Made by a program: the position numbers and the translations under genes | The notes under the pieces: generated by a model | Told to the model about the DNA's origin: nothing | The model's input: the letters and a program-made list of their open reading frames with translations, nothing else | Databases searched by the model: none | Assembly: GCF_030384885.1 (NCBI RefSeq) | Contig: NZ_CP128613.1 | Length of the DNA stretch: 64,000 bases | Source: Escherichia coli | GTDB taxonomy: Bacteria > Pseudomonadota > Gammaproteobacteria > Enterobacterales > Enterobacteriaceae | Strand: one strand, 5' to 3' | In this document: positions 1 to 64,000 of the stretch, piece after piece | How the letters are laid out: each line of letters begins with the position of its first letter | Numbering within the stretch: position 1 is the first letter of the stretch

Positions 1-401
1 AAAACGCGTTTCTGTCGCCACGCCCAGACGGACGGACTGACGTAATGAATGGTTTTGATACCCTGCTTTTTAAGATTACCTTCGAGGGTAATATTGAAGT
101 CAGGTGCATCAATGCCGACAAAAACATCTGGCTTCAGTTCGCCAAAACGCTTTGTCAGATCGGCACGAATATGCAGTAAGCGACGCAGACGCCCGAGCAC
201 TTCAACAATGCCCATCACCGCCAGCTCTTCCATTTCGTACCAGGCTTCGCAGCCTTCGGCCTGCATTCGTGGCCCGGCAACACCAACAAATCGGGCGTTG
301 GGCACACGTTCTTTCAGAGCACGGATTAAACCGGCCCCCAGGATATCGCCGGAGGTTTCTCCGGCGACCAGGGCAATCGTTAATGGACGCTGTTCAGTCA
401 T
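1..401 (-). CDS. lpxB: Lipid-A-disaccharide synthase LpxB, N-terminal part only (rest of gene lies beyond window start)
   Basis: Reverse complement of 1..401 reads [68 protein letters not shown]..., the LpxB N-terminus as I recall it; start overlaps lpxA stop; not in ORF track because truncated at window edge. Confidence 0.85.
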
Positions 402-1189
402 TAACGAATCAGACCGCGCGTTGAGCGTGCAAAGAAATCGGTAAACGCTTTCACTTCCGGATATGTTTCCGCCAGTTCGGCAATTTCCGGTTTCACTTCA
501 TCGAGCGTTTTACCGCTGCGATAAATCAGCTTATACGCATTGCGGATAGCGGTAATCGCCTCACGGCTGAATCCGCGGCGCTTCAGCCCTTCGATGTTGA
601 CACCGAACGGCGTTGCGTGGTTACCCTGCGCAATGACATAAGGAGGGACGTCCTGCGCCACACCGGAACAGCCGCCAACCATCACGTGCGCACCAATGAT
701 GCAGAACTGATGGACTGCGGTCATGCCGCCGATGATCGCGAAGTCGTCTACCGATACATGACCCGCCAGCGTTGCGTTGTTGGCGAGGATGCAGCGGTTA
801 CCTACCGTACAATCGTGCGCAATGTGCGCGTTGATCATCAGTAAGTTGTCGCTGCCCACCTTCGTCAATCCACCGCCCTGGACTGTGCCACGATGAATGG
901 TGACGCTTTCGCGAATGCGGTTACGATCGCCGATTTCCACACGGGTCGGTTCGCCAGCATATTTAAGATCCTGGTTGACTTCGCCGATGGAGGCGAACTG
1001 ATAAATCTCATTGTCGCGGCCAATTTTAGTATGACCATTCACGACAACGTGAGATTTCAGTACGGTACCCTCACCAATTTCGACATGGGGTCCAACGATA
1101 CAAAAAGGACCAATGTGAGCATTGGCGGCAATCGATGCGCCCTCTTCCACAATGGCGGTTGGATGCACAAAGGCGGATTTATCAATCAC
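401..1189 (-). CDS. lpxA: UDP-N-acetylglucosamine O-acyltransferase
   Basis: Track ORF 262 aa, [33 protein letters not shown] hexapeptide-repeat acyltransferase; position in lpxD-fabZ-lpxA-lpxB cluster. Confidence 0.95.
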
Positions 1190-1192
1190 GTA

Positions 1193-1648
1193 TCAGGCCT
1201 CCCGGCTACGAGCACACATCATCGTTGCTTCGCAAACTACTTTACCGTCGACCAGAGCAACCCCTTTAAAACGGGTCAGGCCGCGGCGCGTTTTTTCGAA
1301 AGTGACTTCCATGATCATTTGATCGCCTGGCACGACCGGGCGCTTGAAGCGCGCTTCGTCAATACCGGCGAAGTAGTACAGCTCGCCCGGTTCCAGTTTT
1401 CCTACGCTCTTAAACGCCAGAATACCTGTTGCCTGTGCCATTGCTTCAAGAATAAGCACACCCGGGAAAATCGGTTTTCCAGGAAAATGGCCCTGGAAGA
1501 ATGGCTCATTGACAGAGACATTTTTTACTGCGCGCAGAAAACGACCTTCTTCAAAATCCAGCACGCGATCCACCAGTAAGAACGGGAAACGGTGCGGCAG
1601 AAGTTCTAAAATCTCTTCAATCTGCAGAGTATGAGTGTTAGTAGTCAA
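1193..1648 (-). CDS. fabZ: 3-hydroxyacyl-ACP dehydratase FabZ; probable TTG start giving 151 aa
   Basis: Track ORF 1193..1741 contains ...[34 protein letters not shown]; the known protein begins MTTNTHTL so start placed at the in-frame TTG (residue 32 of track ORF); start coordinate from track arithmetic. Confidence 0.88.
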
Positions 1649-1752
1649 GATACTCTTCCTGTCAAAATATAAGAAACGACAATAATAACACGGCCTGCCG
1701 CAATCGTAAGAATGAGACAGGCCGTAAAGTTTGGCGAACAAAAGATGGAACG

Positions 1753-2778
1753 TTAGTCTTGTTGATTAACCTTGCGCTCAAGCGATTTTAAACGCTTGCT
1801 CATGTCATCAATGTTCATCACCAGTGCAGCGGTTTTGCGCCAGACTTTGTTGGGTTGCAGCGGAATGCCTGAGGAATAGACGCCTGGTTCAGTGATGGGA
1901 CGCATCACCATACCCATGCCCGTAACCGTCACTTTGTCGCATATTTCCATATGCCCATTGATTACGCTGGCTCCGCCGATCATGCAGTAACGACCAATTT
2001 TCAGGCTTCCCGCCATAATGACGCCACCGGCAACCGCCGTATTGTCGCCAATCACGACGTTATGTGCAATCTGGCACTGGTTATCAATGATCACGCCATT
2101 GCCAATAACGGTGTCATCCAGCGCACCGCGATCGATAGTAGTACAGGCACCGATCTCCACGCGATCGCCAATAATTACGCGACCAATCTGTGGGATCTTC
2201 ACCCAGTTACCCCGATCGTTGGCATAGCCAAAGCCGTCTGCGCCTACCACTGTTCCGGACTGGATCAGGCAATTCTGACCGATCTGGATCTCATGGTAAA
2301 TGGTTACGTTCGCCCAGAGACGCGAACCTGCACCGATTTTGCTGTTTTTACCTACGAAGCAACCGGCACCGATAATCACGTTATCGCCCAGTTCAACGCC
2401 GGACTCAATCACCGCGTTAGCGCCAATCGATACGTTGTTACCCAGCTTCGCCGTCGCGTCAATCACTGCACTGGGTGCAATGTTCTGCGCAGGCTGCGGC
2501 GTGGTATCTAAAATTTGCGCCATGCGCGCGTAAGTCAGGTAGGGGTTCTTCACTACCAGCGCGGCACTTTTCGCGAAAGGAAGATCGTCCTGGGTCATGA
2601 CAACCGCGGACGCCTGGCACAAGCCTAAATGCTCACGGTATTTTGGGTTAACCATGAACGTGATGTGACCTGTTTGTGCAGATTGCATGGACGCAACGCC
2701 GGTGATGACGATATCGCCATCACCGTGTAGTTCTGCATCCAACTGCTGCGCTAAATCAGCCAGTCGAATTGAAGGCAT
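1753..2778 (-). CDS. lpxD: UDP-3-O-(3-hydroxymyristoyl)glucosamine N-acyltransferase
   Basis: Track ORF 341 aa, [34 protein letters not shown]..., hexapeptide repeats; synteny skp-lpxD-fabZ. Confidence 0.95.
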
Positions 2779-2781
2779 TAC

Positions 2782-3267
2782 TTATTTAACCTGTTTCAGT
2801 ACGTCAGCAGTGATGTCTTTTACATCGCTGCTGTTGTAAGCAACGGCGTTTGCATCAACAACCAGATCGATATCCTGGCTGTTGGCAACGGATTTCACAG
2901 CAGTCTGGATACGAGTAACCAGTTTGCCACGTTCTTCGTTGGAACGACGAGCGCGATCCTGCTCAAAAGCCTGCGCTTTCTGAGCAAAAGTCTGGCGCTG
3001 AGCCATCACGTCTTTTTCCAGTTTGGTACGATCGCTGCCCGCTTTCATGGACTGCAGCTTTTTCATTTTAGCCTGCAGATCGGTTTCCATACGCTGCAGT
3101 TCGCTGGCACGACCTTTGAACTCATTTTCCAGCGTGTTAGAAACACCGGTTTTCTGCGCTACCTGCTGGAACAGGCTGCCCATATTGACGATTGCAATTT
3201 TGTCAGCCGCCTGAGCAGAAGTTGCCAGTGCTAAACCGAGACCTGCAGCTAATAACCACTTTTTCAC
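2782..3267 (-). CDS. skp: Periplasmic chaperone Skp (OmpH)
   Basis: Track ORF 161 aa with signal peptide [20 protein letters not shown] and coiled-coil-like K/Q-rich body; downstream of bamA. Confidence 0.95.
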
Positions 3268-3388
3268 AATAAACTCCTTACCATCCCATTTGCACCGGAG
3301 GGTGCAGTTCTTTGCGTGGCCCGGCGATCTTATATTGATCGCCTAAAGTCATCGCTACACTACCACTACATTCCTTTGTGGAGAACAC

Positions 3389-5839
<2,451 letters not shown>

Positions 5840-5850
5840 CTAACTAACTC

Positions 5851-7203
5851 TCATAACCGAGAGAAATCATTGAAAAGTGCAAGCCCCATTAACAGCACCA
5901 GCAAAATCGAGCCAATGCGATAACAAAAGTCTTGAACCCGCTCGGATACCGGTCCGCCCTTGATCTTTTCGATCGCAAGGAACAGCAGATGCCCCCCGTC
6001 AAGTACGGGCAACGGAAACAGGTTAATTATCCCTAAGTTCACGCTAATGAGCGCAAGAAACGGCAGGTAATAAACAACCCCGAGTTCCGCTGTCATCCCA
6101 GCCCCCTTGGCGATAGAGATCGGCCCACTGAGGTTGTTCAGTTTCACATCACCGGTGATCAATTTTCCCAGCATACTGACCGTCAGCTTCATCAGCTGCC
6201 ACGTTTTGTCCGTGGCTTCGACGATAGCGTTGAACGGCCCATACTGGCGTACAACTTTATACTCATCTGGCAAAGGAATGACTTTCGGCTCAATACCGAC
6301 AAAACCAATCGCTTTACCATTACCCGGTTTACTCTCCGGGATTAATGTCAAAGACAAGGGACTCCCCTGTCTTTCGATTTCTAACGCTAAGGATTTACCC
6401 GGGTTATCCCGGACAAGCATCACAAAGGTCACCCACTGCGTTAAGGGCTGACCATCGACTTTAACGATCCTGTCGCCTGCTTGCAAACCTGCCTTACTTG
6501 CGGCCGAGTTTGGCTGCACATTTTCCAGTACAGGTTCAATTTGCGGGCCACGAGGACGAATCCCCAGCGAAGATACCGGATCTTCTTTATCAGGCTCAAA
6601 CGCCCAGTGACGTAAATCGAGCTTTACATCCCGTCGTTGGTCGCTGCCAAATGGCGCTACCGTAATGGTGGTGCTTTCATCGCCAATTTTATCGACCAAC
6701 TGCAAACGCACGGCATCCCAATCAGGCGTTTCGATACCATCTACGGCTTTTAGTTCCGTACCTGGTGCAATTTGTGCTTCCGCAGCTATCGAATTGGCTG
6801 CTATTTCGCCAACCACCGGACGTACGCCAGGTACACCAATAATAAAAACCAGCCAGTAGGCAAAGATAGCAAAAATGAAGTTTGCAACCGGACCTGCGGC
6901 AATAATCGCCGCACGTTGGCCGACAGATTTATTATTGAAGGCATGGTGGCGGAGTTCCGGAACAACCGGTTCTGCGCGCTCATCCAGCATTTTGACATAA
7001 CCGCCCAACGGGATCAGGGCGATGACATATTCGGTGCCTAGCTTATCAGTTCGGCGCCAGAGCGCCTTGCCAAAACCTATTGAGAAACGCTCAACGCGAA
7101 CACCACAACGCCGGGCAACCCAGAAATGACCAAATTCATGCACGGTGATAAGTACACCCAGTGCAACGATGAACGAAGCCAAATCCCAGAGAAAACTCAG
7201 CAT
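5851..7203 (-). CDS. rseP: Regulator of sigma-E protease RseP (site-2 protease)
   Basis: Track ORF 5851..7248; HEFGHF zinc-metalloprotease motif, PDZ regions; start moved to internal Met ([26 protein letters not shown]) to give the 450-aa protein I recall. Confidence 0.9.
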
Positions 7204-7214
7204 AATACCTTCCG

Positions 7215-8072
7215 TTAAAGCGTCCTGAATACCAGTAACAACAAGCAAGCAAAGACCGGTACCGCAGCCGTCAGACTATCAATACGATCTAAAATACCAC
7301 CGTGTCCTGGAATTAAATGACCGCTGTCCTTAATTCCTGCTTCACGCTTAAACATACTCTCGGTCAGATCGCCGAGTACTGAGGCTAACGCTGCGACAAT
7401 AGAGCAAATGAGTAAGGTGACGGGAGCGACGTCGAGATTCGCCCACATGCCATAACCCCATGAGATTACCGCTGCAGTCGCGAGTCCACCGATAAAGCCT
7501 TGCCAGGTTTTACCCGGAGAAACCTTCGGTGCCAGCTTATGTTTACCAAACAATTTGCCAAACATATATGCGCCAGAGTCAGCGCCCCATACCAGGATCA
7601 TGACATAGAGCAGCCATATTGCGCCACTGTAATGATTCTCGTCGTAGTGCCAGGCCCGTAACGCCAGCATGCCCCAGAAGAAGGGAACAATGGTTAGCAC
7701 GCCAAAAATAATGCGCAATGTTTTAGAGTTACGCCAGATTGCTGCGGAACCTGGGTAAAACAGCACCAGCAATAGCGCGACAATCCACCAACCCAGCGAA
7801 GCCCAAAGTGAGATTTCAACCAGCGGTTGATGAATATTTCGGTGATATTCCGGCAACAGAAAAAGCATCAGCGCCAACAATAACCCACATAACACCGCCA
7901 ACCATACTCGCTGCGAGCGAGTGGTAAAACCGCTAAGCTGTCCCCATTCCCACGCTGCCAGCATGCAGACCACCAGCGTTACAATGGCGAACCCCACCGG
8001 CGGCAACAGAAACAATGCCGCGATGACGACGGGTATTAACACAAAAGCAGATATCAGGCGATACTTCAGCAA
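7215..8072 (-). CDS. cdsA: CDP-diglyceride synthase (phosphatidate cytidylyltransferase)
   Basis: Track ORF 285 aa, polytopic membrane protein [23 protein letters not shown]...; synteny uppS-cdsA-rseP. Confidence 0.9.
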
Positions 8073-8084
8073 AAGCGACCCCCA

Positions 8085-8846
8085 TCAGGCTGTTTCATCA
8101 CCGGGCTCGGTGCCGCCGAAACGACGCTCTCGATTAGCAAAGGCATTTAACGCCCCTTCAAAGTCTTGTTCATCGAAATCGGGCCAGAGAACATCTGTAA
8201 AGTAAAGTTCGGCATAGGCAATTTGCCAAAGCAAAAAGTTACTAATGCGATGCTCCCCCCCAGTCCTAATTACTAAATCTACAGGGGCCAGTTCATGCAT
8301 ACAGACATGCTGGTTTAGCATCTCTTCATCTATCTGATCTGGTTGCAGGTTTCCTTGCTGCACCTTTTCAGCCAGTTGCCTGACTCCCTGGACTATATCC
8401 CAACGTCCACCGTAGTTCGCCGCAATATTCAGCGTTAGACCGGTATTTCCGGCTGTTAGCGCTTCCGATTTACGAATACGTTCTTGCAAACGCGAGTTAA
8501 AGCGACTGGTATCGCCAATAATACGCAGACGTACGTTATGTCGGTGCAGACTCTTTACTTCGCTATCAAGCGCCCACACAAACAGTTCCATTAACGCACT
8601 GACTTCCTGCGCTGGTCGGTTCCAGTTTTCACTACTAAAGGCATACAGAGTTAACGCCTCAATACCGTTGTTGGCCGCAAAAGAGACAGCCCGGCGGACG
8701 GATTTTGCCCCGGCTTTATGCCCAAAGGCACGAATCTTCCCTTGCTTTTTTGCCCAGCGACCATTGCCGTCCATAATGATCGCAACATGACGACAGCCAT
8801 GCGCTGGCAATTTTTCGCTAAGTGGTTGAGTAGCAGACAACATCAC
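8085..8846 (-). CDS. uppS: Undecaprenyl pyrophosphate synthase
   Basis: Track ORF 253 aa, HVAIIMDGNGRWAKKQGK cis-prenyltransferase signature; synteny. Confidence 0.95.
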   Translation of the reverse strand: MMLSATQPLSEKLPAHGCRHVAIIMDGNGRWAKKQGKIRAFGHKAGAKSVRRAVSFAANNGIEALTLYAFSSENWNRPAQEVSALMELFVWALDSEVKSLHRHNVRLRIIGDTSRFNSRLQERIRKSEALTAGNTGLTLNIAANYGGRWDIVQGVRQLAEKVQQGNLQPDQIDEEMLNQHVCMHELAPVDLVIRTGGEHRISNFLLWQIAYAELYFTDVLWPDFDEQDFEGALNAFANRERRFGGTEPGDETA

Positions 8847-9031
8847 GCGTTTCTTATTCCCTGACAGGGTTTACGGTACTCAGGAATACTGAAGCCTATA
8901 CAAAAAAAAGCCGTGTAAAACCACGGCATACCTGACCTTATAAAGCCAACTACTTATGGTCAGATGGCGCAGACTATATCACTGAAGCCCTACGCTAACA
9001 AATAGCACGACTCTCTGTAGCCGGATTATCC

Positions 9032-10228
9032 TCAGCTTGCGAGACGCATCACCTCTTTTCTGGCGACTTCACGCGCGTTCGCATCAACAGATAACACATC
9101 GTCCACACATTGTGGTTCGCGCATATCCATTTTTTCCAGTACGGATAAATTCAACGCGGCGATATCCGTAAAGCGGATTTGTTGCGCAAGAAAAGCAGCA
9201 ACGGTGATTTCGTTTGCGGCATTCAATGCTGTCGTCGCTGCCTGGCCTTGTTCGAACGCCTCCATCGCCAGTTTCAGGCATGGATAACGATCATAATCCG
9301 GTGCGGCAAATGTCAACGCACTGAGTTTGCAAAAATCGAGCGGCTTCACACCAGAGTTCACGCGATTCGGCCAGGCCATGGTGTGGGCAATTGGCGTACG
9401 CATATCCGGTTCACCCAACTGCGCCAGAACACTGCCGTCCTGATAACGCACCATTGAGTGAATCACTGACTGCGGATGAATCAGCACTTCCATCTGGCTG
9501 GCACTGGCGTTAAACAACCAACGCGCTTCAATGTATTCCAGACCTTTGTTCATCATGGTAGCCGAATCGACAGAAATTTTACGCCCCATCGACCAGTTCG
9601 GATGACGGCAGGCTTGATCCGGCGTCATTGTTGCCAAATCGCGCAATGGCGTCTCACGGAAAGGGCCACCAGACCCGGTAAGCAAAATGGACACCACGCC
9701 ATTTTGCTCAAGGTCAGCGTATCCCAGATTATGCTGGATAGGTTGCGGTAAACTCTGAAAAATGGCGTTATGTTCGCTATCGACTGGTAACAATTGCGCT
9801 TTACTCTGCTTTACGGCGTCCATAAACAGACGTCCGCAAGTGACCAGTGATTCTTTATTGGCCAGCAAAATGGTTTTACCCGCGCGGATCGCAGCAAGCG
9901 TAGGCAACAGGCCAGCTGCGCCAACAATAGCTGCCATCACCTGATCAACATCTTCAAGTGCTGCCATATCACAAGCTGCCTGCTGACCACTTAAGACTTC
10001 GGTGCGGCTACCCTGTTGCTGTAGCATCGTTTTAAGAAGTTTCGCACTCGCTTCATCGTCCATTACGGCATAGCGGGGAGAGAATTCCAGGCACTGCTCT
10101 ACCATGCGAGTGACATTTTTGCCTGCCACCAGCGCAACTACGCGGAAGTGTTCGGGATTATGGCGCACCACGTCCAGCGTGCTGCAACCAATCGAGCCGG
10201 TCGAGCCCAGAATGGTGAGTTGCTTCAT
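9032..10228 (-). CDS. dxr: 1-deoxy-D-xylulose 5-phosphate reductoisomerase
   Basis: Track ORF 398 aa, [39 protein letters not shown]; synteny frr-dxr-uppS. Confidence 0.95.
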
Positions 10229-10261
10229 GAAACATCCAGAGTTGAGACAGAATAAAAAGCA

Positions 10262-10306
10262 AAACGCCGCCAGCCGATCCGCAAGGATCTACTGAGCGGC
10301 GTTTTT
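10262..10306 (-). terminator. Terminator-like structure after frr (nested hairpins, U-tracts on both strands)
   Basis: AACGCCGC ... GCGGCGTT outer stem enclosing GATCC-gcaa-GGATC; TTTTT on + side and TTGCTTTTT on - side. Confidence 0.45.
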
Positions 10307-10319
10307 GTCGTTCAAGAAA

Positions 10320-10877
10320 TCAGAACTGCATCAGTTCTGCTTCTTTGTCTGCCAGCGCCGCTTCAATTTTCTTGATTGCAGCATCAGTCAGTTTCTGTAC
10401 ATCGTCCTGAGAACGGCGATCGTCGTCTTCGCTGATCTCTTTATCTTTCAACAGTGCTTTCACTTTGTCGTTCGCGTCACGACGCACGTTACGTACTGCA
10501 ACACGCGCTTGTTCTGCTTCACCACGAACAATTTTGGTCAGATCTTTACGACGTTCTTCCGTCAGCGGCGGCAGCGGAACACGGATGTCGCTACCCGCAG
10601 AGTTCGGGTTCAGGCCAAGATCGGACGCCATAATCGCTTTTTCAACGGCCGGAGACATTGAACGATCAAACACGTTGATTTTCAGAGTACGGGAATCTTC
10701 TACCGTTACGCTTGCCAGCTGACGCAGCGGCGTCGGCGTGCCGTAATATTCCACGACAATGCCATCCAGCAGGCTGGGAGAAGCACGACCCGTGCGTATT
10801 TTGCTGATTTGGGTTTTGAACGCTTCTACGCATTTGTCCATGCGTACTTCAGCATCTTTTCTGATATCGCTAATCAC
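10320..10877 (-). CDS. frr: Ribosome recycling factor
   Basis: Track ORF 185 aa, [40 protein letters not shown]; synteny pyrH-frr. Confidence 0.95.
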
Positions 10878-11168
10878 GTTACGAATCCTTGAAAACTTGT
10901 CTCAGTCAGACCAGACAGTCACACACAGTGGAAGTGTGCTAAGTATAGCCCTGATTAAACATATTACGGGTAATCGTCTGGATTATTAGGCTATTTTATT
11001 TGCCATTTTGGCCCCGGGCAGTGCTCGCCATCCTCACGTACTTGTGTACGCTCCGGTTGCTGCGCGCTGGCCGTGACCAAACTGCCTGCAACAATAACGC
11101 CTTATAACCAGACTTACGCCCCCGCGATACTTACGCGGAATCTTACCCTTATTTATCCATCACGGGAA

Positions 11169-11894
11169 TTATTCCGTGATTAAAGTCCCTTCTTTTTCAC
11201 CCATTACCACACGGCGCAGCGCACCCGGTTTGTTCATGTTGAAAACACGAATCGGTAATTTATGGTCACGAGCCAGCGTGAAGGCCGCCAGGTCCATGAC
11301 TTTCAGCTCTTTTTCCAGCACTTCGCTGTAAGTCAGTTGCTCGTACATGGTTGCGGTTGGATCTTTCGCCGGATCAGCGGTAAACACGCCGTCAACTTTG
11401 GTTGCTTTCAGCACCACATCAGCTTCAATTTCGATACCACGCAGGCAAGCTGCTGAGTCGGTGGTAAAGAACGGGTTACCTGTACCGGCGGAGAAGATCA
11501 CCACACGGTTGTTGCGCAACAGGCTGATAGCTTCTGCCCAGCTGTAGCTGTCGCACACGCCATTCAATGGAATAGCGGACATCAGACGAGCGTTCACATA
11601 GGCGCGGTGCAGTGCATCACGCATTGCCAGGCCGTTCATTACGGTCGCCAGCATCCCCATGTGGTCGCCCACAACGCGGTTCATACCCGCTTTCGCCAGA
11701 CCAGCGCCACGGAACAGGTTACCCCCACCAATCACCACACCAACCTGAATACCCAGTTCAACCAGTTCTTTGATTTCCTGAGCCATGCGATCCAGTATGC
11801 TTGCATCAATACCGAAGCCTTCCGTGCCCTGCAGAGCTTCGCCACTCAACTTAAGCAGAATGCGTTTATAGACGGGTTTTGCATTGGTAGCCAT
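11169..11894 (-). CDS. pyrH: Uridylate (UMP) kinase
   Basis: Track ORF 241 aa, [23 protein letters not shown]...; synteny tsf-pyrH. Confidence 0.95.
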
Positions 11895-12002
11895 GTTTCT
11901 TTCCTGAGACTGTCAACGATTGAAATGAATTAATACCGGCGACATTGTACGTCGCTTTTCAGCGCAGCCCCATAAGGGTTAGCTGAATTTACAAGATGGG
12001 CG

Positions 12003-12028
12003 CAAAAAGAAGCCGCCCTCAGGCGGCT
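12003..12028 (-). terminator. Intrinsic terminator after tsf
   Basis: AGCCGCC-ctca-GGCGGCT hairpin with T-run on the minus strand just downstream of the tsf stop. Confidence 0.55.
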
Positions 12029-12040
12029 CCTTTTCGATAA

Positions 12041-12892
12041 TTAAGACTGCTTGGACATCGCAGCAACTTCTGCTGCAAAGTCAGTCTCAACTTTCTCGAT
12101 GCCTTCACCCACTTCGAAGCGGATGAAGCCAGTCACTTCAGCGTTATGCTCTTTCAGCAGCTGACCAACAGTTTTGCTTGGTTCCATAACGAACGGCTGA
12201 CCGGTCAGAGAAACTTCGCCGGTGAATTTCTTCATGCGGCCTTCAACCATTTTCTCTGCGATTTCTTTCGGCTTACCAGACTGCATCGCGATATCCAGCT
12301 GTACCTGGTATTCTTTTTCTACCACTTCAGCGGATACATCTTCTGGTTTGATGAATTCTGGTTTGCTTGCAGCAACGTGCATAGCGATGTGTTTAACCAG
12401 CTCTTCGTCAGCGCCTTTAGCAGCAACCAGAACGCCGATACGCGCACCGTGCTGATAAGAACCCAGAACGTCGCCTTCCAGCGCAGCAACGCGGCGAATG
12501 TTGATGTTTTCACCAATTTTCGCTACCAGCGCAACACGTTCTTCTTCGAACTGTGCTTTCAGAACTTCAACGTCAGTGATTTTGCCAGCAACAGCTGCGT
12601 CCAGAACTTTGTCTGCGAACGCCTGGAAACCAGCGTCTTTTGCAACGAAGTCAGTCTGGCAGTTAACTTCCAGAATGATGCCGTAGTTGCCGTCGATTTT
12701 GGTTTTGATCACGCCGTCAGCAGCAACGTTGCCTGCTTTTTTCGCTGCTTTAATAGCACCGGACTTACGCATGTTTTCGATTGCCAGCTCGATGTCGCCG
12801 TTAGCTTCAGTCAGTGCTTTTTTGCAATCCATCATGCCTGCGCCAGTACGCTCACGCAGCTCTTTTACCAGGGATGCGGTAATTTCAGCCAT
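12041..12892 (-). CDS. tsf: Elongation factor Ts
   Basis: Track ORF 283 aa, [45 protein letters not shown]; downstream of rpsB. Confidence 0.95.
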
Positions 12893-13149
12893 TCTAAAAT
12901 CCTCGGAGATGTGATCTGCCCGGCATTAAACCGCACAGATATAAAAGTGAAAAAGGGGGCCATATGCAGGCCCCCTAACCAAACGTGTACTACCTGGTCT
13001 ATAAGGGCTCTCCCCCTTCATATTTCGCGCCGCAGATGCGTTGTCTTCGCTCGCTCATCCCGGTCACTTACTGATGTAAGTTCCCGGGAATTCTCGAGCT
13101 TGCCGCCTTTCTGCAACTCGAACTATTTTGGGGGAGTTATCAAGCCTTA

Positions 13150-14097
<948 letters not shown>

Positions 14098-14242
14098 TCA
14101 GACGATGAATTTTCTATTATAGAAAACGTTCAGTGGCACGTTTGGCGAAATTCAGAATGATTCTCAATTTGCCCGGGTGTGATACCATTGACGACACTTA
14201 CATATATATTGTCGGTATCACCGACGCTGATGGACAGAATTA

Positions 14243-15037
14243 ATGGCTATCTCAATCAAGACCCCTGAAGATATCGAAAAAATGCGCGTCGCTGGCCGAC
14301 TGGCTGCCGAAGTGCTGGAAATGATCGAACCGTATGTTAAACCGGGCGTCAGCACCGGCGAGCTGGATCGCATCTGTAATGATTACATTGTTAATGAACA
14401 ACACGCGGTTTCTGCCTGCCTCGGCTATCACGGCTATCCGAAATCCGTGTGTATCTCTATTAATGAAGTGGTATGCCACGGTATCCCGGACGACGCCAAG
14501 CTGCTGAAAGATGGCGATATCGTTAACATCGACGTCACTGTAATCAAAGATGGTTTCCACGGCGATACCTCAAAAATGTTTATCGTCGGTAAGCCAACCA
14601 TCATGGGCGAACGTCTGTGCCGCGTAACGCAAGAGAGCCTTTACCTGGCGCTGCGCATGGTAAAACCGGGCATTAATCTGCGCGAAATCGGTGCGGCGAT
14701 TCAGAAATTTGTCGAAGCAGAAGGCTTCTCCGTCGTTCGTGAATATTGCGGACACGGTATTGGTCGCGGCTTCCACGAAGAACCGCAGGTGCTGCACTAT
14801 GACTCCCGTGAAACCAACGTCGTGCTGAAACCGGGGATGACCTTCACCATCGAGCCAATGGTCAACGCGGGCAAAAAAGAGATCCGCACCATGAAAGATG
14901 GCTGGACGGTAAAAACCAAAGATCGCAGCTTGTCTGCACAATATGAGCATACTATTGTGGTGACCGATAACGGCTGCGAAATTCTGACGCTACGCAAGGA
15001 TGACACCATCCCAGCGATAATCTCGCACGAAGAATAA
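14243..15037 (+). CDS. map: Methionine aminopeptidase
   Basis: Track ORF 264 aa, MAISIKTPEDIEKMRVAGRLAAEVLEMIEPYVKPGVSTGELDRICNDYIV. Confidence 0.95.
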   Translation: MAISIKTPEDIEKMRVAGRLAAEVLEMIEPYVKPGVSTGELDRICNDYIVNEQHAVSACLGYHGYPKSVCISINEVVCHGIPDDAKLLKDGDIVNIDVTVIKDGFHGDTSKMFIVGKPTIMGERLCRVTQESLYLALRMVKPGINLREIGAAIQKFVEAEGFSVVREYCGHGIGRGFHEEPQVLHYDSRETNVVLKPGMTFTIEPMVNAGKKEIRTMKDGWTVKTKDRSLSAQYEHTIVVTDNGCEILTLRKDDTIPAIISHEE

Positions 15038-15042
15038 GATGA

Positions 15043-15067
15043 AGCCGGCGAATGCCGGCTTTTTTAA
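15043..15067 (+). terminator. Intrinsic terminator after map
   Basis: AGCCGGC-gaat-GCCGGCT hairpin followed by TTTTTTAAT, read directly. Confidence 0.6.
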
Positions 15068-15080
15068 TACGATAATTTAA

Positions 15081-17771
<2,691 letters not shown>

Positions 17772-17801
17772 TGTGTTTACTGATATGAAAAGAGTTTAAC
17801 A

Positions 17802-18626
17802 ATGCAGCAGTTACAGAACATTATTGAAACCGCTTTTGAACGCCGTGCCGAGATCACGCCAGCCAATGCAGACACCGTTACCCGCGAAGCGGTAAATCAG
17901 GTGATCGCCCTGCTGGATTCCGGCGCACTGCGTGTAGCGGAAAAAATTGACGGTCAGTGGGTGACGCATCAGTGGTTGAAAAAAGCGGTGCTGCTCTCTT
18001 TCCGTATTAATGATAATCAGGTGATCGAAGGGGCAGAAAGCCGCTACTTCGACAAAGTGCCAATGAAATTCGCTAACTACGATGAAGCACGTTTCCAGAA
18101 AGAAGGCTTCCGCGTCGTGCCACCAGCGGCAGTGCGTCAGGGCGCGTTCATTGCCCGTAACACCGTGCTGATGCCGTCTTACGTCAACATCGGCGCATAT
18201 GTTGATGAAGGCACCATGGTTGATACCTGGGCGACCGTCGGTTCCTGTGCGCAGATTGGTAAAAATGTCCACCTTTCCGGTGGCGTAGGTATCGGCGGCG
18301 TGCTGGAGCCGCTGCAGGCTAATCCGACCATCATTGAAGATAACTGCTTCATCGGCGCGCGCTCTGAAGTGGTTGAAGGCGTAATTGTCGAAGAAGGTTC
18401 CGTCATCTCTATGGGCGTATACATTGGTCAAAGCACCCGTATTTACGACCGTGAAACCGGCGAAATCCACTACGGTCGCGTTCCGGCGGGGTCTGTGGTT
18501 GTTTCAGGTAATCTGCCGTCGAAAGATGGCAAATACAGCCTCTACTGTGCGGTGATCGTTAAGAAAGTTGACGCGAAAACTCGCGGCAAAGTTGGCATTA
18601 ACGAACTGCTACGCACCATCGACTAA
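17802..18626 (+). CDS. dapD: Tetrahydrodipicolinate N-succinyltransferase
   Basis: Track ORF 274 aa, [41 protein letters not shown], hexapeptide repeats. Confidence 0.95.
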
Positions 18627-18636
18627 AAGTAAGTAC

Positions 18637-18667
18637 ACGGGCAGCATGAAGCTGCCCGTTTTTTTAC
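18637..18667 (+). terminator. Intrinsic terminator after dapD
   Basis: ACGGGCAGC-atgaa-GCTGCCCGT hairpin followed by TTTTTTT, read directly. Confidence 0.65.
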
Positions 18668-18675
18668 AGGGATGA

Positions 18676-19491
18676 ATGATGATCACACGCAGGCGTTTTT
18701 TACAGGCTGCCGCCGCGACGTTAACGGTGAGTTCAGGTTTCGGTTATATGCATTACCTGGAACCCGGCTGGCTTGAATTAAGCCATCACCGCTTCGCCTT
18801 TTTTGAAGAAAAAGCCGCACCATTCAAAATTCTGTTTCTGGCCGATCTCCATTACTCTCGTTTTGTTCCTTTAAGCCTGATTTCTGACGCGATTGCTCTT
18901 GGCATAGAACAAAAGCCCGATTTGATATTACTGGGCGGCGATTACGTATTATTTGATATGCCGCTGAATTTTTCGGCGTTTAGTGACGTACTCTCCCCCC
19001 TTGCCGAATGTGCGCCGACGTTTGCCTGCTTCGGCAACCACGATCGCCCTGTTGGTACAGAAAAAAATCACTTAATTGGCGAGACGTTGAAATCAGTGGG
19101 CATCACGGTGTTGTTTAACCAGGCTACGGTGATCGCCACGCCGAACAGGCAATTCGAACTGGTAGGCACCGGTGACTTATGGGCCGGACAATGCAAACCG
19201 CCTCCCGCCAGCGAAGCCAATCTGCCAAGACTGGTGCTGGCGCATAATCCCGACAGCAAAGAAGTCATGCGTGATGATCCCTGGGATCTGATGCTGTGCG
19301 GCCATACTCACGGCGGGCAACTGCGCGTACCGTTGGTTGGTGAACCTTTTGCCCCTGTCGAAGATAAACGTTACGTCGCCGGATTAAATGCCTTTGGCGA
19401 ACGACACATCTACACAACCCGCGGCGTGGGCAGTTTATATGGTTTGCGTCTGAACAGCCGCCCGGAAGTAACGATGCTGGAACTGGTGTAG
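18676..19491 (+). CDS. yaeI: Metallophosphoesterase YaeI with twin-arginine-like signal (RRRFLQAAAA)
   Basis: Track ORF 271 aa; GNHD and GHTH calcineurin-like phosphoesterase motifs; exact start (first or second ATG) uncertain. Confidence 0.85.
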   Translation: MMITRRRFLQAAAATLTVSSGFGYMHYLEPGWLELSHHRFAFFEEKAAPFKILFLADLHYSRFVPLSLISDAIALGIEQKPDLILLGGDYVLFDMPLNFSAFSDVLSPLAECAPTFACFGNHDRPVGTEKNHLIGETLKSVGITVLFNQATVIATPNRQFELVGTGDLWAGQCKPPPASEANLPRLVLAHNPDSKEVMRDDPWDLMLCGHTHGGQLRVPLVGEPFAPVEDKRYVAGLNAFGERHIYTTRGVGSLYGLRLNSRPEVTMLELV

Positions 19492-19652
19492 AACGTGAAT
19501 TTTATCGCCAGAATAAAGCAGGTAATTTTTTGATTTTTACGCCATGATAGAAGTCTGGAAGAAAAAGGCTTTCTGCGATCACAGTCGAGCCGGGCGGGCC
19601 AGGCCAAATGCTAAAATAAGCACAATTTACTGACTCATTTTGAGGTAACGCT

Positions 19653-20039
19653 ATGTACGACAATCTGAAAAGTCTGGGTATTACCAATCCTGAAGAAATT
19701 GATCGTTACAGCCTCCGGCAGGAAGCCAACAACGATATTCTGAAAATCTATTTCCAGAAAGACAAAGGCGAGTTTTTCGCCAAGAGCGTGAAATTTAAAT
19801 ATCCACGTCAGCGCAAAACGGTCGTCGCTGATGGTGTGGGTCAAGGTTATAAAGAAGTGCAGGAAATCAGCCCGAACCTGCGGTATATCATTGATGAACT
19901 TGATCAAATCTGCCAGCGTGACCGCAGCGAGGTCGATCTTAAGCGTAAGATCCTCGACGATTTACGTCACCTGGAATCAGTCGTCACTAACAAAATCAGC
20001 GAGATTGAAGCCGATCTGGAAAAACTGACGCGTAAATAA
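19653..20039 (+). CDS. yaeH: Conserved protein YaeH (DUF3461 family)
   Basis: Track ORF 128 aa [35 protein letters not shown]; position between yaeI and cdaR. Confidence 0.85.
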
Positions 20040-20092
20040 TGTCATTCTGTGGGCCGGGTAAAGTCTCACCCGGCTGTAATTTTGTAATCGAC

Positions 20093-21250
20093 CTACCGCT
20101 CTTCATCTAGTTGCAGCGCCACATACAGCAGCAACCTGTCATCAAAATTGCCCAAATCAAGCCCGGTCAGTTCCGATATACGATTAAGCCGATATTCCAG
20201 GGTATTACGATGGATAAACAGCGCCTTTGACGTTGCCAGCGGTTGCACATTGTGACGAAACCACGCCGCCAGCGTTCGCCGCAGTAAACCGTTATTGTCC
20301 ATCGCTTTCAGCCGCGCCAGCGGTCGCGCCAGTTCGTTGGCCTGCCAATCGCCACGCAAACTGTCGAGCAACACAGGCAACATCAAATCCTGATAAAAAT
20401 AGCAGCGACTTTCTGGCATCCGCTGTTTACCCACCACCATCGTCGTTTTCGCCGTACGATAAGAGCGGGCAATACTGCCTGGTCCGGTAAAATAGTTACC
20501 CAGCGAAACGCGAAAACGTAGCTGACCATACTCTTTCATGCGGGCAATCAGTTGTTCAACTCGCTTACGATGATCTTCTGCATCCCAGCGCCCAAACGAA
20601 TTCAACGCCGGTTTCAACACCACCATTTCGGTCAGTGAAACAATCGCCACCAGATTATTACGCTCGGGTGTAGTCAGCGCGTTTTGCAGTTGCTGTAACT
20701 CCGCCATTGCGCTATCCACGCCAAGTTGACCGCTATCGACCTCAACAATAGCCACCACTCGCGGTTGATTGAGATCGATCCCCAACCGTTGCGCCCATTC
20801 AGTGAGTGCGGGAGTATTCTCCTCCGCCTGAATCAGGTTCATCACCAGTTCTTCCCGCAAACGGCTATCCTGCGCCAACAGATGCATCAACCGCGACTGT
20901 TCCAGCATCATTTCAGCCGTCATGCAGACCAGTTCGCCATATTTACGCAGATTCTCTGGTTCACCAGTCAGGCCGATTACGCCGACAATTTCACCTTCCA
21001 GCCGTAATGGTAGATTAATCCCCTGCCGCACACCGTGCAGATGACGTGCCACCGCGTCATCGATATCGACGACTCGTCCCTGTGAAAGTACCAGCAATGC
21101 ACCTTCGTGCAATTCACCAATACGCTCACGATCGCCGCTGCCGATAATACGCCCGCGGGCATCCATTACGTTAATATTGGTATCAATGATGCGCATGGTG
21201 CGCGCCACGATATCCTGCGCCATTTTGGTATCAAGATGCCAGCCAGCCAT
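20093..21250 (-). CDS. cdaR: Carbohydrate diacid regulon transcriptional regulator CdaR
   Basis: Track ORF 20093..21268; start moved to internal MAGWHLDTKMAQDIVARTMRII (385 aa as I recall); C-terminal HTH (HRNTLEYRLNRISELTGLD). Confidence 0.88.
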   Translation of the reverse strand: MAGWHLDTKMAQDIVARTMRIIDTNINVMDARGRIIGSGDRERIGELHEGALLVLSQGRVVDIDDAVARHLHGVRQGINLPLRLEGEIVGVIGLTGEPENLRKYGELVCMTAEMMLEQSRLMHLLAQDSRLREELVMNLIQAEENTPALTEWAQRLGIDLNQPRVVAIVEVDSGQLGVDSAMAELQQLQNALTTPERNNLVAIVSLTEMVVLKPALNSFGRWDAEDHRKRVEQLIARMKEYGQLRFRVSLGNYFTGPGSIARSYRTAKTTMVVGKQRMPESRCYFYQDLMLPVLLDSLRGDWQANELARPLARLKAMDNNGLLRRTLAAWFRHNVQPLATSKALFIHRNTLEYRLNRISELTGLDLGNFDDRLLLYVALQLDEER

Positions 21251-21368
21251 AAGTCCTCCGTTATGCACGGCTTAGCATAAGGAAGTACGTAACGTACGGC
21301 ATTGTGCAAATGCCCAAAGGATGAGGAAGATGTATGGAGTTGTGGTGAAGTTCACAGATTGTAAGGAG

Positions 21369-21396
21369 AACCCCTTCCCGTTTTCAGGAAGGGGTT
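21369..21396 (-). terminator. Stem-loop just downstream of degP (putative terminator, no clear U-tract)
   Basis: AACCCCTTCC-cgttttca-GGAAGGGGTT 10-bp inverted repeat read directly. Confidence 0.4.
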
Positions 21397-21404
21397 GAGG
21401 AAGA

Positions 21405-22829
21405 TTACTGCATTAACAGATAGATGGTGCTGTCGCCGCGCTGAATATTCAGTGCCAGCACAGACGGTTTGCTGTCGAGAACTTTACGCAGTTCAGCGAT
21501 GTTTTTCACTGCCTGCTGGTTCGCACCAATAATCACATCACCTTTCTTCAGGCCGATCTGCGCAGCCGGAGTGCCCGTTTTCACGTTGTTCACCACCACG
21601 CCCTGATCTTTGCCTTTGTTGCTCATCTCAGCGCCTTCAATGCCGTTGAAGATGGTGCTGGAATCAACCTGATTCTGGCTGCTCTGCTGCAGTTCCAGGT
21701 TCACGTTAACCTGCTTCCCGTCGCGCAGTAAGCCCAGGGTCAGTTTGCTGCCTACCGGCATAGTGCCCACCTGAGCACGCAGTGCGGCAAAGCTGCTGAT
21801 TGGCTTACCGTTCAGTGAGGTGATCACATCACCCGCTTTAATGCCCGCTTTCGCGGCGGAAGAGTTCGGCAGAACCTGGCTTACAAAAGCACCGCGCTGG
21901 GCGTCAACTTTCATCGCTTTCGCCAGATCGGAGTTCAGCTCAGTGCCCATAATACCCAGCTCACCACGTTTCACCTGGCCGTATTCCACCATCTGCGAGG
22001 TCAGGTTTTTCACCATGTTGCTCGGGATAGCAAAACCGATACCGATGTTTCCGCCGTCCGGTGCGAGGATCGCGGTGTTGATACCAATCAGTTCGCCGTT
22101 CAGGTTAACCAGCGCGCCACCGGAGTTACCACGGTTGATCGCAGCATCGGTCTGGATGAAGTTTTCGTAGTTTTCAGCGTTCAGGCCGCTACGTCCCAGC
22201 GCAGAGACAATCCCGGAAGTTACCGTCTCGCCCAGACCAAACGGGTTACCAATTGCTACGGTGTAATCACCCACGCGCAGTGCATCAGAATCCGCCATCT
22301 TAATTGCGGTCAGGTTTTTCGGATTCTGGATCTGGATCAGCGCGATATCAGAGCGCGGATCTTTGCCAACCATCTTCGCCTCGAACTTACGACCATCGCT
22401 CAGCTGGACTTTAATCACCGTCGCGTTATCAACAACGTGGTTGTTGGTGACGACATAGCCTTTATCGGCATCAATGATGACGCCGGAACCCAGCGCCATG
22501 AATTTCTGTTGCTGGCCGCCGCCATTACCGCCCTGGCCCCCCTGGCAGAACGGAGAGCTCTGGAACGGAGAACCTTCCTGGCAGAACGGAGAATCATCAC
22601 CGAAGAACTGCTGGAAATTACGCGGCATACGCGGCGTATTAACGGTTGTGCTACCTTCTACGTTAATGCTGACCACTGAAGGCATCACCTTTTCGAGCAT
22701 CGGTGCAAGGCTTGGCATCTGCTGGGCTGTCGTTGCTGAAGAAGTCTCAGCCGCCGTTGCAGAGAGCGGAGATAACGCCAAACCTAAACTCAGAGCCAGT
22801 GCACTCAGTGCTAATGTGGTTTTTTTCAT
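21405..22829 (-). CDS. degP: Periplasmic serine endoprotease DegP (HtrA)
   Basis: Track ORF 474 aa; signal peptide, trypsin-like GNSGGAL active-site motif, two PDZ domains. Confidence 0.95.
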   Translation of the reverse strand: MKKTTLALSALALSLGLALSPLSATAAETSSATTAQQMPSLAPMLEKVMPSVVSINVEGSTTVNTPRMPRNFQQFFGDDSPFCQEGSPFQSSPFCQGGQGGNGGGQQQKFMALGSGVIIDADKGYVVTNNHVVDNATVIKVQLSDGRKFEAKMVGKDPRSDIALIQIQNPKNLTAIKMADSDALRVGDYTVAIGNPFGLGETVTSGIVSALGRSGLNAENYENFIQTDAAINRGNSGGALVNLNGELIGINTAILAPDGGNIGIGFAIPSNMVKNLTSQMVEYGQVKRGELGIMGTELNSDLAKAMKVDAQRGAFVSQVLPNSSAAKAGIKAGDVITSLNGKPISSFAALRAQVGTMPVGSKLTLGLLRDGKQVNVNLELQQSSQNQVDSSTIFNGIEGAEMSNKGKDQGVVVNNVKTGTPAAQIGLKKGDVIIGANQQAVKNIAELRKVLDSKPSVLALNIQRGDSTIYLLMQ

Positions 22830-22871
22830 GTATTTCAGTCTCGATTAACAGATAACGCAAAATTGCTGTGT

Positions 22872-22902
22872 TCTTCAGATTCGTTTTATAGCGCGAAGTT
22901 CC
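22872..22902 (-). promoter_or_regulatory. Candidate sigma-E (RpoE) promoter of degP
   Basis: On the minus strand GGAACTT (-35-like) then 16 nt then TCTGA (-10-like); degP is a classic sigma-E target; no experimental confirmation possible here. Confidence 0.45.
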
Positions 22903-22958
22903 GAACTAAAGTTTCTGCAAAAGGTAAAAATTTATTGTTCGTCTTTACAAAAGCCTGG

Positions 22959-24476
22959 TTATTGTTCTACGGCCATCAGACGTCGGTATTCATCCCACGC
23001 ATAGAGGTCGGTCATACCGCTGATATAATCCTGTAGCAGGCGGCAGCGGTAATAATATTCCCATAGCGGAAACTCAGGAGAATCTGACGGTAATTTACTG
23101 ACAGCCTCGACATAGGCCAGCCGATGGCGCGTCGAGAGTTTGTGGAATAAGCGCGATTCAATAGGGAAACGTTTCACCCGTTCTTTTTCTACCAGTTCAG
23201 TAAAGTCTGATAACGACAGGCTTAATAAAGGGCGATAAATCTCTAATAATCCGCTAATGACCCGATAGCCCTGCAATTCAAGCTGCTCGACATCTGGATG
23301 GCTAAACACATGTTTTACAGCGACATTTTTATATAGCTTTAGAAGATCGCTGCATTCGCTGGCATCTTCCAATAATGCATGATTAAACGTTCCGGCGAAA
23401 ATCGCAGGCAGATTATCAATAAATCGTTGTGCCGCGTAGGGTACCAGTTTATTTAGGGTGTTTACCCGTAAATACATAAAAAACTGATCTTCCGTACTGC
23501 GGCTTAAACTATTTGAGCGTGATTTTTCCCAGGCATTTTCAACCACCAGCGAAAAGAGCGAACCTTTCTCATGCTGGCCCCACGCTTCGTGCAAATGATG
23601 ATAAAGCTGCTCAACGCTGAATATTCTTTTCTCTACCGCATCTTCAAGATCTGCCACACAATAGGAGATGTCGTCGGCAGCTTCCATAATCCACGTTAAT
23701 GGAAAACGGCTGTAAAGCGCCAATTTAAGTTCTTTACGCAACCGGGCAATATAGGCTTCTTCAGAAAGATAATAACCTGGTTTTTTCATTAAATAGTGAT
23801 GCGTCTCAGGCGTTTCGCCACGCCACCACGCCGGACGGGTATATTTTAAAATACCGCCAACCTGTGCCCAGGTGAGATTCATCCGCATCAATGTATGCAC
23901 CAGACGAATACCTTGTGCATTCCCCTCAAAATGGCATAAGTCCTGACGAATTTTGCGCCGCAGTTCGTTAAGCGGTTCTTCCCCTTCCCGTAAACGTAAT
24001 GCCGCCACGCAGCAGCGATCATCGGTCAGAGGCTGGCTTTCGGCATCAGCCGGATACAAACGCTGGCGAAACCAGTCATTTATCGCCGCTTCACCAAAAT
24101 GGCCAAACGGCGGATTGCCGATATCGTGCATCAGGCATGACATCTCAACAATACTTTCAAAGGGGCCGGTCAGTTCATCCAGACCATAATCTTCCAGTAA
24201 TTTAAGCTCTTTCAGACGGCTTAAAATTTCTTTGGCGATGTAGCGCCCCACCTGCTGGACTTCCATCGAGTGGGTAAGACGCGTGCGCACGGCGGCATTG
24301 CGCTCCAGTGGAAAAACCTGGGTCTTTTGTTGCAGACGACGAATTGCCGGAGAGTTGATGATACGCCCGCGATCGCTCTCGAAGATTCGCAGGATCTCAT
24401 GTTCGGTTTTAACGCCCTGCGGTGAACGGTAACGACGATGCCAGTTTATTTTTTTTCGGAAATCAATCTGTGCCAT
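22959..24476 (-). CDS. dgt: dGTP triphosphohydrolase
   Basis: Track ORF 505 aa, HD-domain motifs ([14 protein letters not shown]). Confidence 0.95.
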
Positions 24477-24559
24477 GTCCTCTCCCGCGTGAGAAATACG
24501 CTTCCCCGTAAGCGCATGGTAAACTATGCCTTCAAATCGGGCTTATCGCGAGTAAATCT

Positions 24560-25258
24560 ATGAAAATCGGCATCATTGGTGCAATGGAAGAAGAAGTTAC
24601 GCTGCTGCGTGACAAAATCGAAAACCGTCAAACTATCAGTCTGGGCGGTTGCGAAATCTATACCGGCCAACTGAATGGAACCGAGGTTGCGCTTCTGAAA
24701 TCGGGCATCGGTAAAGTTGCTGCGGCACTGGGTGCAACTCTGCTGTTGGAACACTGCAAGCCAGATGTGATTATTAACACCGGTTCTGCCGGTGGCCTGG
24801 CGCCAACGCTGAAAGTGGGCGATATCGTTGTCTCGGACGAAGCACGTTATCACGACGCGGATGTCACGGCATTTGGTTACGAATACGGTCAGTTACCTGG
24901 CTGCCCGGCTGGCTTCAAAGCTGACGATAAACTGATCGCTGCCGCTGAGGCCTGCATTGCCGAACTGAATCTTAACGCTGTACGTGGCCTGATTGTCAGC
25001 GGCGACGCTTTCATCAACGGTTCTGTTGGCCTGGCGAAAATCCGCCACAACTTCCCGCAGGCCATTGCTGTAGAGATGGAAGCGACGGCAATCGCTCATG
25101 TCTGCCACAATTTCAACGTCCCGTTTGTTGTCGTACGCGCCATCTCCGACGTGGCCGATCAACAGTCTCATCTTAGCTTCGATGAGTTCCTGGCTGTTGC
25201 TGCTAAACAGTCCAGCCTGATGGTTGAGTCACTGGTGCAGAAACTGGCACATGGCTAA
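24560..25258 (+). CDS. mtnN: 5'-methylthioadenosine/S-adenosylhomocysteine nucleosidase
   Basis: Track ORF 232 aa, [36 protein letters not shown]. Confidence 0.95.
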
Positions 25259-26051
25259 GTCACTGTTCAGGGCGCTGGTCGCCCTGTCTTTTCTCGCGCC
25301 GCTGTGGCTCAACGCCGCACCGCGCGTCATCACGCTTTCACCCGCCAACACTGAACTTGCTTTTGCCGCCGGGATCACGCCGGTTGGGGTCAGCAGTTAT
25401 TCCGACTACCCTCCACAAGCGCAAAAGATTGAGCAGGTTTCAACCTGGCAGGGGATGAATCTCGAACGCATTGTGGCCCTTAAACCCGATCTGGTGATTG
25501 CCTGGCGTGGAGGTAATGCCGAGCGGCAGGTTGACCAGTTAGCTTCGCTGGGAATAAAAGTGATGTGGGTCGATGCGACAAGCATTGAACAAATTGCCAA
25601 TGCGTTACGTCAACTGGCCCCCTGGAGCCCACAACCGGACAAGGCTGAACAAGCCGCGCAATCTCTGCTGGACCAGTACGCACAATTGAAAGCGCAATAT
25701 GCTGATAAACCTAAAAAACGTGTTTTTCTGCAATTCGGCATTAATCCGCCATTTACCAGTGGAAAAGAATCGATTCAAAACCAGGTACTCGAAGTTTGTG
25801 GCGGAGAAAACATCTTTAAAGACAGCCGGGTTCCCTGGCCGCAAGTTAGCCGCGAACAGGTGTTAGCACGCGCGCCACAGGCAATTATCATTACCGGCGG
25901 ACCGGACCAAATTCCTAAAATCAAACAATACTGGGGCGAACAGCTCAAAATTCCCGTTATTCCTCTCACGAGTGACTGGTTTGAACGTGCAAGCCCACGT
26001 ATTATCCTCGCTGCACAACAGCTCTGTAATGCGCTTTCACAGGTAGATTAG
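25251..26051 (+). CDS. btuF: Vitamin B12 periplasmic binding protein BtuF
   Basis: Track ORF 25224..26051; start placed at [35 protein letters not shown] (266 aa), overlapping the mtnN 3' end. Confidence 0.9.
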
Positions 26052-26088
26052 CGCCTGATCTTTTCAGGTGCTCAGTGGGGATAGAACA

Positions 26089-26712
26089 ATGCTCGTCTAT
26101 TGGCTGGATATAGTCGGCACAGCGGTATTTGCCATCTCCGGCGTTTTGTTAGCCGGAAAATTGCGTATGGACCCTTTTGGTGTCCTGGTATTAGGCGTGG
26201 TTACCGCAGTAGGCGGCGGGACAATTCGCGACATGGCGCTGGATCACGGCCCGGTCTTTTGGGTGAAAGATCCCACCGATCTGGTTGTTGCAATGGTGAC
26301 CAGCATGCTGACGATCGTGCTGGTGCGCCAGCCAAGACGCTTACCGAAATGGATGTTGCCGGTGCTGGATGCCGTTGGTCTGGCGGTGTTTGTCGGCATT
26401 GGCGTGAATAAAGCCTTTAATGCGGAAGCCGGTCCGTTGATCGCGGTTTGTATGGGCGTCATTACTGGCGTTGGCGGCGGGATCATTCGTGATGTACTGG
26501 CCCGCGAAATCCCCATGATTTTACGCACAGAAATCTACGCAACGGCCTGTATTATCGGCGGTATTGTCCACGCTACGGCTTATTACACATTTTCCGTGCC
26601 CCTGGAAACAGCCAGTATGATGGGCATGGTCGTGACGCTATTGATTCGACTGGCGGCTATTCGTTGGCATCTTAAGCTACCGACGTTTGCGCTGGATGAG
26701 AATGGGCGTTGA
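26089..26712 (+). CDS. yadS: Inner membrane protein YadS (UPF0126 family)
   Basis: Track ORF 26068..26712; start placed at MLVYWLDIVGTAVFAISGVLLAGK; duplicated glycine-rich membrane repeat. Confidence 0.85.
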   Translation: MLVYWLDIVGTAVFAISGVLLAGKLRMDPFGVLVLGVVTAVGGGTIRDMALDHGPVFWVKDPTDLVVAMVTSMLTIVLVRQPRRLPKWMLPVLDAVGLAVFVGIGVNKAFNAEAGPLIAVCMGVITGVGGGIIRDVLAREIPMILRTEIYATACIIGGIVHATAYYTFSVPLETASMMGMVVTLLIRLAAIRWHLKLPTFALDENGR

Positions 26713-26721
26713 AGAGTGAAG

Positions 26722-26748
26722 ATGTGCCGGATAGTTTATCCGGCACAT
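26722..26748. terminator. Stem-loop between convergent yadS and erpA (possible bidirectional terminator or partial REP)
   Basis: GTGCCGGAT-agttt-ATCCGGCAC inverted repeat read directly. Confidence 0.4.
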
Positions 26749-26758
26749 GAACAACAGA

Positions 26759-27103
26759 TTAGATGCTGAAGGAAGAACCGCAACCGCAGGTGCTTTTCGC
26801 GTTCGGGTTGGTCACGATGAAACGAGAACCTTCCAGACCTTCGGTATAGTCAACAGAACCGCCGACCAGATATTGCAGGCTCATCGGGTCAACCACCAGG
26901 CCAACGCCCTGTTTTTCGATGGTCATATCGCCTTCGTTCACCTGATCATCAAAGGTGAAACCATACTGGAAGCCGCTACAACCGCCACCGGTGATATACA
27001 CGCGTAATTTCAGATTCGGGTTATCTTCGTCAGCGATCAGGCTTTTAACTTTGTTGGCTGCTGCGTCGGTAAACTCCAGCGGCAGTGCTACGTCATCACT
27101 CAT
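26759..27103 (-). CDS. erpA: Iron-sulfur cluster insertion protein ErpA (A-type carrier)
   Basis: Track ORF 26759..27136; start placed at [22 protein letters not shown] (114 aa); C-terminal CGCGSSF motif. Confidence 0.9.
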
Positions 27104-27184
27104 ATTTTGCTCCAAACGACATCGGCAATTGGGCAAATTCTAACCCAATAATAATCGCCATTATCTAATACCCTGGTATTTCGT

Positions 27185-28624
<1,440 letters not shown>

Positions 28625-28830
28625 TCATACAAATAAGATGACGGCATTTTACTCGCACGTTCCATGAAAATCCTTTGCAAAGCGTAATGTTTCAAATGCA
28701 CAAAACTTTTATACTCTAAGAAATCAGGATTGTACCAGTACAAGCAACCTGACGTTTGACGAGTATTTAACTTGTTATGAATAACATAGAATAGCAGCCA
28801 TTCACTTTTTCTACGAATCAGGAACCCTCC

Positions 28831-30111
28831 ATGAGTAAGTCTGAAAATCTATACAGCGCAGCGCGCGAGCTGATCCCTGGCGGTGTGAACTCCCCTGTTC
28901 GCGCCTTTACCGGCGTGGGCGGCACTCCACTGTTTATCGAAAAAGCGGACGGCGCTTATCTGTACGATGTTGATGGCAAAGCCTATATCGATTATGTCGG
29001 TTCCTGGGGGCCGATGGTGCTGGGCCATAACCATCCGGCGATCCGCAATGCCGTGATTGAAGCCGCCGAACGCGGTCTGAGCTTTGGCGCACCGACCGAA
29101 ATGGAAGTGAAAATGGCGCAACTGGTGACCGAACTGGTCCCGACCATGGATATGGTGCGCATGGTGAACTCCGGCACCGAAGCGACGATGAGCGCCATCC
29201 GCCTGGCCCGCGGTTTTACCGGTCGCGACAAAATCATTAAATTTGAAGGTTGTTACCACGGTCACGCTGACTGCCTGCTGGTAAAAGCCGGTTCTGGCGC
29301 ACTCACGTTAGGCCAGCCAAACTCGCCGGGCGTTCCGGCAGATTTCGCCAAACATACCTTAACCTGTACTTATAACGATCTGGCTTCTGTACGCGCCGCG
29401 TTTGAGCAATACCCGCAAGAGATTGCCTGTATTATCGTCGAGCCGGTGGCAGGCAATATGAACTGTGTTCCGCCGCTGCCAGAGTTCATGCCGGGTCTGC
29501 GTGCGCTGTGTGACGAATTTGGCGCGTTGCTGATCATCGATGAAGTGATGACCGGTTTCCGCGTAGCGCTGGCTGGCGCGCAGGATTATTACGACGTGGT
29601 GCCAGACCTCACCTGCCTGGGCAAAATCATCGGCGGTGGAATGCCAGTAGGCGCATTCGGTGGTCGTCGTGATGTGATGGATGCGCTGGCCCCAACCGGT
29701 CCGGTCTACCAGGCGGGTACGCTTTCCGGTAACCCGATTGCGATGGCAGCCGGTTTCGCCTGTCTGAATGAAGTCGCGCAGCCGGGCGTTCACGAGACGC
29801 TGGATGAGCTGACAACACGTCTGGCAGAAGGTCTGCTGGAAGCGGCAGAAGAAGCGGGAATTCCATTGGTCGTTAACCACGTTGGCGGCATGTTCGGTAT
29901 TTTCTTTACCGACGCCGAGTCCGTGACGTGCTATCAGGATGTGATGGCCTGCGACGTCGAGCGCTTTAAGCGTTTCTTCCATATGATGCTGGACGAAGGT
30001 GTTTACCTGGCACCGTCAGCGTTTGAAGCGGGCTTTATGTCTGTGGCGCACAGCATGGAAGATATCAATAACACCATCGATGCTGCACGTCGGGTATTTG
30101 CGAAGTTGTGA
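28831..30111 (+). CDS. hemL: Glutamate-1-semialdehyde 2,1-aminomutase
   Basis: Track ORF 426 aa, [26 protein letters not shown]...; PLP aminotransferase class III. Confidence 0.95.
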
Positions 30112-30121
30112 TCCAGCATGG

Positions 30122-30212
30122 TTTGTCGGATGCGGCGTAAACGCCTTATCCGACCTACAGATCAGGACCGTTTGTAGGCCCGATAAGACGCCACAGCGTC
30201 GCATCGGGCATC
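30122..30212. repeat. REP/BIME element (two inverted REP copies) downstream of hemL
   Basis: TGTCGGATGCGGCGTAAACGCCTTATCCGACCTACA and inverted copy TGTAGGCCCGATAAGACGCCACAGCGTCGCATCGGGCA match the REP consensus family. Confidence 0.7.
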
Positions 30213-30268
30213 CGTTGCCGCGTAAAAGCTTTATCCATCCAGGAGTTAAGGGCCGTTATATGGAAAAA

Positions 30269-32251
30269 TTAACGGCTCTGCTTTCTCAACAAATAGATAA
30301 AATACGGCGCGCCGATAAAGGTCGACAGCAGCCCCGCTGGGATCTGGAATGGAAACAGCACCATCCGCCCACACCAGTCAGCGAACACCAGCAACAATCC
30401 CCCTACCAGCGCCGAAATCACGATGTGCGGCATCGTCCGTCGAAAGCCCATCATCCGTGCGATATGCGGTGCCATCAGGCCAACAAAACTCAACGGCCCG
30501 ATGGTCATTGTCGCGGTCGCCGTCAGGCAAGCCGCCAGCAGCAGTAGCGCAATTCGCGTCGGCGTCAGCGCCATTCCCACGGCTCGTGCGGTATCACCTC
30601 CCAGCGGTAAAATGGTCAGCCAGCGGCGGCACAGCGGGGTAATCGCCAGCAAAATCACCATCACAATTCCGGTGCGCCAGACCTGCGCCTCGGTCGCGTT
30701 GTAGGTCGAACCGGAAATCCAGGTCAGAACTTGCGCCATTCGCGGGTCACCACTTGCCTGCAACATCATCAAAAGCATGGTGAACGCTGTACTTAACGCC
30801 ATCCCCGCCAGTAACATGCGGTGTGGAGAAAATCCACCGCGTCCGGCGGCGATCATAATGATCAACAGCGTCACCGCCGCGCCGAGACTGCCCGCGGGTA
30901 ACAGCCAGCCAAAGGCATTACCCGGCACCAAAAACAGCATCAATACCACACCAAACGCCGCGCCTGAACTAATCCCCAGCACTTCGGGGCTTGCCATCGG
31001 GTTTCCGGTCAGCCGCTGAATAATACAGCCCGCCACTGCCAGCATGATGCCCGCAAACAGTGCCGCCATAATTCGCGGCCAGCGCCAGGGCATTAAATCA
31101 TCGAGCAGCGCCCCGCTCGCCCACGTCCAGCCGTGCGCATCACGACCAAACGACAGCGCCACCACCACAGCCATCAACAGCAGCACGCCGCCCGCGAGGG
31201 CAAACGCCAGCACATGTTGGCGTTCAGCAGCGACACGATCGTTCACCTTCATATCCGGCGCGCTAATGCTGCGTAAACGCGGCAGCAGCCACAGTAACAG
31301 CGGCGCACCTATCAACGCCGTCACCGAACCGGTAGAAACTTCCATCCACACGCGAGTCAGCCAGAGGATGATTTGATCGGAAAGCCAGAGGATCAGCGCA
31401 CCAATCAGCGACGCCAGCAGCAGTCTTGGCAGCAGACGCCGCGCCCCCAACATTTTTGCCAGCAGTGGCGCGAACAACCCGATAAAGCCGATAATCCCCA
31501 CCGCGTTCACCAACAGAGCACTGATGACTATCGCCAGCGACAGCGCCGCCAGACGCGCGAGCGATAAGGCCAGCCCGAGATTACGCGCCACGCCATCATC
31601 AAGCCCCATCAGGGTTAATGGACGAAGTAGCAGTAACGTCAGCATCACGCCGCCCAGCAGCTGTGGCCATAAACGCTCAACGCCGCCCCAGTCGGTTTGC
31701 GTCAGCGTTCCGGTACTCCACAGGAACATGCTTTGCAGCTGGTCGTGATGGAAGATAACCAGTAGCTGATTAATTGCCCCACAATAAAGGCTCACCACCA
31801 GCCCCGCGAGGATCAGTGTTACCGGCGAAAGCCGTTTCCCCCACGCGACGCCAAAAACGATTAAGCCAACAACGCAAGCCCCCGCCAGCGCAGCAAACTG
31901 GCTCGCCATCGCACCAGGGATCGCCCAGAGTGTAGTGACAGTAATTCCCAGTTGCGCACCAGTTGCGACGCCCAACGTGGTCGGCTCCGCCAGCGGGTTA
32001 CGCAGCACTTGCTGAAATAGCACGCCCACCAGCCCCAGACCCGCGCCCACCAGCAGCGAAATCGCCAGACGCGGCAGCAAGCTGTAGTGAAAAATCATCT
32101 GCTCGATGACATCGATATCCGGCGACCAGGTGGCCTGCACCCACTGGCTACGCGGCAGCGCCTGCGAGAAGTTCATCCAGGTGAGCATCGCTGCGGCAAT
32201 CACCAGCAGCGCCAACAATAACGCCGGGAAAAGCGCAATACGTTTACTCAC
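30269..32251 (-). CDS. fhuB: Ferric hydroxamate ABC transporter permease (duplicated permease)
   Basis: Track ORF 660 aa, two homologous membrane halves; synteny fhuACDB. Confidence 0.95.
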   Translation of the reverse strand: MSKRIALFPALLLALLVIAAAMLTWMNFSQALPRSQWVQATWSPDIDVIEQMIFHYSLLPRLAISLLVGAGLGLVGVLFQQVLRNPLAEPTTLGVATGAQLGITVTTLWAIPGAMASQFAALAGACVVGLIVFGVAWGKRLSPVTLILAGLVVSLYCGAINQLLVIFHHDQLQSMFLWSTGTLTQTDWGGVERLWPQLLGGVMLTLLLLRPLTLMGLDDGVARNLGLALSLARLAALSLAIVISALLVNAVGIIGFIGLFAPLLAKMLGARRLLPRLLLASLIGALILWLSDQIILWLTRVWMEVSTGSVTALIGAPLLLWLLPRLRSISAPDMKVNDRVAAERQHVLAFALAGGVLLLMAVVVALSFGRDAHGWTWASGALLDDLMPWRWPRIMAALFAGIMLAVAGCIIQRLTGNPMASPEVLGISSGAAFGVVLMLFLVPGNAFGWLLPAGSLGAAVTLLIIMIAAGRGGFSPHRMLLAGMALSTAFTMLLMMLQASGDPRMAQVLTWISGSTYNATEAQVWRTGIVMVILLAITPLCRRWLTILPLGGDTARAVGMALTPTRIALLLLAACLTATATMTIGPLSFVGLMAPHIARMMGFRRTMPHIVISALVGGLLLVFADWCGRMVLFPFQIPAGLLSTFIGAPYFIYLLRKQSR

Positions 32252-33138
32252 GCTTTACCTCCAATGGCGTTATCCAGAATACGCACAAAATGCATTGCCG
32301 AGAGCGTCGCACCATAAAACCAGACTGCGGGGACGCGCTGAAAGCGTCCGGCACGGACAAACGGCATAGCCTGCCACAGCGGCGTCGCCATTAGGGTGTC
32401 CATATCTTTGCTGTTGTCGTGATCAAAACAGAGCACATCAACGTCTTTATACGCTGCCAGACGATCGATACTGACGGCGGTACTGCCCCAGAAGTTGGTT
32501 TCTCCCTGCCAGGCATTTGGGATGCCGTACTCATCGAGAATTTCCTGGAACAGGCTGTTCGGGCCAAAGACCAGCATATGGCGCGGATCGATAAGCGTCG
32601 TCAGTAATAATGGGCGCGCACCACGCTTCACAAAGCGGGGTTTCATGCTGCGGATAAAGTCTTCATAGTGCGCTAAATGCGTTTCTGCTGCGCTTTGCAG
32701 GTTAAGTAAATCTGCCATTTCCGTCAGTGACTTACGCGCCATCGCCAGCGGCTGTTTGCCGTCGCTGAAGTTAAATCCGCGCCCAGGCGCAATGCGTGCC
32801 AGCATTTCTGGTGAAGGGCCATACCCTGCCGACCAGACCATAAACGACGGCTTCATTTCGGTCAGCAGTTCAAGGCTAGGTTCTGTCCGCAAACCGACGT
32901 CAATCACCGATTCAGGTAATGGCGGTTCGCTGACCCACAGGCGATAGTTGATGGTATCCGCCACGCCGTAAGGTACGATGCCGAGCGCCAGCAGTAATTC
33001 CACCGGCAACCACTCCAGCGCCACAATACGATTGGGATCAATAGCCGCCGCGCGGGCGGTATTCATCTGCCATAACAACGGAGAAAGCGCCATCGCCGTT
33101 AACAGTCGACGGCGCGAAATAAGAGGTAAGCCGCTCAT
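32248..33138 (-). CDS. fhuD: Ferric hydroxamate periplasmic binding protein
   Basis: Track ORF 32248..33141 (MMSGLPLISRRRLLTAMALSPLLW...); start at second Met assumed (296 aa); overlaps fhuB start. Confidence 0.9.
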   Translation of the reverse strand: MSGLPLISRRRLLTAMALSPLLWQMNTARAAAIDPNRIVALEWLPVELLLALGIVPYGVADTINYRLWVSEPPLPESVIDVGLRTEPSLELLTEMKPSFMVWSAGYGPSPEMLARIAPGRGFNFSDGKQPLAMARKSLTEMADLLNLQSAAETHLAHYEDFIRSMKPRFVKRGARPLLLTTLIDPRHMLVFGPNSLFQEILDEYGIPNAWQGETNFWGSTAVSIDRLAAYKDVDVLCFDHDNSKDMDTLMATPLWQAMPFVRAGRFQRVPAVWFYGATLSAMHFVRILDNAIGGKA

Positions 33139-33935
33139 CAATAAACAAAACTCACAGGTGCAGCACCCGCCGGATGCGGCAAAATACCCATCGGGATGCC
33201 ATAAATCATTTCGAGGGTTTCGCCGCGCATAATTTCCGCAGGCGTTCCCTGAGCAATCATTTCACCGCCGCGCAGGGCGACCAGATAATCACAGTAACGC
33301 GCAGCCATATTGATATCGTGCAGCACGGCAATGACCGTCAGACCACGTTCCTGACTTAAACGGTGCACCAGCGCCAGCACATCAACCTGGTGGGCGATAT
33401 CCAGAGCCGAGGTCGGTTCGTCGAGCAACAGACAACGGCTATCCTGCGCCACCAGCATGGCGATCCACGCCCGCTGACGTTCACCGCCTGAGAGGCTATC
33501 GACCAGCCGATGCGCCAGCGGTTTTAAACCAACCAGCGCGATAGCTTCCTCGACCTTTTCGCGATCTGCCACGCCAAAGCGTCCCAGCGCGCCATGCCAC
33601 GGGTAACGACCAATCGCCACCAGTTCACGCACCGTCATCCCTTCAGCCGGGGGAAGTTGCTGCGGCAAATAAGCCACCTTGCGGGCAAACGCTTTGCTGC
33701 TCCAGCTTTCCAGCGGCTGGGCATCAAGAAGAATCTCCCCTTCCGACGGCGGTTGGTGACGGCCAAGCATTTTGAGCAGAGTGGATTTACCAGAACCGTT
33801 GTGACCAATCAGACCGGTCACTTTCCCGGCAGGAAAGGTTAACGACAGCGGATGCAAAAGCGTGCGCCCGGGCACACGAAAGGAGATATTACGCAGTGCA
33901 AAAGTGGTATCGGAATGATTCGTGTATTCCTGCAT
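33138..33935 (-). CDS. fhuC: Ferric hydroxamate ABC transporter ATPase
   Basis: Track ORF 33138..33977; start placed at MQEYTNHSDTTFALRNISF (265 aa); Walker A GHNGSGKST and LSGGERQR signature. Confidence 0.9.
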   Translation of the reverse strand: MQEYTNHSDTTFALRNISFRVPGRTLLHPLSLTFPAGKVTGLIGHNGSGKSTLLKMLGRHQPPSEGEILLDAQPLESWSSKAFARKVAYLPQQLPPAEGMTVRELVAIGRYPWHGALGRFGVADREKVEEAIALVGLKPLAHRLVDSLSGGERQRAWIAMLVAQDSRCLLLDEPTSALDIAHQVDVLALVHRLSQERGLTVIAVLHDINMAARYCDYLVALRGGEMIAQGTPAEIMRGETLEMIYGIPMGILPHPAGAAPVSFVY

Positions 33936-33985
33936 AACAGCCAACTTGTGAAACGGGCACGGAAATCCGTGCCCCAAAAGAGAAA

Positions 33986-36229
33986 TTAGAAACGGAAGGT
34001 TGCGGTTGCAACGACCTGACGTTCTGCGCCCCAGAAGCAGCCATAGGTGTTAAAGCAGCTGGCGACGTATTCACGATCGAACAGGTTGTTAACATGCAGC
34101 GCCACGTTGGAGCCCGCCATGCCGACTCGCGCCAGATCATAACGCACTAACGCATCCACGACCGTATAACTTCCCACTTTAAAGGAGTTAGCCGGATCAC
34201 CATAGCTGGAGCCAGTATAACGACCACCGGTGCCCAGCGTCAGACCTGAAAGCGGACCGTCAAAGAAGGTATAGTCAGCCCACAGCGAAGCCATGTGTTT
34301 TGGCAGCTGTGCAGGCGTATTGCCTTTATAGGTAGTGTCGGTGGTGTATTCCGCATCGGTGTAAGTATAAGAACCTACTACGTTAACACTCGCCGACAGC
34401 GCCGCTTTCGCTTCGATTTCTACGCCACGAGCGCGGATCTCGCCACCTTCAACCGAGAAGAAGGAACCCTCAGGGTCCGCCATCAGGTTGTTGGTTTTAG
34501 TGAGATTATACACAGCACCAGTAACCACAATTGGGCGATCTTCCGGTACATATTTCACGCCGACCTCATACTGCTTACCTTTAGACGGCGCAAAAATATT
34601 ACCATCCTTCCCAACTTGTGAAGAAGGTTCAAACGATTCGCTATAGCTGAAGTAAGGTGTTACACCATTATCAAACAGGTAGTTAACACCACCACGCCAG
34701 GTAAACTGTTTGTCATCACGTTTATCGGTCGTCCCTTCAACGCGGTTATGAGACTCTTGATCCGCCCAGTCATAACGACCGCCCAGGGTGACCAGCACTT
34801 TATCCCACTGCGCCTGATCCTGAACATAAACACCCGTTTGTTTCTGCTTATTCAAAATGCGGTAAGGACCGGAGTTTGCCGGATCTTTCGCATTGAAGTC
34901 GAAATCGGTATTCACCGGATTGTACAGATCGAGCAGCGGTACGGAGTCGTCGTAACCAAACCAGGCGTTGATGTCATTACGCATACGCATAAAGTCGACA
35001 CCGGTCAGCAGAGTGTGGTCGATATCGCCAGTGGCAAACTTGCTCTGCAACTGGGTATCAACGGAGAAGTTTTGCAGCTTCTCATCATCAACGACGTATT
35101 TACGTGCCAGGTAGTGACCTTTATCGGCTGGCGCTAAAGCGGCACACTGTTTGCTGTAAGCATTCGCCGGATCGGAGCAGACGCCGTAACCATAAACGCT
35201 GTTTTGCGAGGTTTTGTTTTCAGCAAAGCGCAGGTTCTGACGCACAGTAAAGGTGTCGTTAAATTCGTGATCGAAGCTGTAGCCCACCATCTTCTCATTA
35301 CGAGAATAGGTGTTGTTCTTCGCCCCTTCGTTAAAATCTGTCGGCAGACGCTTACCGTTCGGCAGCGGCTCAACGGTTCCCTCTTTCGGCAGCCAGCCGT
35401 AATAACCGGTTTCCGGCTCGTTCTGGAAGTAAGAAAGGAAGGTGAAATTGGTTTTATCATCCGGACGCCAGGTAAACGCTGGCGCAATGGCATAACGCTG
35501 CTCTTCCGCGCCCTTTTGCTGGGCATTGGCAGAGCGCGCCAGTCCGGTCAGACGATAAGAGTAAACGCCATCATCATCCAGCGCATCGCTAAAGTCGAAA
35601 CCGGTCTGGAACAGGCTGTCTGTGCCCGCTTTAAATTGGATTTCTTTCAGCGGTTCGGTGGTTGGGCGCTTGCTGACCATATTTAACAGGCCGCCAGGGC
35701 TACTTTTACCGTAAAGAACAGAAACAGGGCCACGCATAATTTCAGCGCGTTCCAGCATATACGGGTCAATAACTGCATCGTTATAGAAGTTGCCTTGCAA
35801 CTTCAGACCGTTGAGATAGTTATTCTGGCTTTGGCCTTCTGCTGCAAAACCACGAATAATCAAATGATCATAAGTGTTTGATGCACCACGCGTACCGACC
35901 GAAACGCCTGGCGTATAGCTAAGCGCTTCTTTTACTGACTTAGGCTGATGCAGCGCCATTTCTTCGGCGGTCACAACAGAAATTGACTGCGGCACTTTTT
36001 GAATCGGTGTATCGGTTTTGGTGCCGGTAGCGGACTGTCGCGCCGCAATAGTTGCAGCTGGCCCCCATGCGCTTTCTTGCGGCGCTGGTGCAGCGGTAAC
36101 GGTGATAGTGTCTTCTTTCGGTTCAACCGCTGCCTGTGCGTAAACAGACATGCCGCTAACCGCTGTGGCTACTACAACTGCAATTTTACGCAGTGAGTGT
36201 TTTGGCTGAGCAGTTTTGGAACGCGCCAT
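33986..36229 (-). CDS. fhuA: TonB-dependent ferrichrome outer membrane receptor FhuA
   Basis: Track ORF 33986..36355; start placed at MARSKTAQPKHSLRKIAVVVATAVSGMSVYAQA (747 aa); C-terminal ...ATATFRF beta-barrel terminus. Confidence 0.95.
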   Translation of the reverse strand: MARSKTAQPKHSLRKIAVVVATAVSGMSVYAQAAVEPKEDTITVTAAPAPQESAWGPAATIAARQSATGTKTDTPIQKVPQSISVVTAEEMALHQPKSVKEALSYTPGVSVGTRGASNTYDHLIIRGFAAEGQSQNNYLNGLKLQGNFYNDAVIDPYMLERAEIMRGPVSVLYGKSSPGGLLNMVSKRPTTEPLKEIQFKAGTDSLFQTGFDFSDALDDDGVYSYRLTGLARSANAQQKGAEEQRYAIAPAFTWRPDDKTNFTFLSYFQNEPETGYYGWLPKEGTVEPLPNGKRLPTDFNEGAKNNTYSRNEKMVGYSFDHEFNDTFTVRQNLRFAENKTSQNSVYGYGVCSDPANAYSKQCAALAPADKGHYLARKYVVDDEKLQNFSVDTQLQSKFATGDIDHTLLTGVDFMRMRNDINAWFGYDDSVPLLDLYNPVNTDFDFNAKDPANSGPYRILNKQKQTGVYVQDQAQWDKVLVTLGGRYDWADQESHNRVEGTTDKRDDKQFTWRGGVNYLFDNGVTPYFSYSESFEPSSQVGKDGNIFAPSKGKQYEVGVKYVPEDRPIVVTGAVYNLTKTNNLMADPEGSFFSVEGGEIRARGVEIEAKAALSASVNVVGSYTYTDAEYTTDTTYKGNTPAQLPKHMASLWADYTFFDGPLSGLTLGTGGRYTGSSYGDPANSFKVGSYTVVDALVRYDLARVGMAGSNVALHVNNLFDREYVASCFNTYGCFWGAERQVVATATFRF

Positions 36230-36249
36230 TGGTATATCTCTGATGTAAA

Positions 36250-36300
36250 GTGAATGATAACGTAAACGAGAATGATTATTATAAAGATGAGATAATATTC
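36250..36300 (-). promoter_or_regulatory. Fur box / fhuA promoter region
   Basis: GAATGATAACGTAAACGAGAATGATTATTAT and GATAATATTC resemble the GATAATGATAATCATTATC Fur consensus, immediately upstream of the fhuA start. Confidence 0.5.
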
Positions 36301-36371
36301 GAAACGCTACGGCGATAGCAAGTAGCATCCCCTTCAGTTCAATATAAAAGTTCAAGAATCAACCAGAGGAA

Positions 36372-36419
36372 TCAAAAAATGTTAATGATTGCACTGCAAA
36401 GTAAAACCACATTAACATT
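36372..36419 (-). terminator. Terminator-like hairpin between the accessory adhesin gene and fhuA
   Basis: AATGTTAATG ... CATTAACATT 10-bp inverted repeat (22-nt loop) followed on the minus strand by a TTTTTT run; AT-rich stem so predicted stability is modest. Confidence 0.45.
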
Positions 36420-36443
36420 TATGAAATAGGAGTCAGGGAAAGC

Positions 36444-37454
36444 TTATCGATAATACACTTCAAAGGTGGCGACAGAATTAACCAGACCACTTTTTACATT
36501 ACCCGTTTTGATATAACGCGCCTTTAATGGGATGTTAACATTTTGATTTAAAGTGGTTTTTTCGATAACAGTATACTCTGTATCAAATGCTATAACATTG
36601 TTATTACTGTCCAGGATCTGCAGGCCAACACCTTCCGCCATCCCCGATCCAGACTCAATATTGAGAATATTATTACTCGTTATCCCCGTGGATCCTGCGG
36701 AGGTGAAACGGTAATCAACCTTTACATCCTGGGAACAATTTTCAATATGAATTGAAAACCTATCATCAGAAACTACAGGTGACACATTGTTAACATCAAA
36801 ATCATCTGTTCCGATATCATCGAGTGGAACGGTAATATTCTTGTTAATAAGATCACATGTCCCTGGTATAATATTTACCGGCACAGAAATAAAACGAAGC
36901 TGTCCTATAACAAGATTGTCATACTTCCAGTCAGCAACTAATTTACTGGTGTCAATGACTCCATTACCGACAGGCCCTGTCACAACAAACTGAATAGCTG
37001 CATGTATTTTTATCGGATAAACATATCCTCTATTCACTATTGACGAGCCTTTATGCCATGGTGTTATTAAATAACCTGAGGTGAGTTGCGCATTAACGTT
37101 ATTCGCCCATGCAGCACGAAAACCAATCCCTGGAACATTCGTCTGAAACACATCATGAAGGGGGTTATCGGTACGCAAATCGCTATTTGTCAAGACGGTA
37201 AACCCTTGCCAAATGTCACCATTCGCCGAGCAGGAAACTGAAATTGAATTACTAGTAGCTTCGAGTGTGGTAATAATCGTTCCCGGCTCTGCATCGTTAT
37301 TAACATCTAACGCTGGAACTGAGAATTCTATTTTTGCCGGATTTCCCCCATTTCCCGAAATGCTGCAACCGGCGAAAGCCTCAGGAATGGCAACTAAGGC
37401 AAGAAATATTATAGTCAGTAATATTTTTACATAAGAGAAAAATCCTGGCTTCAT
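36444..37454 (-). CDS. Fimbrial tip adhesin (two-domain: N-terminal receptor-binding domain plus C-terminal pilin domain) of accessory chaperone-usher operon
   Basis: Track ORF 336 aa; signal peptide MKPGFFSYVKILLTIIFLALVAIPEAFA; C-terminal pilin-like region with Cys pair and terminal ...SVATFEVYYR beta-strand; last gene after the usher. Confidence 0.75.
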   Translation of the reverse strand: MKPGFFSYVKILLTIIFLALVAIPEAFAGCSISGNGGNPAKIEFSVPALDVNNDAEPGTIITTLEATSNSISVSCSANGDIWQGFTVLTNSDLRTDNPLHDVFQTNVPGIGFRAAWANNVNAQLTSGYLITPWHKGSSIVNRGYVYPIKIHAAIQFVVTGPVGNGVIDTSKLVADWKYDNLVIGQLRFISVPVNIIPGTCDLINKNITVPLDDIGTDDFDVNNVSPVVSDDRFSIHIENCSQDVKVDYRFTSAGSTGITSNNILNIESGSGMAEGVGLQILDSNNNVIAFDTEYTVIEKTTLNQNVNIPLKARYIKTGNVKSGLVNSVATFEVYYR

Positions 37455-37475
37455 TATTCATTCATGTCCTGTTTG

Positions 37476-39950
37476 TTATCGGCACTCTATTGTGGCCTTA
37501 TAGATACCTTTGGTATATGTTTCTGGCACAGCTATAATCCCTGTACATTGCTGATTGTTCTCTTTTCCCCACTGTACCGTAAATGACATGGCATTTTGCA
37601 CACCAGTAATATAAACCTCACCATCCTCACCGACAATTGATGTACTATCCCCTAATGTCAGCAATGATCCAAAGGGTACGTATTCTTTATCGTGGAGCAA
37701 TGTCAATAATGCTCTCATACCATTACGTGCTTTAAAATTGACACCAACGACGGCACCTTTCGAAGGAATAACATCTTGTGTTGCATCAACGATATCAAGA
37801 TTATCGTGCCCCTGAGTATTTACCGTAATGGTGTTATGTCGATAATTTGTCATATTAGGAATAATCGCGTTCCCCCAATAATCAGTATAAACTCCCTGCG
37901 CATTTTGTACTTTTACATTAGCACCATCATCAATATGCACAATCGCGAATGAATCCTGTACTGATTGCCCTAATGTTACTCCATGAGTATGCGCAACCAC
38001 CGCACCTTGTGCGCTATAATTCCATTGTCGACTATTTTTATCATAGTTATATCCCAGACCAAACTCGCCTACTGAACTACGATAACGTCCATTTATACTG
38101 GCACCATAACCCACGTTATTATCGGCATAAGTTTGTTGTAAATTATAGCTAAGGTTATTATCTTGCAGAGCAGTTCCAGCAATACCCATTTGATGAGAGG
38201 TATTACCTTTGTCTGAACGATTTGCATTATACGTCGCCCATGCCCCCGGCAACCAGCGAGACAGAGGAATATTGATTGACAATGAAAATTGCTGCTCACC
38301 AGCCATTCCAGGCATATCTGTCAGTGCGTAATTAACAGACCAGCTAATATCACTCCAGCTAGTACTATAACCCATTCCTATGCTGCGTTCGGATCCTTGC
38401 ATTCCCCAATAATCTTGTTGATAACCATTAAGATAGATCGATCCCCAACGACCTATATTTTGCGAAAGATTAATTTGCAAATGGTTACGTCTATTATTGG
38501 TCTGGCGATAACTATAAATACTCTTATCATCAGGAATATCACGTTGATCAAGTGCCTCCTGAAAAGTATAAAATTGCGATGTTGAATAACGATAGCTTGC
38601 CAGATTTAATGTCGTATCAGTATCTGGAAAATCTTTCGAATACATTGCACGCCATGACAGTCCAGTTGCATCATTGTGTTCTTCAAGTTTCGTATTTGCT
38701 GCTGTGATATCAATAGAAACCGATCCCAGGCGGCCTAAGTCAGCACCAATTCCGGTCACACCAGAACGGTACATGGAGGCTCCAAGTATGCCACCATAAA
38801 TCGTTATTCCATAAGGCAAACCATATATCGCTGTTGCAACCCCAAAAACAGGTTGCTCTGATTTATTATCACTGTCACGATATTTTCCAGCAGCAACACT
38901 ATATTTTAATGCGTTTTCTCGCTGTAGGATTGGAACCGCTGAACTAGCCTGAATAAAGCTGTGTTCTTGTCCATTTGTTTCCTTGATGGTAACGTCCAGA
39001 TCGGCCCCTGCCGTTACCTGGTTTAAGTCTTTAATTTCAAATGGCCCTGCTGATACCCATGTTTGGTAAATGACATAGCCATTCTGTTTAATCACAACTT
39101 GTGCGTCGCTATTTGCAATACCACGTACTACAGGCGCAAAGCCTTGTTCACTCTCAGGCAACATACTGGTATCAGTTTCAAGTTTTATACCTGTCATTTG
39201 CACACTATCAAAAAGTTCACCATTCGTGAAAGTTTGCCCGACTTCCATCTGGCTACGTAATATTTTGATATCACGTTGCAAACTGGTGCTAATCGAATCC
39301 CAATTGGAGCCACTATAAACAGTATTATTACGTAACCGCCATACACCTAAATTCACACCTGAGTTTAAATTCAACCAATTTGAGTTCAGGTTATCACCAT
39401 CACTATTTTGTTGAGAACCACTGACATAATAACTTAACCAGGCAGCACTATCGCCATCATTCCAGTATTTTGGTGAAATACTCCCTATGGCTCTTGAATT
39501 CTGATAAATTTGAGGAATTTGCAGCCGCAGTGTTTGACTATCTAGCTGGAAGTCATAACGTGCGCCATCAATAATCTGTGAAATATCGCCAACCTCAGCG
39601 TCATCATCCATTACTTGTAACGCAGGAATGGCACCCACGTTAAGTCCTAGCTCACCGAGATCTGCCTTTGTAAAACGAGGGATAAGTTTTTTTTTGTCTG
39701 AAGAAAGAATGAACGTAATGTTTCTCTTATCAAGATATTCTTGCCCCCACATTACAGAGGTAAGATAGACACCTGGCGTTAGATTGTTATTATTAATAAA
39801 CTCTTCCAGCACTTTTGTATTTTCAAGCGGACTATCCAACTCCAGGATACGTAAGTTAAATTCATCTCGTGCATAGCTCAATGAATACACTGTAGATAGC
39901 GCAAGCGCTACTCCAGTTAAAACAAATGTACAATGCAGTGGTAGCGGCAT
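37476..39950 (-). CDS. Fimbrial usher (outer membrane assembly platform) of accessory operon
   Basis: Track ORF 824 aa; size and composition typical of FimD/PapC-family ushers; positioned between chaperone and adhesin. Confidence 0.85.
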   Translation of the reverse strand: MPLPLHCTFVLTGVALALSTVYSLSYARDEFNLRILELDSPLENTKVLEEFINNNNLTPGVYLTSVMWGQEYLDKRNITFILSSDKKKLIPRFTKADLGELGLNVGAIPALQVMDDDAEVGDISQIIDGARYDFQLDSQTLRLQIPQIYQNSRAIGSISPKYWNDGDSAAWLSYYVSGSQQNSDGDNLNSNWLNLNSGVNLGVWRLRNNTVYSGSNWDSISTSLQRDIKILRSQMEVGQTFTNGELFDSVQMTGIKLETDTSMLPESEQGFAPVVRGIANSDAQVVIKQNGYVIYQTWVSAGPFEIKDLNQVTAGADLDVTIKETNGQEHSFIQASSAVPILQRENALKYSVAAGKYRDSDNKSEQPVFGVATAIYGLPYGITIYGGILGASMYRSGVTGIGADLGRLGSVSIDITAANTKLEEHNDATGLSWRAMYSKDFPDTDTTLNLASYRYSTSQFYTFQEALDQRDIPDDKSIYSYRQTNNRRNHLQINLSQNIGRWGSIYLNGYQQDYWGMQGSERSIGMGYSTSWSDISWSVNYALTDMPGMAGEQQFSLSINIPLSRWLPGAWATYNANRSDKGNTSHQMGIAGTALQDNNLSYNLQQTYADNNVGYGASINGRYRSSVGEFGLGYNYDKNSRQWNYSAQGAVVAHTHGVTLGQSVQDSFAIVHIDDGANVKVQNAQGVYTDYWGNAIIPNMTNYRHNTITVNTQGHDNLDIVDATQDVIPSKGAVVGVNFKARNGMRALLTLLHDKEYVPFGSLLTLGDSTSIVGEDGEVYITGVQNAMSFTVQWGKENNQQCTGIIAVPETYTKGIYKATIECR

Positions 39951-39991
39951 AAATTCCTTTTCGCCCTGGTATGAAAATACAATTAAGCGGT

Positions 39992-40708
39992 TTATAGTTT
40001 TTGTTGACGTTTCCCTGAACTTGAACCATAGTCAGTTATCACCGACCACTCAACAACACTACCTGCTCCAGCAGGAAGACTAAACCGATTCTCAGAAAAT
40101 GGACCAACCATCATCGACAATGCACCAGGTTCAGATTTCTCCTCGACAGCAGTAATGCTCTTACCTGATACTGTTAGCTCATTAAATGAAATATAAAAAG
40201 GCGTTGGATTTTTTACTATGAGCCTCCCTGATTCTTTATGAAATTTAAGTTTTTCCCATGCAGTTAAAGCGTCGCTATTACTCAAAGAATCTGGTCGCCA
40301 AAATAACTTAAGCCGTACTTTCATTGCAAATTGCAAGGTGTTTTTATCTTTTAGCTCCTCCGGCATAGCAGAAATAGATTTTATATTTGCTAAAAACAAA
40401 CTTTCTCTATCTTGAGGAAGGCTTTCTTTATTTCCTGTAAATACAACATGGAGTAGTGTTTGACGGTTTTCCTCAAGTTTATAAACGGGAGGCGTGATGA
40501 GAAAAGGGGCTTTAGAACCATCAATATTACTCACCCAACTTTGCACGAGATAACGAGCATGTGCGTCTTTATTCTTTAATGTAATTTGAACTTCATTTTG
40601 ATTTGAAGGATAGACAATGCGTGTACCACCAAGTACAACACCTGCTTGTGCTTGTATTGCAGTGAGAAGAAATGTAAATCCTAAAAAGAATCGATAAGAT
40701 ACTGACAT
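39992..40708 (-). CDS. Periplasmic fimbrial chaperone (PapD/FimC family) of accessory operon
   Basis: Track ORF 238 aa; signal peptide; GGTRIVYP... N-terminal motif typical of PapD-like chaperones. Confidence 0.85.
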   Translation of the reverse strand: MSVSYRFFLGFTFLLTAIQAQAGVVLGGTRIVYPSNQNEVQITLKNKDAHARYLVQSWVSNIDGSKAPFLITPPVYKLEENRQTLLHVVFTGNKESLPQDRESLFLANIKSISAMPEELKDKNTLQFAMKVRLKLFWRPDSLSNSDALTAWEKLKFHKESGRLIVKNPTPFYISFNELTVSGKSITAVEEKSEPGALSMMVGPFSENRFSLPAGAGSVVEWSVITDYGSSSGKRQQKL

Positions 40709-40753
40709 AAATAACCCTCCATGGTCAGATAGTCCTTCAATACACTATAAATA

Positions 40754-41320
40754 TTACCGATAGAAGACTTCAAACGTCGCAGATGAAGCATATTTCCCCG
40801 CAGTTGGCGGGTTATTACCAATCTGGATGACATTAGCAGTATAATTAAATATCGTGGGATTTACATCGCCAGCATTATCAACATCAGTGGATTCATCAGG
40901 GACAGAACCATCAAATTTTACACTACTTGTTCCGCCATTTTTATTTGTTACCGTAATACCCACATTTGTTGCACTACCCGCAGCAGTTTCGCTATTTTCA
41001 AGGCGAAGAGAACCAGTATCCGTTGTGGTTCCAGAAAATGTCAGGTTTAGTTTTGTAACCAATGGATCACACTTTAGCAACTCAATCTTAAAATCTTTTG
41101 AAGTCCCAATCGTACCATCCCCGGTATAGTCCGCAGGGTAAGTATCTGCAAAAGTCACCGTGCCTGTCGTACTACTAGAATCATTGACATTGATTTCGCA
41201 GGTATCAGCAACAATTTTACCATTGAAGTTAACAATCCCAGTATCTACAGCAAATACACTCGTACTTACTGCTGCCAGGAAAGTTCCTGACGCAAATAGA
41301 GAAAGCAATTTTTTATTCAT
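40754..41320 (-). CDS. Major fimbrial subunit (pilin) of accessory operon
   Basis: Track ORF 188 aa; signal peptide MNKKLLSLFASGTFLAAVSTSVFA; conserved Cys pair (DTCEIN ... LLKCDP); C-terminal SATFEVFYR; first gene of operon. Confidence 0.8.
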   Translation of the reverse strand: MNKKLLSLFASGTFLAAVSTSVFAVDTGIVNFNGKIVADTCEINVNDSSSTTGTVTFADTYPADYTGDGTIGTSKDFKIELLKCDPLVTKLNLTFSGTTTDTGSLRLENSETAAGSATNVGITVTNKNGGTSSVKFDGSVPDESTDVDNAGDVNPTIFNYTANVIQIGNNPPTAGKYASSATFEVFYR

Positions 41321-41653
41321 AAAAATCCCTTAATTATGAGTCAATAAAGCATGATTCCATTCCAGAGAGGCTGGGCAGGACTTGATAAATATTGATAATA
41401 TAAATATATGCAAATAATAAAATTATTTTAGATTAGAGCAAAAAACACATTACATGTCTATACGACATATAATAAAAAGGTTACAACCATCTGAAATTTA
41501 AAGATTTGTTCTTATTCTCAAAAATATAAAATCATAAATTAAAAATATAAATTCACCCCATTAGATTCATTAAATAAATACTTATTATATTTATCTATAT
41601 AACGTCATAGTAATCTATTACGCTCTCCGCATCAGCGGAGAGCTATTACGATA
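41321..41653 (-). promoter_or_regulatory. AT-rich control region upstream of accessory fimbrial operon (promoter expected here), including a perfect stem-loop next to the mrcB stop
   Basis: 333-bp strongly AT-rich non-coding stretch with many A/T tracts; 10-bp inverted repeat CGCTCTCCGC-atca-GCGGAGAGCG near 41623..41646; no promoter elements could be assigned with confidence. Confidence 0.4.
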
Positions 41654-44188
41654 TTAATTACTACCAAACATATCCTTGATCCAACCTGCTACGCCGTCAC
41701 TGTCTTTCTGCTCTTGCTGATCAGGTTGCTGTTGCGGCTGTTGCTGCGGCTGAGAAGACTGATCAAACGGATTGCCTGACGGTTGCTGCTGCATCTCACT
41801 CTGCTGGCACAGCGATTGCGGATCGCTGGTCCAGACCGGTAAGACACGCATGCCACCGCTGCAGACAAAGTTGCCGTCGTAGTCCACGCCCATATCAGCA
41901 ATGTCTTCTGGCGGAACAAGATTCAGCGGTGTTGGCGTCTGGTTAGCCAGATAACGCTGATAAATCGACATTGCCCCACTGGCACCATACAGTTTGGTCG
42001 GCTGGTTGTTATCACGGCCTACCCAGGTGATGGTCACCGTGCTGCCGTCAATGCCCGCAAACCAGGTATCCACGTTGTTGTTGGTAGTCCCGGTTTTGCC
42101 CGCCAGATGCAGGTTCGGGTATTTCGCCCCAAGCTGACGACCCGTACCGCGTTGTACCACCTGCTGCATGGTCCATAGTGTCAGATACGCCGCCTGCGCC
42201 GGAACCGCGCGTTCCGCCTGCGGGAAGCTCTGATACAGCACCTTGCCATCTTCCGCAATTACCGAACGCAGCGCAGAAAGTGGTGCACGGTTACCGCCGC
42301 TGGCGATGGTCTGGAAAGCCTGCGCCACTTCGATTGGCGTTAAGTTCAACGCCCCCAGCAGCATTGCCGGAACCGGATGCAGCTGATCTTTCGGTACGCC
42401 CAGTTTAATCCAGGTATCCGTAACCGCAGGCAGCCCCAGCGCCATCCCCAGATTTACCGTCGGCACGTTCATCGAACGAGTCAACGCATCCACCAGCATC
42501 ACTCTGCCACTTTCGCTATAACGACGATCATCGTTCTGCGGTGACCAGACCTGACCGTTCGGCTGACGCAGCGCGATTGGCGCATCGGCAATCCACGTGT
42601 TCAGGCGATAGATTCTCGGCTGGCTTAAGGCCGTCAGATAAGTCGCTGGTTTTGCAAGGGAACCAATCGAACGACGCGCCTGCATCGCACGGTTGTAACC
42701 TGCAAACTGCGGCTCAGAACCACCAACCATCGCGCGAACTTCACCGCTAAAGCGGTCGACAACCACGATTGCCGTTTCCAGATCGCTCAGCTTTCGCTGT
42801 TTCTTCAGCGCCGGAATACCCTCCACGGCGGCTTTTTCTGCCGCGTCCTGGGCCACCGAGTCAAAGGTAGTGAAGATCTTCACGCCGGAGAGATCTTTCA
42901 CTTTATCGCCCAGTTTCGCCTGTAGCTCCTGACGCACCAGTTGCATAAAGGCTGGCTGTGGAGAGATTACCCCACCACGCGGCTGAACCCCCAGCGGACG
43001 CGCGCTGAGCATTTCATACAGTTCGCCGTCGATAATCTGTTGCTGTTGCAGCAGACGCAGTACCAGATTACGTCGCTCCAGCGCCAGTTTCGGGTTACGC
43101 CACGGATTGTAGATGGACGCCCCTTTCACCATACCCACCAACAGCGCCTGCTGGTCGAGGCTCAATTCTTCTACCGGGCGACCAAAGTAATACAAGCTCG
43201 CCAGCGGGAAGCCGCGGATTTCGTTGTCGCCGCTCTGACCGAGATACACCTCGTTCATATACAGCTCAAGAATACGGTCTTTGCTGTAACGCGCGTCCAT
43301 GATCAGCGCCATGTAGGCTTCGTTCGCTTTACGCCAGTAAGAACGCTCGCTGGAGAGGAACAGGTTTTTCACCAGCTGTTGCGTCAGCGTACTCGCCCCC
43401 TGCACCGTGCGTCCGGCGGTCAGGTTTGCCAACACCGCACGTCCGATGGAGTAGAGACTGATCCCATCATGCTCGTAAAAATGACGGTCTTCTGTTGCCA
43501 GCAAAGTATCCACCAGCAGATCCGGGAAACCACTGCGCGGCACAAACAGACGTTGCTCACCGTTTGGCGAAGAGATCATGGTGATCAGACGCGGATCAAG
43601 ACGGAAGAAACCAAACTGACGGTTGTTCTCCATATTGACGATCGTCGCCAGATGATCGCCATCAAAGGTCAGACGCGCACGCACCTGTCCTTCTTTGCTG
43701 TCCGGGAAATCAAACGGACGACGGATCATCTCAATGCTGTTGGCCTGCACGGTAAATTCGCCAGGGCGCGTCATTTTCGACACCTGACGATACTGGGTCG
43801 CCTCCAGCAGCTTCACCATCTCGTTTTTGCTGATGGTCATGTCTGGCTCAAGGTTGACCATTCGGCCATAAACAGCCGCAGGCAATTGCCAAACTTTGCC
43901 ATCAATACGGCTACGAATTTTTTGATCGAGATAAACACCGTAAATGGCGATCAGCACGGCAAAAACGATAGCCAGTTTTAGCAGCAGCCATAGCCAGCCG
44001 CGTTTGCCACGAGGCTTACGCCCTTTGCCTTTGCCCTTACCTTTGCGCGGCATCGGTTCTTCATCCTCATAGTCATCATAATCGTCGTAATCATCGTCAT
44101 CTTCGTAACGACGACGGCTTACCTTTTGTTTGACCGGACGCGTCGGTTTCCCTTTGCGTCCAATTGGCTCGCGGTCATTCCCGGCCAT
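41654..44188 (-). CDS. mrcB: Penicillin-binding protein 1B (bifunctional glycosyltransferase/transpeptidase)
   Basis: Track ORF 41654..44203; start placed at [22 protein letters not shown] (844 aa); acidic [15 protein letters not shown] tract. Confidence 0.95.
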
Positions 44189-44281
44189 GCTTTTTCTCCG
44201 CAATATTCAGGCGCAAAAGCCCGATTTTCTGTTCTTCTGTAACAAGACAGAAGAAGATATCTCTCAAATTTACTTTGGTCT

Positions 44282-46711
44282 TCATGAATACTTTTTCGTC
44301 CGTCGCGTCGGTGCGGTATTTGCCGGATCATCCGGCCAGACGTGTTTGGGATAACGCCCTTTCATCTCTTTTTGCACCTCGCGATACGCTCCTTTCCAGA
44401 AGGCGCTCAAATCTCGTGTGATTTGCAGCGGCCTTTGGGCAGGAGAAAGCAACTCCAGCACCAGCGGCACGCGCCCCTGGGCGATCGTCGGATTGGTGGC
44501 CTCGCCAAACATCTCCTGCATTCTCACCGCCAGCGCGGGCGGGTTATCTTCATGGTAACGAATGGCGATCCGGCTTCCCGTCGGCACAGTGTAATGCGCA
44601 GGCAATTCACTATCCAGACGTTGCTGCATCCCCCAATCAAGTAATCCGCGTAGCGCCTGATAAATATCGAGTGATTTCAGGCCGCGTAGCGAATGTACGC
44701 CTGTCATATGCGGCAGGAGCCACGTTTCCAGCGTCGCCAACAAACTTTCATCATCAACCGCTGGCCAGTCATATTCCGGCAACCACTTTGCGGCGCATAA
44801 CAAACGCAAGCGTAGCTGTTCCGCTTCCGCCGTCCAGTTGAGCACGCTTAAACCTTTATCACGAATGCCGTTAAGCATCGCCTGATGCAACTCGTCTTCC
44901 GAGGGTTTCGCCAGCGGCTGCACTTTCACCGTCAAATGACCGATTTGCAGCCGACGCCACGCTTTCAGCGTACCTTGCGCGTCATCCCACTCCACAGTGT
45001 CAGACTGCTGTACCAACTGCGGACAGCGTTGTACTAATTCATCGATATCGACCGGTAGCGCCAGTAAAATCCGCGCATCCGGCGAGGCGCTGCCCTGCAA
45101 TAATAACGGTGCGATCAACCATTCGTGGCGGCTGAGCGCATCATCGGCATCGAGCATTGCCCCCATGCCGTTTGCCAGTTGATAGCGCCCCTCTTGCCCA
45201 CGGCGGCGAGCGATGCGATCGGCAAACGCTCCGGCAAGTAACGGTGCGATAAGCGAACTGTCTGCCTCACCGCCGCGTACGTTTAAGCGCTTTAACAGTT
45301 GCTGGCTACGTTGCTGCCAGGCAGGTTGATTGCGCGAAAACGCCACGCCCAGATCGATATTGCCCATCCGTGGTGGCTCTTCGAGAATAGCGGCAATTTT
45401 TGCAGCGGTAGCAGCTTCGTCGTCGCTCTTTGCGCTCACCAGCATTGCCGCTAAACGCGGATCGTTACCCAGCGTCGCCATTTTCTGCCCTTTCGTGCTT
45501 AGCCGTTCACCGTCCATCGCCCCCAGCATCCGCAACAGGCGTTTCGCGGCCTGTAAATTCACGGCTGGCGGTTGATCCAGCCAGCTCATCTGCGTCGGAT
45601 CGCTGCATCCCCATTGCAGTAATTCCATCAGCAAACCGGAGAGATCGCTTTGTAATATTTCTGGTTCACTTTGCGCGGAGGCGCGTTCTGCTTGTTCTTT
45701 GGCGATTAAATGTAAACAGATCCCCGGCTCCAGACGTCCGGCACGCCCGGCGCGTTGCGTCATTGATGCCTGGCTAATGCGTTGGGTAATCAGCCGCGTT
45801 AGCCCCGTGCGCGGATCAAAGCGCGCCACACGTTCCTGAGCACAATCCACCACCAGACGAATACCTTCGATGGTTAAACTGGTTTCAGCAATATTGGTTG
45901 CCAGCACCACTTTGCGCATCCCTTCTGGTGCCGGAAGGATCGCTTTTCGCTGATCGTTCAGCGACAACGCGCCATACAGCGGGCAGAGCAACACATCACT
46001 ACCGATGCGCGAAGCCAGTTGTTCCTGAACGCGCTGAATTTCTCCGACACCAGGTAAAAATAACAGTAATGAGCCGCTTTCCTGATGCAGCAATTCGGCG
46101 GTGGCAACCGCCACGGCTTCATCAAAACGCTGATGAGCGAGCAGCGGTAAATATCGGCGTTCAACCGGAAATGAGCGCCCTTCTGAGATGACGACGGGCG
46201 CTTCTGGCAGCATCTGCTGCAAGCGGTCATTGTCCAGCGTAGCCGACATAATCAGTAGTTTAAGGTCATCACGCAGACCTTGTTGCACATCGAGTAACAG
46301 CGCCAACGCCAGATCCGCCTGCAAGCTGCGCTCATGAAACTCATCGAGGATCACCAATCCAACGCCGCTCAGTTCAGGGTCACGCTGGATCATGCGCGTC
46401 AACACGCCTTCGGTAACTACTTCCAGGCGAGTATTTGCCCCGACACAGTTTTGCGCGCGCATCCGGTAGCCTACCGTATCACCTGTTTTTTCGTTAAGCA
46501 GTTCCGCCAGTCGTTGCGCAACGTTACGCGCCGCCAGGCGACGCGGCTCCAGCAGGATAATTTTTCCGTTAATGCCGGGATGCGCCAGCAGTTGCAGCGG
46601 CAGCCAGGTTGATTTCCCGGCCCCGGTCGGCGCACTTAATAACACCTGCGGTGCACCATCGAGGGCAGCAAGTAACTCAGGTAAGACGGCGGCAACGGGC
46701 AACGACGACAC
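44282..46711 (-). CDS. hrpB: ATP-dependent RNA helicase HrpB (DEAH-box); probable GTG start
   Basis: Track ORF 44282..46756; GAGKST Walker A and DEFH box; start placed at in-frame GTG giving MSSLPVAAVLPELL (809 aa as I recall). Confidence 0.88.
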   Translation of the reverse strand: MSSLPVAAVLPELLAALDGAPQVLLSAPTGAGKSTWLPLQLLAHPGINGKIILLEPRRLAARNVAQRLAELLNEKTGDTVGYRMRAQNCVGANTRLEVVTEGVLTRMIQRDPELSGVGLVILDEFHERSLQADLALALLLDVQQGLRDDLKLLIMSATLDNDRLQQMLPEAPVVISEGRSFPVERRYLPLLAHQRFDEAVAVATAELLHQESGSLLLFLPGVGEIQRVQEQLASRIGSDVLLCPLYGALSLNDQRKAILPAPEGMRKVVLATNIAETSLTIEGIRLVVDCAQERVARFDPRTGLTRLITQRISQASMTQRAGRAGRLEPGICLHLIAKEQAERASAQSEPEILQSDLSGLLMELLQWGCSDPTQMSWLDQPPAVNLQAAKRLLRMLGAMDGERLSTKGQKMATLGNDPRLAAMLVSAKSDDEAATAAKIAAILEEPPRMGNIDLGVAFSRNQPAWQQRSQQLLKRLNVRGGEADSSLIAPLLAGAFADRIARRRGQEGRYQLANGMGAMLDADDALSRHEWLIAPLLLQGSASPDARILLALPVDIDELVQRCPQLVQQSDTVEWDDAQGTLKAWRRLQIGHLTVKVQPLAKPSEDELHQAMLNGIRDKGLSVLNWTAEAEQLRLRLLCAAKWLPEYDWPAVDDESLLATLETWLLPHMTGVHSLRGLKSLDIYQALRGLLDWGMQQRLDSELPAHYTVPTGSRIAIRYHEDNPPALAVRMQEMFGEATNPTIAQGRVPLVLELLSPAQRPLQITRDLSAFWKGAYREVQKEMKGRYPKHVWPDDPANTAPTRRTKKYS

Positions 46712-46784
46712 AAAACGCTCCAGAGGGTTAACATTCTTCGCGCCACATTGTAGCATCGCGGTAATGCATAACCGAGTACCTCAC

Positions 46785-48034
<1,250 letters not shown>

Positions 48035-48211
48035 TAGAGTAAGTAACTGGTTAATTTACATTCTGGTCGCGTGCGCAAATACGCTTTTCCTCACACAGTT
48101 GTCAAGTGTTACGTTTAGATAATTGCTATCCGGAAAAGCTTCTGCTATTTATAGCGGCCTCATTTTTCCCCCGAACATGGGGATCGATAGTGCGTGTTAA
48201 GGAGAAGCAAC

Positions 48212-48667
48212 ATGCAAGAAGGGCAAAACCGTAAAACATCGTCCCTGAGTATTCTCGCCATCGCTGGGGTGGAGCCATATCAGGAGAAGCCGGGCGAAGA
48301 GTATATGAACGAAGCCCAGCTGGCGCACTTCCGTCGTATTCTGGAAGCATGGCGTAATCAACTCAGGGATGAAGTCGATCGCACCGTTACACATATGCAG
48401 GATGAAGCAGCCAACTTCCCGGATCCGGTAGACCGTGCAGCCCAGGAAGAAGAGTTCAGCCTCGAACTGCGTAACCGCGATCGCGAGCGTAAGCTGATCA
48501 AAAAGATCGAGAAAACGCTGAAAAAAGTGGAAGACGAAGATTTCGGCTACTGCGAATCTTGCGGCGTTGAAATTGGTATTCGTCGTCTGGAAGCGCGCCC
48601 GACAGCCGATCTGTGCATCGACTGCAAAACGCTGGCTGAAATTCGCGAAAAACAGATGGCTGGCTAA
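48212..48667 (+). CDS. dksA: RNA polymerase-binding transcription factor DksA
   Basis: Track ORF 48194..48667; start placed at ATG preceded by AAGGAGAAG, giving [26 protein letters not shown] (151 aa); C4 zinc finger [25 protein letters not shown]. Confidence 0.95.
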
Positions 48668-48695
48668 TTACAGCCGTTCCATCACGTTTACCACA

Positions 48696-48723
48696 GGCGG
48701 GAAATGCTCCCGCCTTATTTTTT
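48696..48723 (+). terminator. Intrinsic terminator downstream of dksA, overlapping the gluQ start
   Basis: GGCGGGA-aatgc-TCCCGCC perfect 7-bp stem followed by TTATTTTTTG, read directly. Confidence 0.65.
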
Positions 48724-49630
48724 GTTCAACGAGATGACAGACACACACTATATTGGTCGCTTCGCCCCCTCTCCTTCTGGCGAGCTTCATTTTGGCTCTC
48801 TGATTGCCGCGCTTGGAAGCTTTCTACAGGCTCGCGCCCGGCAAGGTCGCTGGCTTGTTCGCATTGAAGATATCGATCCGCCTCGTGAAGTTCCCGGTGC
48901 CGCAGAGACCATCCTGCGCCAGCTGGAACATTACGGTCTACACTGGGACGGCGATGTTCTCTGGCAATCGCAACGTCACGACGCCTATCGCGAAGCACTC
49001 GCATGGTTACATGAGCAAGGGTTAAGTTATTACTGCACCTGCACGCGCGCACGTATTCAAAGCATTGGCGGTATTTACGACGGTCATTGCCGGGAGTTGC
49101 ATCATGGGCCAGAAAACGCTGCTGTACGTATTCGCCAGCAGCATCCGGTCACCCAGTTTACTGACCAGCTGCGCGGCATTATTCATGCCGACCAAAAACT
49201 GGCGCGGGAAGATTTTATTATTCATCGCCGTGATGGTTTGTTTGCCTATAACCTGGCGGTGGTGGTGGATGATCACTTCCAGGGCGTGAGCGAAATTGTC
49301 CGCGGGGCAGATTTGATCGAACCCACGGTGCGCCAAATCTCGCTGTACCAGCTTTTTGGCTGGCAGGTGCCAGATTACATTCATTTGCCACTGGCACTTA
49401 ATCCACAAGGCGCTAAACTTTCCAAGCAGAATCATGCGCCTGCGTTGCCGAAAGGCGATCCACGCCCGGTACTAATCGCGGCACTTCAATTTCTGGGTCA
49501 ACAGGCAGAAGCACACTGGCAGGATTTCAGCGTCGAGCAAATTCTCCAGTCAGCCGTCACAAACTGGACGCTGACTACCATTCCTGAGTCGGCAATTGTA
49601 AATTCAACATTCTCAAATGCCTCATGCTGA
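48704..49630 (+). CDS. gluQ: Glutamyl-Q tRNA(Asp) synthetase (truncated GluRS paralogue)
   Basis: Track ORF 308 aa; [17 protein letters not shown] class-I aminoacyl-tRNA synthetase HIGH-type motif; start may instead be the ATG at 48734 (MTDTHYIGR). Confidence 0.85.
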
Positions 49631-49689
49631 GCTATGATTAGCCGCTATTTTTTTGTCCTGAATGATGTTTGACACTACCGAGGTGTATT

Positions 49690-51087
49690 ATTTTTACCCG
49701 AGTCGCTAATTTTTGCCGCAAGGTGCTAAGCCGCGAGGAGAGCGAAGCTGAACAGGCAGTCGCCCGTCCACAGGTGACGGTGATCCCGCGTGAGCAACAT
49801 GCTATCTCTCGCAAAGATATCAGTGAAAATGCCCTGAAGGTAATGTACAGGCTCAATAAAGCGGGATACGAAGCCTGGCTGGTTGGCGGCGGCGTGCGCG
49901 ACCTGTTACTTGGCAAAAAGCCGAAAGATTTTGACGTGACCACTAACGCCACGCCAGAGCAAGTGCGCAAACTGTTCCGTAACTGCCGCCTGGTAGGTCG
50001 CCGTTTCCGTCTTGCTCATGTCATGTTTGGCCCAGAGATTATCGAAGTCGCAACCTTCCGTGGACACCACGAAGGTAACGTCAGCGACCGTACGACCTCC
50101 CAACGCGGGCAAAACGGCATGTTGCTGCGCGACAACATTTTCGGTTCCATCGAAGAAGACGCCCAGCGCCGCGATTTCACCATCAATAGCCTGTATTACA
50201 GCGTGGCGGATTTTACGGTCCGCGATTACGTTGGTGGCATGAAGGATCTGAAAGACGGCGTTATCCGTCTGATTGGTAACCCGGAAACGCGCTACCGTGA
50301 AGATCCGGTACGTATGCTGCGCGCGGTTCGTTTTGCCGCCAAATTGGACATGCGCATCAGCCCGGAAACCGCAGAACCGATCCCACGCCTGGCAACCTTG
50401 CTAAACGATATTCCTCCGGCGCGTTTGTTTGAAGAATCTCTGAAACTGTTGCAAGCGGGCTACGGTTACGAAACTTATAAACTGCTGTGTGAATACCATC
50501 TGTTCCAGCCGCTGTTCCCGACCATTACCCGCTACTTTACGGAAAATGGTGACAGTCCAATGGAGCGGATCATTGAGCAGGTGCTGAAGAATACCGATAC
50601 GCGTATCCATAACGATATGCGCGTGAACCCGGCGTTCCTGTTTGCCGCCATGTTCTGGTACCCACTGCTGGAGACAGCACAGAAGATCGCCCAGGAAAGT
50701 GGCCTGACCTATCACGACGCTTTCGCGCTGGCAATGAACGATGTGTTAGACGAAGCCTGCCGTTCACTGGCGATCCCGAAACGTCTGACGACGTTAACCC
50801 GCGATATCTGGCAGTTGCAGTTGCGCATGTCCCGCCGTCAGGGTAAACGCGCATGGAAATTACTCGAACATCCGAAGTTCCGCGCCGCTTATGACCTGCT
50901 GGCACTGCGTGCTGAAGTAGAACGCAACGCCGAGCTACAACGTCTGGCGAAATGGTGGGGTGAGTTCCAGGTTTCTGCGCCGCCAGACCAAAAAGGGATG
51001 CTTAACGAACTGGATGAAGAACCGTCACCGCGTCGTCGTACTCGTCGCCCGCGCAGACGTGCGCCGCGCCGTGAGGGCACCGCATGA
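49690..51087 (+). CDS. pcnB: Poly(A) polymerase I; start assigned to an AUU codon
   Basis: Track ORF 49669..51087; E. coli pcnB is known to initiate at AUU, so start placed at the ATT codon preceding [12 protein letters not shown] (465 aa); [17 protein letters not shown] nucleotidyltransferase motif. Confidence 0.85.
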
Positions 51088-51563
51088 CAGTGGCGTATAT
51101 TGCCATCGGCAGCAATCTGGCCTCTCCGCTGGAGCAGGTCAATGCTGCCCTGAAGGCAATAGATGACATTCCTGAAAGCCGCATTCTTGCCGTTTCTTCG
51201 TTTTACCGCACCCCACCGCTGGGGCCGCAAGATCAACCCGATTACTTAAACGCAGCCGTGGCGCTGGAAACCTCTCTTACAGCAGAAGAGCTCCTCAACC
51301 ACACACAGCGTATTGAGCTGCAGCAAGGTCGCGTCCGCAAAGCTGAACGCTGGGGACCGCGCACGCTCGATCTTGATATCATGTTGTTTGGTAATGAAAC
51401 CATTAATACCGAACGACTCACCGTCCCGCATTACGATATGAAGAATCGCGGCTTTATGCTGTGGCCGCTGTTTGAAATCGCGCCGAAGCTGGTCTTTCCT
51501 GATGGGACAGGATTAGACAACTTATTACGAATAAATAAGTTCGCTGAATTAAATAAATGGTAA
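51084..51563 (+). CDS. folK: 6-hydroxymethyl-7,8-dihydropterin pyrophosphokinase
   Basis: Track ORF 159 aa [26 protein letters not shown]; overlaps pcnB stop. Confidence 0.95.
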
Positions 51564-51886
51564 GGCAATAGTTTTGCAAATATAAATAAATTCCGAAAAT
51601 AGCTTTCACGCAATTACAATAATCCCTCCTCTAAGTTATAACCGTAATAATATAATATTCACCCCACTCAACAGCCCCACCCATATACACCATTATCATC
51701 ACATTAGATATTTAGTTTTACTTAAAAATGAATTAAGTGGATATTTAATTTTAAATATGCACAATATCCCCCCTAATGATGAACAGATGTTACATTCGGT
51801 AAATCCAAGCATCCATCATTAACAAACCATTCACCTTTTCTTTATCGAGACTTCCTGCTTGAGGAGGTCTGATTAAAGTTAAACTC
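51564..51886 (+). promoter_or_regulatory. AT-rich upstream region of the yad fimbrial operon
   Basis: About 320 bp non-coding, very AT-rich with A/T tracts, immediately 5' of yadN; typical of silenced fimbrial promoters; no specific elements assigned. Confidence 0.35.
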
Positions 51887-51910
51887 ATGGAATATGATTC
51901 AAGGATTTTT

Positions 51911-52495
51911 ATGTCTAAAAAATTAGGTTTTGCGCTCTCTGGTCTTATGCTGGCAATGGTTGCAGGTTCCGCTTCTGCTGATATGGACGGTGGTCAGTTA
52001 AATATCAGTGGTCTGGTTGTTGATAATACCTGTGAAACCCGCGTAGACGGCGGTAACAAAGATGGCCTGATCCTGCTGCAAACTGCAACCGTTGGAGAAA
52101 TCTCTGAGGGTGTGCTGGACACTACCGTTGGTGCTAAAGCTAAACCATTCAGCATTACTGTTGACTGTAGTAAAGCTAATCCGGCACCAGGCAGCACAGC
52201 AAAAATGACTTTCGGTTCAGTCTTCTTTGGTAACAGTAAAGGAACGCTGAATAATGATATGTCAATTAATACGCCATCGGACGGTGTTAATATTGCTCTG
52301 CACAATATCGAAGGTTCTGCTATCAAACAGGTTAAAATCAACAACCCTGGCGATATCTATTCCAAAGCACTGGATGCAACTTCTAAATCCGCAACTTATG
52401 ACTTTAAAGCATCTTATGTTCGTGCAGATGCGAGCCAACCAGGCACTGCTGGTTATGTGAAAACTAACACTGCATATACCGTTACTTATCAGTAA
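51911..52495 (+). CDS. yadN: Fimbrial major subunit YadN
   Basis: Track ORF 51887..52495; start placed at [24 protein letters not shown]-terminal ...TAYTVTYQ. Confidence 0.85.
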
Positions 52496-52591
52496 GCATT
52501 TCCATCCATATTCATGAATTGAATACATACAGGGAATAATATTGATATTTCATACTACTCCCTGTTTTTTTAACTCTGCCAGGAATGGTTT

Positions 52592-53332
52592 ATGTTTTTC
52601 AACACTAAACATACAGCAGCATTATGCTTCGCAACCTGTGTAGCTTTTAGCTCATCAGCTATAGCAGATATCGTAATTTCCGGTACACGCGTAATCTATA
52701 AAAGCGACCAAAAAAGTGTCAGCGTTCGTCTGGAAAATAAAGGCAATAACCCATTACTTGTTCAAAGTTGGCTGGATACCGGCGATGACAATGCTGAGCC
52801 TGGCAGTATTACCGTCCCCTTTACTGCGACTCCGCCCGTATCACGCATTGATGCAAAACGCGGCCAAACTATCAAACTGATGTACACCGCCAGTAGCGTC
52901 CTGCCAAAAGATAGAGAAAGTGTGTTCTGGTTTAACGTACTGGAAGTTCCTCCAAAACCAGATGCCGCAACAGCTACAAATCAAAGCCTGCTGCAGTTGG
53001 CATTTCGTACCCGTATCAAATTGTTTTATCGCCCTGAAGGGTTAAAGGGCAATCCGTCTGACGCGCCGTTAGCACTTAAATGGTCATGGGCAACTGCGGG
53101 AGGCCAAACAGCTTTGCAAGTAACAAACCCTACGCCTTATTACGTCTCATTTAGCAGTGGTGATTTAGAAACCAGCAGCAAGCGCTATCCACTCGACGTA
53201 AAAATGATTGCGCCATTCAGTAACGATGTCATCAAAGTGAACGGTATGAGTGGCAAATCAAGCTCTGCAAAAGTTCATTTCTACGCCATTAATGATTTTG
53301 GCGGAGCCATAGAAGGCAATGCAACTCTGTAA
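52592..53332 (+). CDS. yadV: Fimbrial periplasmic chaperone (EcpD/YadV)
   Basis: Track ORF 246 aa; PapD-like (ISGTRVIYKSDQKSVSVRLEN). Confidence 0.85.
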   Translation: MFFNTKHTAALCFATCVAFSSSAIADIVISGTRVIYKSDQKSVSVRLENKGNNPLLVQSWLDTGDDNAEPGSITVPFTATPPVSRIDAKRGQTIKLMYTASSVLPKDRESVFWFNVLEVPPKPDAATATNQSLLQLAFRTRIKLFYRPEGLKGNPSDAPLALKWSWATAGGQTALQVTNPTPYYVSFSSGDLETSSKRYPLDVKMIAPFSNDVIKVNGMSGKSSSAKVHFYAINDFGGAIEGNATL

Positions 53333-53367
53333 TCAGGCAAGGGATATTACGCAGCAGGAAGCGAAAC

Positions 53368-55965
53368 GTGCAAAAAATAACAATAATTCATCCTCATAAC
53401 CTCACGCAGATCGCTACGCTTTGTGCGCTGCTTTATAGTTCCTTTAGCATAAGTGCTGAACACGTTGAATATGACCATACCTTCCTGATGGGGCGTGATG
53501 CTTCAAATATCGACCTTAGTCGGTACAGTGAAGGTAACCCTACGCTACCCGGTATTTACGACGTAAATGTTTATGTTAATGATCAACCCGTCATTAACCA
53601 AAGTATCCCTTTTGTCGTTATTGACGGGAAGAAAAATGCCCAGGCTTGTATCACCCAAAAGAATATATTGCAGTTTCACATTACCCAACCAGATATTGAT
53701 AGTGAAAATGCGGTACTACTCGAGCGAGATGAAGAGCTCGGTGATTGCCTCAATCTAACCGAAATTATCCCGCAATCATCTGTGCGTTATGATGTGAATG
53801 ATCAACGACTGGATATTGATGTCCCACAGGCATGGGTCATGAAAAATTACCAAAACTATGTTGATCCGTCATTATGGGAAAATGGTATTAATGCTGCCAT
53901 GCTTTCATATAACGTTAATGGTTATCACAGTGAAAGCCCTGGCAGAAAAAATGACAGTATTTATGCCTCATTTAATGGTGGTGTGAATTTAGGCGCATGG
54001 CGAATGCGCGCTTCAGGTAACTACAACTGGATGAACGATTCTGGTAGCGATTACAACTTTCAGAATCGGTATCTGCAGCGCGATATTGCATCACTACGTT
54101 CGCAATTAATTATTGGTGAATCCTATACCACCGGGGAAACTTTTGATTCCGTCAGCATTCGTGGCGTTCGCTTATACAGCGACAGTCGGATGCTTCCCCC
54201 TGCATTAGCCAGTTTTGCTCCGGTTATTCATGGTGTCGCCAACACTAACGCAAAAGTGACTATCACTCAGAGCGGTTATAAGATCTATGAAACAACAGTA
54301 CCACCAGGCGCATTTACTATTGATGATCTCAGTCCATCAGGCTATGGCAGCGACCTCATTGTCACAATTGAAGAGGCTGATGGCTCAAAGCGGACTTTCT
54401 CTCAGCCATTTTCATCGGTAGTGCAAATGCTACGACCTGGCGTTGGTCGCTGGGATATTAGTGGTGGTCAGGTATTAAAGGACGATATTCAGGATGAACC
54501 TAATTTATTTCAGGCCAGCTACTACTATGGCCTAAACAACTACCTGACCGCGTATACAGGTATTCAGCTCACCGATAATAACTATACTGCCGGATTACTG
54601 GGACTTGGTTTAAATACGTCCCTGGGTGCTTTTTCTTTCGATGTCACTCACTCCAATGTCCGCATCCCTGAAGATAAAACATACCAGGGGCAGAGCTATC
54701 GTTTATCGTGGAACAAATTATTCGAAGATACCAGTACGTCGCTAAATATCGCGGCCTACCGCTATTCAACGCAGAATTATCTTGGTCTTAATGACGCTTT
54801 AACACTCATTGATGAAGTGAAGCATCCAGAGCAAGAGCTTGAACCGCAATCCATGCGGAATTACTCGCGCATGAAAAATCAGGTTACGGTCAGTATTAAC
54901 CAACCGCTGAAATTTGAGAAAAAAGATTACGGCTCCTTTTATCTTTCAGGAAGCTGGTCCGACTATTGGGCTTCCGGCCAAAATCAAAGCAATTATTCCA
55001 TTGGCTACAGCAATAGTGCCTCCTGGGGCAGCTATAGCATTAGTGCTCAGCGTTCCTGGAATGAAGATGGTGAAACCGATGATAGTATCTATCTCAGTTT
55101 CACCATTCCAATTGAAAAACTCCTGGGGACAGAACACCGTGATTCAGGTTTCCAGAATATTGACACTCAGCTAAACAGCGATTTTAAAGGTAATAATCAA
55201 CTAAATATCAGTAGCAGTGGTTACAACGATAACAATCGCATCAGTTACAGCGTGAATACTGGCTATACGATGAATAAATCCACCGATGATTTAAGTTATA
55301 TCGGGGGTTATGCCAGTTATGAATCCCCATGGGGAACATTGGCCGGTTCGGTTTCCGCAAGTAGTGATAATAGCCGTCAGTTTTCGCTCAATACCGACGG
55401 GGGTTTTGTGCTACACAGTGGAGGCCTCACATTCAGTAACGACAGCTTTAGTGATTCCGACACTCTGGCAGTGGTTCAGGCCCCCGGAGCAAAAGGCGCC
55501 CGTATCAACTACGGTAATAGCACTGTAGATCGCTGGGGCTATGGCGTAACCAGCGCCCTGTCGCCATATCATGAAAACCGCATCGCTCTGGATATTAACG
55601 ATCTTGAGAACGATGTTGAATTGAAAAGTACCAGTACTGTTGCCGTACCGCGTCAGGGCTCTGTCATCTTCGCTGGTTTTGAAACGGTACAGGGGCAATC
55701 AGCGATTATGAATATTAAACGTAGCGACGGTCGTAACATTCCATTTGCTGCGGATATTTATGATGAGCAAGGCAATAATATTGGAAATGTCGGCCAGGGC
55801 GGGCAAGCTTTTGTACGTGGTATCAGTCAACAGGGTAATATCCAGATTAAATGGCTCGAAGCAGGTAAGCCCGTAAATTGCCTGGCCCATTATCAACAAA
55901 ACGCAGAAGCAGAAAAGATCGCACAAACGATTATCATCAATGGAATTAATTGTCAGATTCAGTAA
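53368..55965 (+). CDS. htrE: Fimbrial usher HtrE
   Basis: Track ORF 865 aa; usher-family size and composition; operon position. Confidence 0.9.
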   Translation: MQKITIIHPHNLTQIATLCALLYSSFSISAEHVEYDHTFLMGRDASNIDLSRYSEGNPTLPGIYDVNVYVNDQPVINQSIPFVVIDGKKNAQACITQKNILQFHITQPDIDSENAVLLERDEELGDCLNLTEIIPQSSVRYDVNDQRLDIDVPQAWVMKNYQNYVDPSLWENGINAAMLSYNVNGYHSESPGRKNDSIYASFNGGVNLGAWRMRASGNYNWMNDSGSDYNFQNRYLQRDIASLRSQLIIGESYTTGETFDSVSIRGVRLYSDSRMLPPALASFAPVIHGVANTNAKVTITQSGYKIYETTVPPGAFTIDDLSPSGYGSDLIVTIEEADGSKRTFSQPFSSVVQMLRPGVGRWDISGGQVLKDDIQDEPNLFQASYYYGLNNYLTAYTGIQLTDNNYTAGLLGLGLNTSLGAFSFDVTHSNVRIPEDKTYQGQSYRLSWNKLFEDTSTSLNIAAYRYSTQNYLGLNDALTLIDEVKHPEQELEPQSMRNYSRMKNQVTVSINQPLKFEKKDYGSFYLSGSWSDYWASGQNQSNYSIGYSNSASWGSYSISAQRSWNEDGETDDSIYLSFTIPIEKLLGTEHRDSGFQNIDTQLNSDFKGNNQLNISSSGYNDNNRISYSVNTGYTMNKSTDDLSYIGGYASYESPWGTLAGSVSASSDNSRQFSLNTDGGFVLHSGGLTFSNDSFSDSDTLAVVQAPGAKGARINYGNSTVDRWGYGVTSALSPYHENRIALDINDLENDVELKSTSTVAVPRQGSVIFAGFETVQGQSAIMNIKRSDGRNIPFAADIYDEQGNNIGNVGQGGQAFVRGISQQGNIQIKWLEAGKPVNCLAHYQQNAEAEKIAQTIIINGINCQIQ

Positions 55966-55980
55966 CCACAAGGGCTCCAC

Positions 55981-56556
55981 ATGATAAAAATGACACCATA
56001 TAAATTGACAATACTGATGGGTATATTATTTTCACCTTCAGTATTTGCTACAGATATTAATGTTGATTTCACCGCAACGGTGAAGGCGACAACCTGTAAT
56101 ATTACTCTCACTGCACTGAATGGCTCAAGTGTTACAGATGATGGTAACGATAATTACATACTACGTATACCTAATATGGGGTTGGATAAAATAGTTAATA
56201 AAACAGCCGAAGCCCAGGCAGACTTTAAACTGATCGCCAGTGGTTGTAGCGGTGGCATCAGCTGGATTGATACAACGCTGTCAGGGAATAAGTCTGGCAG
56301 CTCCCCAAAATTGATAGCGCCATTATCATCAGACACATCCTCAACAACCAGCTATATTGGTATGGGAATTAAAAAAATAAATACTGATGATTCTACATTT
56401 CTGACCCCTAACAGCGCAGAGAAAATTCGCTGGAGCCTGACAGAAATCAATACAGACGGTCTCTCAATGACCGTTGCATTGCGTGAAACAGGTACAGGTC
56501 AAGGCATACCAGGTAATTTTCGTGCTAAGGCAACTTTTAATTTCACCTATCAATAA
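55981..56556 (+). CDS. yadM: Fimbrial minor subunit YadM
   Basis: Track ORF 191 aa, signal peptide, C-terminal ...ATFNFTYQ; exact start uncertain. Confidence 0.8.
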   Translation: MIKMTPYKLTILMGILFSPSVFATDINVDFTATVKATTCNITLTALNGSSVTDDGNDNYILRIPNMGLDKIVNKTAEAQADFKLIASGCSGGISWIDTTLSGNKSGSSPKLIAPLSSDTSSTTSYIGMGIKKINTDDSTFLTPNSAEKIRWSLTEINTDGLSMTVALRETGTGQGIPGNFRAKATFNFTYQ

Positions 56557-56570
56557 CAAGGATGACAATA

Positions 56571-57176
56571 ATGATGTATAAAAAATTACGTTATGGATTA
56601 TCCGTAAGTATGATTCTTGCTGCATCCCAGTTAGTCGCGCCATCCTATGCGGCTACCGACAGTATCGGTCTGACAGTCGTTACCACTGTTGAGACTGGGA
56701 CTTGCGATGCACAACTGGTTAATGATAGCAATCAACAAATTTCTGCGGTGGATTTTGGCGATGTTTATATTTCTGAAATCGATAAAAAATTAAAAATTAA
56801 GACTTTCAAATTACAGTTTAAAAACTGCGCGGGTATTCCCGGGAAAAAGGCTCTGATAAACCTGACCAAACGCGCAACTTGCGAAGGGACCAGTAATGAC
56901 GGAGCAGGTTTTGCAAATGGTTCTACAGGTACCGGCAAAGCAAGCGCCGTTGTGGTAGAAGTCTGGAACACCACTGTACCTGCAACGGGAAGTGCGGCTC
57001 CATTTAGCTGTGCAGCACCGGCAAATAAAGAGGTAATTATTGCCTCCGCCACAGGTAATAACGTAGTGGACTATCCGATGAGCGCCCGTCTGGTGGTTGA
57101 TAAAGATAAAACTGTCAGCGACGTTACCGCTGGCACATTTTCTGCACCAGCAACATTTACCGTGACTTACAACTAA
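56571..57176 (+). CDS. yadL: Fimbrial minor subunit YadL
   Basis: Track ORF 56562..57176; start at MMYKKLRYGLSV assumed; C-terminal ...ATFTVTYN. Confidence 0.78.
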   Translation: MMYKKLRYGLSVSMILAASQLVAPSYAATDSIGLTVVTTVETGTCDAQLVNDSNQQISAVDFGDVYISEIDKKLKIKTFKLQFKNCAGIPGKKALINLTKRATCEGTSNDGAGFANGSTGTGKASAVVVEVWNTTVPATGSAAPFSCAAPANKEVIIASATGNNVVDYPMSARLVVDKDKTVSDVTAGTFSAPATFTVTYN

Positions 57177-57201
57177 CTGGTCGCCATATCAGGTACTTAC
57201 T

Positions 57202-57798
57202 ATGCATCCCACCCAACGTAAAATGACGAAGAAAACAGGTTTATTTCTGTCGTTAATATTATCAATGATACACCCCGTCATGGCGGGAATGGATATTGAT
57301 ATGACGGCTAATGTCAAAAATAGCACCTGCAAAAGCGGAATTAGCAATCAAGGTAATATCGATCTTGGCGTCGTCGGTGTGGGATATTTTGCCGGTAATA
57401 CCTCTGCTGAAGACCATCAACCTAGCGGAAAAGAATTTACCATCACGGTGACAGACTGTGCATTTCAGGGAACAGGAGATGTACTCAATCAGTTGCATAT
57501 TGAATTCCGCCCTCTTAGCGGTGTAATGGCAACAGGCTCTAGGCAAATATTTAATAATGAGAACGTCTCGGGGGCCAGTAATGTTGGCGTCGTTATCTTT
57601 TCTATCCAGGACCCGGCAAACACCTTCAATGTTCTGAATACAGCTGGCATTTCTCGTTCAATTTATCCGGTGATGTCATCAGAGATGAATAACTCATCCT
57701 GGAAATTTTATACCCGAATGCAAAAAGTTAACCCAGCACTTAACATTACATCCGGTCAAGTCAAAAGTACTGTACTGGTCGACGTCTACTATGAGTAA
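57202..57798 (+). CDS. yadK: Fimbrial minor subunit YadK
   Basis: Track ORF 198 aa; C-terminal ...VLVDVYYE. Confidence 0.8.
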   Translation: MHPTQRKMTKKTGLFLSLILSMIHPVMAGMDIDMTANVKNSTCKSGISNQGNIDLGVVGVGYFAGNTSAEDHQPSGKEFTITVTDCAFQGTGDVLNQLHIEFRPLSGVMATGSRQIFNNENVSGASNVGVVIFSIQDPANTFNVLNTAGISRSIYPVMSSEMNNSSWKFYTRMQKVNPALNITSGQVKSTVLVDVYYE

Positions 57799-57822
57799 CC
57801 TCTAATATAAGAAGATAATAAT

Positions 57823-59103
57823 ATGTTAACGCTAAAAATCGTATATAAAACGCAAGCATTTTTAAAGTGCTGCATTCTGCTCTTATTATCTCTTTCTAGT
57901 ATTTCTTTCGCGGCTAACACTGGTTTTGTTGTAGGAAATCCCCCCCCATCGCCCACTAGTCTGGCTGGGCCCTCAGGTAATGGAAAAGCAACTTTCAGAT
58001 ACAACACTATCGCAAACAATTTAGTTTTTTATAAACCTACAGGTTCAGGCATTAACCAAACGGGAGTAAAACTATACTGGGCACAATTAGATAGTGCACT
58101 TGGTGGTGTAGGAAATGGAGTTATTTATTGTAACACCAGTAATAATGCCAGTGGTGGACCGATGACACTTACAAATGCAATGGTTGACTCTGGTTTCACT
58201 TACAATGGTCATAAATTATTTAAAACATCTGTTCCAGGTCTCTATTACACATTGTCAATTTTCAACGTGTGGTCAGCTTGGGTAAAATCTAATATCAGCG
58301 CAAATGGTCTTTATATTGGAGATGCTGCTAAGCAATACTTTTCATTCTATGTAGCTGACCCGGACCTTCAGAGAAACGGATGTAACAAGGCAAACTCAAT
58401 GAGTAAGTATTGGGCAATTGGTGGTGTAATGCAGAGCCTCACTGTCGAATTTTATACTGACTCCTCTTTCGATCCTGTACAAAACCAAAAGGTTCAATTG
58501 TTACGTACTAGCGACTATCTTTATGCTTTTCATGCTGAAGGCGCTGGCGTTGGCATTAATGAACATAGTCATTTTCTTTTTATAGATTTTGATCTAACTA
58601 ATATCACAATTACATTACCTACATGCTTCACCTCCGTTTTGAGTGGTTCGGCTGTCAGTGGCTCAACAGTAAAAATGGGTGAATATACTTCCCAACAAAT
58701 AAAAAATGGGGCAACCCCAGTTCCTTTTGATATTAACTTACAAAACTGCATCCGTGTTCGTAATATTGAAACAAAACTCGTCTCCACAAAAATCGGCACA
58801 GAAAACAAGAAACTTCTGGGTAATACGCTCACAGGTAATGATGCGGCAAAAGGAGTTGGTGTATTAATTGAAGGGTTAGCCACCAACAAAAGTGTAAAAA
58901 TGATACTGGAACCCAATGTTTCAACATCTGTTTATAAAGATTACGAAACGGAAAATGATACCACTGATGGGATTTACCCAAATCAGGGTAACGGTACTTC
59001 ACAACCTCTTCATTTCCAGGCGACCTTACAACAAGACGGAAATATTCCTATAGAGTCAGGGGAGTTAAAAGCCACCAGTACTTTTCAGGTGACCTATCCC
59101 TGA
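57823..59103 (+). CDS. yadC: Fimbrial tip adhesin YadC (two-domain)
   Basis: Track ORF 426 aa; last gene of the yad operon; C-terminal ...[11 protein letters not shown]-terminal segment appears to differ from the K-12 allele as I recall it. Confidence 0.78.
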
Positions 59104-59214
59104 TAGCAACGTTGCACCGCCTGATAATGGCGGTGCAACAATAGAGAAATCATTGCCCCCACAAATGTGACTGATAAAATGCAAACAGCACAACATCATT
59201 TATCAGGACACGTT

Positions 59215-60009
59215 ATGAAACCGACCACCATTGCTTCATTGCAGAAATGCAAACAGGACAAAAAACGCTTCGCGACAATAACCGCTTACGACTACAGCTT
59301 CGCTAAATTGTTTGCCGAAGAAGGACTTAACGTGATGTTGGTTGGCGATTCGCTGGGCATGACTGTTCAGGGGCACGACTCCACACTCCCGGTAACCGTT
59401 CAAGATATCGCCTACCACACTGCTGCCGTACGTCGTGGCGCACCAAATTGCCTGCTGCTGGCCGACCTGCCGTTTATGGCGTATTCCACCCCGGAACAGG
59501 CCTTTGAAAATGCCGCCACAGTAATGCGTGCCGGAGCCAATATGGTCAAAATTGAAGGCGGCGCATGGTTGGTTGAGACGGTACGAATGCTGACTGAACG
59601 CGCAGTTCCGGTGTGTGGTCATTTAGGTTTAACCCCACAGTCAGTGAATATATTTGGCGGCTACAAAGTACAAGGGCGTGGCGATGAAGCGGGCGATCAA
59701 CTGCTCAGCGATGCGTTAGCCTTAGAAGCCGCTGGTGCACAGTTGCTGGTGCTGGAATGCGTGCCGGTTGAACTGGCGAAACGCATTACCGAAGCGCTGG
59801 CGATTCCGGTAATCGGTATTGGCGCGGGCAACGTCACCGACGGGCAAATCCTCGTGATGCACGACGCGTTCGGTATTACCGGCGGCCATATCCCTAAATT
59901 TGCAAAAAATTTCCTTGCTGAAGCGGGCGACATCCGCGCAGCAGTGCGTCAGTATATAGCTGAAGTGGAGTCCGGTGTTTATCCGGGCGAAGAACACAGT
60001 TTCCATTAA
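59215..60009 (+). CDS. panB: 3-methyl-2-oxobutanoate hydroxymethyltransferase
   Basis: Track ORF 59167..60009; start placed at [27 protein letters not shown] (264 aa). Confidence 0.93.
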
Positions 60010-60020
60010 GGAGTCACGTT

Positions 60021-60872
60021 GTGTTAATTATCGAAACCCTGCCGTTGCTGCGTCAGCAAATTCGCCGCCTGCGAATGGAAGGCAAACGCGTGGCGCTGGT
60101 GCCTACTATGGGTAACCTGCACGATGGTCATATGAAGCTGGTCGACGAAGCCAAAGCCCGCGCCGATGTGGTCGTCGTCAGTATTTTCGTTAACCCGATG
60201 CAGTTTGACCGCCCGGAAGATCTGGCTCGTTATCCACGAACCTTGCAGGAAGACTGCGAGAAGCTAAACAAACGTAAAGTGGATCTGGTTTTCGCTCCCT
60301 CGGTAAAAGAGATCTATCCGAACGGTACAGAAACCCACACCTATGTCGATGTTCCAGGCCTTTCCACCATGCTGGAAGGTGCCAGCCGTCCAGGACATTT
60401 TCGCGGCGTATCGACCATCGTCAGCAAACTGTTCAACCTGGTCCAGCCGGACATCGCCTGCTTCGGTGAAAAGGATTTTCAGCAACTGGCACTGATCCGC
60501 AAAATGGTTGCCGATATGGGCTTTGATATTGAGATTGTCGGAGTGCCGATTATGCGCGCGAAAGACGGTCTGGCGCTCAGTTCCCGTAACGGCTATCTGA
60601 CGGCGGAACAACGTAAAATTGCGCCGGGTCTGTACAAGGTCTTAAGTTCAATTGCCGACAAATTGCAGGCTGGCGAACGGGATCTCGATGAAATTATTGC
60701 TATTGCCGGGCAAGAACTGAATGAAAAAGGTTTCCGTTCCGATGATATTCAGATTCGCGATGCCGACACCTTGCTGGAAATCGCTGAAAACAGCAAACGA
60801 GCGGTGATTCTGGTAGCCGCCTGGCTTGGCGATGCTCGCCTGATCGACAACAAAATCGTCGAACTGGCGTAA
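60021..60872 (+). CDS. panC: Pantothenate synthetase
   Basis: Track ORF 283 aa; [37 protein letters not shown]. Confidence 0.95.
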
Positions 60873-60891
60873 TACTTATACTCTAAATAAT

Positions 60892-61005
60892 TCAAGTTGC
60901 AGGAAGGCGGCAAGCGAGTGAATCCCCAGGAGCTTACATAAGTAAGTGACTGGGGTGAGCGAACGCAGACGCAGCACATGCAACTTGAAGTATGACGAGT
61001 ATAAC
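60892..61005. repeat. ERIC (IRU) enterobacterial repetitive intergenic consensus element
   Basis: GTGAATCCCCAGGAGCTTACATAAGTAAGTGACTGGGGTGAGCGAACGCAGACGCAGCACATGCAACTTGAAGTATGACGAG closely matches the ERIC consensus; intergenic between convergent panC and rpnC. Confidence 0.75.
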
Positions 61006-61092
61006 TGGCGCTACGGCTGATGGCGCCAATTATTAATTTGCCCCACATCATGGCGATGACGTCTGTAAGCGATTATTCATATCGCAGGCAAT

Positions 61093-62001
61093 TTAGTTAA
61101 TCAGCTTATCAAGCTCAGCAAGAGGTAAATTTGCCATCTCTGCAACGTCTTCCCGAGACATTCCTTTACTCAGAAGACGCAGGGCGAATTCTTGCCTTTC
61201 CTCCTGTCTTCCCAGCTGAATCCCCTTCTCAATCCCCTTCTCAATTCCCTTCTCTTCAAACCACTGCGCCAACGTCATCATAGACTCCCCTCCCGTTTCC
61301 CTGTCTCTCACCACACCATAAAACAAATCCGCTTGTTCAGTATGACCGCGTTGCAGCATATAGTTTTGCATGGCAACTAACTGACTTCCGCTAGTGTACC
61401 CTTCGTCAATCAGCGTGACCAGTTGCTCCAGCAATAACATTAAGTCGCGCTGGCGAATATGTTTTTGCAGCAGTTCGAGAATCGCAATCCGCCGATGTTG
61501 CATGATTTCGTCATCCGGTGTGATAGTGATATCCACCAGCGGGAAAGGACTGTTATAGACGCGTCGCGCCAGCTCCGGCGAGTAAAACATATCAAACCAG
61601 CACATTGAGAGTGGATAAGGCGTGGCCTCGCCCTGATAAAACAAAATCGGCACCACCAGCGGCAGCTTATCGTGGTCAGCCTCCAGATGCCGGTGCATGG
61701 CGGCAATAGAATAACGCATCATACGAAACGCCATTTTTTTGTCCGGCTTGCTTTGGTGTTCAATCACAACATGTAGATAGCCCGTATTACCCTGCATTTG
61801 CACGGAATAGAGCACGTCAGTGCTGTGCCCTTTCAGGCTTTCTTCAATAAAACTCCCCGACTCAAGATGCAGCGTGTCGAGATCACACAGTTCGCGTAGC
61901 TCCGCTGGCAAATGGATATCCAGAAAGTCGCGAGCCGTTTCCGCGTGCATTAAAAATTGTTTAAACACCGCATCATGCGGTGTGGTACTCGGTGCATCCA
62001 T
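61093..62001 (-). CDS. rpnC: Rpn-family recombination-promoting nuclease / transposase_31-like protein (YadD/RpnC)
   Basis: Track ORF 302 aa MDAPSTTPHDAVFKQFLMHAETARDFLDIHLPAELRELCDLDTLHLESGSFIEE; YhgA/Rpn family features; no flanking inverted repeats seen. Confidence 0.85.
   Translation of the reverse strand: MDAPSTTPHDAVFKQFLMHAETARDFLDIHLPAELRELCDLDTLHLESGSFIEESLKGHSTDVLYSVQMQGNTGYLHVVIEHQSKPDKKMAFRMMRYSIAAMHRHLEADHDKLPLVVPILFYQGEATPYPLSMCWFDMFYSPELARRVYNSPFPLVDITITPDDEIMQHRRIAILELLQKHIRQRDLMLLLEQLVTLIDEGYTSGSQLVAMQNYMLQRGHTEQADLFYGVVRDRETGGESMMTLAQWFEEKGIEKGIEKGIQLGRQEERQEFALRLLSKGMSREDVAEMANLPLAELDKLIN
61219..61254. repeat. In-frame 12-bp x3 tandem repeat inside rpnC (encodes EKGI-EKGI-EKGI)
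   Basis: AATCCCCTTCTC AATCCCCTTCTC AATTCCCTTCTC read directly on the + strand. Confidence 0.7.
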
Positions 62002-62274
62002 CTTCCCTGCCTTCCGTGTTGTCTTGCGTGAAGGCAGTATCCAGTCAAGGCGCGCCGTCGTCAGCCGCCTCTTTAGTGTTTACCGAGCAGCGTTCAGAGA
62101 AATTTCAATTGGTTACAGGTGTTACATGGCTCGCTTCGGCACGGTACGCAAACTGCTGATGCAAATGCCGTCAGATGAGTAGACACTAAACAAAAATCGG
62201 GCAATACTGCGTGAGAATTTCCTCAAAGCAGGCACCGCCTGCTTCGTTAACGACAGGGTAGAAAGGTAGAAGTT

Positions 62275-62655
62275 ATGATTCGCACGATGCTGCAGGGCAA
62301 ACTCCACCGCGTGAAAGTGACTCATGCGGACCTGCACTATGAAGGTTCTTGCGCCATTGACCAGGATTTTCTTGACGCAGCCGGTATTCTCGAAAACGAA
62401 GCCATTGATATCTGGAATGTCACCAACGGCAAGCGTTTCTCCACCTATGCCATCGCGGCAGAGCGCGGTTCGAGAATTATTTCTGTTAACGGTGCGGCGG
62501 CCCACTGCGCCAGCGTCGGCGATATTGTCATCATCGCCAGCTTCGTCACTATGCCGGATGAAGAAGCCCGTACATGGCGACCCAACGTTGCTTATTTTGA
62601 AGGCGACAATGAAATGAAACGTACCGCGAAAGCGATTCCAGTTCAGGTGGCCTGA
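62275..62655 (+). CDS. panD: Aspartate 1-decarboxylase (pyruvoyl-dependent)
   Basis: Track ORF 126 aa [38 protein letters not shown] (G-S self-cleavage site). Confidence 0.95.
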
Positions 62656-62658
62656 TAA

Positions 62659-63888
62659 TCACCCCTGCGGCTGGTTACTCACCAGCCGCGACATCGTCTC
62701 CAGCGAATCCGTTCTTAAGATATAAAGCCGTTTTAGTAACAACGGATTATCCCCCGGTTTTACTTTGCCTTTCATGGTGGTCACTGCCAGATGAAATCCG
62801 GCTTCACGTGCCGCCTTCACCGCTTTGTCATTAAAACCGCCAAACGGATAAGAAAGATACAAGACATGTGGATTAAACTGCGCCAGCGCCCGACGCGATC
62901 GCGCAAAATCAAACAGAATATTGTGCTCACTACGGCTCAGTAATATGGGGCGGCGATAGCCATCTATCCGATGCAAAAAATGAGTATGTGACTGGAAATC
63001 AAATACATCACGAATTTCGTTAAGCTCAGAAATGCTCATAAATTGCAGCGATTTTGGATCCCATTTCTGCGGGTGACGTTTGATGCGCGAGGTAACAATA
63101 AATGCCGTCGCCTTCATACCATAGTGTTTCAACACAGGATACGCATAGCGGCTAACCGACTTGAGACCATCATCAAAGGTAATCACCACGGCACGTGCCG
63201 GGAGATTAATGTTATTCTGCACGTAACCTTCCAACTGCGTCATGCTCAGTGTCGCGTATCCCCTGTCGCGCAGCCAGGCCATCTGGTTATTGAAGGCGCG
63301 TACCGAGGTGGTCGTCGAAGTATGGCGAAAACGGGTGTTTTCTTCGTCGCGCAGAATATGATGATAGGTTAGCACCGGCAGGCCATTGTCGGGTTGGGCA
63401 TCCAGCGCGCTGATAAAGGCCAGTCGATCGCCAATACGGACCTGATACCAGGTTTGGTTTAACCTGTCTTTCAGTTTATGCAAAATCGGATAACGCAAAT
63501 TGTCCGCCAGTACCCCAAATGGCGCACTGCCCACACTCGGCGCGTTATAAACCGGCGTATCTTTCCAGGTTATTAAGTTCTGATTACTCAGCGGCTTGTT
63601 GAGGTCACCCAAACCGTCTTCAACTTTTTGTCGCCCCTGAACCGGCTCGAGATGACCTTTATCGATAAACCCTTTGCCAAAGCCAAAATTAAATGCGTAA
63701 TAACTTGCGGCAGTGGGCTCCACGGCAATGATTTGTCCGGCCCGAATATTCCCTACCGTCACCATTTTGTCGCCAATTTGCGCCCAAACCGCGGCATTTT
63801 CGATAGTTTGCATATAACGGGCAGGTAATGCGGCACTGACGCTTGTGGTAAACAGCATCAGCAGGAGAATAACAGCTTGTTTATACAT
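62659..63888 (-). CDS. yadE: Polysaccharide deacetylase family protein YadE
   Basis: Track ORF 409 aa, signal peptide [19 protein letters not shown]; NodB-like region (LTYHHI..., VITFDDG); synteny. Confidence 0.85.
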
Positions 63889-64000
63889 GAAAAAATAACC
63901 AGGGATGAAACAACGCTTTTATTGTAGCAAAAGCGTCATCAGGATCGCGGGTTAATACTCATACAAATTATGTTTGAGGACGAAAGGCGGATTTTTTTGT

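Follow-up and report, generated by a model that had tools for sequence, protein, structure and literature searches.

The mrcB–ushA spacer of a rare Escherichia coli Ush allele: a U-less stem-loop at the mrcB 3′ end and a putative fimbrial promoter region

The locus, its operon and its distribution

The region considered here occupies positions 41321 to 41653 of a 64-kb stretch of Escherichia coli DNA, hereafter the window, and is exactly the 333-bp gap, as the original prediction had it, between the mrcB stop codon (TAA, 41654-41656) and the ATG of a fimbrial pilin gene (41318-41320), both genes lying on the minus strand. The mrcB gene (41654-44203, minus strand) is recognised by the PBP1b Pfam domains of its open reading frame and by its annotation in the identical record NZ_CP027579, and hrpB (44282-46756) lies upstream of it on the same strand; the E. 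coli strain 2013C-4282 is 100% identical to the window. On the other side of the gap stands a four-gene operon (36444-41320, minus strand), which encodes a pilin (40754-41320, Pfam Fimbrial), a PapD-type chaperone (39992-40708, PapD_N/C), an usher (37476-39950, Usher/PapC) and a tip adhesin (36444-37454, Fimbrial and MrkD-like), in this order between mrcB and fhuA, the next minus-strand gene beyond the adhesin gene. The mechanically called fhuA reading frame (33986-36355) begins at an upstream TTG and gives 789 aa, the annotated gene being shorter. No meaningful small open reading frame was found in the spacer. Its strong AT-richness, already remarked in the original prediction, is genuine: the GC content is 25.8%, and 22.9% downstream of the hairpin described below, against a window mean of 49.9%, and no other 333-bp stretch of the window has a GC content of 30% or less, which makes the spacer its most AT-rich part.

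The operon is the known ushABCD operon, or "ECSF_0165" gamma* chaperone-usher operon, as its Pfam domains and its location, the same as that of ECSF_0165 in SE15, indicate. The sporadic "ECSF_0165" chaperone-usher type was described by Wurpel 2013 (PMC3559732), and the name ushABCD, together with the assignment to the gamma* subfamily in ST131 and in EPEC E2348/69, comes from Stubenrauch 2017 (PMC5717340). In both SE15 and E2348/69, the ush operon sits at the same mrcB-fhuA position. The operons of SE15, ST131 and E2348/69 share with the window the gene order, the Pfam domains, this position, the hairpin and a promoter-like block, but the window allele is a rare one, its spacer being 74-75% and its pilin 86-89% identical to those of ST131 and E2348/69, whose spacers in turn share about 79% identity. 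A set of 5426 complete E. coli genomes includes 574 with the ush operon; 566 of these have the nearly identical ST131-type allele, a handful the E2348/69-type allele, and only two of the 5426 the allele of the window. In the other 4850 genomes the spacer between mrcB and fhuA is 219 bp long and contains a different single-copy hairpin, ACCGGATGGC-GAGT-TGCCATCCGGT.

The locus has real island-like traits, namely a low GC content (about 40%) and a break in homology to K-12 at 41646, which is 8 nt past the mrcB stop and 3 nt before the hairpin; homology restarts ahead of the fhuA promoter, near 36322. Downstream of the ush segment, the window and K-12 have the fhuA promoter and Fur-box region (36200-36322) in common. 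On the other hand, mrcB lies directly upstream of the ush operon in all 16 relatives for which the upstream flank was recovered, and these belong to seven genera (Escherichia, Salmonella, Citrobacter, Enterobacter, Pluralibacter, Huaxiibacter and Lelliottia). The pilin relative of E. albertii is 85% identical to that of the window, and those of Salmonella, three Citrobacter species, eight Enterobacter genomes, Pluralibacter, Huaxiibacter and Lelliottia are 58-64% identical. The distance from mrcB to the pilin gene is 320-410 bp in the recovered loci, with the exception of the 697 bp of C. freundii (CP056232.1), where a fragment of an ISL3-family transposase lies in the spacer after a canonical mrcB terminator (3546-3725 of the recovered locus L007). 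Neither an integrase nor a tRNA gene was found between mrcB and fhuA in the window. One suggestion of the original prediction, that the hairpin might mark the junction of an island, does not survive this comparison, and a classical horizontally inserted island with its junction at the hairpin was rejected on the synteny after mrcB in seven genera. Because the operon follows mrcB in all of these genera, we regard the region as an orthologous spacer that is old and that shows presence/absence polymorphism within E. coli, a possibility which Wurpel et al. had raised earlier (PMC3559732).

The stem-loop at the mrcB 3′ end

The hairpin reads on the plus strand GCTCTCCGC (41622-41630), loop ATCA and GCGGAGAGC (41635-41643), and the mrcB transcript (minus strand, 41622-41643) would accordingly carry the stem-loop GCUCUCCGC-UGAU-GCGGAGAGC followed by the tail GUAAUAGA. 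It begins 10 nt after the mrcB stop, and 7 of its 9 perfect pairs are G-C. A perfect 10-bp stem had been claimed; the perfect inverted repeat and the 4-nt loop are confirmed, but the stem has nine pairs, the last base having been mis-copied in the original prediction. In the window allele the tenth position is mismatched, reading A.G on the transcript and C.T on the plus strand, whereas the common ST131-type allele pairs C with G there and E. albertii pairs U with G. In folding comparisons none of 200 shuffles was as good as the window hairpin (z = -3.95; range -3.95 to -5.27), and all 18 stem columns are invariant across the four Escherichia alleles, for which P is about 1e-4 given 60% invariant columns. 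An outer helix, formed by the mrcB stop region and the sequence after the hairpin, appears in the folds of the window and of one further allele (L012) and is absent from the ST131 allele; it was not taken as conserved. Read from the plus strand, the tail past the hairpin is slightly more U-rich (UAUUACGAUAUU).

The hairpin occurs once per genome, always at the mrcB 3′ end, and in exactly the 574 ush-positive genomes. A dispersed REP- or BIME-like repeat was rejected, as the hairpin is single-copy and has no Rfam match, a scan of 41000-42000 with E values up to 10 having returned chance matches only and none for the hairpin; a REP-like nature was likewise rejected for the K-12 hairpin, which is mostly single-copy with a median of one place per genome. 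It had also been considered that the structure might be the native one of mrcB, identical in K-12. K-12-type genomes carry a different hairpin, and since K-12 homology ends before the hairpin of the window, the latter is part of the ush haplotype and not a K-12 structure.

The remark that no obvious U-tract follows the stem holds: a tract of at least 5 U in the 8 nt directly after the stem is absent, only 2 of the first 8 nt of the tail being U, and a terminator scan returned 0 sites. At the equivalent position, every other genus has a canonical intrinsic terminator of A-run, stem and T-run (for example, AAAAAGCCGCTTTAATATAAAGCGGCTTTTTTT), and the orthologues of six other genera have the U-tract of at least 5 of 8 after their stems. 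From the T-run terminators that the other genera have at the hairpin position, it appears that Escherichia has replaced such a terminator by a U-less stem-loop. Rho-dependent transcripts of E. coli are known to have their 3′ ends marked and protected by stable stem-loops that lack U-rich tails (Dar and Sorek 2018, PMC6061677), and, like these, the stem-loop of the window is stable and GC-rich, lies shortly after the stop codon and lacks a U-rich stretch. Members of that class, however, have a C-rich Rho loading site immediately downstream, whereas the window has 4% C, with a C/G ratio of 0.25-0.31, in the 80-120 nt after the hairpin. Since this C-poor RNA is unlike a Rho loading site, the Rho-dependent part of the model is weak for the window allele; the composition of the K-12 allele (C/G 1.8-1.9) does resemble one. 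A U-less protective stem-loop at the mrcB 3′ end is nevertheless the reading that we prefer from the sequence, even though the C-rich downstream region characteristic of the class is missing, and a leaky intrinsic terminator or an H-NS roadblock is a possible way in which polymerase may be stopped at the hairpin.

Two other origins of the hairpin deserve weighing at this point. It might be a weak or leaky intrinsic mrcB terminator which descends from the canonical one after loss of the T-run, and its location at the very position of the canonical terminators of other genera is consistent with this, as is the resemblance of the inner stem CCGC/GCGG and the AT loop to the terminators of Salmonella and C. 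portucalensis (ACACTCGC-TATAT-GCGGGTGT and ACACCCGC-TATTA-GCGGGTGT); short GC stems can converge, so that the resemblance is weak evidence of descent, and the two U residues after the stem and the negative terminator scan speak against termination of this kind, which leaves us with a conceivable but disfavoured account. The other origin takes as its starting point a perfect 8-bp direct repeat, CGTAATAG, which abuts both sides of the 20-bp palindrome (41615-41650, minus strand): copy 1 lies at 41643-41650, its last G belonging to the ninth stem pair, and copy 2 at 41615-41622. The hairpin could then be a passive scar, left by the near-precise excision of a mobile element with an 8-bp target duplication or by template switching that produced a palindrome, and would do no more than mark the boundary of the ush haplotype. 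The repeat on both sides of the palindrome, with a chance probability below 1e-3 by a rough estimate, the K-12 homology break 3 nt from the hairpin, and the presence in this spacer of IS1 in one E. coli genome and of part of an ISL3 transposase gene in C. freundii all fit such an origin. The repeat, however, is perfect only in the rare window allele, the other Escherichia alleles matching 5-6 of its 8 positions, with CGTAAT in the ST131-type and E. albertii alleles; the element itself is hypothetical; and the stem is invariant amid about 25% divergence of its neighbourhood, which argues for selection. We consider the scar unlikely as the whole explanation, and such an origin would in any case be compatible with a present function of the hairpin. 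In K-12, an 8-bp repeat, CATCTAAG, flanks the 53-bp segment with that strain's own hairpin and is degraded in other ush-negative lineages.

Promoter candidate and ushA leader

The spacer had been taken for the control region of the fimbrial operon, and this is supported. A conserved composite sequence at 41432-41460 (minus strand) is the best promoter candidate. It consists of a putative -35 element, TAGACA (41455-41460; 5 of 6 consensus positions), a TG extension (41439-41440) and a putative -10 element, TCTAAT (41432-41437; also 5 of 6, with C in place of the key A at position 2), at a -35 to -10 spacing of 17 nt in the window and 17-18 nt in orthologues, and the transcription start predicted from it lies near 41425, which would leave a leader of some 105 nt. 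By alignment, all 18 orthologous spacers, which represent seven genera, have the composite T[AG]GAC-N13-17-TGnTnnAAT, and no other promoter-like match was found at the orthologous place throughout the set; several other promoter-like matches in the spacer score as high or higher and are not conserved. The second position of the -10 element is never A in the 18 orthologues; it is for this reason that a consensus promoter scan missed the candidate, and the promoter is therefore probably weak or dependent on an activator, unless the block has another role. A sigma-E reading of the block was rejected by inspection on its spacer length. An RcsB-box-like sequence, TN[GA]GA-N4-TCTGA, lies in the promoter spacer of Enterobacter, Huaxiibacter, Lelliottia and Pluralibacter, is perfect in E. 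hormaechei against what we take to be the consensus (TN[GA]GA-N4-TC[TC]NA), and is absent from the promoter spacers of Escherichia, Salmonella and Citrobacter. An antisense promoter-like sequence, TGGGCA-16-GATAAT (41372-41399, plus strand), points towards mrcB.

Several blocks are specifically invariant among the Escherichia alleles, including TAGATAAA, TATTTATTTAATGAAT and TATCAATATTTA. The first is the core of a putative H-NS site, TAGATAAATA (41588-41597, minus strand), which matches in 8 of 10 positions what we take to be the high-affinity H-NS motif, tCGATAAATT; the second is a 16-nt block (41565-41580, minus strand), invariant in all four alleles. An IHF-like site, GAACAAATCTTTA (41499-41511, minus strand), lies about 45 nt upstream of the -35 element and has CA and TT columns that are conserved across genera; compared with the presumed consensus WATCAANNNNTTR, the window has two mismatches and E. 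hormaechei is perfect.

The predicted leader contains ATCAATATTTATCAAG (41381-41396, minus strand), a 12-nt core of which is invariant in the Escherichia alleles, then GGAATGGAATC (41353-41363, minus strand) with the motif AAUGGA 41 nt before the ATG, and finally the ribosome-binding site AAGGGA (41326-41331, minus strand), conserved in the alignments. All 18 orthologues have a hexamer like AAUGGA at a distance of 35-43 nt from the ATG on its upstream side, and in 15 this hexamer is exactly AATGGA. Of the two GGA motifs of the leader, one is in the ribosome-binding site and the other about 30 nt upstream, a layout which may represent a two-site CsrA target. In Salmonella, the fim 5′ UTR was reportedly described by Sterzenbach in 2013 as a CsrA-binding fimbrial leader. 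The window leader is similar to CsrA-binding fimbrial leaders in its two GGA motifs, conserved across genera, and in the lack of a predicted stable fold: RNAalifold predicted no pairs in the leader, a hairpin just upstream of AAUGGA is no better than shuffles (mean z -0.73), and the whole leader folds no better than shuffles either (z +0.87). It differs from CsrA-bound leaders in that the post-transcriptional evidence for ush consists of an Hfq effect and RyhB chimeras in EPEC. No significant structure of the attenuator kind was found between ushA and ushB (z +0.19). A Fur-box-like match near 41383-41401, 11 of 19 positions by eye, is unremarkable in such AT-rich DNA.

Silencing, expression and interpretation of the spacer

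The spacer had been likened to the DNA bound by H-NS at silenced fimbrial promoters, and its AT content, far above average, is a feature of such regions. The phased A/T tracts that were also proposed did not stand up, as the spacer has no excess of periodicity at 10-11.5 bp, 34% of shuffles reaching the same power; the curvature feature of H-NS-silenced fimbrial promoters is thus absent, and H-NS dependence of ush is putative. The extreme AT-richness upstream is shared with H-NS-silenced promoters that are counter-silenced by Ler, such as lpf of O157:H7 in the account given of it in PMC3891560, and, so far as PMC5717340 cites Korea 2010, with the cryptic chaperone-usher operons of K-12.

Published expression data concern the E2348/69 allele, whose spacer is 74% identical to that of the window. 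In that strain E2348C_0153 (173313-173879) is the pilin gene directly after mrcB, and it is activated 4-5 fold by Ler, the H-NS antagonist (PMC3891560), and repressed by Hfq (PMC8550237, main text). In one comparison of the supplementary RNA-seq of the latter study, ushA has a log2 value of 3.76 (about 13-fold) and mrcB changes about 1.4-fold, and the reads of the usher and adhesin genes stay very low (PMC8550237). Since the main text states that Hfq represses the gene, we read this comparison as hfq mutant versus wild type, and the difference between the 13-fold and the 1.4-fold change indicates that ushA is controlled separately from mrcB. By RIL-seq, the first about 95 coding nt of ushA (6366-6460 of the recovered locus L038; NC_011601 173326-173407) form Hfq-bound chimeras with RyhB, 12 of which are listed (PMC8550237). 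RyhB is an iron-responsive sRNA, and the ush operon adjoins fhuA. Reads in E2348/69 drop about 20-fold from ushA to ushC and ushD (PMC8550237, supplement), and the ushB chaperone gene of this strain is annotated as frameshifted (6978-7695 of L038). For an allele other than that of the window, then, the EPEC data support a promoter independent of mrcB, silencing of the H-NS type and post-transcriptional control.

These data also bear on whether the operon of the window allele has an effective promoter of its own, or depends for any expression on read-through from mrcB. The absence of a U-tract after the hairpin and of a Rho-loading composition downstream would permit read-through, and the -10 candidate is non-consensus; but in EPEC ushA responds to hfq and Ler and mrcB does not, and the promoter-like block is conserved across seven genera, so that we attach little probability to this account. 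Less probable still is a phase-variation switch, whether invertible, dependent on Dam and Lrp methylation, or working by strand slippage at the T6 run in the promoter spacer. Phase variation is frequent among fimbrial operons, and the original prediction had kept this door ajar while finding no fim-switch-like repeats by eye. The latter observation is confirmed, as distant inverted repeats are no better than expected by chance, 46% of dinucleotide shuffles doing equally well; the spacer has no GATC site, and the four-gene operon has no recombinase or PapI/PapB-like regulator gene. With the invertible fimS switch the window therefore shares only the setting upstream of the major pilin gene, having no significant inverted repeats, recombinase or orientation variants, and the same holds for the Dam/Lrp switch of pap, the GATC sites and local regulators of which are missing. 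Moreover, spacer and flanks give a single co-linear alignment in 569 genomes, of which 566 are nearly identical; the 566 ST131-type genomes all share one 61-nt promoter core, and neither the T-run nor the orientation varies among them. The only hint is that the T run is T7 in E2348/69 and T6 in a 99%-identical allele (L012). No more than three records are rearranged inside the spacer, and in the one that was examined IS1 has inserted. All in all, a DNA-based switch at the spacer is unlikely. The IS1A copy in question (NZ_CM190130.1; 3286-3983 of the recovered locus L006) lies between the hairpin and the promoter block of one ST131-type genome, and some 150 nt past the mrcB stop an AAAAAC repeat has a 6-bp indel that tells apart two otherwise 98%-identical ST131-type spacers (L003 and L005).

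The spacer, whose anatomy, conservation, linkage and synteny can be observed directly, is probably the orthologous mrcB-ushA spacer of the Ush (ECSF_0165-type, gamma*) operon, made up of a U-less stem-loop of mrcB and then the promoter region of ushA; transcript ends, H-NS binding, promoter use and binding factors are inferred in the following scheme. The Escherichia-specific stem-loop, 10 nt past the mrcB stop, most likely gives the mrcB mRNA a stable 3′ end, where it would protect the message from 3′-5′ exonucleases and reduce read-through into the fimbrial operon. The remaining 300 bp or so, at 23% GC, would hold the operon's own promoter (TAGACA, 17 nt, TGcTCTAAT) and a leader of about 105 nt which, lacking a predicted stable fold, carries the AAUGGA motif and the ribosome-binding site. 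H-NS probably silences this DNA, with relief by Ler or similar antagonists, and the ush mRNA may be further held down via Hfq-dependent control. A more ambitious version, in which the ancestral mrcB terminator of Escherichia was replaced by an element-scar palindrome that has since been selected as a U-less insulator, and in which an IHF-like site, a -10 element that never has A at position 2 and a leader AAUGGA motif for control of the CsrA/Hfq type form a hitherto undescribed Ush design common to the genera sampled, seems to us improbable. Taken for what it is, the spacer is an ordinary AT-rich fimbrial upstream region joined to an ordinary allele-specific mrcB 3′ stem-loop.

Its importance lies in the operon that it precedes, since both the pandemic ST131 clone and EPEC E2348/69 possess Ush, and we found no published description of the ush control region. 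The promoter candidate, the IHF-like site, the AAUGGA leader motif and the hairpin are now mapped as targets for mutagenesis. The ush locus, which looks like an island within E. coli, is better read as an old syntenic locus that has been lost or replaced in 89% of strains.

Follow-up and report, generated by a model that had tools for sequence, protein, structure and literature searches.

A GTG start for hrpB and a compact, conserved divergent promoter with putatively overlapping -10 elements between hrpB and thpR in Escherichia coli

INTRODUCTION

In the bacterial bidirectional promoters defined by Warman et al., divergent transcription starts lie 7-25 bp apart and the -10 elements of the two promoters overlap (bioRxiv 10.1101/2020.01.31.928960; PMC12825309). 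The available portions of these sources give 18 bp as the preferred spacing between the two starts, with 10 and 23 bp also common (10.1101/2020.01.31.928960; PMC12825309), and they describe small deviations in spacing when the distance from a -10 element to its start is not 7 bp. Polymerase is described there as binding these promoters in either orientation, with one binding event excluding the other (PMC12825309). As far as the class is described in that available text, the region between hrpB and thpR in E. coli resembles it, in that T-12/A-11 of one -10 hexamer are paired with A-11/T-12 of the other. It departs from the commonest 18-bp arrangement, as the hexamer geometry derived in our analysis implies a spacing of 23 bp, and the hrpB start lies 8 nt from its hexamer, compared with the 7 nt given for the class. 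The two promoters also differ from each other, with hrpB relying on a putative extended -10 element and thpR having a -35 element. The available text of Warman et al. does not name the hrpB/thpR pair, neither its names nor its coordinates appear among the listed entries of the PMC12825309 supplement, and a literature search combining hrpB and ligT matched only unrelated plant-pathogen hrpB papers.

For the HrpB protein, the E. coli crystal structures 6EUD and 6HEG hold an 809-amino-acid (aa) form with the N-terminus MSSLPV, and the Walker A motif of the Pseudomonas aeruginosa protein occupies residues 27-34 (PMC7237152). The DNA that we analyzed (the window) is a stretch of 64,000 nucleotides that matches E. 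coli 2013C-4282 at 100% identity, the identity of K-12 to the window being 94.6%. A sequence-only reading of the window had proposed that hrpB starts at an in-frame GTG inside its longest open reading frame (ORF), which would leave a 73-bp divergent promoter region shared with thpR. That reading named orthologue alignment, inspection of the ribosome-binding site, and mapping of 5' ends as checks, and it held that conservation of the 15 codons upstream of the GTG would speak against the proposal. Here, we follow up these points with orthologue comparisons, family models, and published transcript starts.

RESULTS

Gene structure and reference annotation

The longest hrpB ORF (44282..46756, - strand) opens with an ATG and encodes 824 aa. 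Its 16th codon is a GTG (46709..46711, - strand) in the sequence ...CTGGAGCGTTTTGTGTCGTCGTTGCCC..., and reading from this codon to the stop in the ORF frame gives a coding sequence (44282..46711, - strand) of the same extent as the RefSeq one, with 2430 nt (809 aa plus stop) and the product MSSLPVAAV.... On the opposite strand, the RefSeq coding sequence of thpR (46785..47315, + strand) begins with an ATG at 46785 and encodes 176 aa (MSEPQRLFF...), and the divergent intergenic region (46712..46784) comprises 73 bp. The trimmed 809-aa product, the 73-bp gap, and all the coordinates and lengths proposed by the sequence-only reading were thereby reproduced. Because about 3 of 64 codons are ATG, GTG, or TTG, an in-frame GTG within 15 codons of the first start of an ORF has no significance alone, and what gives the hrpB GTG its significance is conservation and context rather than mere presence.

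In the RefSeq annotations of three genomes, namely the window strain, K-12, and the divergent isolate AF16, hrpB is 2430 nt long and lies 73 bp from thpR. As in the window, K-12 hrpB (b0148, NP_414690.4; 162105..164534) starts at a GTG at 162105, encodes 809 aa, and is separated by 73 bp from thpR/ligT (b0147; 161501..162031). The PGAP annotation of the window strain has a gene structure identical to the K-12 reference, and the intergenic regions of the two differ at 2 of 73 bases, both in the thpR leader. The GTG start is thus already known from the reference annotation, and its proposal is correct but ordinary. The exact 809-aa window protein is found on 53 contigs in public collections under the name HrpB; an exact-sequence look-up found the 824-aa window sequence to be absent from these collections, and at least one GenBank record carries an 824-aa call belonging to the same cluster as the 809-aa HrpB.

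HrpB scored 1505.7 bits against NF008662 (NCBIfam, equivalog; cut-off 1053) and 1264.7 bits against TIGR01970 (NCBIfam, equivalog; cut-off 546), with position 1 of the profile aligned to residue 16 of the 824-aa ORF, which is the GTG codon, for the former or to residue 19 for the latter. ThpR scored 354.4 bits against NF011704 (RNA 2',3'-cyclic phosphodiesterase; cut-off 184), residues 1-176 corresponding to profile positions 1-176. The GTG-started window protein has the same N-terminus as 6EUD and 6HEG and aligned to them over its whole length, from the GTG residue onward (bit score about 1711); these structures have the K-12 sequence, relative to which the window protein shows scattered substitutions, and a recombinant construct is no proof of the native N-terminus. 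Walker A numbering in the GTG-started E. coli protein is the same as in the P. aeruginosa protein (27-34). Direct start-site data sets added little: the TRAINSPOTTER N-terminomics supplements hold no entry for hrpB, b0148, or an hrpB N-terminal peptide, and the rows for hrpB (162105) and ligT (162031) in the INRI-seq start-site table consist only of zeros/FALSE, which is uninformative rather than negative. The evidence as a whole supports the GTG residue as the probable native N-terminus of HrpB.

Ribosome-binding site and conservation of the start region

Within the sequence directly before the hrpB GTG, ...CTGGAGCGTTTT, a Shine-Dalgarno GGAG (46718..46721, - strand) lies 6 nt upstream of the start codon. 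The predicted duplex between the 16S 3' end and the 20 nt before the GTG had an energy of -6.2 kcal/mol, against a background for 20-mers of the window with a mean of -1.9 kcal/mol, of which 5% reach -6.0. The corresponding value before the ATG at 46756 was -2.4 kcal/mol, and no Shine-Dalgarno site was found there. Inspection of the ribosome-binding site thus favored the GTG.

We aligned the hrpB 5' regions of 80 Enterobacteriaceae species, a sample that extends from Escherichia to Buttiauxella and Cedecea. A GTG occupied the aligned codon in 80/80 species, and the reading frame together with HrpB residues 1-3 was likewise kept in all 80. GGAG was located 6 nt upstream of the GTG in 77 of the 80 species and 5 nt upstream in the remaining 3, a conserved core at 5-9 nt as in canonical Shine-Dalgarno-led initiation. 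By contrast with the start itself, the 15 codons upstream contained an in-frame stop in 30/80 species, 18 of these stops being only 6 codons upstream of the GTG (e.g., Klebsiella, with an in-frame TAA at this position, Raoultella, and some Kluyvera), and in 22/80 species the stretch from the closest preceding stop to the GTG contained no ATG, GTG, or TTG. Of the 80 species, 41 had a 73-nt gap to thpR, 21 a 72-nt gap, and 13 a gap of 74-200 nt, the thpR start of the other 5 not being located by pattern; the difference between 72 and 73 nt is a 1-nt indel and therefore breaks the frame of any N-terminal extension.

Entropy by codon position, computed among the 41 species with the 73-nt gap, was 0.58/0.44/0.64 at positions 1/2/3 over the 45 nt upstream of the GTG, compared with 0.52/0.21/1.28 over hrpB codons 2-31 and 0.61/0.32/1.32 over thpR codons 2-31. 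This contrast between upstream and downstream sequence indicates that codon periodicity begins exactly at the GTG. Parts of the upstream sequence did nevertheless recur: 40/80 species had the ATG of the long ORF in frame at codon -15, and the peptides 'MLQC' and 'VNPLE' of the extension were found again in Escherichia, Citrobacter, and Salmonella. The codons of 'VNPLE' correspond to the thpR -35 element (GTTAAC) and the Shine-Dalgarno site (CTGGAG), and the upstream conserved DNA consists of the -10 core, the thpR -35 element, and the Shine-Dalgarno site. The orthologue alignment therefore sided with the GTG, and the conservation of upstream codons that would have told against it was only apparent. 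The 45 nt are partly conserved, but as DNA and not as codons, and because they lack codon periodicity and undergo frame-breaking 1-nt indels, this conservation leaves the GTG unrefuted.

Mapped transcript starts

Published K-12 transcript starts were placed on the window by the relation window = 208816 - K-12 coordinate, and all the start data come from K-12 and Klebsiella, relatives of the window strain. The main K-12 hrpB start was mapped at 162077(+) by Cappable-seq (PMC4782308 supplement) and by Kim et al. 2012 (92 reads, 28-nt untranslated region [UTR]; PMC3415461), and was listed as 162076 in SMRT-Cappable-seq (PMC6131387). In the window, it falls on a G at 46739, defining a 28-nt hrpB 5' UTR (46712..46739, - strand) identical in sequence to that of K-12. 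The thpR start at K-12 162053(-) was recorded by SMRT-Cappable-seq for the operons b0147|b0146 and b0147|b0146|b0145 (PMC6131387) and by Kim 2012 (19 reads, 22-nt UTR; PMC3415461); the corresponding position is an A at 46763 and the 5' UTR is 22 nt (46763..46784, + strand). Transcript reads from this start in K-12 cover thpR-sfsA and thpR-sfsA-dksA. In K. pneumoniae, the hrpB start at 171989(+), with a 29-nt UTR, and the ligT start at 171967(-), with a 22-nt UTR (PMC3415461), have the same divergent layout as in E. coli. Published 5' ends therefore bear out the view that the 73-bp gap is a divergent promoter region shared with thpR, as it contains two divergent promoters by the mapped starts.

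The main hrpB mRNA begins 17 nt downstream of the ATG at 46756 (K-12 162060) and consequently lacks this codon. A second K-12 start of hrpB, a distal one at 161665(+) within thpR, was also detected (Cappable-seq, PMC4782308; SMRT-Cappable-seq, PMC6131387); its transcripts carry the ATG, and full-length hrpB reads originate from it in K-12 (SMRT-Cappable-seq, PMC6131387). The -10 sequence of this distal promoter is TGATAT in the window strain versus TAATAT in K-12, with loss of the key A at position 2.

Promoter elements and the 10-bp core

For thpR, the promoter scan identified a -35 element TTAACA (46728..46733, + strand) and, after a 17-bp spacer, a -10 element TAGCAT (46751..46756, + strand) that precedes the mapped thpR start by exactly 7 nt, with 9/12 matches; this pair was the only sigma-70-like match in 46500..47000. 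Since the scan needs a -35 match, it missed the hrpB promoter, for which a putative extended -10 element, TGcTACAAT (46747..46755, - strand; hexamer 46752->46747, TG 46755-46754), was read by eye and checked against the transcript start. The hexamer ends 8 nt before that start, and the best -35 candidate seen by eye, TCGGTT, matched at 2/6 positions. A weak or missing -35 element is usual for extended -10 promoters. With TG one base upstream of the hexamer and only a weak -35 candidate, the hrpB sequence would thus qualify as a promoter of the extended -10 type.

A 10-bp core, ATGCTACAAT as written on the - strand (46747..46756), contains both -10 hexamers, one on each strand, which have the central TA in common. 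On the hrpB strand the core reads TG-c-TACAAT, and its first six bases, taken on the thpR strand, are TAGCAT; TACAAT (-) and TAGCAT (+) overlap by their first two bases, TA/TA at 46751-46752. The exact ATGCTACAAT was present in 77/80 species, and the remaining three carried TACACT or TATACT variants. Among the 77 core-bearing species, 56 had TTAACA at the 17-bp spacing, and the others had variants such as TGACTT, TTAACT, and TTATCA. From their sequence and position, TGcTACAAT and TAGCAT are putatively the functional promoter elements.

The ATG that opens the 824-aa ORF (46754..46756, - strand), which we judge not to be a start codon, is embedded in this core: it is complementary to the final three bases of the thpR -10 element and supplies the TG of the putative hrpB extended -10 element. 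The ATG is therefore conserved without being a start, because it lies inside the ATGCTACAAT promoter core.

The spacing of the divergent starts is 24 bp in K-12 and 22 bp in Klebsiella, both relatives of the window strain, and these distances fall within the range of 7-25 bp. The -10 elements on opposite strands overlap, with their key bases paired. Taken together, these features support the hrpB/thpR pair as a probable member of the bacterial bidirectional promoter class.

DISCUSSION

Our analysis supports translation of hrpB from the GTG at 46711, with the 45 nt up to the ATG at 46756 being noncoding and the gap to thpR serving as a compact back-to-back promoter, a reading to which we assign a probability of about 0.94. 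The start proposed by the sequence-only reading is thus upheld by the orthologues, the ribosome-binding site, and the published 5' ends. In the arrangement that we propose, hrpB would be transcribed leftward from TGcTACAAT and translated from the GTG by way of the GGAG Shine-Dalgarno site 6 nt upstream, yielding the 809-aa DExH-box NTPase HrpB. The 45 nt between the GTG and the ATG would hold the 28-nt hrpB leader, the transcription start at 46739, and the extended -10 element. In the opposite direction, thpR, with sfsA and sometimes dksA, would be transcribed to the right from 46763, with TTAACA-17 bp-TAGCAT as promoter. By analogy with the described class, polymerase binding in the two orientations would be mutually exclusive.

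Translation of an 824-aa HrpB from the ATG at 46756 would fit the open frame from that codon, its in-frame recurrence at codon -15 in 40 of the 80 species, the 824-aa GenBank entry, and the presence of the ATG on transcripts from the distal K-12 start at 161665. Against this, three independent data sets place the main start 17 nt past the ATG, the codon has no Shine-Dalgarno site, stops interrupt the extension in 30/80 species, 1-nt indels break its frame, and codon periodicity is absent upstream of the GTG; the family models and the PDB proteins begin at the GTG, and the promoter core explains the conservation of the ATG. We consider this start to be close to refuted and barely credible. A compromise, in which the protein is mostly 809 aa long with a minor 824-aa isoform translated from transcripts of the distal promoter in genera with an uninterrupted frame (Escherichia, Citrobacter, and Salmonella), draws on the full-length hrpB reads from 161665(+) in K-12 and on a frame that is open through the extension in about half of the species. 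It too meets the lack of a Shine-Dalgarno site at the ATG, together with the lack of protein-level constraint on the extension and the replacement of the K-12 distal -10 sequence TAATAT by TGATAT in the window strain, and we hold it to be very improbable. The chance that translation begins still further downstream appears negligible: a TTG is indeed present at codon 4 in E. coli, but GGAG would then be 15 nt upstream, which is too distant, all 80 species retain the frame and residues 1-3, and NF008662 aligns from the GTG residue.

A different question is whether the two promoters are simply independent neighbors, with the core conserved on other grounds, for instance as a transcription-factor site. 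The mapped starts are at the canonical 7 and 8 nt from the hexamers in both E. coli and Klebsiella, and the conserved 10-mer is the exact union of the two hexamers, so that an extra conserved palindrome is unnecessary as an explanation. Although the pair's absence among the listed entries of the PMC12825309 supplement would agree with independent neighbors, we regard such independence as improbable and prefer a bidirectional promoter with overlapping -10 elements.

As the reference annotation is already at the GTG, the start codon itself has little import beyond annotation hygiene. Taking the longest ORF makes hrpB 15 codons too long, and what gives these codons their seeming conservation among close relatives is solely the promoter and ribosome-binding DNA that they overlap; a naive check of upstream codon conservation could therefore mislead. 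The right answer comes instead from stops, frame-breaking indels, codon periodicity, and mapped transcript starts.

Beyond annotation, the hrpB/thpR locus would illustrate cleanly, and with deep conservation, how the -10 elements of a bidirectional promoter can overlap. The near-universal ATGCTACAAT core may be kept to tie the expression of the HrpB RNA helicase to that of the RNA 2',3'-cyclic phosphodiesterase operon thpR-sfsA(-dksA), a tentative idea that we consider doubtful. If it is true, mutually exclusive polymerase binding would give rise to coupled or anticorrelated expression of functionally related RNA-metabolism genes, beyond a chance overlap of promoters.

Start codons of thpR and pcnB

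The longest open reading frame for thpR, which encodes 247 aa (46572-47315, + strand), begins at an ATG lying within the 5' end of hrpB. The real protein comprises 176 aa from 46785 and, in a profile search, matches NF011704, the NCBIfam model for ThpR, from end to end. The longest thpR frame is too long in the same manner as that of hrpB. A further in-frame ATG (46764-46766, + strand), read from the window sequence, lies seven codons upstream of the thpR start, and RefSeq annotates the 176-aa protein despite this candidate. Because the ATG occupies position +2 of the thpR mRNA, with the transcription start site (TSS) placed as mapped in K-12, a message translated from it would be almost leaderless. 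The codon is common to the window strain and isolate AF16, and the alignment shows ATT or TCAT at this site in K-12 and most species.

The gene pcnB is known for its non-canonical AUU start. In its start region (49669-49692, + strand), the ORF list begins the gene at TTG 49669, giving 472 aa, as opposed to the RefSeq start at 49690, where the window carries ATT preceded by GAGGTG. pcnB is a further case in which the longest frame misleads about the start.

Additional transcription starts of hrpB and ligT

A second, distal hrpB TSS has been reported in K-12 at 161665(+), within thpR and antisense to it (PMC4782308, PMC6131387). Its equivalent in the window falls at ~47151 (- strand), 440 nt upstream of the hrpB GTG, with a -10 element at 47163-47158 (- strand). 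In K-12 this element reads TAATAT and is formed by the antisense strand of the codons for H-I-T in the second HxT motif of ThpR, whereas the window carries TGATAT, a change that is synonymous in thpR. Since the key A is lost, the distal promoter may be weaker in the window strain than in K-12. In K. pneumoniae (NC_009648), the table of Kim et al. 2012 (PMC3415461) includes a second TSS for ligT (thpR) at 171989(-), which shares its coordinate with the hrpB TSS on the + strand; this entry could be an artefact or could reflect an additional promoter of thpR.

Mosaic structure in isolate AF16

Isolate AF16 is mosaic in its hrpB/thpR region (NZ_OZ547176.1, 2913-3516). It matches the window at 100% identity across the 73-bp intergenic region and at 93.5% in the hrpB 5' end, compared with only 72% in thpR (51% at third codon positions). 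The divergence sets in within the first codons of thpR, a pattern that suggests a recombination import with its boundary at the promoter.

Follow-up and report, generated by a model that had tools for sequence, protein, structure and literature searches.

The legacy gluQ start codon of Escherichia coli lies in the loop of the dksA terminator, and translation begins at the next in-frame ATG

The junction between dksA and gluQ has been studied by experiment in the near-identical locus of Shigella flexneri (Caballero et al. 2012, BMC Microbiol 12:226; PMC3542578). RT-PCR detected a dksA-gluQ co-transcript in S. flexneri, and a lacZ fusion without the dksA promoters (pVCDT) stayed at baseline, indicating that gluQ has no separate promoter (PMC3542578). 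A fusion without the intergenic region (pVCPD) gave about 10-fold more lacZ than pVCPDT, and mutation of the stem raised lacZ more than 2-fold (PMC3542578). The smaller effect of the stem mutant compared with the 10-fold effect of the deletion implies that something beyond the stem contributes, or that the mutant stem was only partly disrupted. The authors placed the first AUG of gluQ in the hairpin and saw no obvious Shine-Dalgarno sequence at the second AUG (PMC3542578). Edman sequencing returned the N-terminus TDTQYIGRFAP, which puts the start at the second AUG and the length at 298 aa; the protein sequenced had been over-expressed from a T7/pET construct with the Shigella sequence and was not at native level (PMC3542578). 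They further reported that E. fergusonii keeps the hairpin and lacks the methionine, that a terminator occupies the same position in Pseudomonas, and that no riboswitch was found (PMC3542578). Our literature search on the gluQ start, Term-seq and a sigma-E promoter uncovered nothing beyond this paper and the reviews citing it.

We analyzed the same junction in a 64,000-nt stretch of E. coli DNA (contig NZ_CP128613.1, assembly GCF_030384885.1), called the window hereafter, in which the gene order of the region is sfsA-dksA-gluQ-pcnB. Over positions 48150-49700 E. coli 2013C-4282 matches the window at every base (100% identity), and the remaining 5423 complete E. coli genomes with a match reach 94-96%. 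As 2013C-4282 is the only one of the 5424 complete genomes with at least 99% identity over dksA-gluQ, the window comes from a divergent E. coli lineage. An entry from E. coli TW10509 has the same sequence as the window's 308-aa form of GluQ. In the segment from the hairpin to the gluQ start, a single base separates the window (AACGAG) from typical E. coli (AAAGAG), and 4889 of 5422 complete E. coli genomes carry the typical 45-nt segment with 100% identity.

The dksA coding sequence (48212..48667, plus strand, 151 aa) was assigned from the RefSeq annotation of the identical strain and from the NCBIfam equivalog NF008045, which it matches over its full length at 346 bits against a cutoff of 289. 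Its start follows a strong Shine-Dalgarno sequence, AAGGAG, with an anti-Shine-Dalgarno duplex of -9.2 kcal/mol. The gluQ gene (gluQRS, yadB) occupies 48734..49630 on the plus strand (298 aa, without a Shine-Dalgarno sequence), as placed by the RefSeq start, PDB entries, NCBIfam profiles and conservation. Judged from its sequence, the product is the tRNA glutamyl-Q(34) synthetase GluQRS (YadB), since it scores above the equivalog cutoffs (NF004312, 620 bits against 453; NF004314, 404 against 256; TIGR03838, 380 against 277) and is nearly identical to the characterized protein. PDB entries 1NZJ and 4A91 match it with E = 6e-201, their residues 1-298 corresponding to residues 11-308 of the long open reading frame. 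The 298 residues comprise the GluRS catalytic domain only, without an anticodon-binding domain; GluRS chains of 468-492 aa align with it solely over their first 250-300 residues. The motif ELHFGS is the HXGS variant of the HIGH motif, a signature of GluQ-RS that has been described (PMC3542578).

Downstream of gluQ, RefSeq annotates pcnB (49690-51087, plus strand) with ATT at 49690 as its first codon and a GAGG at 49680-49683 ahead of it. This ATT is the AUU start already known for poly(A) polymerase I. The list of open reading frames shows for pcnB only a frame opening with TTG at 49669. Two adjacent genes, gluQ and pcnB, both carry weak initiation signals.

The dksA stop codon TAA lies at 48665-48667, and a hairpin begins 28 nt beyond it on the same strand (48695..48715). 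Its stem pairs GGCGGGA (48696-48702) with TCCCGCC (48708-48714), and the A48695-T48715 pair extends it to 8 bp, giving a 5' arm AGGCGGGA (48695-48702), a 3' arm TCCCGCCT (48708-48715) and a loop AATGC (48703-48707). A T-tract, TATTTTTT, follows on the plus strand at 48716-48723, with seven T among its eight bases, as read from the sequence and the terminator scan; together with the last base of the stem it reads TTATTTTTT (48715-48723). The scan called the hairpin with 8 pairs, 6 of them G-C, a loop of 5 and the tail TATTTTTTGT, and listed it first among 17 terminator-like sites in 40000-59999. The shuffle expectation for the same interval is 20.6 sites. As the number of sites is not above that of shuffled sequence, a match in the scan is not by itself proof of a real hairpin. 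The hairpin is nevertheless beyond chance, because it is conserved in place in 75 of the best 80 Enterobacteriaceae loci and because of the published S. flexneri mutagenesis. Folded alone it has a free energy of -15.1 kcal/mol. A G+C-rich stem-loop, a T run immediately after the stem and a conserved same-strand place past a stop codon are all found here, and the hairpin with its T-tract (48695-48723) is very probably the Rho-independent terminator of dksA and an attenuator of gluQ. A sequence-only reading of the window had located the hairpin and both in-frame ATG codons (48704 and 48734) correctly and had described the hairpin as directly following dksA; it does lie downstream of the gene, but the 28 nt after the stop codon mean that it does not abut it.

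A second terminator-like site, GGCTGTAATTAGCCAGCC and then ATCTGTTTTT, lies on the minus strand at 48658-48675, across the dksA stop codon. It has 5 pairs and an 8-nt loop and is probably due to chance, as the stem is weak.

To compare species we used the best 80 loci of a contig scan, all of them from Enterobacteriaceae; the best 120 matches of a protein search were from the same family. These 80 loci show no conservation of the spacer ahead of the hairpin. The five without the GGCGGG core (L025, L027, L031, L058 and L068, from Phytobacter, Kosakonia sp. S29, Enterobacteriaceae bacterium UBA3516 and Kosakonia cowanii) have a different hairpin, for example TCGGGGAAAATTTCCCG, and a second G+C-rich hairpin is found further upstream in most of them and also in other Kosakonia loci. 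In three Citrobacter loci (L017, L019 and L022) additional, possibly REP-like sequence separates dksA from the hairpin.

The 80 loci yield 58 distinct Enterobacteriaceae sequences, in which the GGCGGG/CCCGCC core, some 20-60 nt ahead of the gluQ start, is unchanged apart from one pair, varying in one sequence from G-C to G-U, the other five pairs being constant. The loop, flanks and T-tract diverge around it. Outside the core, pair 7 changes from A-U to G-C in 4 sequences and the basal pairs occur as A-U, U-A or C-G. Of 500 shuffles, 4 attained the observed covariation score of 0.090, and so did one slid control (0.095); the score is largely uninformative as proof of structure, since the core stem is invariant. 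The tail holds seven T in eight bases in Escherichia and three to four in eight in Enterobacter and Lelliottia (GTTACCGTTGAT), where the start codon comes 12 nt after the extended stem. The core stem is kept 10-25 nt upstream of a start codon without a Shine-Dalgarno sequence even where the T-tract is poor, which in the Enterobacter-like genera suggests that termination may not be the only role of the stem.

This pattern bears on the only rival explanation with some life left in it, although we consider it unlikely: that the hairpin is a regulated element, in which a protein, a small RNA or the ribosome recognizes the invariant GGCGGGAG/CTCCCGCC and read-through or translation varies with growth phase or stress. 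The invariance of the core among 58 sequences with drifting surroundings, and the retention of the stem before the start despite a poor T-tract, speak for it. So does the stationary-phase increase of the intergenic RT-PCR product, 20-fold on semi-quantitative evidence, for which the authors speculated about a binding factor (PMC3542578). This rise hints at regulated rather than constant read-through. On the other side, a G-C stem is slow to evolve whatever its role, as two mutations are required for each change, and the compensated changes (pair 7 from A-U to G-C, the base of the stem from A-U to U-A) point to selection on structure and not on sequence. No conserved antiterminator pairing was found when folds were compared across species, and a search of 48100-49750 against Rfam gave no match up to E = 10, except for a chance snoRNA match below threshold. 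The narrower proposal, of a sequence-specific protein, small RNA or ribosome site that sets gluQ read-through or translation by growth phase or osmotic stress, we hold to be slightly less likely still; if true, a sequence-specific hairpin would link DksA-controlled physiology to the glutamyl-queuosine modification of tRNA-Asp.

Two structural candidates were rejected. In the minimum-free-energy fold an outer helix, CAUC-A-CGUU (48680-48688) with AACG-A-GAUG (48728-48736), would sequester the ATG at 48734; it is not conserved, as the AAAGAG of typical E. coli breaks the pairing. In typical E. coli this ATG pairs weakly with the U-tract in folding, and in other genera it has other partners or none. 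An attenuator of the riboswitch or antitermination type was discarded on the lack of a conserved alternative structure and of an Rfam match, and on the unconserved upstream spacer. Rfam matches above the gathering score were found elsewhere in the window, namely the CssrA sRNA (12955-13064, minus strand, 137 bits), the t44 RNA (13903-13989, minus strand, 85 bits) and the HtrA 5' UTR thermometer (22824-22869, minus strand, 77 bits).

A promoter of its own for gluQ, for instance one for sigma-24 under envelope or osmotic stress, would mean that read-through is not the sole route to expression. We scanned 48150-48740 and found no sigma-70-like site with at least 8 of 12 hexamer matches. For sigma-E, no site in this interval matched the consensus GGAACTT-N15-17-TCAAA at 9 or more of 12 positions. 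RegulonDB does carry a predicted sigma-24 promoter for gluQ, the gluQ mutant has an osmotic-stress phenotype, and the authors concede that other conditions could reveal a promoter (PMC3542578). With the promoterless pVCDT fusion at baseline (PMC3542578) and both scans of the window negative, a separate promoter appears very improbable. Moreover, the second ATG lies only 18 nt past the stem, so that any gluQ promoter would be upstream of the terminator and read-through would still be required. The sequence-only reading had supposed that expression of gluQ requires the dksA terminator to be read through, and this is borne out by the S. flexneri co-transcript, the baseline of the promoterless fusion and the rise of lacZ on removal or mutation of the hairpin (PMC3542578).

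The question of where translation starts arises from the reading frame. The dksA TAA (48665) is in the frame of gluQ, and no further stop occurs in that frame until gluQ (48665-48736), the hairpin included. Because the whole spacer is open, gene callers can extend gluQ upstream, and because the hairpin holds no stop in this frame, the longest-ORF rule made the loop ATG the annotated start. This codon (48704..48706, plus strand), listed as the first ATG of a 308-codon frame at 48704..49630, is the legacy start of UniProt and GenBank. The next ATG (48734-48736) is in frame 30 nt downstream and opens the protein MTDTHYIGR. Between them, 12 nt upstream of the second ATG, an in-frame TTG (48722..48724, plus strand) is a theoretical start, ruled out by the N-terminal sequence beginning TDTQ (PMC3542578).

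Conservation separates the two ATG codons. An ATG stands at the aligned position of 48734 in 77 of the best 80 species, the other 3 starting within four codons. Among the same loci, only those of E. coli, E. albertii and Escherichia sp. E1V33 have the loop ATG in frame, and the codon is absent from all non-Escherichia genera there. Even within Escherichia it is lost in E. whittamii, whose loop AATAC has ATA in its place, and in Escherichia sp. MOD1-EC7003, where a T-tract one base shorter puts it out of frame, at the head of a 6-codon frame. The ten codons that the 308-aa form adds consist of the 3' arm and the T-tract alone. This extension has no counterpart in the fold, since GluRS paralogues begin only 2-5 residues ahead of the aligned core. 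Position 2 of the NCBIfam profile NF004314 aligns at residue 11 of the long frame, and TIGR03838 begins at residue 16. The profile NF004312 does reach into the 10-residue extension, as a legacy of the long form.

No Shine-Dalgarno sequence is present at 48734: the anti-Shine-Dalgarno duplex over positions -18 to -3 is +1.5 kcal/mol. Its absence is conserved, the corresponding values across the best 80 species having a median of +1.3 and a best of -3.4 kcal/mol. In read-through mRNA the T-tract forms a U-rich leader just ahead of the gluQ start. As S1-dependent initiation occurs on U-rich leaders, this one may support ribosome loading independent of a Shine-Dalgarno sequence.

A reading in which the loop ATG is a genuine start, alone or beside the one at 48734, with a 308-aa isoform, is the least probable of all: the codon is the first ATG of the frame, sits in a loop with an unpaired probability of 1.00, follows a Shine-Dalgarno-like AGGCGGG (anti-Shine-Dalgarno duplex of -6.3 kcal/mol) and is carried by UniProt and many GenBank records, but that AGGCGGG is the 5' arm of the hairpin and is locked in a stem of -15 kcal/mol, the codon is restricted to Escherichia among the genera examined, Edman sequencing gave only TDTQYIGRFAP (PMC3542578), and it is the 298-aa protein that was folded and crystallized (1NZJ, 4A91). 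The functional gluQ start is the ATG at 48734, which encodes the 298-aa protein, and the loop ATG, confined to Escherichia, is an accident of the sequence there and not a functional start, save perhaps at a low level in vivo. This agrees with the earlier suggestion, made from the letters, that the downstream ATG is the effective start. That reading had also proposed N-terminal sequencing as a check; the published result is as it predicted, with a protein that does not begin MLPPYFLF (PMC3542578). Both of its inferences restate what Caballero et al. had reported (PMC3542578), and the feature is real and already known in detail.

The databases are divided on the start. For the identical strain and two further E. 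coli genomes, RefSeq (PGAP) starts gluQRS at 48734, giving 298 aa. UniProt GLUQ_ECOLI and numerous GenBank records retain the 308-aa form, so that the claim of the loop ATG as annotated start holds for these but not for RefSeq. Extended calls are found elsewhere, with 313 aa in Salmonella and 316 and 343 aa in Citrobacter. There the callers settle on upstream ATGs that are not homologous, and the added residues are translated hairpin (MTGGSFPALFFIARS-MTDS, as in the Salmonella-type form of 313 aa, and MKRLQQAGLSPPVHFYIK-MTDS). The 308-aa form and the longer Salmonella and Citrobacter forms are artefacts of one kind. In practice, the 308 aa of GLUQ_ECOLI, of many GenBank records and of NF004312 should be read as 298 aa, and the locus offers a clean example of a start mis-called where a terminator hairpin is open in the downstream frame. 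Past such annotation hygiene the finding has little significance, other than that the arrangement explains a low level of GluQRS that follows dksA transcription.

Taken together, the evidence makes it highly likely that gluQ is expressed through read-through of the dksA terminator, with translation starting at 48734 and the loop ATG accidental. On this account most dksA transcripts would end at the hairpin and T-tract (48695-48723), and gluQ, without a promoter of its own, would be expressed solely from the remaining minority that extend past the terminator. On that mRNA, ribosomes would initiate at 48734, on a U-rich leader without a Shine-Dalgarno sequence, to give the 298-aa GluQRS. The leaky terminator combined with the weak initiation site would keep GluQRS low and tied to dksA transcription. 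The published data being from S. flexneri, the account presumably also holds quantitatively in this E. coli strain.

Compared with described systems, the closest is the dksA/gluQ-rs terminator of S. flexneri and E. coli (PMC3542578), which is the same element: the first AUG is in the loop and the second 27 nt further on, and the window shares with it the 298-aa protein, the lack of a Shine-Dalgarno sequence and the lack of a gluQ promoter. The differences are substitutions at the strain level only, MTDTH instead of MTDTQ and a spacer of AACGAG instead of AAAGAG. The wider class of longest-ORF start mis-annotations is similar in that the 308-aa form runs to the first upstream ATG; it differs in that the gluQ error was corrected by experiment and the short form stands in RefSeq. 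The T1 terminator upstream of dnaG in rpsU-dnaG-rpoD likewise combines a terminator within an operon with a poor ribosome-binding site (ref. 33 in PMC3542578). There, too, the downstream gene is held low relative to the upstream gene, but the genes are not those of dksA-gluQ. To our knowledge, no start codon lies in the dnaG T1 hairpin. In recA-recX, a different locus again, the promoterless downstream gene is expressed only by read-through of a terminator, at about 10% (ref. 34 in PMC3542578), and this level of about a tenth of the upstream gene is comparable to the 10-fold lacZ difference at dksA-gluQ.

Follow-up and report, generated by a model that had tools for sequence, protein, structure and literature searches.

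The pcnB gene of Escherichia coli, which encodes poly(A) polymerase I (PAP I), starts with the noncanonical codon AUU. This start was established by Binns and Masters in 2002 (Mol Microbiol 44:1287), whose work we take from its citation in PMC2939334 and PMC3561954, and PMC5499595 and PMC4447247 agree with it. According to Binns and Masters, as cited in PMC3561954, the AUU codon is conserved in other Proteobacteria. The cell contains about 30 to 50 molecules of PAP I, whose overexpression is lethal (PMC3561954), and the AUU codon limits the amount of the enzyme in E. coli (PMC3561954, PMC4447247). In vitro, mRNAs with AUU are weak competitors of those with AUG, and their activity depends on the context of the codon (PMC5499595).

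According to PMC4447247, PMC5499595 and bioRxiv 10.1101/063800, pcnB and infC are the only two E. coli genes with a confirmed AUU start, and the codon limits the expression of both. The infC gene encodes initiation factor IF3, and its AUU start (PMC4447247, PMC5499595, PMC9410913) is part of a feedback loop in which IF3 discriminates against the AUU of its own gene. PAP I, in contrast, has no known role in start codon selection, so the AUU of pcnB would be a fixed throttle by comparison, one that may respond to the level of IF3. The ebpA gene of Enterococcus faecalis, an unrelated gene in an unrelated organism, also has a rare ATT start that attenuates expression, and gene callers wrongly place its start at a canonical codon (PMC4447247). 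In ebpA this wrongly annotated codon follows the ATT, whereas the canonical codon picked for pcnB by the ORF list precedes the ATT.

Here we compare these systems with pcnB in a 64,000-nucleotide stretch of DNA filed under E. coli (the window). The gene order sfsA-dksA-gluQ-pcnB-folK matches that of K-12, and dksA-gluQ-pcnB-folK have the same order and strand in K-12 and in NZ_CP027579.1. The K-12 gene (b0143) also shares with the window the 465-residue product, the Shine-Dalgarno sequence, the ATT, the first 27 coding nucleotides and the promoter-like block. It differs in having ACT, where the window has ATT, before the start codon, and the host of the window belongs to a divergent Escherichia lineage. 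The NCBIfam equivalog model for PcnB, NF008634, scored 999.1 bits (cutoff, 702), with residues 1 to 464 of the protein aligned to profile positions 1 to 468 of 469. All three Pfam domains were found, namely the PolyA_pol head PF01743 (E = 1.8e-41), the RNA/SrmB-binding domain PF12627 (2.2e-20) and the arginine-rich C terminus PF12626 (5e-40). Crystal structures of E. coli PAP I (3AQK, 3AQL and 3AQM) contain chains nearly identical to the protein; they start at residue 28 of the 465-residue form and are uninformative on the N terminus. The features of the locus are collected in the table.

Features of the pcnB locus (positions in the window)
Feature	Position	Strand	Basis
Promoter-like site of the sigma-70 type (TTCTCA-17 nt-TATGAT) that overlaps the gluQ stop codon	49610..49638	+	Only promoter-like match in 49450-49900
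5' leader of the pcnB mRNA, noncoding, U-rich	49639..49679	+	In-frame stop codons at 49639 and 49663
TTG opening the mechanical 472-codon ORF; rejected as conserved start	49669..49671	+	No Shine-Dalgarno sequence; in-frame TGA at 49663
Shine-Dalgarno sequence GAGGTG serving ATT49690	49680..49685	+	Invariant at -10 to -5 in 80/80 species listed; -7.2 kcal/mol with the 16S rRNA 3' end
Extra in-frame ATT of the tandem ATT-ATT; probably not the main start	49687..49689	+	Alignment to K-12; Shine-Dalgarno spacing
ATT, very probable initiation codon of pcnB (read as fMet)	49690..49692	+	RefSeq CDS starts; 80/80 species listed; Shine-Dalgarno spacing; published AUU
CDS of pcnB (poly(A) polymerase I), 465 codons and a stop codon	49690..51087	+	NCBIfam NF008634; Pfam; identity to K-12
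Codons 2 to 9, frozen at synonymous sites	49693..49716	+	Synonymous codon entropy
First in-frame ATG (Met52)	49843..49845	+	In frame; weak Shine-Dalgarno sequence, -3.9 kcal/mol

We conclude that pcnB in the window is, with high probability, translated from the AUU at 49690. Read directly between 49660 and 49720, the frame around the start is TGA (49663) TGT TTG (49669) ACA CTA CCG AGG TGT ATT (49687) ATT (49690) TTT ACC CGA GTC GCT AAT TTT TGC. The mechanical ORF extends from 49669 to 51087 and has 472 codons. The first-pass annotation had taken its first codon as ATG; the bases are in fact TTG. The ORF list prints every first codon as M, and the nearest ATG triplets, at 49662 and 49665, are both out of frame. 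The same annotation had held that the start of this ORF is probably not the true start and has no obvious Shine-Dalgarno sequence, and we agree on both points: the best anti-Shine-Dalgarno duplex in the 22 nt upstream of 49669 has an energy of +0.4 kcal/mol, and RefSeq annotation, NCBIfam alignment, the pattern across 80 species, the Shine-Dalgarno sequence and the literature all point to ATT49690. As proposed there, this ATT directly precedes TTT ACC CGA GTC (FTRV...) and, read to the stop codon ending at 51087, yields a product of 465 residues, 462 of them identical in K-12 PcnB; the limitation of PAP I by AUU, also invoked there, is what the literature cited above states. The comparison with the 5' region of K-12 pcnB that it had called for gave the same Shine-Dalgarno sequence and the same ATT as the start. 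The observation is hence partly confirmed, with TTG in place of ATG and a tandem ATT that had been overlooked.

Annotation in other genomes agrees with this start. The RefSeq CDS of pcnB begins at the position equal to 49690 and has 1,398 nt in NZ_CP027579.1, the only genome that matches the window at 100%, in NZ_AP027764.1, the only other complete genome with the tandem-ATT 57-mer, and in K-12 MG1655. Position 1 of the NF008634 profile aligns to residue 1 of the 465-residue form. The AUU start of pcnB is thus an already known textbook case that is already correct in RefSeq, and not a new discovery. A search of the searchable literature for N-terminal peptides or start-site ribosome profiling of PcnB from the window strain or K-12 found none.

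The energy of pairing between GAGGTG and the 3' end of 16S rRNA lies at about the 2nd percentile of the background of anti-Shine-Dalgarno duplexes in the window (median, -2.4 kcal/mol; 1st percentile, -7.9 kcal/mol). Judged by this energy, the pcnB site is not poor, although PMC3561954 cites a description of it as a "poor ribosome binding site". ATT49690 follows 4 nt after the end of GAGGTG and 6 nt after the GAGG core, a functional spacing. We rejected as unsupported the idea that a hairpin sequestering the Shine-Dalgarno sequence makes the site poor, as two predicted folds compete: the single-sequence fold pairs it with an upstream ACACU (-3.6 kcal/mol), and RNAalifold pairs it with UACCCG in codons 2 to 4 (-4.5 kcal/mol), where the arms are invariant, so that covariation is not assessable. 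Controls with shuffled flanks gave the same accessibility of the Shine-Dalgarno sequence (0.26 ± 0.17, compared with 0.28 for the actual sequence), and the start region did not exceed shuffled sequences in structure (z = +0.74).

The comparison set comprised the closest 80 Enterobacteriaceae species loci from one scan of species-representative genomes, with protein identities of 87 to 100%, anchored on the start. ATT occupies the aligned start in all 80 species listed, and the 4-nt spacer between it and the invariant Shine-Dalgarno sequence varies among them, as does the sequence upstream of -11. From +3 to +38 all seven variable sites are synonymous in the ATT frame, and codons 2 to 13 are invariant as amino acids across the 80 species. 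The upstream codons behave differently: codon -1 encodes T, I, P, A or N, codon -4 encodes P, T, S, L or Q, and the seven extra codons of the TTG-started ORF show nonsynonymous variation, indels and in-frame stops. Among the species listed, the first in-frame stop on the 5' side of the ATT is found between -15 and -177, and three of the loci (L051, L060 and L078) read TAA CCG AGG TGY AAC ATT. ATT hence forms the 5' boundary of amino acid conservation, and no conserved canonical start lies upstream of it. With stops up to -15 on one side and only synonymous change on the other, these alignments indicate that translation must start between -15 and about +6, where ATT is the only near-cognate start codon.

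Could translation instead begin at the in-frame TTG49669, yielding the protein of 472 residues implied by the ORF list and by older descriptions of pcnB? TTG is a canonical bacterial start codon, it opens the longest ORF and it lies inside the likely pB transcript; UUG is also an intrinsically better initiator than AUU and in frame. An A/U-rich leader can support initiation independent of a Shine-Dalgarno sequence, and the leader upstream of TTG49669 is A/U-rich, which favors such a start, and minor initiation at 49669 may occur. The introduction of PMC3561954 gives UUG as the initiation codon of pcnB. However, the discussion of the same paper names AUU, as does the later literature; the confusion of TTG and ATT therefore exists in print. 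TTG49669 lacks a Shine-Dalgarno sequence of its own, and GAGGTG falls inside its putative coding stretch, within the seven extra codons that vary so freely among species. TTG or ATG is present at -21 in 28 of the 80 species listed (TTG in 26, ATG in Salmonella arizonae and diarizonae), but TTG is absent in 54. A further nine species have TTG at -30 or -33, and in 43 no ATG, GTG or TTG intervenes between the ATT and the first in-frame stop before it. The RefSeq CDS and the NCBIfam profile, moreover, begin at the ATT. We consider the TTG start highly improbable.

The other candidates adjoin ATT49690 or lie inside the gene. ATT49687, which arose by a lineage-specific C-to-T change, might be used alone or beside ATT49690 and would give a protein of 466 residues (M-I-F-T-R-V...). 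It is the same near-cognate codon, in the same frame and behind the same Shine-Dalgarno sequence, and this state has been kept in four or more genomes or lineages of Escherichia. Functional Shine-Dalgarno spacing is usually about 5 to 9 nt. ATT49687, however, stands 3 nt after the GAGG core (1 nt after the end of GAGGTG), below this range, whereas ATT49690 has 6 nt; codon -1 varies freely across species (ACT, ACC, AAC, AAT, GCT, CCT or ATT) and acts as a spacer, and PGAP starts both genomes with the tandem at the second ATT. We regard main or shared use of ATT49687 as very unlikely. Initiation at the downstream GTG of codon 12 (49723) or at ATG Met52, with the ATT region as an untranslated leader, has in its favor that this GTG is invariant in all 80 species listed and that ATG52 has a weak Shine-Dalgarno sequence. 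In addition, PMC2939334 raised the possibility that pS1 transcripts are translated from an AUG that follows the ATT, which would give an N-terminally shortened PAP I, and reported two immunoreactive bands on Western blots; ATG 49843 is probably the alternative "+1(b)" start hypothesized for the transcripts of this internal promoter. Yet codons 2 to 13 change only synonymously in the ATT frame, so those codons are translated. GTG12 has no Shine-Dalgarno sequence (+0.5 kcal/mol), pS1 was active only in stationary-phase ppGpp0 cells, and the NCBIfam equivalog covers PcnB from residue 1. The ATT could remain the start even if a minor internal isoform were made as well, and a downstream codon as the actual start of pcnB is extremely improbable.

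This leaves the AUU at 49690, and the rare tandem ATT-ATT is a modest addition of this analysis to the known case. Alignment to K-12 shows a C-to-T change at 49688, which gives ATT ATT in place of ACT ATT. The exact 57-mer with the tandem occurs in 2 of 5,424 complete "E. coli" genomes (NZ_CP027579.1 and NZ_AP027764.1), both with the PGAP start at the second ATT, and ATT is found at codon -1 in 2 of the 80 species representatives listed, E. whittamii (L005) and Escherichia sp. MOD1-EC7003 (L017). Because of the Shine-Dalgarno spacing and the behavior of codon -1 as a free spacer across species, the second ATT is presumably the one used in the window strain. The window is not typical of E. coli. 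A 601-bp probe (49400 to 50000) finds a match of at least 99% identity in strain 2013C-4282 alone among 5,424 complete "E. coli" genomes, and about 3.3 kb within 48190 to 52585 are only 91 to 93% identical to representatives of E. coli, E. albertii, E. whittamii and Escherichia sp. MOD1-EC7003. The window probably comes from a cryptic lineage of Escherichia that has been deposited as E. coli.

The sequence around the start is also conserved at synonymous positions. Among the 80 species listed, a conserved block extends from about -11 to +28 and is broken by the variable 4-nt spacer. The mean synonymous codon entropy of codons 1 to 9 is 0.04 bits, compared with a gene mean of 0.945 bits; no other stretch of nine codons in the gene has so low a value, and 0 of 20,000 permutations reached it. 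The frozen codons include the rare codon CGA. A second patch of low variation covers codons 36 to 48 (49795 to 49833), just upstream of the in-frame ATG 49843. In the same genomes, the 5' codons of the neighboring genes folK (1.10 bits) and gluQ (0.89 bits) are not frozen, which led us to reject the freeze as a general property of gene starts, whereas those of dksA (0.01 bits) are. The 5' synonymous freeze is hence gene specific but not unique to pcnB. RNA structure, repeats and reported regulators explained neither of the two pcnB patches, and a literature search for small RNA regulators of pcnB returned nothing usable. Most simply, the freeze would reflect strong selection on the sequence context of initiation at a weak start codon. 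There is also a small chance that the arrangement of C-GAGGTG, 4-nt spacer, ATT and 26-nt frozen block is an undescribed target of a trans-acting regulator (a protein or a small RNA) or a context element tuning the AUU, which would set the level of PAP I, with the extra AUU perhaps serving as a minor second start in this strain. We also considered the direct repeat CCYGAGTCGNNAATT (49583 to 49597 and 49697 to 49711), which flanks the pcnB promoter, as a pair of operators and rejected it as probably due to chance. The copies match at 12 of 15 positions in the window and 13 of 15 in K-12, and the upstream copy is present only in Escherichia, the best match elsewhere being 8 to 10 of 15.

The promoter-like site upstream of the leader is probably the published promoter pB, the major promoter of pcnB (PMC2939334). 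TATGATTAGCCGC or a close variant is present in all 80 species listed, 70 of which have TTCTCA at the -35 position. The block CTGAGC-TATGATTAGCCGC-TATTTTTTT, which contains the gluQ stop codon, the -10 box and a U-run (49628 to 49655), is kept in all 80 with minor variants. The spacing of the -10 box and the ATT varies between 42 and 183 nt in these species without 3-nt periodicity. In several representatives of Citrobacter, Salmonella, Klebsiella/Raoultella, Kluyvera and Intestinirhabdus it is 159 to 183 nt, which implies an insertion in their leaders; elsewhere it is 42 to 78 nt. The start sites of another promoter, pS2, were published at -263 to -265 from the ATT. Counted from 49690, they fall 6 to 8 nt downstream of a TAAACT box (49414 to 49419), so this positional cross-check fits. 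PMC2939334 noted that the actual AUU start lies upstream of the promoter once proposed by Liu and Parkinson. Within the leader, an out-of-frame ATGATG (49662/49665) opens a 15-codon ORF (49662 to 49709) that runs across the Shine-Dalgarno sequence and the ATT of pcnB. This ORF is probably not expressed, as its ATGs have no Shine-Dalgarno sequence (+1.3 and +0.4 kcal/mol) and are absent outside Escherichia.

The stop codon of pcnB and the start codon of folK overlap (ATGA, 51084 to 51087), an arrangement that suggests translational coupling of the two genes, and the folK start alternates across species between ATG (38) and GTG (31). The gene gluQ has an ambiguous start, which the ORF list and the K-12 annotation place at ATG 48704 (308 residues) but PGAP, in the identical genome, at 48734 (298 residues); other genera do not consistently share the 48704 codon. 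For dksA, the ORF list begins at GTG 48194 (157 residues) and RefSeq at ATG 48212 (151 residues); codons 2 to 10 of dksA are frozen at synonymous sites across 60 species (0.01 bits). In Salmonella enterica subsp. diarizonae and arizonae (L022 and L023, positions 1480 to 1482), an in-frame ATG replaces the TTG at -21 of pcnB. Gene callers almost certainly pick this ATG, and PcnB annotations there may carry seven spurious N-terminal residues; alternatively, this clade may truly have a second pcnB start.

Taken together with the literature, the locus suggests the following course of events. Transcription would most likely start a few bases past the TATGAT -10 box (49633 to 49638), and GAGGUG in the mRNA would position the ribosome at the AUU of 49690 for synthesis of the 465-residue PAP I. 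Initiation at this codon is expected to be inefficient, because AUU pairs imperfectly with the initiator tRNA and IF3 discriminates against it, and this would keep the toxic enzyme at a few tens of molecules per cell. We hypothesize, by analogy with infC, that discrimination by IF3 is the limiting step for pcnB.

Nothing in our analysis alters the current understanding of pcnB initiation. It illustrates that ORF finders restricted to ATG, GTG and TTG extend pcnB by seven codons, or by more in other species, and that comparative data alone can recover a true noncanonical start without an appeal to prior knowledge. The influence of context on AUU initiation could be studied by mutation, with the tandem ATT and the frozen 5' codons as guides. 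PAP I marks bacterial RNAs for decay by adding poly(A) tails to them and controls the copy number of ColE1- and R1-type plasmids. As the enzyme is toxic when made in excess, the weakness of its AUU start is a genuine means of regulation.

Follow-up and report, generated by a model that had tools for sequence, protein, structure and literature searches.

The Escherichia coli chromosome studied here (RefSeq assembly GCF_030384885.1, contig NZ_CP128613.1) carries a set of fimbrial genes between folK and panB, and the locus raises the question of what this operon is and why its adhesin, YadC, looks unlike that of K-12. A reading made from the sequence alone had described an intact seven-gene yad operon in the stretch analysed (64,000 nucleotides, hereafter the window), a second complete fimbrial operon about 10 kb away on the opposite strand, and a YadC that seemed to differ from the K-12 allele. 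Yad counts among the core-associated fimbriae, with Salmonella Sta as its orthologue at the corresponding chromosomal position (Wurpel 2013; PMC3559732), in a scheme that defines fimbrial types by locus position and usher phylogeny. We put at roughly 85% the probability that positions 51564-59103 are the chromosomal Yad chaperone-usher fimbrial operon in the allelic form of Escherichia cryptic clade I, at its ancestral folK-panB position. It is an ordinary, well-known system in a rare allele.

An intact Yad operon between folK and panB

The folK stop codon is followed directly by base 51564, and the yadC stop codon ends with base 59103. Between them seven intact open reading frames (yadN-yadV-htrE-yadM-yadL-yadK-yadC), flanked by folK and panB, lie on the plus strand, exactly at the coordinates given earlier. 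Gene number, order, orientation and neighbours match the Yad locus of K-12 MG1655 (yadN-yadV/ecpD-htrE-yadMLKC, b0141-b0135), protein lengths are nearly equal, and the GC content of yad is about 43% in both.

The first gene, yadN (51911..52495, +), encodes the 194-residue major fimbrial subunit (C-terminus TVTYQ), which shares 90.2% of its amino acids with that of K-12 and 97.9% with the FCI17 type, our representative of the EC958/ST131-like variants. The yadV (ecpD) product (52592..53332, +; 246 residues; 86.6% identical to K-12) is a PapD-like periplasmic chaperone matching the NCBIfam equivalog NF007398 at 454 bits (cutoff 285). It has the two Ig-like domains (PapD_N, PF00345, E = 3e-45; PapD_C, PF02753, E = 5e-19) and the cleft Arg8/Lys112 pair of such chaperones, with a mature N-terminus, DIVISGTR, that puts the conserved arginine at position 8, and the lysine motif RIKLFYRP. 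The 865-residue outer-membrane usher HtrE (53368..55965, +), which we take to belong to the gamma-4 usher clade of Nuccio and Baumler (2007), contains PapC_N, Usher and PapC_C domains all far over their gathering scores and matches NF007337 at 1678 bits (cutoff 830). It is 88.0% identical to K-12 HtrE (dS 1.43) and 88.4% to the EC958-like FCI17 type, and the latter value places it among Yad ushers under the published threshold, which asks for at least 80% in both identity and length against EC958 HtrE (PMC13245861).

Three minor subunits follow, YadM (55981..56556, +; 191 residues; C-terminus NFTYQ), YadL (56571..57176, +; 201 residues; C-terminus TVTYN) and YadK (57202..57798, +; 198 residues), with 78.2% (dS 2.5), 74.5% and 75.3% amino-acid identity to K-12, respectively. 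YadL matches NF011797 at 371 bits (cutoff 206) and YadK matches NF011794 at 301 bits (cutoff 132), so that chaperone, usher, YadL, YadK and YadC all score above their family cutoffs. All five subunits, YadN and YadC included, match the Fimbrial family PF00419, as expected of the pilins of a chaperone-usher operon, and carry a penultimate tyrosine at the C-terminus (TYQ, TYQ, TYN, YYE and TYP). For YadN, YadM and YadL, the best or secondary NCBIfam matches are StaA, StaD and StaE of the Salmonella Sta system (staABCDEFG); for YadN and YadM these matches fall below the equivalog cutoffs (134 against 230 bits and 149 against 228, respectively), and the Salmonella YadC-like adhesin is about 43% identical to the window's YadC.

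YadC itself (57823..59103, +) has the 426 residues and the N-terminal sequence previously reported, and matches the fimbrial-like adhesin family NF007267 at 723 bits (cutoff 391). Its signal peptide (codons 1-30, 57823-57912), eight residues longer than that of K-12 and different from it, is followed by a lectin domain (codons 31-264, 57913-58614) and a pilin domain (codons 265-426, 58615-59100), the Pfam Fimbrial match being limited to residues 278-425. Our search found no solved YadC structure, and the fold is predicted here from an AlphaFold2 model (mean pLDDT 85.5). The best Foldseek matches of this model, FimH, LpfD, CupB6 and PapG, are all two-domain tip adhesins, and YadC is accordingly predicted to share with FimH, LpfD and PapG an N-terminal beta-sandwich lectin and a C-terminal incomplete Ig-like pilin, although sequence identity to adhesins of this type is 10-13% and its lectin domain is larger (about 235 residues against about 158 in FimH).

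By analogy with the family, YadN, YadM, YadL, YadK and YadC would be exported via the Sec pathway, capped by YadV through donor-strand complementation and polymerised at the HtrE usher by donor-strand exchange. YadC would enter first and so occupy the tip, with YadM, YadL and YadK as adaptors and YadN as the shaft.

Upstream of yadN, the folK-yadN intergenic region (51564..51910, +; 347 bp, 32% GC), which differs from that of K-12, presumably serves as the yad promoter and as a control region under H-NS silencing. A Shine-Dalgarno-like AAGGA lies 8 nt 5' of the yadN ATG; a scan for consensus sigma-70 promoters found no site in this leader, and the count over the scanned region was not above that in shuffled sequence. 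The yadN promoter is repressed by H-NS in K-12, CFT073 and EC958 (PMC13245861). Expression of the window allele is probably silenced in the same way as in K-12 and ExPEC, and its AT-rich leader lends this indirect support; with a control region lacking a consensus promoter, the operon may be cryptic in laboratory culture. We found no inverted repeat pair flanking the leader and no recombinase gene in or adjoining the operon, so that the window's yad lacks the marks of fim-type phase variation by an invertible promoter, consistent with a published account in which Yad does not phase-vary (PMC13245861).

A rare allele, diverged over the whole operon

Across 30,437 bases, the window differs from strain 2013C-4282 at only 5 positions, and that strain is listed as belonging to clade I (PMC10100065). 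The exact HtrE of the window, together with a YadC that falls in the same cluster at 90% identity, is present in a second clade I strain, TW10509. Among 5426 complete E. coli genomes, an allele at least 99% identical occurs in 2, and the next best matches reach 81% identity over 82% of the region. From the two named strains and from contig counts, the allele appears typical of cryptic clade I. In one relative of the same flank type the operon is a different one, and another relative, with the window allele, has a frameshifted yadC; thus the allele is neither fixed nor always functional.

The sequence-only reading had located the departure from K-12 in the N-terminal region of YadC. That divergence is real, and YadC is 61.6% identical to its K-12 counterpart in amino acids (73.2% in nucleotides), but its extent was understated, since nucleotide identity to K-12 is 73-86% across the yad genes and the folK tail is affected as well. 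Amino-acid identity falls along the operon from 90% to 62%, and divergence grows from the 5' genes (yadN, yadV, htrE) to the 3' genes (yadM, yadL, yadK, yadC). It also reaches into the folK 3' end and the 5' part of panB. The last 18 or so FolK codons differ from K-12, and the left edge of the hypervariable block lies in this 3' end (51504..51563, +), which codes for the C-terminal 18-20 or so residues of FolK. The protein is nearly invariant through LVFPDG, and the tail beyond varies with the class of yad operon next to it (W, K-12, FCI17, V and X in our comparison).

ExPEC variants such as CFT073 and the FCI17 type are the same system, and the window fits the published pattern, in which major subunit, chaperone and usher are more conserved, minor subunits and adhesin are variable, and the lectin varies more than the pilin (PMC13245861). 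At the nucleotide level, the window's yadN matches the FCI17 type at 95% but its htrE at only 82%, and from htrE on (82% declining to 74% nucleotide identity) the window is as distant from FCI17 as from K-12. Since K-12 and FCI17 agree with one another at 95% identity over htrE to yadL, the comparison makes the window's operon a distinct allelic class over its whole length and an outlier third class within Yad proper.

Could this divergence be simply genome-wide, reflecting a clade I host compared with E. coli sensu stricto and nothing specific to the locus? The host is indeed a clade I strain. Away from yad and its surroundings, 2-kb windows match K-12 at about 93-99% identity and the first 36 kb at 97.0%, which is below the level among most E. 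coli, and the flanking pcnB and panC are somewhat more diverged still, at about 93.5% nucleotide identity. Yet synonymous distances to K-12 (dS by NG86, values above about 1 being saturated and semi-quantitative only) are 0.66 for yadN and 1.3-2.5 from yadV to yadC, the latter roughly four to eight times the 0.30-0.32 of pcnB and panC. The allele is not bound to one lineage either, as the same backbone occurs in the E. coli contig L010, which has a K-12-like left flank at 96.5% identity, and in contigs that their data sources label E. fergusonii. Unrelated operon classes, in turn, sit in strains with nearly the same flanks: in 2017-02-2CC and E200086, the flanks are 98-99% identical to the window and the operons only 35-60% identical in amino acids, with identity between the window and 2017-02-2CC dropping from 99% to 70% in sliding windows over the folK 3' end (51340-51639). 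We therefore consider a genome-wide cause improbable. The pattern in these two strains points to replacement of the whole operon between the same flanks.

Exchange of the YadC lectin domain

Within YadC, identity to K-12 is 52.6% in the lectin and 77.8% in the pilin domain, so that this is not a K-12-type allele with a lectin near-identical to b0135. Relative to L008 and L010, two operons of the same allele class whose backbones are 95-99% identical to the window, the number of mismatches in each 30 nt goes up from 0-2 to 4-30 between about 57920 and 58550. This recombinant or hypervariable block (57920..58550, +) covers the mature lectin domain; nowhere else in the operon do strains of one class differ strongly. 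The lectins share only 76-77% amino-acid identity with that of the window, at a dS of 1.15-1.25, against 0.065-0.105 for the pilin domain and 0.03-0.15 for the other yad genes. Such a lectin dS, about 1.2, on otherwise 95-99% identical operons argues that lectin modules are exchanged by recombination.

Variability of YadC among strains, as the earlier reading had supposed, is borne out across E. coli, where the protein falls into dozens of clusters at 90% identity and its variation is documented (PMC13245861). In a sample of 106 YadC cluster representatives, carrying no frequency weighting, we counted 21 lectin clusters against 7 pilin clusters at 80% identity, and 220 pairs with pilin domains at least 97% identical and lectins below 85%. 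The receptor-binding lectin domain thus passes as a unit between otherwise near-identical operons, most likely changing receptor specificity and/or antigenicity.

An origin of the YadC differences by rapid diversifying selection in situ deserves consideration, as the lectin is the receptor-binding part, dN to K-12 peaks there (0.40, the pilin domain having 0.14), and functional consequences of YadC variation have been proposed in the literature. However, pairwise dN/dS is 0.09-0.16 in lectin and pilin domains alike, and the dN/dS comparison that had been suggested as a check gave 0.05-0.16 for the yad genes against K-12, well under 1 with dS saturated and without sign of pervasive positive selection. 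Such low ratios indicate an old polymorphism under purifying selection. Within the allele class, moreover, the lectin block is sharply bounded, with a dS of 1.15-1.25 against 0.03-0.10 in adjacent sequence. Because its synonymous sites are as diverged as its replacement sites, imported old sequence explains the lectin better than accelerated substitution, and we regard positive selection on the adhesin as very unlikely.

The exchange reading can be set in a wider frame. On it, the yad locus is an old multi-allelic polymorphism, with the window allele at saturated synonymous distance from that of K-12 and still under purifying selection, and alleles and sub-modules pass between lineages by homologous recombination. 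Tentatively, and with more doubt than conviction, we suggest that folK-panB maintains a long-lived, trans-lineage balanced polymorphism in which whole operons and lectins alone are swapped, giving clade I a distinct receptor or tropism. As part of this suggestion, seven-gene swaps might be anchored in the conserved folK end and panB start, and lectin swaps within a class in signal-peptide and pilin-domain sequences.

The neighbouring chaperone-usher operon

The second operon is indeed present and complete, as open reading frames, annotation and Pfam agree. Its four genes (36444..41320, -) encode a 336-residue adhesin (36444-37454, -), an usher (37476-39950, -), a chaperone (39992-40708, -) and a major subunit (40754-41320, -), and it lies 10.6 kb from yadN, separate from yad and divergently transcribed. 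K-12 lacks any counterpart of the surrounding segment (36309-41649), which sits between fhuA and mrcB. Because this locus is occupied in strain SE15 too, the operon probably represents the fimbrial type listed as 'ECSF_0165' in Wurpel 2013. The operon occurs in 574 of the 5426 genomes (about 10%), at least 99% identical in only 2 and about 84% identical in the others.

Cross-talk, promiscuous assembly or co-regulation between the two operons had been raised as a possibility, and a functional pair is favoured only by their proximity and by both being rare alleles in this strain; we consider it highly improbable, because the chaperones (33% identical) and ushers (29%) fall into different sub-families, each operon comes with a full set of parts, no regulator gene is encoded among the open reading frames of either, seven housekeeping genes separate them, and the neighbour is sporadic, missing from K-12 and from 2020CK-00188, which has the window yad allele, and found with other yad types, as in SE15 and 2017-02-2CC. 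These separate occurrences and other pairings indicate independent assortment.

Implications

Variation in Yad, its concentration in the lectin and its recombination were already published in 2026 (PMC13245861). The practical value of the present allele is modest, and the understanding of chaperone-usher systems is unchanged. Functional data on Yad (assembly, H-NS repression, binding of xylose and annexin A2) concern the K-12, CFT073 and EC958 alleles, and xylose binding, reported for K-12 YadC, is not to be assumed for the window allele. High-identity typing or virulence screens built on K-12 or ExPEC yadC or htrE will miss or mis-score it, and are still more likely to overlook the V and X classes found at this locus. 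As a corollary of the tentative balanced-polymorphism suggestion, phylogroups D and E, reported as 'Yad-negative' at the 80% HtrE threshold, may hold very distant allelic operons at this locus, with HtrE about 60% identical, and not lack the operon.

YadC is under consideration as an anti-adhesion target (PMC6921372), and clade I strains are emerging enteric pathogens (PMC10100065). As the window's lectin is only about 53% identical to that of K-12, inhibitors or antibodies raised against a single allele would not necessarily act on clade I strains. The yad locus illustrates cleanly how an adhesin recombines at the level of modules. If the balanced-polymorphism reading is true, the clade I lectin would confer a receptor or host tropism unlike the binding of xylose and annexin A2 known from other alleles, and would have a share in the enteric lifestyle of the clade.

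Results

The region at 51564-59103 (+ strand) starts at the first base past the folK stop codon and ends with the stop codon of yadC. It holds seven intact ORFs, all running in one direction: yadN (51911-52495), yadV (52592-53332), htrE (53368-55965), yadM (55981-56556), yadL (56571-57176), yadK (57202-57798) and yadC (57823-59103), each called identically by RefSeq in NZ_CP027579.1, a near-identical genome. Adjacent genes are separated by 14-96 bp; the 347-bp leader has 32% GC, and the operon has a mean GC of about 43% compared to 50-53% in folK and panB. The yad gene set, its order and its flanking neighbours are the same in K-12. In Pfam searches, YadV carries PapD_N and PapD_C, HtrE carries PapC_N, Usher and PapC_C, and the Fimbrial domain was found in all 5 subunits, which also share a penultimate tyrosine at the C-terminus. 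NCBIfam equivalog cutoffs were reached by YadV (NF007398), HtrE (NF007337), YadL (NF011797), YadK (NF011794) and YadC (NF007267); YadN and YadM gave below-threshold matches only, to Salmonella StaA and StaD. The region is a genuine, correctly placed and intact Yad chaperone-usher operon. Following the established chaperone-usher pathway, YadV would cap the subunits by donor-strand complementation, HtrE would be the site of donor-strand exchange and the adhesin would be placed at the tip.

The promoter scan gave none in the yad leader (13 promoter-like sites where 20.2 were expected, hence no enrichment of the consensus), and the terminator scan gave none 3' of yadC. An Rfam scan of the whole window found nothing in or close to yad; the elements above the gathering score, all on the - strand, were ordinary conserved ones, namely the CssrA sRNA (12955-13064), the t44 RNA upstream of rpsB (13903-13989) and the HtrA/DegP 5'-UTR thermometer (22824-22869).

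To what extent does this operon depart from its K-12 counterpart? Amino-acid identity is 90.2% for YadN, 86.6% for YadV, 88.0% for HtrE, 78.2% for YadM, 74.5% for YadL, 75.3% for YadK and 61.6% for YadC, and at the nucleotide level identity declines along the operon from 86% to 73%. Split by domain, YadC shows 52.6% identity in the lectin part and 77.8% in the pilin part. The sequence-only reading had taken YadC to be divergent from K-12 and variable among strains. Indeed, the alignment confirms a divergence larger than was supposed; the variability also holds but was already established (PMC13245861). Synonymous divergence from K-12 (dS, NG86) is 0.66 in yadN and 1.3-2.5 from yadV to yadC, which is saturated (NG86 dS above about 1), compared to 0.32 in pcnB and 0.30 in panC on the flanks, and dN/dS is 0.05-0.16 throughout. 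Over its first 36 kb, the window matches K-12 at 97.0% identity, and 2-kb windows away from the yad neighbourhood show about 93-99% identity. For 2-3 kb on either side of yad, identity sags to around 90-93%, and it then collapses within the operon.

Matches to the operon of at least 99% were found in 2 of 5426 complete E. coli genomes, 2013C-4282 and 2020CK-00188. The next-best genomes of this set reach 81% identity over the first 82% of the yad region, and a yadC search of the same 5426 genomes returned, beyond that pair, nothing closer than about 70%. As the window and 2013C-4282 differ at only 5 of 30,437 positions, the latter is a very close relative. The five differences lie at 34306 (fhuA), 38482 (accessory usher), 57540 (yadK), 58400 (yadC, a Thr-to-Met change of residue 193) and 63735 (yadE); yadE (62659-63888, - strand) is intact in the window, with 409 codons, and is a RefSeq pseudogene with an internal stop in 2013C-4282. 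This strain is among the complete Escherichia cryptic clade I genomes of Okuno et al. 2023 (PMC10100065). TW10509, assigned to clade I (PMC7716201), carries identical HtrE and a YadC from the same 90% cluster. That cluster comprises 38 distinct sequences, of which the top two occur on about 285-299 contigs each and one bears an E. fergusonii label (organism labels of contigs are as given by their sources); the exact YadC sequence of the window occurs on 15 contigs. Given these clade I strains and contig counts, although rare in finished E. coli genomes, the allele is a known and annotated one that is common in clade I. A search with HtrE of species-representative genomes, in which exact 8-residue peptide matches were required, gave 2 loci.

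Frameshifts were also seen at the locus. In 2020CK-00188, the sole other complete genome with the window's allele besides 2013C-4282, yadC is annotated as frameshifted (L007 25538-26817), and in E. coli 2017-02-2CC a frameshift lies in the chaperone gene belonging to that strain's yad-locus operon (L006 20301-21039). Loss of single genes at the yad locus seems to be frequent.

For the mosaic analysis, the pcnB-panC region of the window was aligned with six other strains. Over yadN and the 5' two-thirds of yadV, the window shares 92-98% identity with FCI17, an ExPEC-type strain, and from the 3' end of yadV onward this value drops to 75-85%; between K-12 and FCI17, identity is about 95% from htrE to yadL. 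An FCI17-like 5' part followed by a divergent remainder indicates that blocks of different ancestry are joined inside the operon. Two contigs share the window's allele class, the E. coli contig L010 and L008, whose source labels it E. fergusonii. From yadN to yadK, and once more beyond yadC codon ~245, their identity with the window is 95-99%. Over about 57920-58550, the identity to them is only 54-77%, and the edges of this block are sharp, with mismatch counts per 30 nt climbing from 0-2 to 4-30. Against the same two contigs, dS is 1.15-1.25 in the lectin block, 0.065-0.105 in the pilin domain and 0.03-0.15 in the other yad genes. Fast evolution in place could be proposed for such a domain; however, synonymous divergence in the lectin block is as high as replacement divergence, which argues for recombinational exchange. 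On this sequence evidence, the YadC lectin domain was swapped by recombination and did not evolve rapidly in situ. Among 106 full-length YadC cluster representatives, clustering at 80% identity gave 21 lectin but 7 pilin clusters; 220 pairs had a pilin identity of at least 97% with a lectin identity below 85%, and zero pairs showed the reverse pattern of like lectin and divergent pilin domains. The divergence is explained by an old polymorphism with multiple alleles, which homologous recombination has reshuffled and which the window shows in the form of cryptic clade I.

In L008 (GCA_017890025.1; 1839-3733 versus 11399-13056), the yad backbone and the panB-panC flank are 98-99% identical to the window, and the 3' half of pcnB plus folK only 80-85%. 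This pattern suggests that yad and panBC were imported across a species boundary, the species label being the source's own. In addition, rpnC (yadD; 61093-62001, - strand), which encodes a recombination-promoting nuclease, lies about 220 bp downstream of panC, at a distance of about 2 kb from the hypervariable yad locus. K-12 lacks a counterpart of the spacer between panC and rpnC (about 60879-61001), and in FCI17 the rpnC gene is broken into fragments. That Rpn activity adds to recombination at yad is pure speculation.

YadC has a Pfam pilin domain limited to residues 278-425. Its AlphaFold2 model (mean pLDDT 85.5, 36 homologues as input) was matched by Foldseek against the PDB to the two-domain tip adhesins FimH, LpfD, CupB6 and PapG, the top single-domain matches being pilins, e.g. 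FimF and FimA. Since a PDB sequence search with YadC returned nothing meaningful and no solved relative is detectable by sequence, the comparison is possible at fold level only. A wrong start codon as the source of the odd YadC N-terminus was ruled out: there is no other in-frame ATG, the RefSeq start agrees, and the signal peptide, which is class-specific, is conserved in L008 and L010. We also rejected a foreign island from outside Escherichia, as locus and gene order match K-12 yad, GC is 0.429 versus 0.428 in K-12 yad and the closest relatives are all Escherichia. The repeat search at yad gave only short chance-level matches, with no flanking direct repeats and no switch-like inverted repeats or invertible element, which led us to reject both an origin as a mobile island and a phase switch as mechanism.

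Other strains carry different operon classes between folK and panB. In 2017-02-2CC, which also has the window's accessory operon, the left flank as far as the folK tail and the right flank from panB onward match the window at 98-99% identity. Its seven-gene operon (L006 19622-26711) has 35-60% protein identity to the window's (HtrE 60%) and is of a type unique among the 5426 complete genomes. A further class (L016 18779-25814; HtrE 59.5%, YadC 40%) is present in E. coli E200086, whose left flank is of the same type; here too the flanks match the window at 98-99%. The three operons show 33-60% protein identity among one another (HtrE 54-60%), and whole yad-locus operons would thus appear, from these alignments, to have been replaced between near-identical flanks. 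The last ~18 residues of the housekeeping enzyme FolK (HPPK; 51504-51563) are hypervariable between strains and co-vary with the yad class, the remaining FolK being near-invariant; the tail reads EMLRQILHTRAFDKLNKW in K-12 and ETLQVILTKLNTIQPEIW in 2017-02-2CC. Such a class-dependent tail means that, on its left side, the yad cassette has its recombination junction within folK.

As the sequence-only reading had proposed, the window carries two fimbrial operons on opposite strands. The accessory chaperone-usher operon (36444-41320, - strand) consists of genes for a pilin, a chaperone, an usher and a 336-aa adhesin, and is transcribed divergently from yadN, 10.6 kb away. It lies in a segment between fhuA and mrcB (36309-41649) that has no K-12 counterpart, and was found in 574 of 5426 genomes, 2 of them at least 99% identical and 572 about 84%. 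The window's accessory operon is a rare allele too. SE15 has a fimbrial operon at the same mrcB-fhuA site, which makes the sporadic 'ECSF_0165' type of Wurpel et al. 2013 the probable assignment for the window's accessory operon. The 336-aa adhesin gave a weak, sub-threshold match to an MrkD-like receptor-binding domain, and no solved relative of its N-terminal domain was found. 2020CK-00188 has the window's yad allele but lacks the accessory operon, which in SE15 and 2017-02-2CC occurs alongside other yad types; the two operons therefore assort independently. Cross-talk between them, which had been raised as a possibility, finds no sequence support, given this assortment, chaperones that are 33% and ushers that are 29% identical, and two complete operons with a regulator gene in neither.

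Discussion

Both the Yad system and the fact that it varies were known before, and the finding is therefore of low interest. Wurpel et al. 2013 described Yad as a core-associated fimbria at a fixed locus, orthologous to Salmonella Sta, and inferred its presence in the common ancestor (PMC3559732), which fits the saturated dS between alleles. A 2026 survey in PLoS Pathogens scored 911 of 1310 complete genomes as Yad-positive, with the major subunit, the chaperone and the usher 80-100%, the minor subunits 60-100% and the adhesin 45-100% conserved, the pilin domain of the adhesin better so than its lectin domain; Yad was repressed by H-NS, induced by serum and without phase variation (PMC13245861). 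For other YadC alleles, the reported ligands are xylose in the case of K-12 and annexin A2 in that of CFT073 (PMC6921372). To this, our analysis makes incremental additions: the clade I assignment, the synonymous-site evidence of lectin exchange, the FolK tail and the distant operon classes. By the published 80% HtrE threshold, these distant folK-panB classes would score as 'Yad-negative', and their presence is a possible reason why Yad has been reported as lacking from phylogroups D and E.

Follow-up and report, generated by a model that had tools for sequence, protein, structure and literature searches.

An ERIC/IRU element directly after panC, probably part of the panC 3'UTR, in a divergent lineage filed as Escherichia coli

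ERIC elements, also called IRU or RU-1, have been known since 1990-91 through the work of Sharples and Lloyd in 1990 and of Hulton, Higgins and Sharp in 1991, followed by that of Wilson and Sharp in 2006. Both their high sequence conservation and their presence or absence between strains are established features of the family. Insertions of about 70 bp inside ERIC are reportedly the subject of a paper by Sharp from 1997 (Mol Microbiol, 'Insertions within ERIC sequences') and were reportedly taken up again by Wilson and Sharp in 2006. De Gregorio et al., in 2005 (J Bacteriol 187:7945), are said to have found that ERICs adjacent to stop codons are preferentially 'B'-oriented and destabilizing, and that 'A'-oriented copies may stabilize or do nothing. 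In the published descriptions ERIC is a 127-bp miniature inverted-repeat element with terminal repeats, a target duplication and a terminal 5'-TA-3', and the same reviews state that a transposase moving ERIC-like elements is not known (PMC2229807; PMC3184786). E. coli carries about 20 ERICs (PMC2267715), and 14 extra ERIC loci have been reported in non-K-12 strains (PMC10969869). In Yersinia, according to three of these sources (PMC2229807; PMC10969869; PMC3184786), an ERIC that is transcribed together with a gene at its 3' end reduces the upstream transcript by way of an exposed RNase E site in the 3' terminal repeat, with orientation being crucial to this effect. For the Correia elements, another group of repeated palindromes, it is RNase III that has been implicated (PMC10969869).

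We analysed a stretch of 64,000 nucleotides from Escherichia coli (assembly GCF_030384885.1, contig NZ_CP128613.1), hereafter the window, in which an element lies between panC and rpnC, two genes named from the 100% identical RefSeq record of E. coli 2013C-4282. Judged by its sequence, this element is an ordinary, full-length ERIC/IRU (RU-1) copy and hence of an already known type. It has the family's length (127 bp) and its 44-nt core without a change, is bounded by long, imperfect terminal inverted repeats, ends in TA on either side with a duplication of that TA, and forms a single long hairpin; it is also, like other members, intergenic, probably transcribed, one of several copies in the genome and polymorphic for presence between strains. 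Nothing essential distinguishes it from ERIC/IRU, the differences being two Watson-Crick positions that are usually G-U and an arm sequence of an Escherichia sub-type. With the REP/BIME and Correia/NEMIS elements, which are likewise transcribed palindromic repeats and which alter the stability of mRNAs, it shares the general character of a repeated palindrome, located in a 3'UTR or between cistrons, whose RNA folds into a hairpin, whereas the sequences and sizes are unrelated and different nucleases have been implicated. A literature search for ERIC together with panC or yadD returned only unrelated papers. In light of the comparisons given below, we consider it very probable that an ERIC inserted after the panC stop codon, that it is probably co-transcribed as a near-neutral 3'UTR hairpin, and that it represents an old insertion fixed in its lineage and unconnected to rpnC. 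The features on which this reading rests are collected in Table 1.

Table 1. Features at the panC-rpnC site, in window coordinates, and comparison loci that carry a module in the right arm
Feature	Coordinates	Strand	Basis
panC, pantoate--beta-alanine ligase; stop codon 60870-60872	60021..60872	+	ORF; RefSeq annotation of 100%-identical record
Left terminal inverted repeat, basal helices, contains AU-rich CTAAATAATTC	60876..60901	+	26-nt arms, 85% complementary
Complete ERIC/IRU element, 127 bp including TA at both ends	60877..61003	+	cross-species HMM, conservation drop at ends, empty alleles
Left copy of duplicated TA target	60877..60878	.	empty versus filled allele; K-12 alignment overlap
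Conserved ERIC core, ERIC1R and ERIC2 primer binding sites, apical hairpin	60918..60961	+	44/44 match
Site of the 71-bp module in the long allele found in other strains; unoccupied in the window	60920..60921	.	alignments A1 and A3
Right terminal inverted repeat	60979..61004	+	26-nt arm; helices 1 and 2 paired across copies
Right copy of duplicated TA target	61002..61003	.	empty versus filled allele; K-12 alignment overlap
Terminator-like hairpin 61006-61028 followed by ATTATTAATT, likely panC terminator	61006..61038	+	terminator-pattern scan
rpnC, recombination-promoting nuclease RpnC	61093..62001	-	ORF; RefSeq annotation of 100%-identical record
Comparison loci with right-arm module: L018, L020, L023, L024, L029, L032, L074, L079, L097, L100, L102, L106, L107, L115-L117			

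A 44-nt query in which the reverse complement of ERIC1R is followed by ERIC2, two primers whose sequences were confirmed in the literature (the two co-occur in 233 papers), matches 60918-60961 on the + strand with 0 mismatches, while 0 of 100 dinucleotide shuffles match; the + strand of the element accordingly corresponds to the conventional consensus orientation (GTGAATCCCCAGG...). For comparison, 120 ERIC loci from other genomes were taken among the matches listed in a scan for exact ERIC2. They cover Citrobacter, Serratia, Yersinia, Pectobacterium, Dickeya, Klebsiella, Enterobacter, Buttiauxella, Kosakonia, other Escherichia and more, and exact ERIC2 matches were found in more than 20 genera among the matches listed. 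An nhmmer profile built from 117 other-species copies, likewise among the matches listed and with the window excluded, recovers 60866-61008 with E=1e-43. The window copy is identical to the cross-species majority consensus of these listed copies at 113 of 127 positions (89%), and to an E. albertii ERIC at an unrelated locus at 125 of 127. The arm sequence between the outer stems and the core forms an Escherichia sub-type of its own. A first-pass annotation, made from the letters alone, had recognized a near-consensus ERIC/IRU between panC and rpnC; the core match, the profile, the consensus and the E. albertii copy all bear this out, and the poor alignment to the ERIC consensus that it had named as grounds for giving up the identification did not occur. 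It also described the two genes as convergent, which agrees with their strands, and the element as filling most of the space between them, of which it takes 127 of 220 bases (58%). The limits that it proposed, 60892-61005, have to be moved. Column conservation in the comparison copies is 60-90% inside the element and 20-30% outside, with steps exactly at 60877 and 61003, and because this drop coincides with the breakpoints against the empty alleles and K-12, the limits are placed at these two positions; the earlier start thus cut 15 nt off the left terminal repeat, and the earlier end was 2 nt too far. The element should be annotated as a repeat region, and its importance beyond annotation is little. 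A 100-aa ORF on the - strand (60749-61051), which crosses the ERIC and the 3' end of panC and coincides with no RefSeq annotation, is a repeat artefact and not suitable for annotation as a gene.

Copy number in E. coli has a median of 6 megablast-detectable places per genome, and the window itself contains another ERIC, more diverged than the first, at 13013-13143 on the - strand (nhmmer E=3.5e-30). This copy was missed by the exact-core search because its core has more than 3 mismatches. It begins a few bases past the stop codon of a 307-aa ORF (13150-14073), which by its C-terminus we take to be ribosomal protein S2 (rpsB), and precedes a 283-aa ORF (12041-12892) assigned by position to tsf, which would place this ERIC between rpsB and tsf. 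It is oriented towards its own upstream gene in the way that the panC copy is towards panC.

Comparison of occupied and unoccupied alleles shows that the ERIC inserted at a TA 4 nt downstream of the panC stop codon, with duplication of that TA. Empty alleles from other E. coli read GCG-TAA-TACT-TA-ACTGGCGC, with TACT-TA-ACTGG as the core of the empty site; the filled allele of the window reads TACT-TA[TACTC...GAGTA]TA-ACTGGCGC, in which the right TA is again followed by ACTGG. The filled allele minus the empty one is exactly the element plus one TA duplication. Consistent with this, blastn against K-12 gives two segments, one ending at 60878 and the other restarting at 61002, that have 2 nt of K-12 in common. 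An 8-bp repeat, AACTGGCG (60862-60869 and 61003-61010), was considered as a target duplication bracketing a 141-bp insert and rejected, because both of its copies are already present in the empty alleles (GAACTGGCGTAATACTTAACTGGCG). No transposase with ends matching ERIC was found within the window.

The element was described earlier as an imperfect palindrome, and its inverted repeats fit this description: the outer arms, 60876-60901 and 60979-61004, are 26 nt long and 85% complementary, and an inner pair lies at 60924-60937 and 60942-60955. For the + strand RNA the predicted fold is one long hairpin with a free energy of -55.8 kcal/mol (z=-6.2; 0 of 200 shuffles as good), and the - strand reaches -49.4 kcal/mol (z=-5.2). 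When the structure of the window copy is projected onto 37 distinct full-length ERIC copies from many genera, 98% of the pairing in the outer helices 1 and 2 is kept, and at 6 pairs both partners have changed. For helices 1, 2 and 6 (outer plus apical) taken together the figures are 98-99% paired and 8 such double changes; because the search pattern fixed the right half of the apical helix, that helix is no independent evidence. Slid controls are all 30-39% paired. Two small middle helices occur only in the Escherichia sub-type, and several of the conserved G-U pairs are possible only when the + strand is read. Pairs 18-111 and 21-108 are Watson-Crick in the window copy and G-U in most copies, and the hairpin of the window copy would therefore be unusually stable and regular.

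The element is separated from the panC stop codon by 4 nt, and its end from a terminator-like hairpin at 61006-61028 by 2 nt. This hairpin with its U-rich tail is the only terminator-like site in 60700-61300, a call that is a simple consensus match with 1 found against 0.7 expected. The hairpin is nearly invariant in five alleles, and the sequence beyond it is highly variable through substitutions and indels. The ERIC hairpin itself does not have the pattern of an intrinsic terminator, being followed by ACTGGCGCTACGG without a U-tract, and was not called by the scan; it can be ruled out as the terminator, and it is the separate hairpin that fits the pattern. In the minimum-free-energy fold of the 186-nt 3' region the ERIC and the terminator-like hairpins stand side by side, which answers the proposal of the first-pass annotation that the structure of the panC 3'UTR be predicted. 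Given the 4-nt gap and the terminator-like hairpin downstream, the element is probably part of the panC 3'UTR and co-transcribed with the gene. Since transcription meets no possible stop signal after the panC stop codon and ahead of the element, and the element's own hairpin has no U-tract, every panC transcript would be expected to read through it and end about 30 nt beyond, with the hairpin at 61006-61028 most likely terminating panBC transcription. The panC mRNA of this lineage would then carry a 127-nt 3'UTR hairpin stacked directly on the terminator stem. Describing the element as intergenic thus holds as far as its place between panC and rpnC is concerned, and can be refined in that it lies upstream of the likely panC terminator and would be a 3'UTR element.

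Variable presence among strains, which the first-pass annotation expected of ERICs in general and proposed to check by BLASTN, is found at this very site. Among 5,426 complete E. coli genomes, 427 are filled and about 92%, including K-12, are empty. The filled genomes fall into 409, O157:H7 and O55:H7 among them, with a long allele in which the ERIC contains a 71-bp internal module, and exactly 18 with the plain 127-bp form aligning in one piece. In a housekeeping segment at a distance of 12-15 kb from the element (46000-49000; hrpB-sfsA-thpR-dksA-gluQRS), exactly these 18 genomes reach 99.2% identity or more to the window, all others being at most 97.1% identical and mostly about 96%. The plain element is fixed in the window's lineage and absent outside it among the 5,426 genomes. 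By the same segment the window belongs to a divergent lineage that is filed under E. coli and differs by about 4% from typical members of the species, and going by this divergence the lineage may be one of the 'cryptic clades' of Escherichia. The site with its three states (empty, 127 bp and 198 bp) is a convenient lineage marker. The long allele occurs also in Escherichia sp. E1V33, a separate species representative, at the same TA and in the same orientation. It agrees with the window copy in locus, orientation and TA, and differs in the module, which the window copy lacks between 60920 and 60921. The simplest history is a single old insertion that gained the module afterwards; alternatively, the module may have been lost from a long ancestor. 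Between the window and either O157 or E1V33 the element differs at 2 of 127 positions and the flanks at about 7% (6.9%; Fisher p=0.014 and 0.010), and against the 4% housekeeping background the element's divergence is not significantly low (P=0.12). The low divergence relative to the flanks is in keeping with the high conservation known for ERIC, and could reflect selection on the sequence rather than neutrality.

Examination of the 71-bp module reveals three small hairpins, ACAAATTCGTCAGGAACGAATTTG, CCAGCCGCAGGCTGG and GAGAGACATGGATGTCTCTC. The module occurs once per genome in 612 genomes, and about 200 of these therefore carry it at another locus. The long alleles of the panC-rpnC site in the comparison set are L002 (module at about 580-651), L003, L109 and L127, and no target duplication is evident around the module in long alleles. 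In 16 of the 120 ERICs from other genera (among the matches listed), a related module of about 70 nt follows immediately on GAGCG in the right arm, which is the mirror image of the position in the long alleles. In the first hairpin of the right-arm module there are compensatory changes, namely AAATCTGCC/GCAGATTT, AAATCGGC/GCCGATTT, AAATCAGC/GCTGATTT and AAATCCGC/GCGGATTT. Together these changes suggest that the structure of the module is conserved, which points to a nested element or an RNA module. It is conceivable, though rather unlikely in our judgement, that the panC-rpnC site records the turnover of such a second, nested element, with a module that is separately mobile or functional as RNA and targets a fixed position in ERIC. 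If that were the case, the window copy would be either an unoccupied target or the product of a precise excision, and the three alleles would give panBC mRNAs three different natural 3' ends.

Returning to the reading of the window copy as a near-neutral 3'UTR hairpin, its likely effect on the mRNA depends on orientation. Among the other-genome ERICs that lie no more than about 10 nt from a stop codon, counting only ORFs of 100 codons or more (among the matches listed), the gene reads into the opposite end in 17 and is arranged as in the panC copy in 2. With three orthologous loci collapsed to one and the window copy counted, this gives 15 of 18 (binomial p=0.008). The panC copy thus appears to be in the minority orientation among stop-adjacent ERICs, and the count overturns an initial suggestion, based on the TAA triplets at its left end, that it has the orientation preferred after stop codons. 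From this count and the preference reportedly found by De Gregorio et al., the panC copy would correspond to the published 'A' orientation. In the majority orientation the AU-rich run AAUUAUUUA, which is the plausible RNase E site, lies in the 3' arm, where opening of the hairpin by a ribosome would expose it; in the panC mRNA it lies in the 5' arm beside the stop codon.

These observations bear on the possibility that the element is an RNase E-dependent destabilizer of panC mRNA, like the 'B-oriented' ERICs of Yersinia enterocolitica. The panC copy resembles the latter in belonging to the same family, lying directly after a stop codon and being expected to be co-transcribed with the upstream gene. 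In the model in question, the terminating ribosome melts the basal part of the hairpin, an RNase E site in the 3' arm becomes accessible, and the upstream mRNA is degraded; an element that begins 4 nt past the panC stop codon should indeed have its basal helix disturbed by the terminating ribosome, and the mechanism is reviewed for ERICs at Yersinia gene 3' ends (PMC2229807; PMC10969869; PMC3184786). However, the panC copy has the opposite orientation, the one in the minority of 2 against 17 in other genomes (among the matches listed), and the unmasking of an RNase E site is probably not transferable to it. Its AU-rich run, CUAAAUAAUUC, is in the 5' arm, and the 3' arm, UGCAACUUGAAGUAUGACGAGUAUA, is a poorer RNase E candidate. 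Because the terminating ribosome would cover the AU-rich stretch in the 5' arm, instead of leaving it exposed in the 3' arm, RNase E-triggered destabilization is not expected. The Watson-Crick pairs at 18-111 and 21-108, which would make the hairpin unusually stable, further argue against it. We regard both the destabilizing role and the melting model behind it as quite improbable here. The effect on the mRNA stability of flanking genes that the first-pass annotation mentioned is documented in Yersinia, where it depends on orientation, and the panC copy appears to be the other way round. As a near-neutral hairpin the element would be at most a modest barrier to 3'-exonucleases, and its net effect on the expression of the pantothenate genes is probably small or neutral. 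Strains with no difference other than this 3'UTR insertion would offer a natural experiment on how ERIC orientation affects mRNA stability in E. coli, an effect that the reviews cited here report only for Yersinia.

A still less probable reading, which we rate as very improbable, has the element act on the other strand, either by forming the end of read-through transcripts from rpnC or by giving rise to an antisense RNA or small RNA like the Vibrio AS5 RNA. The - strand does fold well, as noted above, and read in that direction the element has the orientation preferred after stop codons, with the AU-rich run in the 3' arm. Two weak promoter-like sites lie upstream on that strand (61100-61072 and 61056-61029), but these are simple matches at 9 of 12 consensus positions. 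The rpnC stop codon is 89 nt from the element, on the far side of the conserved terminator-like hairpin, which speaks against this reading. Rfam contains no ERIC family, and its sole match to the element, below threshold, is the Vibrio antisense RNA family V_AS5 (RF02818; 49.8 bits, E=6.6e-9). The alignment runs end to end, from model position 1 to 129 over window 60876-60999, with the outer stems in common; nevertheless, the score is about half of the gathering score of 96 and the core differs, and the panC element does not belong to this family. The simplest account of the match is that V_AS5 is an ERIC too. Copies of ERIC in Vibrio seem to have been the source of the family, in which case ERIC would be represented in Rfam only indirectly.

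The first-pass annotation had remarked on the neighbouring rpnC as notable, with the reservation that it may be coincidental, and this reservation is supported by three negative results: rpnC adjoins the empty sites too, including that of K-12 (about 92% of genomes); RpnC homologues are found at 2 of the 120 ERIC loci of other genomes (1.0 Mb; among the matches listed), one being the orthologous site and the other lying 5 kb from its ERIC; and a search with the ERIC profile found no ERIC-terminus-like sequence flanking rpnC in the window. We therefore reject as barely credible a link in which the element is a substrate or recombination site of RpnC or is mobilized by Rpn (transposase_31-like) proteins, for which speak the physical adjacency, the lack of a known transposase for ERIC (PMC2229807; PMC3184786) and the nature of the panC-rpnC spacer as an insertion and indel hot spot in other strains, with a transposase or ISNCY transposase annotated in H10 and H119, and against which, besides these three results, speaks the occurrence of the approximately 20 ERICs of E. 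coli (PMC2267715) at unrelated loci, including the putative rpsB-tsf spacer in the window.

Several other observations were made on the surroundings of the element. No part of the locus varies more than the segment 61029-61250, which comprises the spacer past the terminator-like hairpin and the 3' end of rpnC; alleles differ there by a 14-bp indel and by numerous substitutions, and in H10, H37 and H119 the spacer beyond the hairpin contains transposase, ISNCY transposase or pseudogene fragments. The position of the rpnC stop codon shifts between strains, with annotated genes of 885-921 bp, and the C-terminus of RpnC contains a GIEKGIEKGI repeat. In Serratia proteamaculans (L106, 1150-1400) an independent ERIC with a right-arm module follows the panC stop codon of that species at a distance of about 50 nt, in the same orientation as in the window; this recurrence of ERIC at panC may be a coincidence. 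Relative to K-12, the window is 93.6% identical over 45316-51600, 78.8% over 51883-57759 (yad fimbrial genes) and 83.4% over 58207-60878 (yadC-panB-panC), and between E. coli strains panC varies by 5-8.5% with the PanC protein staying about 99% identical. By these values the pan genes seem to lie at the edge of a hypervariable, probably recombining region.

Follow-up and report, generated by a model that had tools for sequence, protein, structure and literature searches.

The rpnC gene of the stretch of Escherichia coli DNA analyzed here (64,000 nucleotides, hereafter the window) is very probably a gene-within-a-gene toxin–antitoxin module of the kind published as RpnL/RpnS. Its full-length protein, RpnC_L (302 aa), would be the toxic nuclease, with an intact PD-(D/E)XK domain and, at the C terminus, a small helical domain. 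RpnC_S, a second protein of 62 aa, would be produced in the same reading frame by initiation at the ATG-ATG pair at 61281/61278 behind a strong Shine–Dalgarno (SD) sequence, probably from a separate short transcript beginning inside rpnC. RpnC_S has the sequence of the RpnC_L C-terminal domain; it would bind RpnC_L through the repeat-bearing helical region and block the nuclease. Replication slippage or unequal exchange would be the simplest way for 12-bp units to be gained and lost in place in that region, each step changing the protein by four residues. Toxin and antitoxin would always change together and stay matched, because both are read from the same DNA. Partners with unequal repeat numbers would fail to neutralize each other and, therefore, no allele would cross-react with another or, presumably, with mimics encoded by phages. 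That RpnC_S is translated, that it inhibits RpnC_L and that the pairing is specific for repeat number is known for the K-12 allele from the literature (PMC10400941); it is reasonable to expect the same behavior from the allele in the window, which carries three repeat units.

The ORF list places the 302-aa frame on the minus strand at 61093..62001, and it corresponds to rpnC/yadD. It is flanked by panC (60021..60872, plus strand) and panD (62275..62655, plus strand), the placement by which we recognized orthologues, and these neighbors are likewise annotated in 15 E. coli genomes. A segment of 3,909 bp spanning the gene has zero mismatches against E. coli 2013C-4282, in which the gene is annotated rpnC and is 100% identical. 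A megablast search with the gene found it in 5,424 of the 5,426 complete E. coli genomes. On the panD side, yadE is intact in the window (409 aa, 62659..63888), whereas RefSeq flags the yadE of 2013C-4282 as a pseudogene interrupted by an internal stop; a comparison reaching up to window position 63501 showed no difference and, therefore, the discrepancy lies beyond that position or in the annotation.

The nuclease part of RpnC looks catalytically intact, because the residues whose mutation was studied in RpnA are all present in the translation. The Transposase_31/PD-(D/E)XK nuclease domain covers residues 7–207 (61381..61983, minus strand; PF04754, E 2.7e-87), and the protein matches the Rpn family model TIGR01784 at E 2.5e-86, scoring 289.9 bits where the cutoff is 52.1. 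These matches bear out the reading of the gene, made beforehand from the bare letters, as an Rpn/YhgA-like PD-(D/E)XK nuclease. RpnC reads D10, D62, E81, Q83, R93 and PDDE at 162–165, the latter within PDDEI 162–166. Kingston et al. 2017 (J Bacteriol 199:e00787-16) mutated D11, D63, E82, Q84, R94 and D165 (PDDE motif) of RpnA; the RpnC equivalents are all kept, each one position earlier, and this one-residue offset is backed by the match to the RpnA equivalog model (5–255 vs 6–257). The same authors reported DNA endonuclease activity, toxicity and SOS induction for K-12 RpnA to RpnD, with RpnC being the weakest of the active four.

Internal in-frame methionine codons, which the earlier note had pointed to, occur at M241/M242 (61281/61278) and at M281 (61161). 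The first pair opens the nested in-frame ORF rpnC_S (61093..61281, minus strand), a predicted antitoxin gene which shares the rpnC stop and encodes 62 aa from the ATG at 61281 or 61 aa from the ATG at 61278. Upstream of it lies the ten-base SD GGGAGGGGAG (61285..61294, minus strand), whose predicted pairing with the 3′ end of 16S rRNA (−10.8 kcal/mol) is the strongest of seven in-frame ATGs tested, compared with −8.4 kcal/mol at the annotated rpnC start and −4.7 kcal/mol at M281. The SD and the ATG-ATG pair are kept in 15 of 15 other alleles aligned, with one G/A polymorphism in the SD. Searching databases with the 62-aa product, we found the short ORF MMTLAQWFEE... independently called by gene callers in many entries, some of them on complete chromosomes. 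The window allele has, by sequence, an internal in-frame start with a ribosome-binding site leading to a small C-terminal protein, the translation itself having been shown in K-12 only. The internal start of yadD had been mapped earlier by Meydan et al. 2019 (bioRxiv 10.1101/520783), and RpnC_S is among the small proteins seen in K-12 by ribosome profiling and SPA tagging (PMC10400941; bioRxiv 10.1101/520783). An internal in-frame start near the 3′ end of the gene, conjectured in the earlier note, matches this published start region.

It is very improbable that the small product is instead the 22-aa MSREDVAEMANLPLAELDKLIN (MSREDV...) starting at M281, the second candidate named beforehand. An in-frame ATG with AAGGA directly 5′ of it is there, but these SD-like bases abut the ATG with zero spacer and their pairing is weak, as given above. 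Located downstream of the repeats, such a product would be without the repeat and most of the domain, whereas the repeats of published RpnS proteins begin 8–20 residues past the first Met (Zhong et al. 2023; PMC10400941). Moreover, gene callers and standalone homologues start at MMTLAQWF or earlier. In the 62-aa product from M241, which we take as RpnC_S, the EKGI repeat begins at residue 10, inside the published range; the repeat had been expected within or just upstream of the small product, and it lies within.

Nucleotide diversity (π) among 11 alleles is uneven along the gene. The 5′ gene part shows values of 0.02–0.10 and the repeat zone 0.06–0.29, while a 135-nt block immediately 5′ of the internal start (61327..61461, minus strand) is nearly invariant, with 0.000–0.008. 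This low diversity agrees with Meydan et al. (bioRxiv 10.1101/520783), who reported that synonymous sites are locally more conserved where the internal start of yadD lies. The block probably holds an internal promoter and the 5′ leader of a short transcript; Zhong et al. (PMC10400941) cite dRNA-seq transcription start sites within every rpn gene of K-12. A strict promoter scan returned no internal sigma-70 promoter near the rpnC internal start. A lenient one gave a single weak match inside the invariant block (8 of 12 positions, TGGTCA-17-TACACT, 61421..61393), on which we do not rely.

At 61219..61254 (minus strand), Tandem Repeats Finder reported the repeat itself as an array with a period of 12 and 3.0 copies (95% matches, score 65), the top-scoring one of the entire 64-kb window. 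Other arrays found by the same program are one at 44061..44108 (18-bp ×2.7 or 9-bp ×4, 76–77% match), one at 27499..27521 (12-bp ×1.9) and one at 41528..41553 (13-bp ×1.9). The rpnC array is in frame and its peptide is EKGIEKGIEKGI; on the coding strand the units read, in order, GAGAAGGGAATT, GAGAAGGGGATT and GAGAAGGGGATT, each encoding EKGI. The in-frame 12-bp ×3 repeat described in the earlier note is, thus, present at this location and encodes (EKGI)3, but it is not a perfect triplication: 35 of 36 positions are periodic, the first unit differing by one synonymous change (GGA vs GGG). By chance, we estimate, 64 kb would contain about 1e-8 arrays of 36 nt that deviate from periodicity at no more than one position. 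The array falls in the first helical region of RpnC_S, which is also that of the RpnC_L C-terminal domain, where it would act as a length-variable specificity element. Allele comparison revealed a second repeat type adjoining it, which has two units in the window (RQEE RQEF; 61186..61209, minus strand) and is expanded to 5–7 units of the RQEV type in further rpnC alleles of E. coli.

For the comparison of alleles, 15 further rpnC loci picked across the length classes of the genome search were fetched, giving 16 with the window's own. We counted one EKGI unit in GN04275, two in the K-12 derivative DH1 and in O157:H7, three in the window, 2013C-4282 and MFDS1022581, six in RMDEC465 and PCN033, and seven in AHB10. 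Another five loci (L004, L005, L007, L009 and L012) have zero EKGI units and carry instead runs of 5–7 RQEV/RQEE/IQEV units. Homologues in the databases reach about eight units, and standalone downstream copies contain a third module type, QKGF/QKGY. The length variability anticipated from the letters alone is therefore real, and the comparison of copy number among E. coli rpnC alleles, which had been put forward as the test of it, clearly did not return the same number in all strains. As in the published RpnS proteins, four-residue repeats begin 8–20 residues past the first Met and their number varies between strains. The lengths of the variable segment fall into two classes; inside each class they differ by four residues or a multiple thereof, a rule from which two of 110 database proteins deviate.

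A tandem repeat within the coding region of a defense-type gene could, in principle, act through slippage as an on/off phase-variation (contingency) switch of rpnC. Such a switch is effectively excluded, because the 12-bp unit keeps the frame at every change and all of the 16 alleles are intact ORFs, which differ in length.

The allele in the window is uncommon. Two-copy alleles like those of K-12 or O157 account for about 60% of an evenly spaced sample of ranked genome matches (36 of the 59 rows that are full length). The three-copy allele, judged by sequence search, is rare, with about 4 occurrences in 5,426 complete genomes, because a 121-bp query over the SD, the repeat and the RQEE region was matched with full coverage at ≥99% identity in only four of these genomes. 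The rpnC of RMDEC465 (NZ_CM177019) differs from that of the window by just 5 substitutions in 909 aligned nt, yet it has six units rather than three. Therefore, on this one haplotype, gain or loss of units outpaces point mutation. Fast change in copy number is a prediction of in-place slippage or unequal exchange, and we favor such a mechanism for this repeat.

What such changes would do to the proteins is suggested by the work of Zhong et al. 2023 (PNAS 120:e2307382120; PMC10400941), in which the small protein RpnS was found to block the full-length nuclease RpnL; a commentary (PMC10400984) outlines the same model. According to these authors, RpnS stops the growth inhibition, SOS induction and DNA cleavage caused by the cognate RpnL, and the number of four-residue repeats differs between strains (PMC10400941). 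Using K-12 RpnC, they added one KGIE to the long or to the short form alone and inhibition was lost, while adding it to both restored inhibition (PMC10400941, Fig. 4D).

This experiment also bears on the idea that the repeat lies in a tolerant linker whose low-complexity variation is selectively neutral, drifting by slippage with no effect on natural pairing. We consider that reading improbable. It would be consistent with the glycine-rich composition of the repeat region and with its having the lowest model confidence of the small protein (see below), as well as with the unevenness of the variation, most of the sampled alleles being of the two-copy kind. However, a neutral linker is hard to reconcile with the loss of RpnC_L inhibition when a single partner is lengthened and its return when both are. 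The within-class steps of four residues fit a helix-preserving constraint, and two independent repeat types have expanded at one site. We thus retain the reading in which the repeat tunes the pairing between RpnC_S and RpnC_L.

An AlphaFold monomer of the 62-aa product, built on a 24-sequence alignment, is predicted, with moderate confidence (mean pLDDT 75), to be all-helical. The helices span residues 4–11, 16–21, 26–38, 43–49 and 54–61, so that the first region is broken at the repeat glycines and does not form one long helix. The crystal structure of RpnA_S shows a dimer of three-helix bundles joined through a long first helix (PMC10400941). In our model the confidence is lowest in the glycine-rich repeat region (pLDDT about 60), and a monomer model is a poor test of a dimerizing helix. 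A Foldseek search of this model against the PDB gave nothing below E 0.5 and RpnA_S was not among the matches; the top ones, all non-significant, were helix-turn-helix (HTH) domains of resolvases, repressors and sigma factors. Sequence searches of the PDB with the full protein and with the 62-aa product did not retrieve RpnA_S either; they gave only TrpR, matched at chance level, an ArsR-type repressor and a designed repeat protein. A Pfam scan of the 62-aa product returned no significant family and neither DUF4351 (PF14261) nor PF27070, although the library scanned may predate PF27070, for which many close relatives of the product have a precomputed match (PF27070.1). The same scan gave only weak matches to HTH_7 (E 0.017), HTH_3 and DUF2802. 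The weak Foldseek matches fit the HTH_7 and HTH_3 ones and an HHpred remark in Zhong et al. (PMC10400941). PADLOC, run with a 2023 library without an Rpn model, produced only a weak "putative invertase" candidate model on the C-terminal part.

The HTH resemblance invites the question of whether the repeat is chiefly a molecular ruler for DNA recognition by an HTH-like C-terminal domain, with antitoxin specificity being secondary. The precedent would be the TAEL repeats in the HsdS subunits of EcoR124I and EcoR124II, a parallel drawn by Zhong et al. (PMC10400941), and Kingston et al. 2017 suggested the tail as a possible determinant of DNA preference. Both repeats are 12-bp, four-residue, in-frame and helical, and in both copy number resets molecular specificity. 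However, the TAEL repeat sets the spacing of DNA half-sites, whereas the measured effect of the Rpn repeat number is on the neutralization of RpnL by RpnS (PMC10400941), and the protein families are unrelated. Purified RpnA cleaves DNA with little or no sequence specificity (Kingston et al. 2017), and the HTH matches obtained here are all below significance. We regard a DNA ruler as quite improbable, and keep antitoxin–toxin pairing as the probable role of the repeat.

Compared with K-12 RpnC_L/RpnC_S, the window allele shares the chromosomal site (panD-rpnC-panC), the domain, the catalytic residues, the SD with ATG-ATG and the position of the EKGI/KGIE repeat. K-12 rpnC has two EKGI units and encodes 300 aa ending in ...IDKVINLI, whereas the window allele has three units and ends in ...LDKLIN, with QLG for QQG and RQEERQEF for RQEVSQEF. 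DNA identity over the gene is about 93%. A divergence from K-12 (7%) restricted to rpnC was ruled out, as the adjoining part of panC (60608..60847) is about 91% identical. On the other side, the panD segment (62222..62461) is 99–100% identical. This pattern, read from sequence identity, points to a tract of recombination, or to hitch-hiking, in the neighborhood of the variable rpnC 3′ end. RpnA_L/RpnA_S have the family and the architecture in common with the window proteins: a small C-terminal protein, made by internal initiation, complexes with the long form and prevents it from cleaving DNA. RpnA_S is, on the other hand, a paralogue with another C-terminal sequence, and neither sequence nor Foldseek searches starting from RpnC_S or its model matched it.

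The spacer between rpnC and panC differs among strains. Zhong et al. (PMC10400941) described some strains in which rpnC is followed by another gene for a small protein, rpnC_Ss. At eight of the fetched loci (L003, L004, L005, L007, L009, L010, L012 and L015) a separate gene for a protein of 65–77 aa (MEIKTRRETRQTLAQWFEEKGF...) lies between rpnC and panC and corresponds to the published RpnC_Ss; it is annotated there as "hypothetical protein" or "RpnC/YadD family protein". These proteins are homologous to RpnC_S and have four-residue repeats of their own, QKGF/QKGY/RQEV. The window lacks rpnC_Ss and its spacer has instead an ERIC/IRU element (60876..61004) with 26-nt terminal inverted repeats, in which the ERIC1R (60918..60939) and ERIC2 (60940..60961) primer sequences match perfectly; strains with the downstream rpnC_Ss gene have a spacer without it. 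K-12 also lacks the element, its spacer measuring 73 bp vs 220 bp in the window, and in O157:H7 the element is present but interrupted by about 78 bp of additional sequence. The insertion point is a TA dinucleotide (K-12 CCAGTTAAGTA). Elsewhere in the window, an imperfect ERIC2 primer match with 3 mismatches (13052..13073) is possibly another ERIC-like element. A GC-rich hairpin, TGGCGCTACGGCTGATGGCGCCA (61006..61028), lies between the convergent rpnC and panC, and is also found in K-12; it is probably a bidirectional terminator shared by the two genes. In the window, the ERIC element sits between this hairpin and the end of panC.

A more speculative idea, to which we give little weight, concerns the coexistence of these modules. 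The two independently expandable repeat types (EKGI and RQEV/RQEE) in one helix might constitute a combinatorial self-recognition code, and the 135-nt block might double as promoter/leader and as a fixed recombination anchor through which C-terminal cassettes are swapped between rpnC_S and the downstream rpnC_Ss.

Every element of the earlier note's reading, together with the checks it proposed, is already in the literature. A toxin with the antidote inside its own gene and a pairing tuned by repeats was published in 2023, and RpnC is the very protein of the repeat-number experiment. What is new here is descriptive only: a rare three-copy allele, its near-isogenic six-copy relative and the occurrence of two repeat types at one site. 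To this we add an independent confirmation of strong conservation directly 5′ of the internal start. The three-copy allele and the six-copy allele of RMDEC465 would be a convenient natural test pair, and the natural allele series could extend the published work. Phage defense has been demonstrated for the plasmid-encoded RpnP2 and not for RpnC (Zhong et al.; PMC10400941), and RpnC itself may have a similar role. Taken together, an intragenic antidote and a slipping 12-bp repeat would be a way to keep defense modules from interfering with each other and perhaps to shield them from phage mimics.
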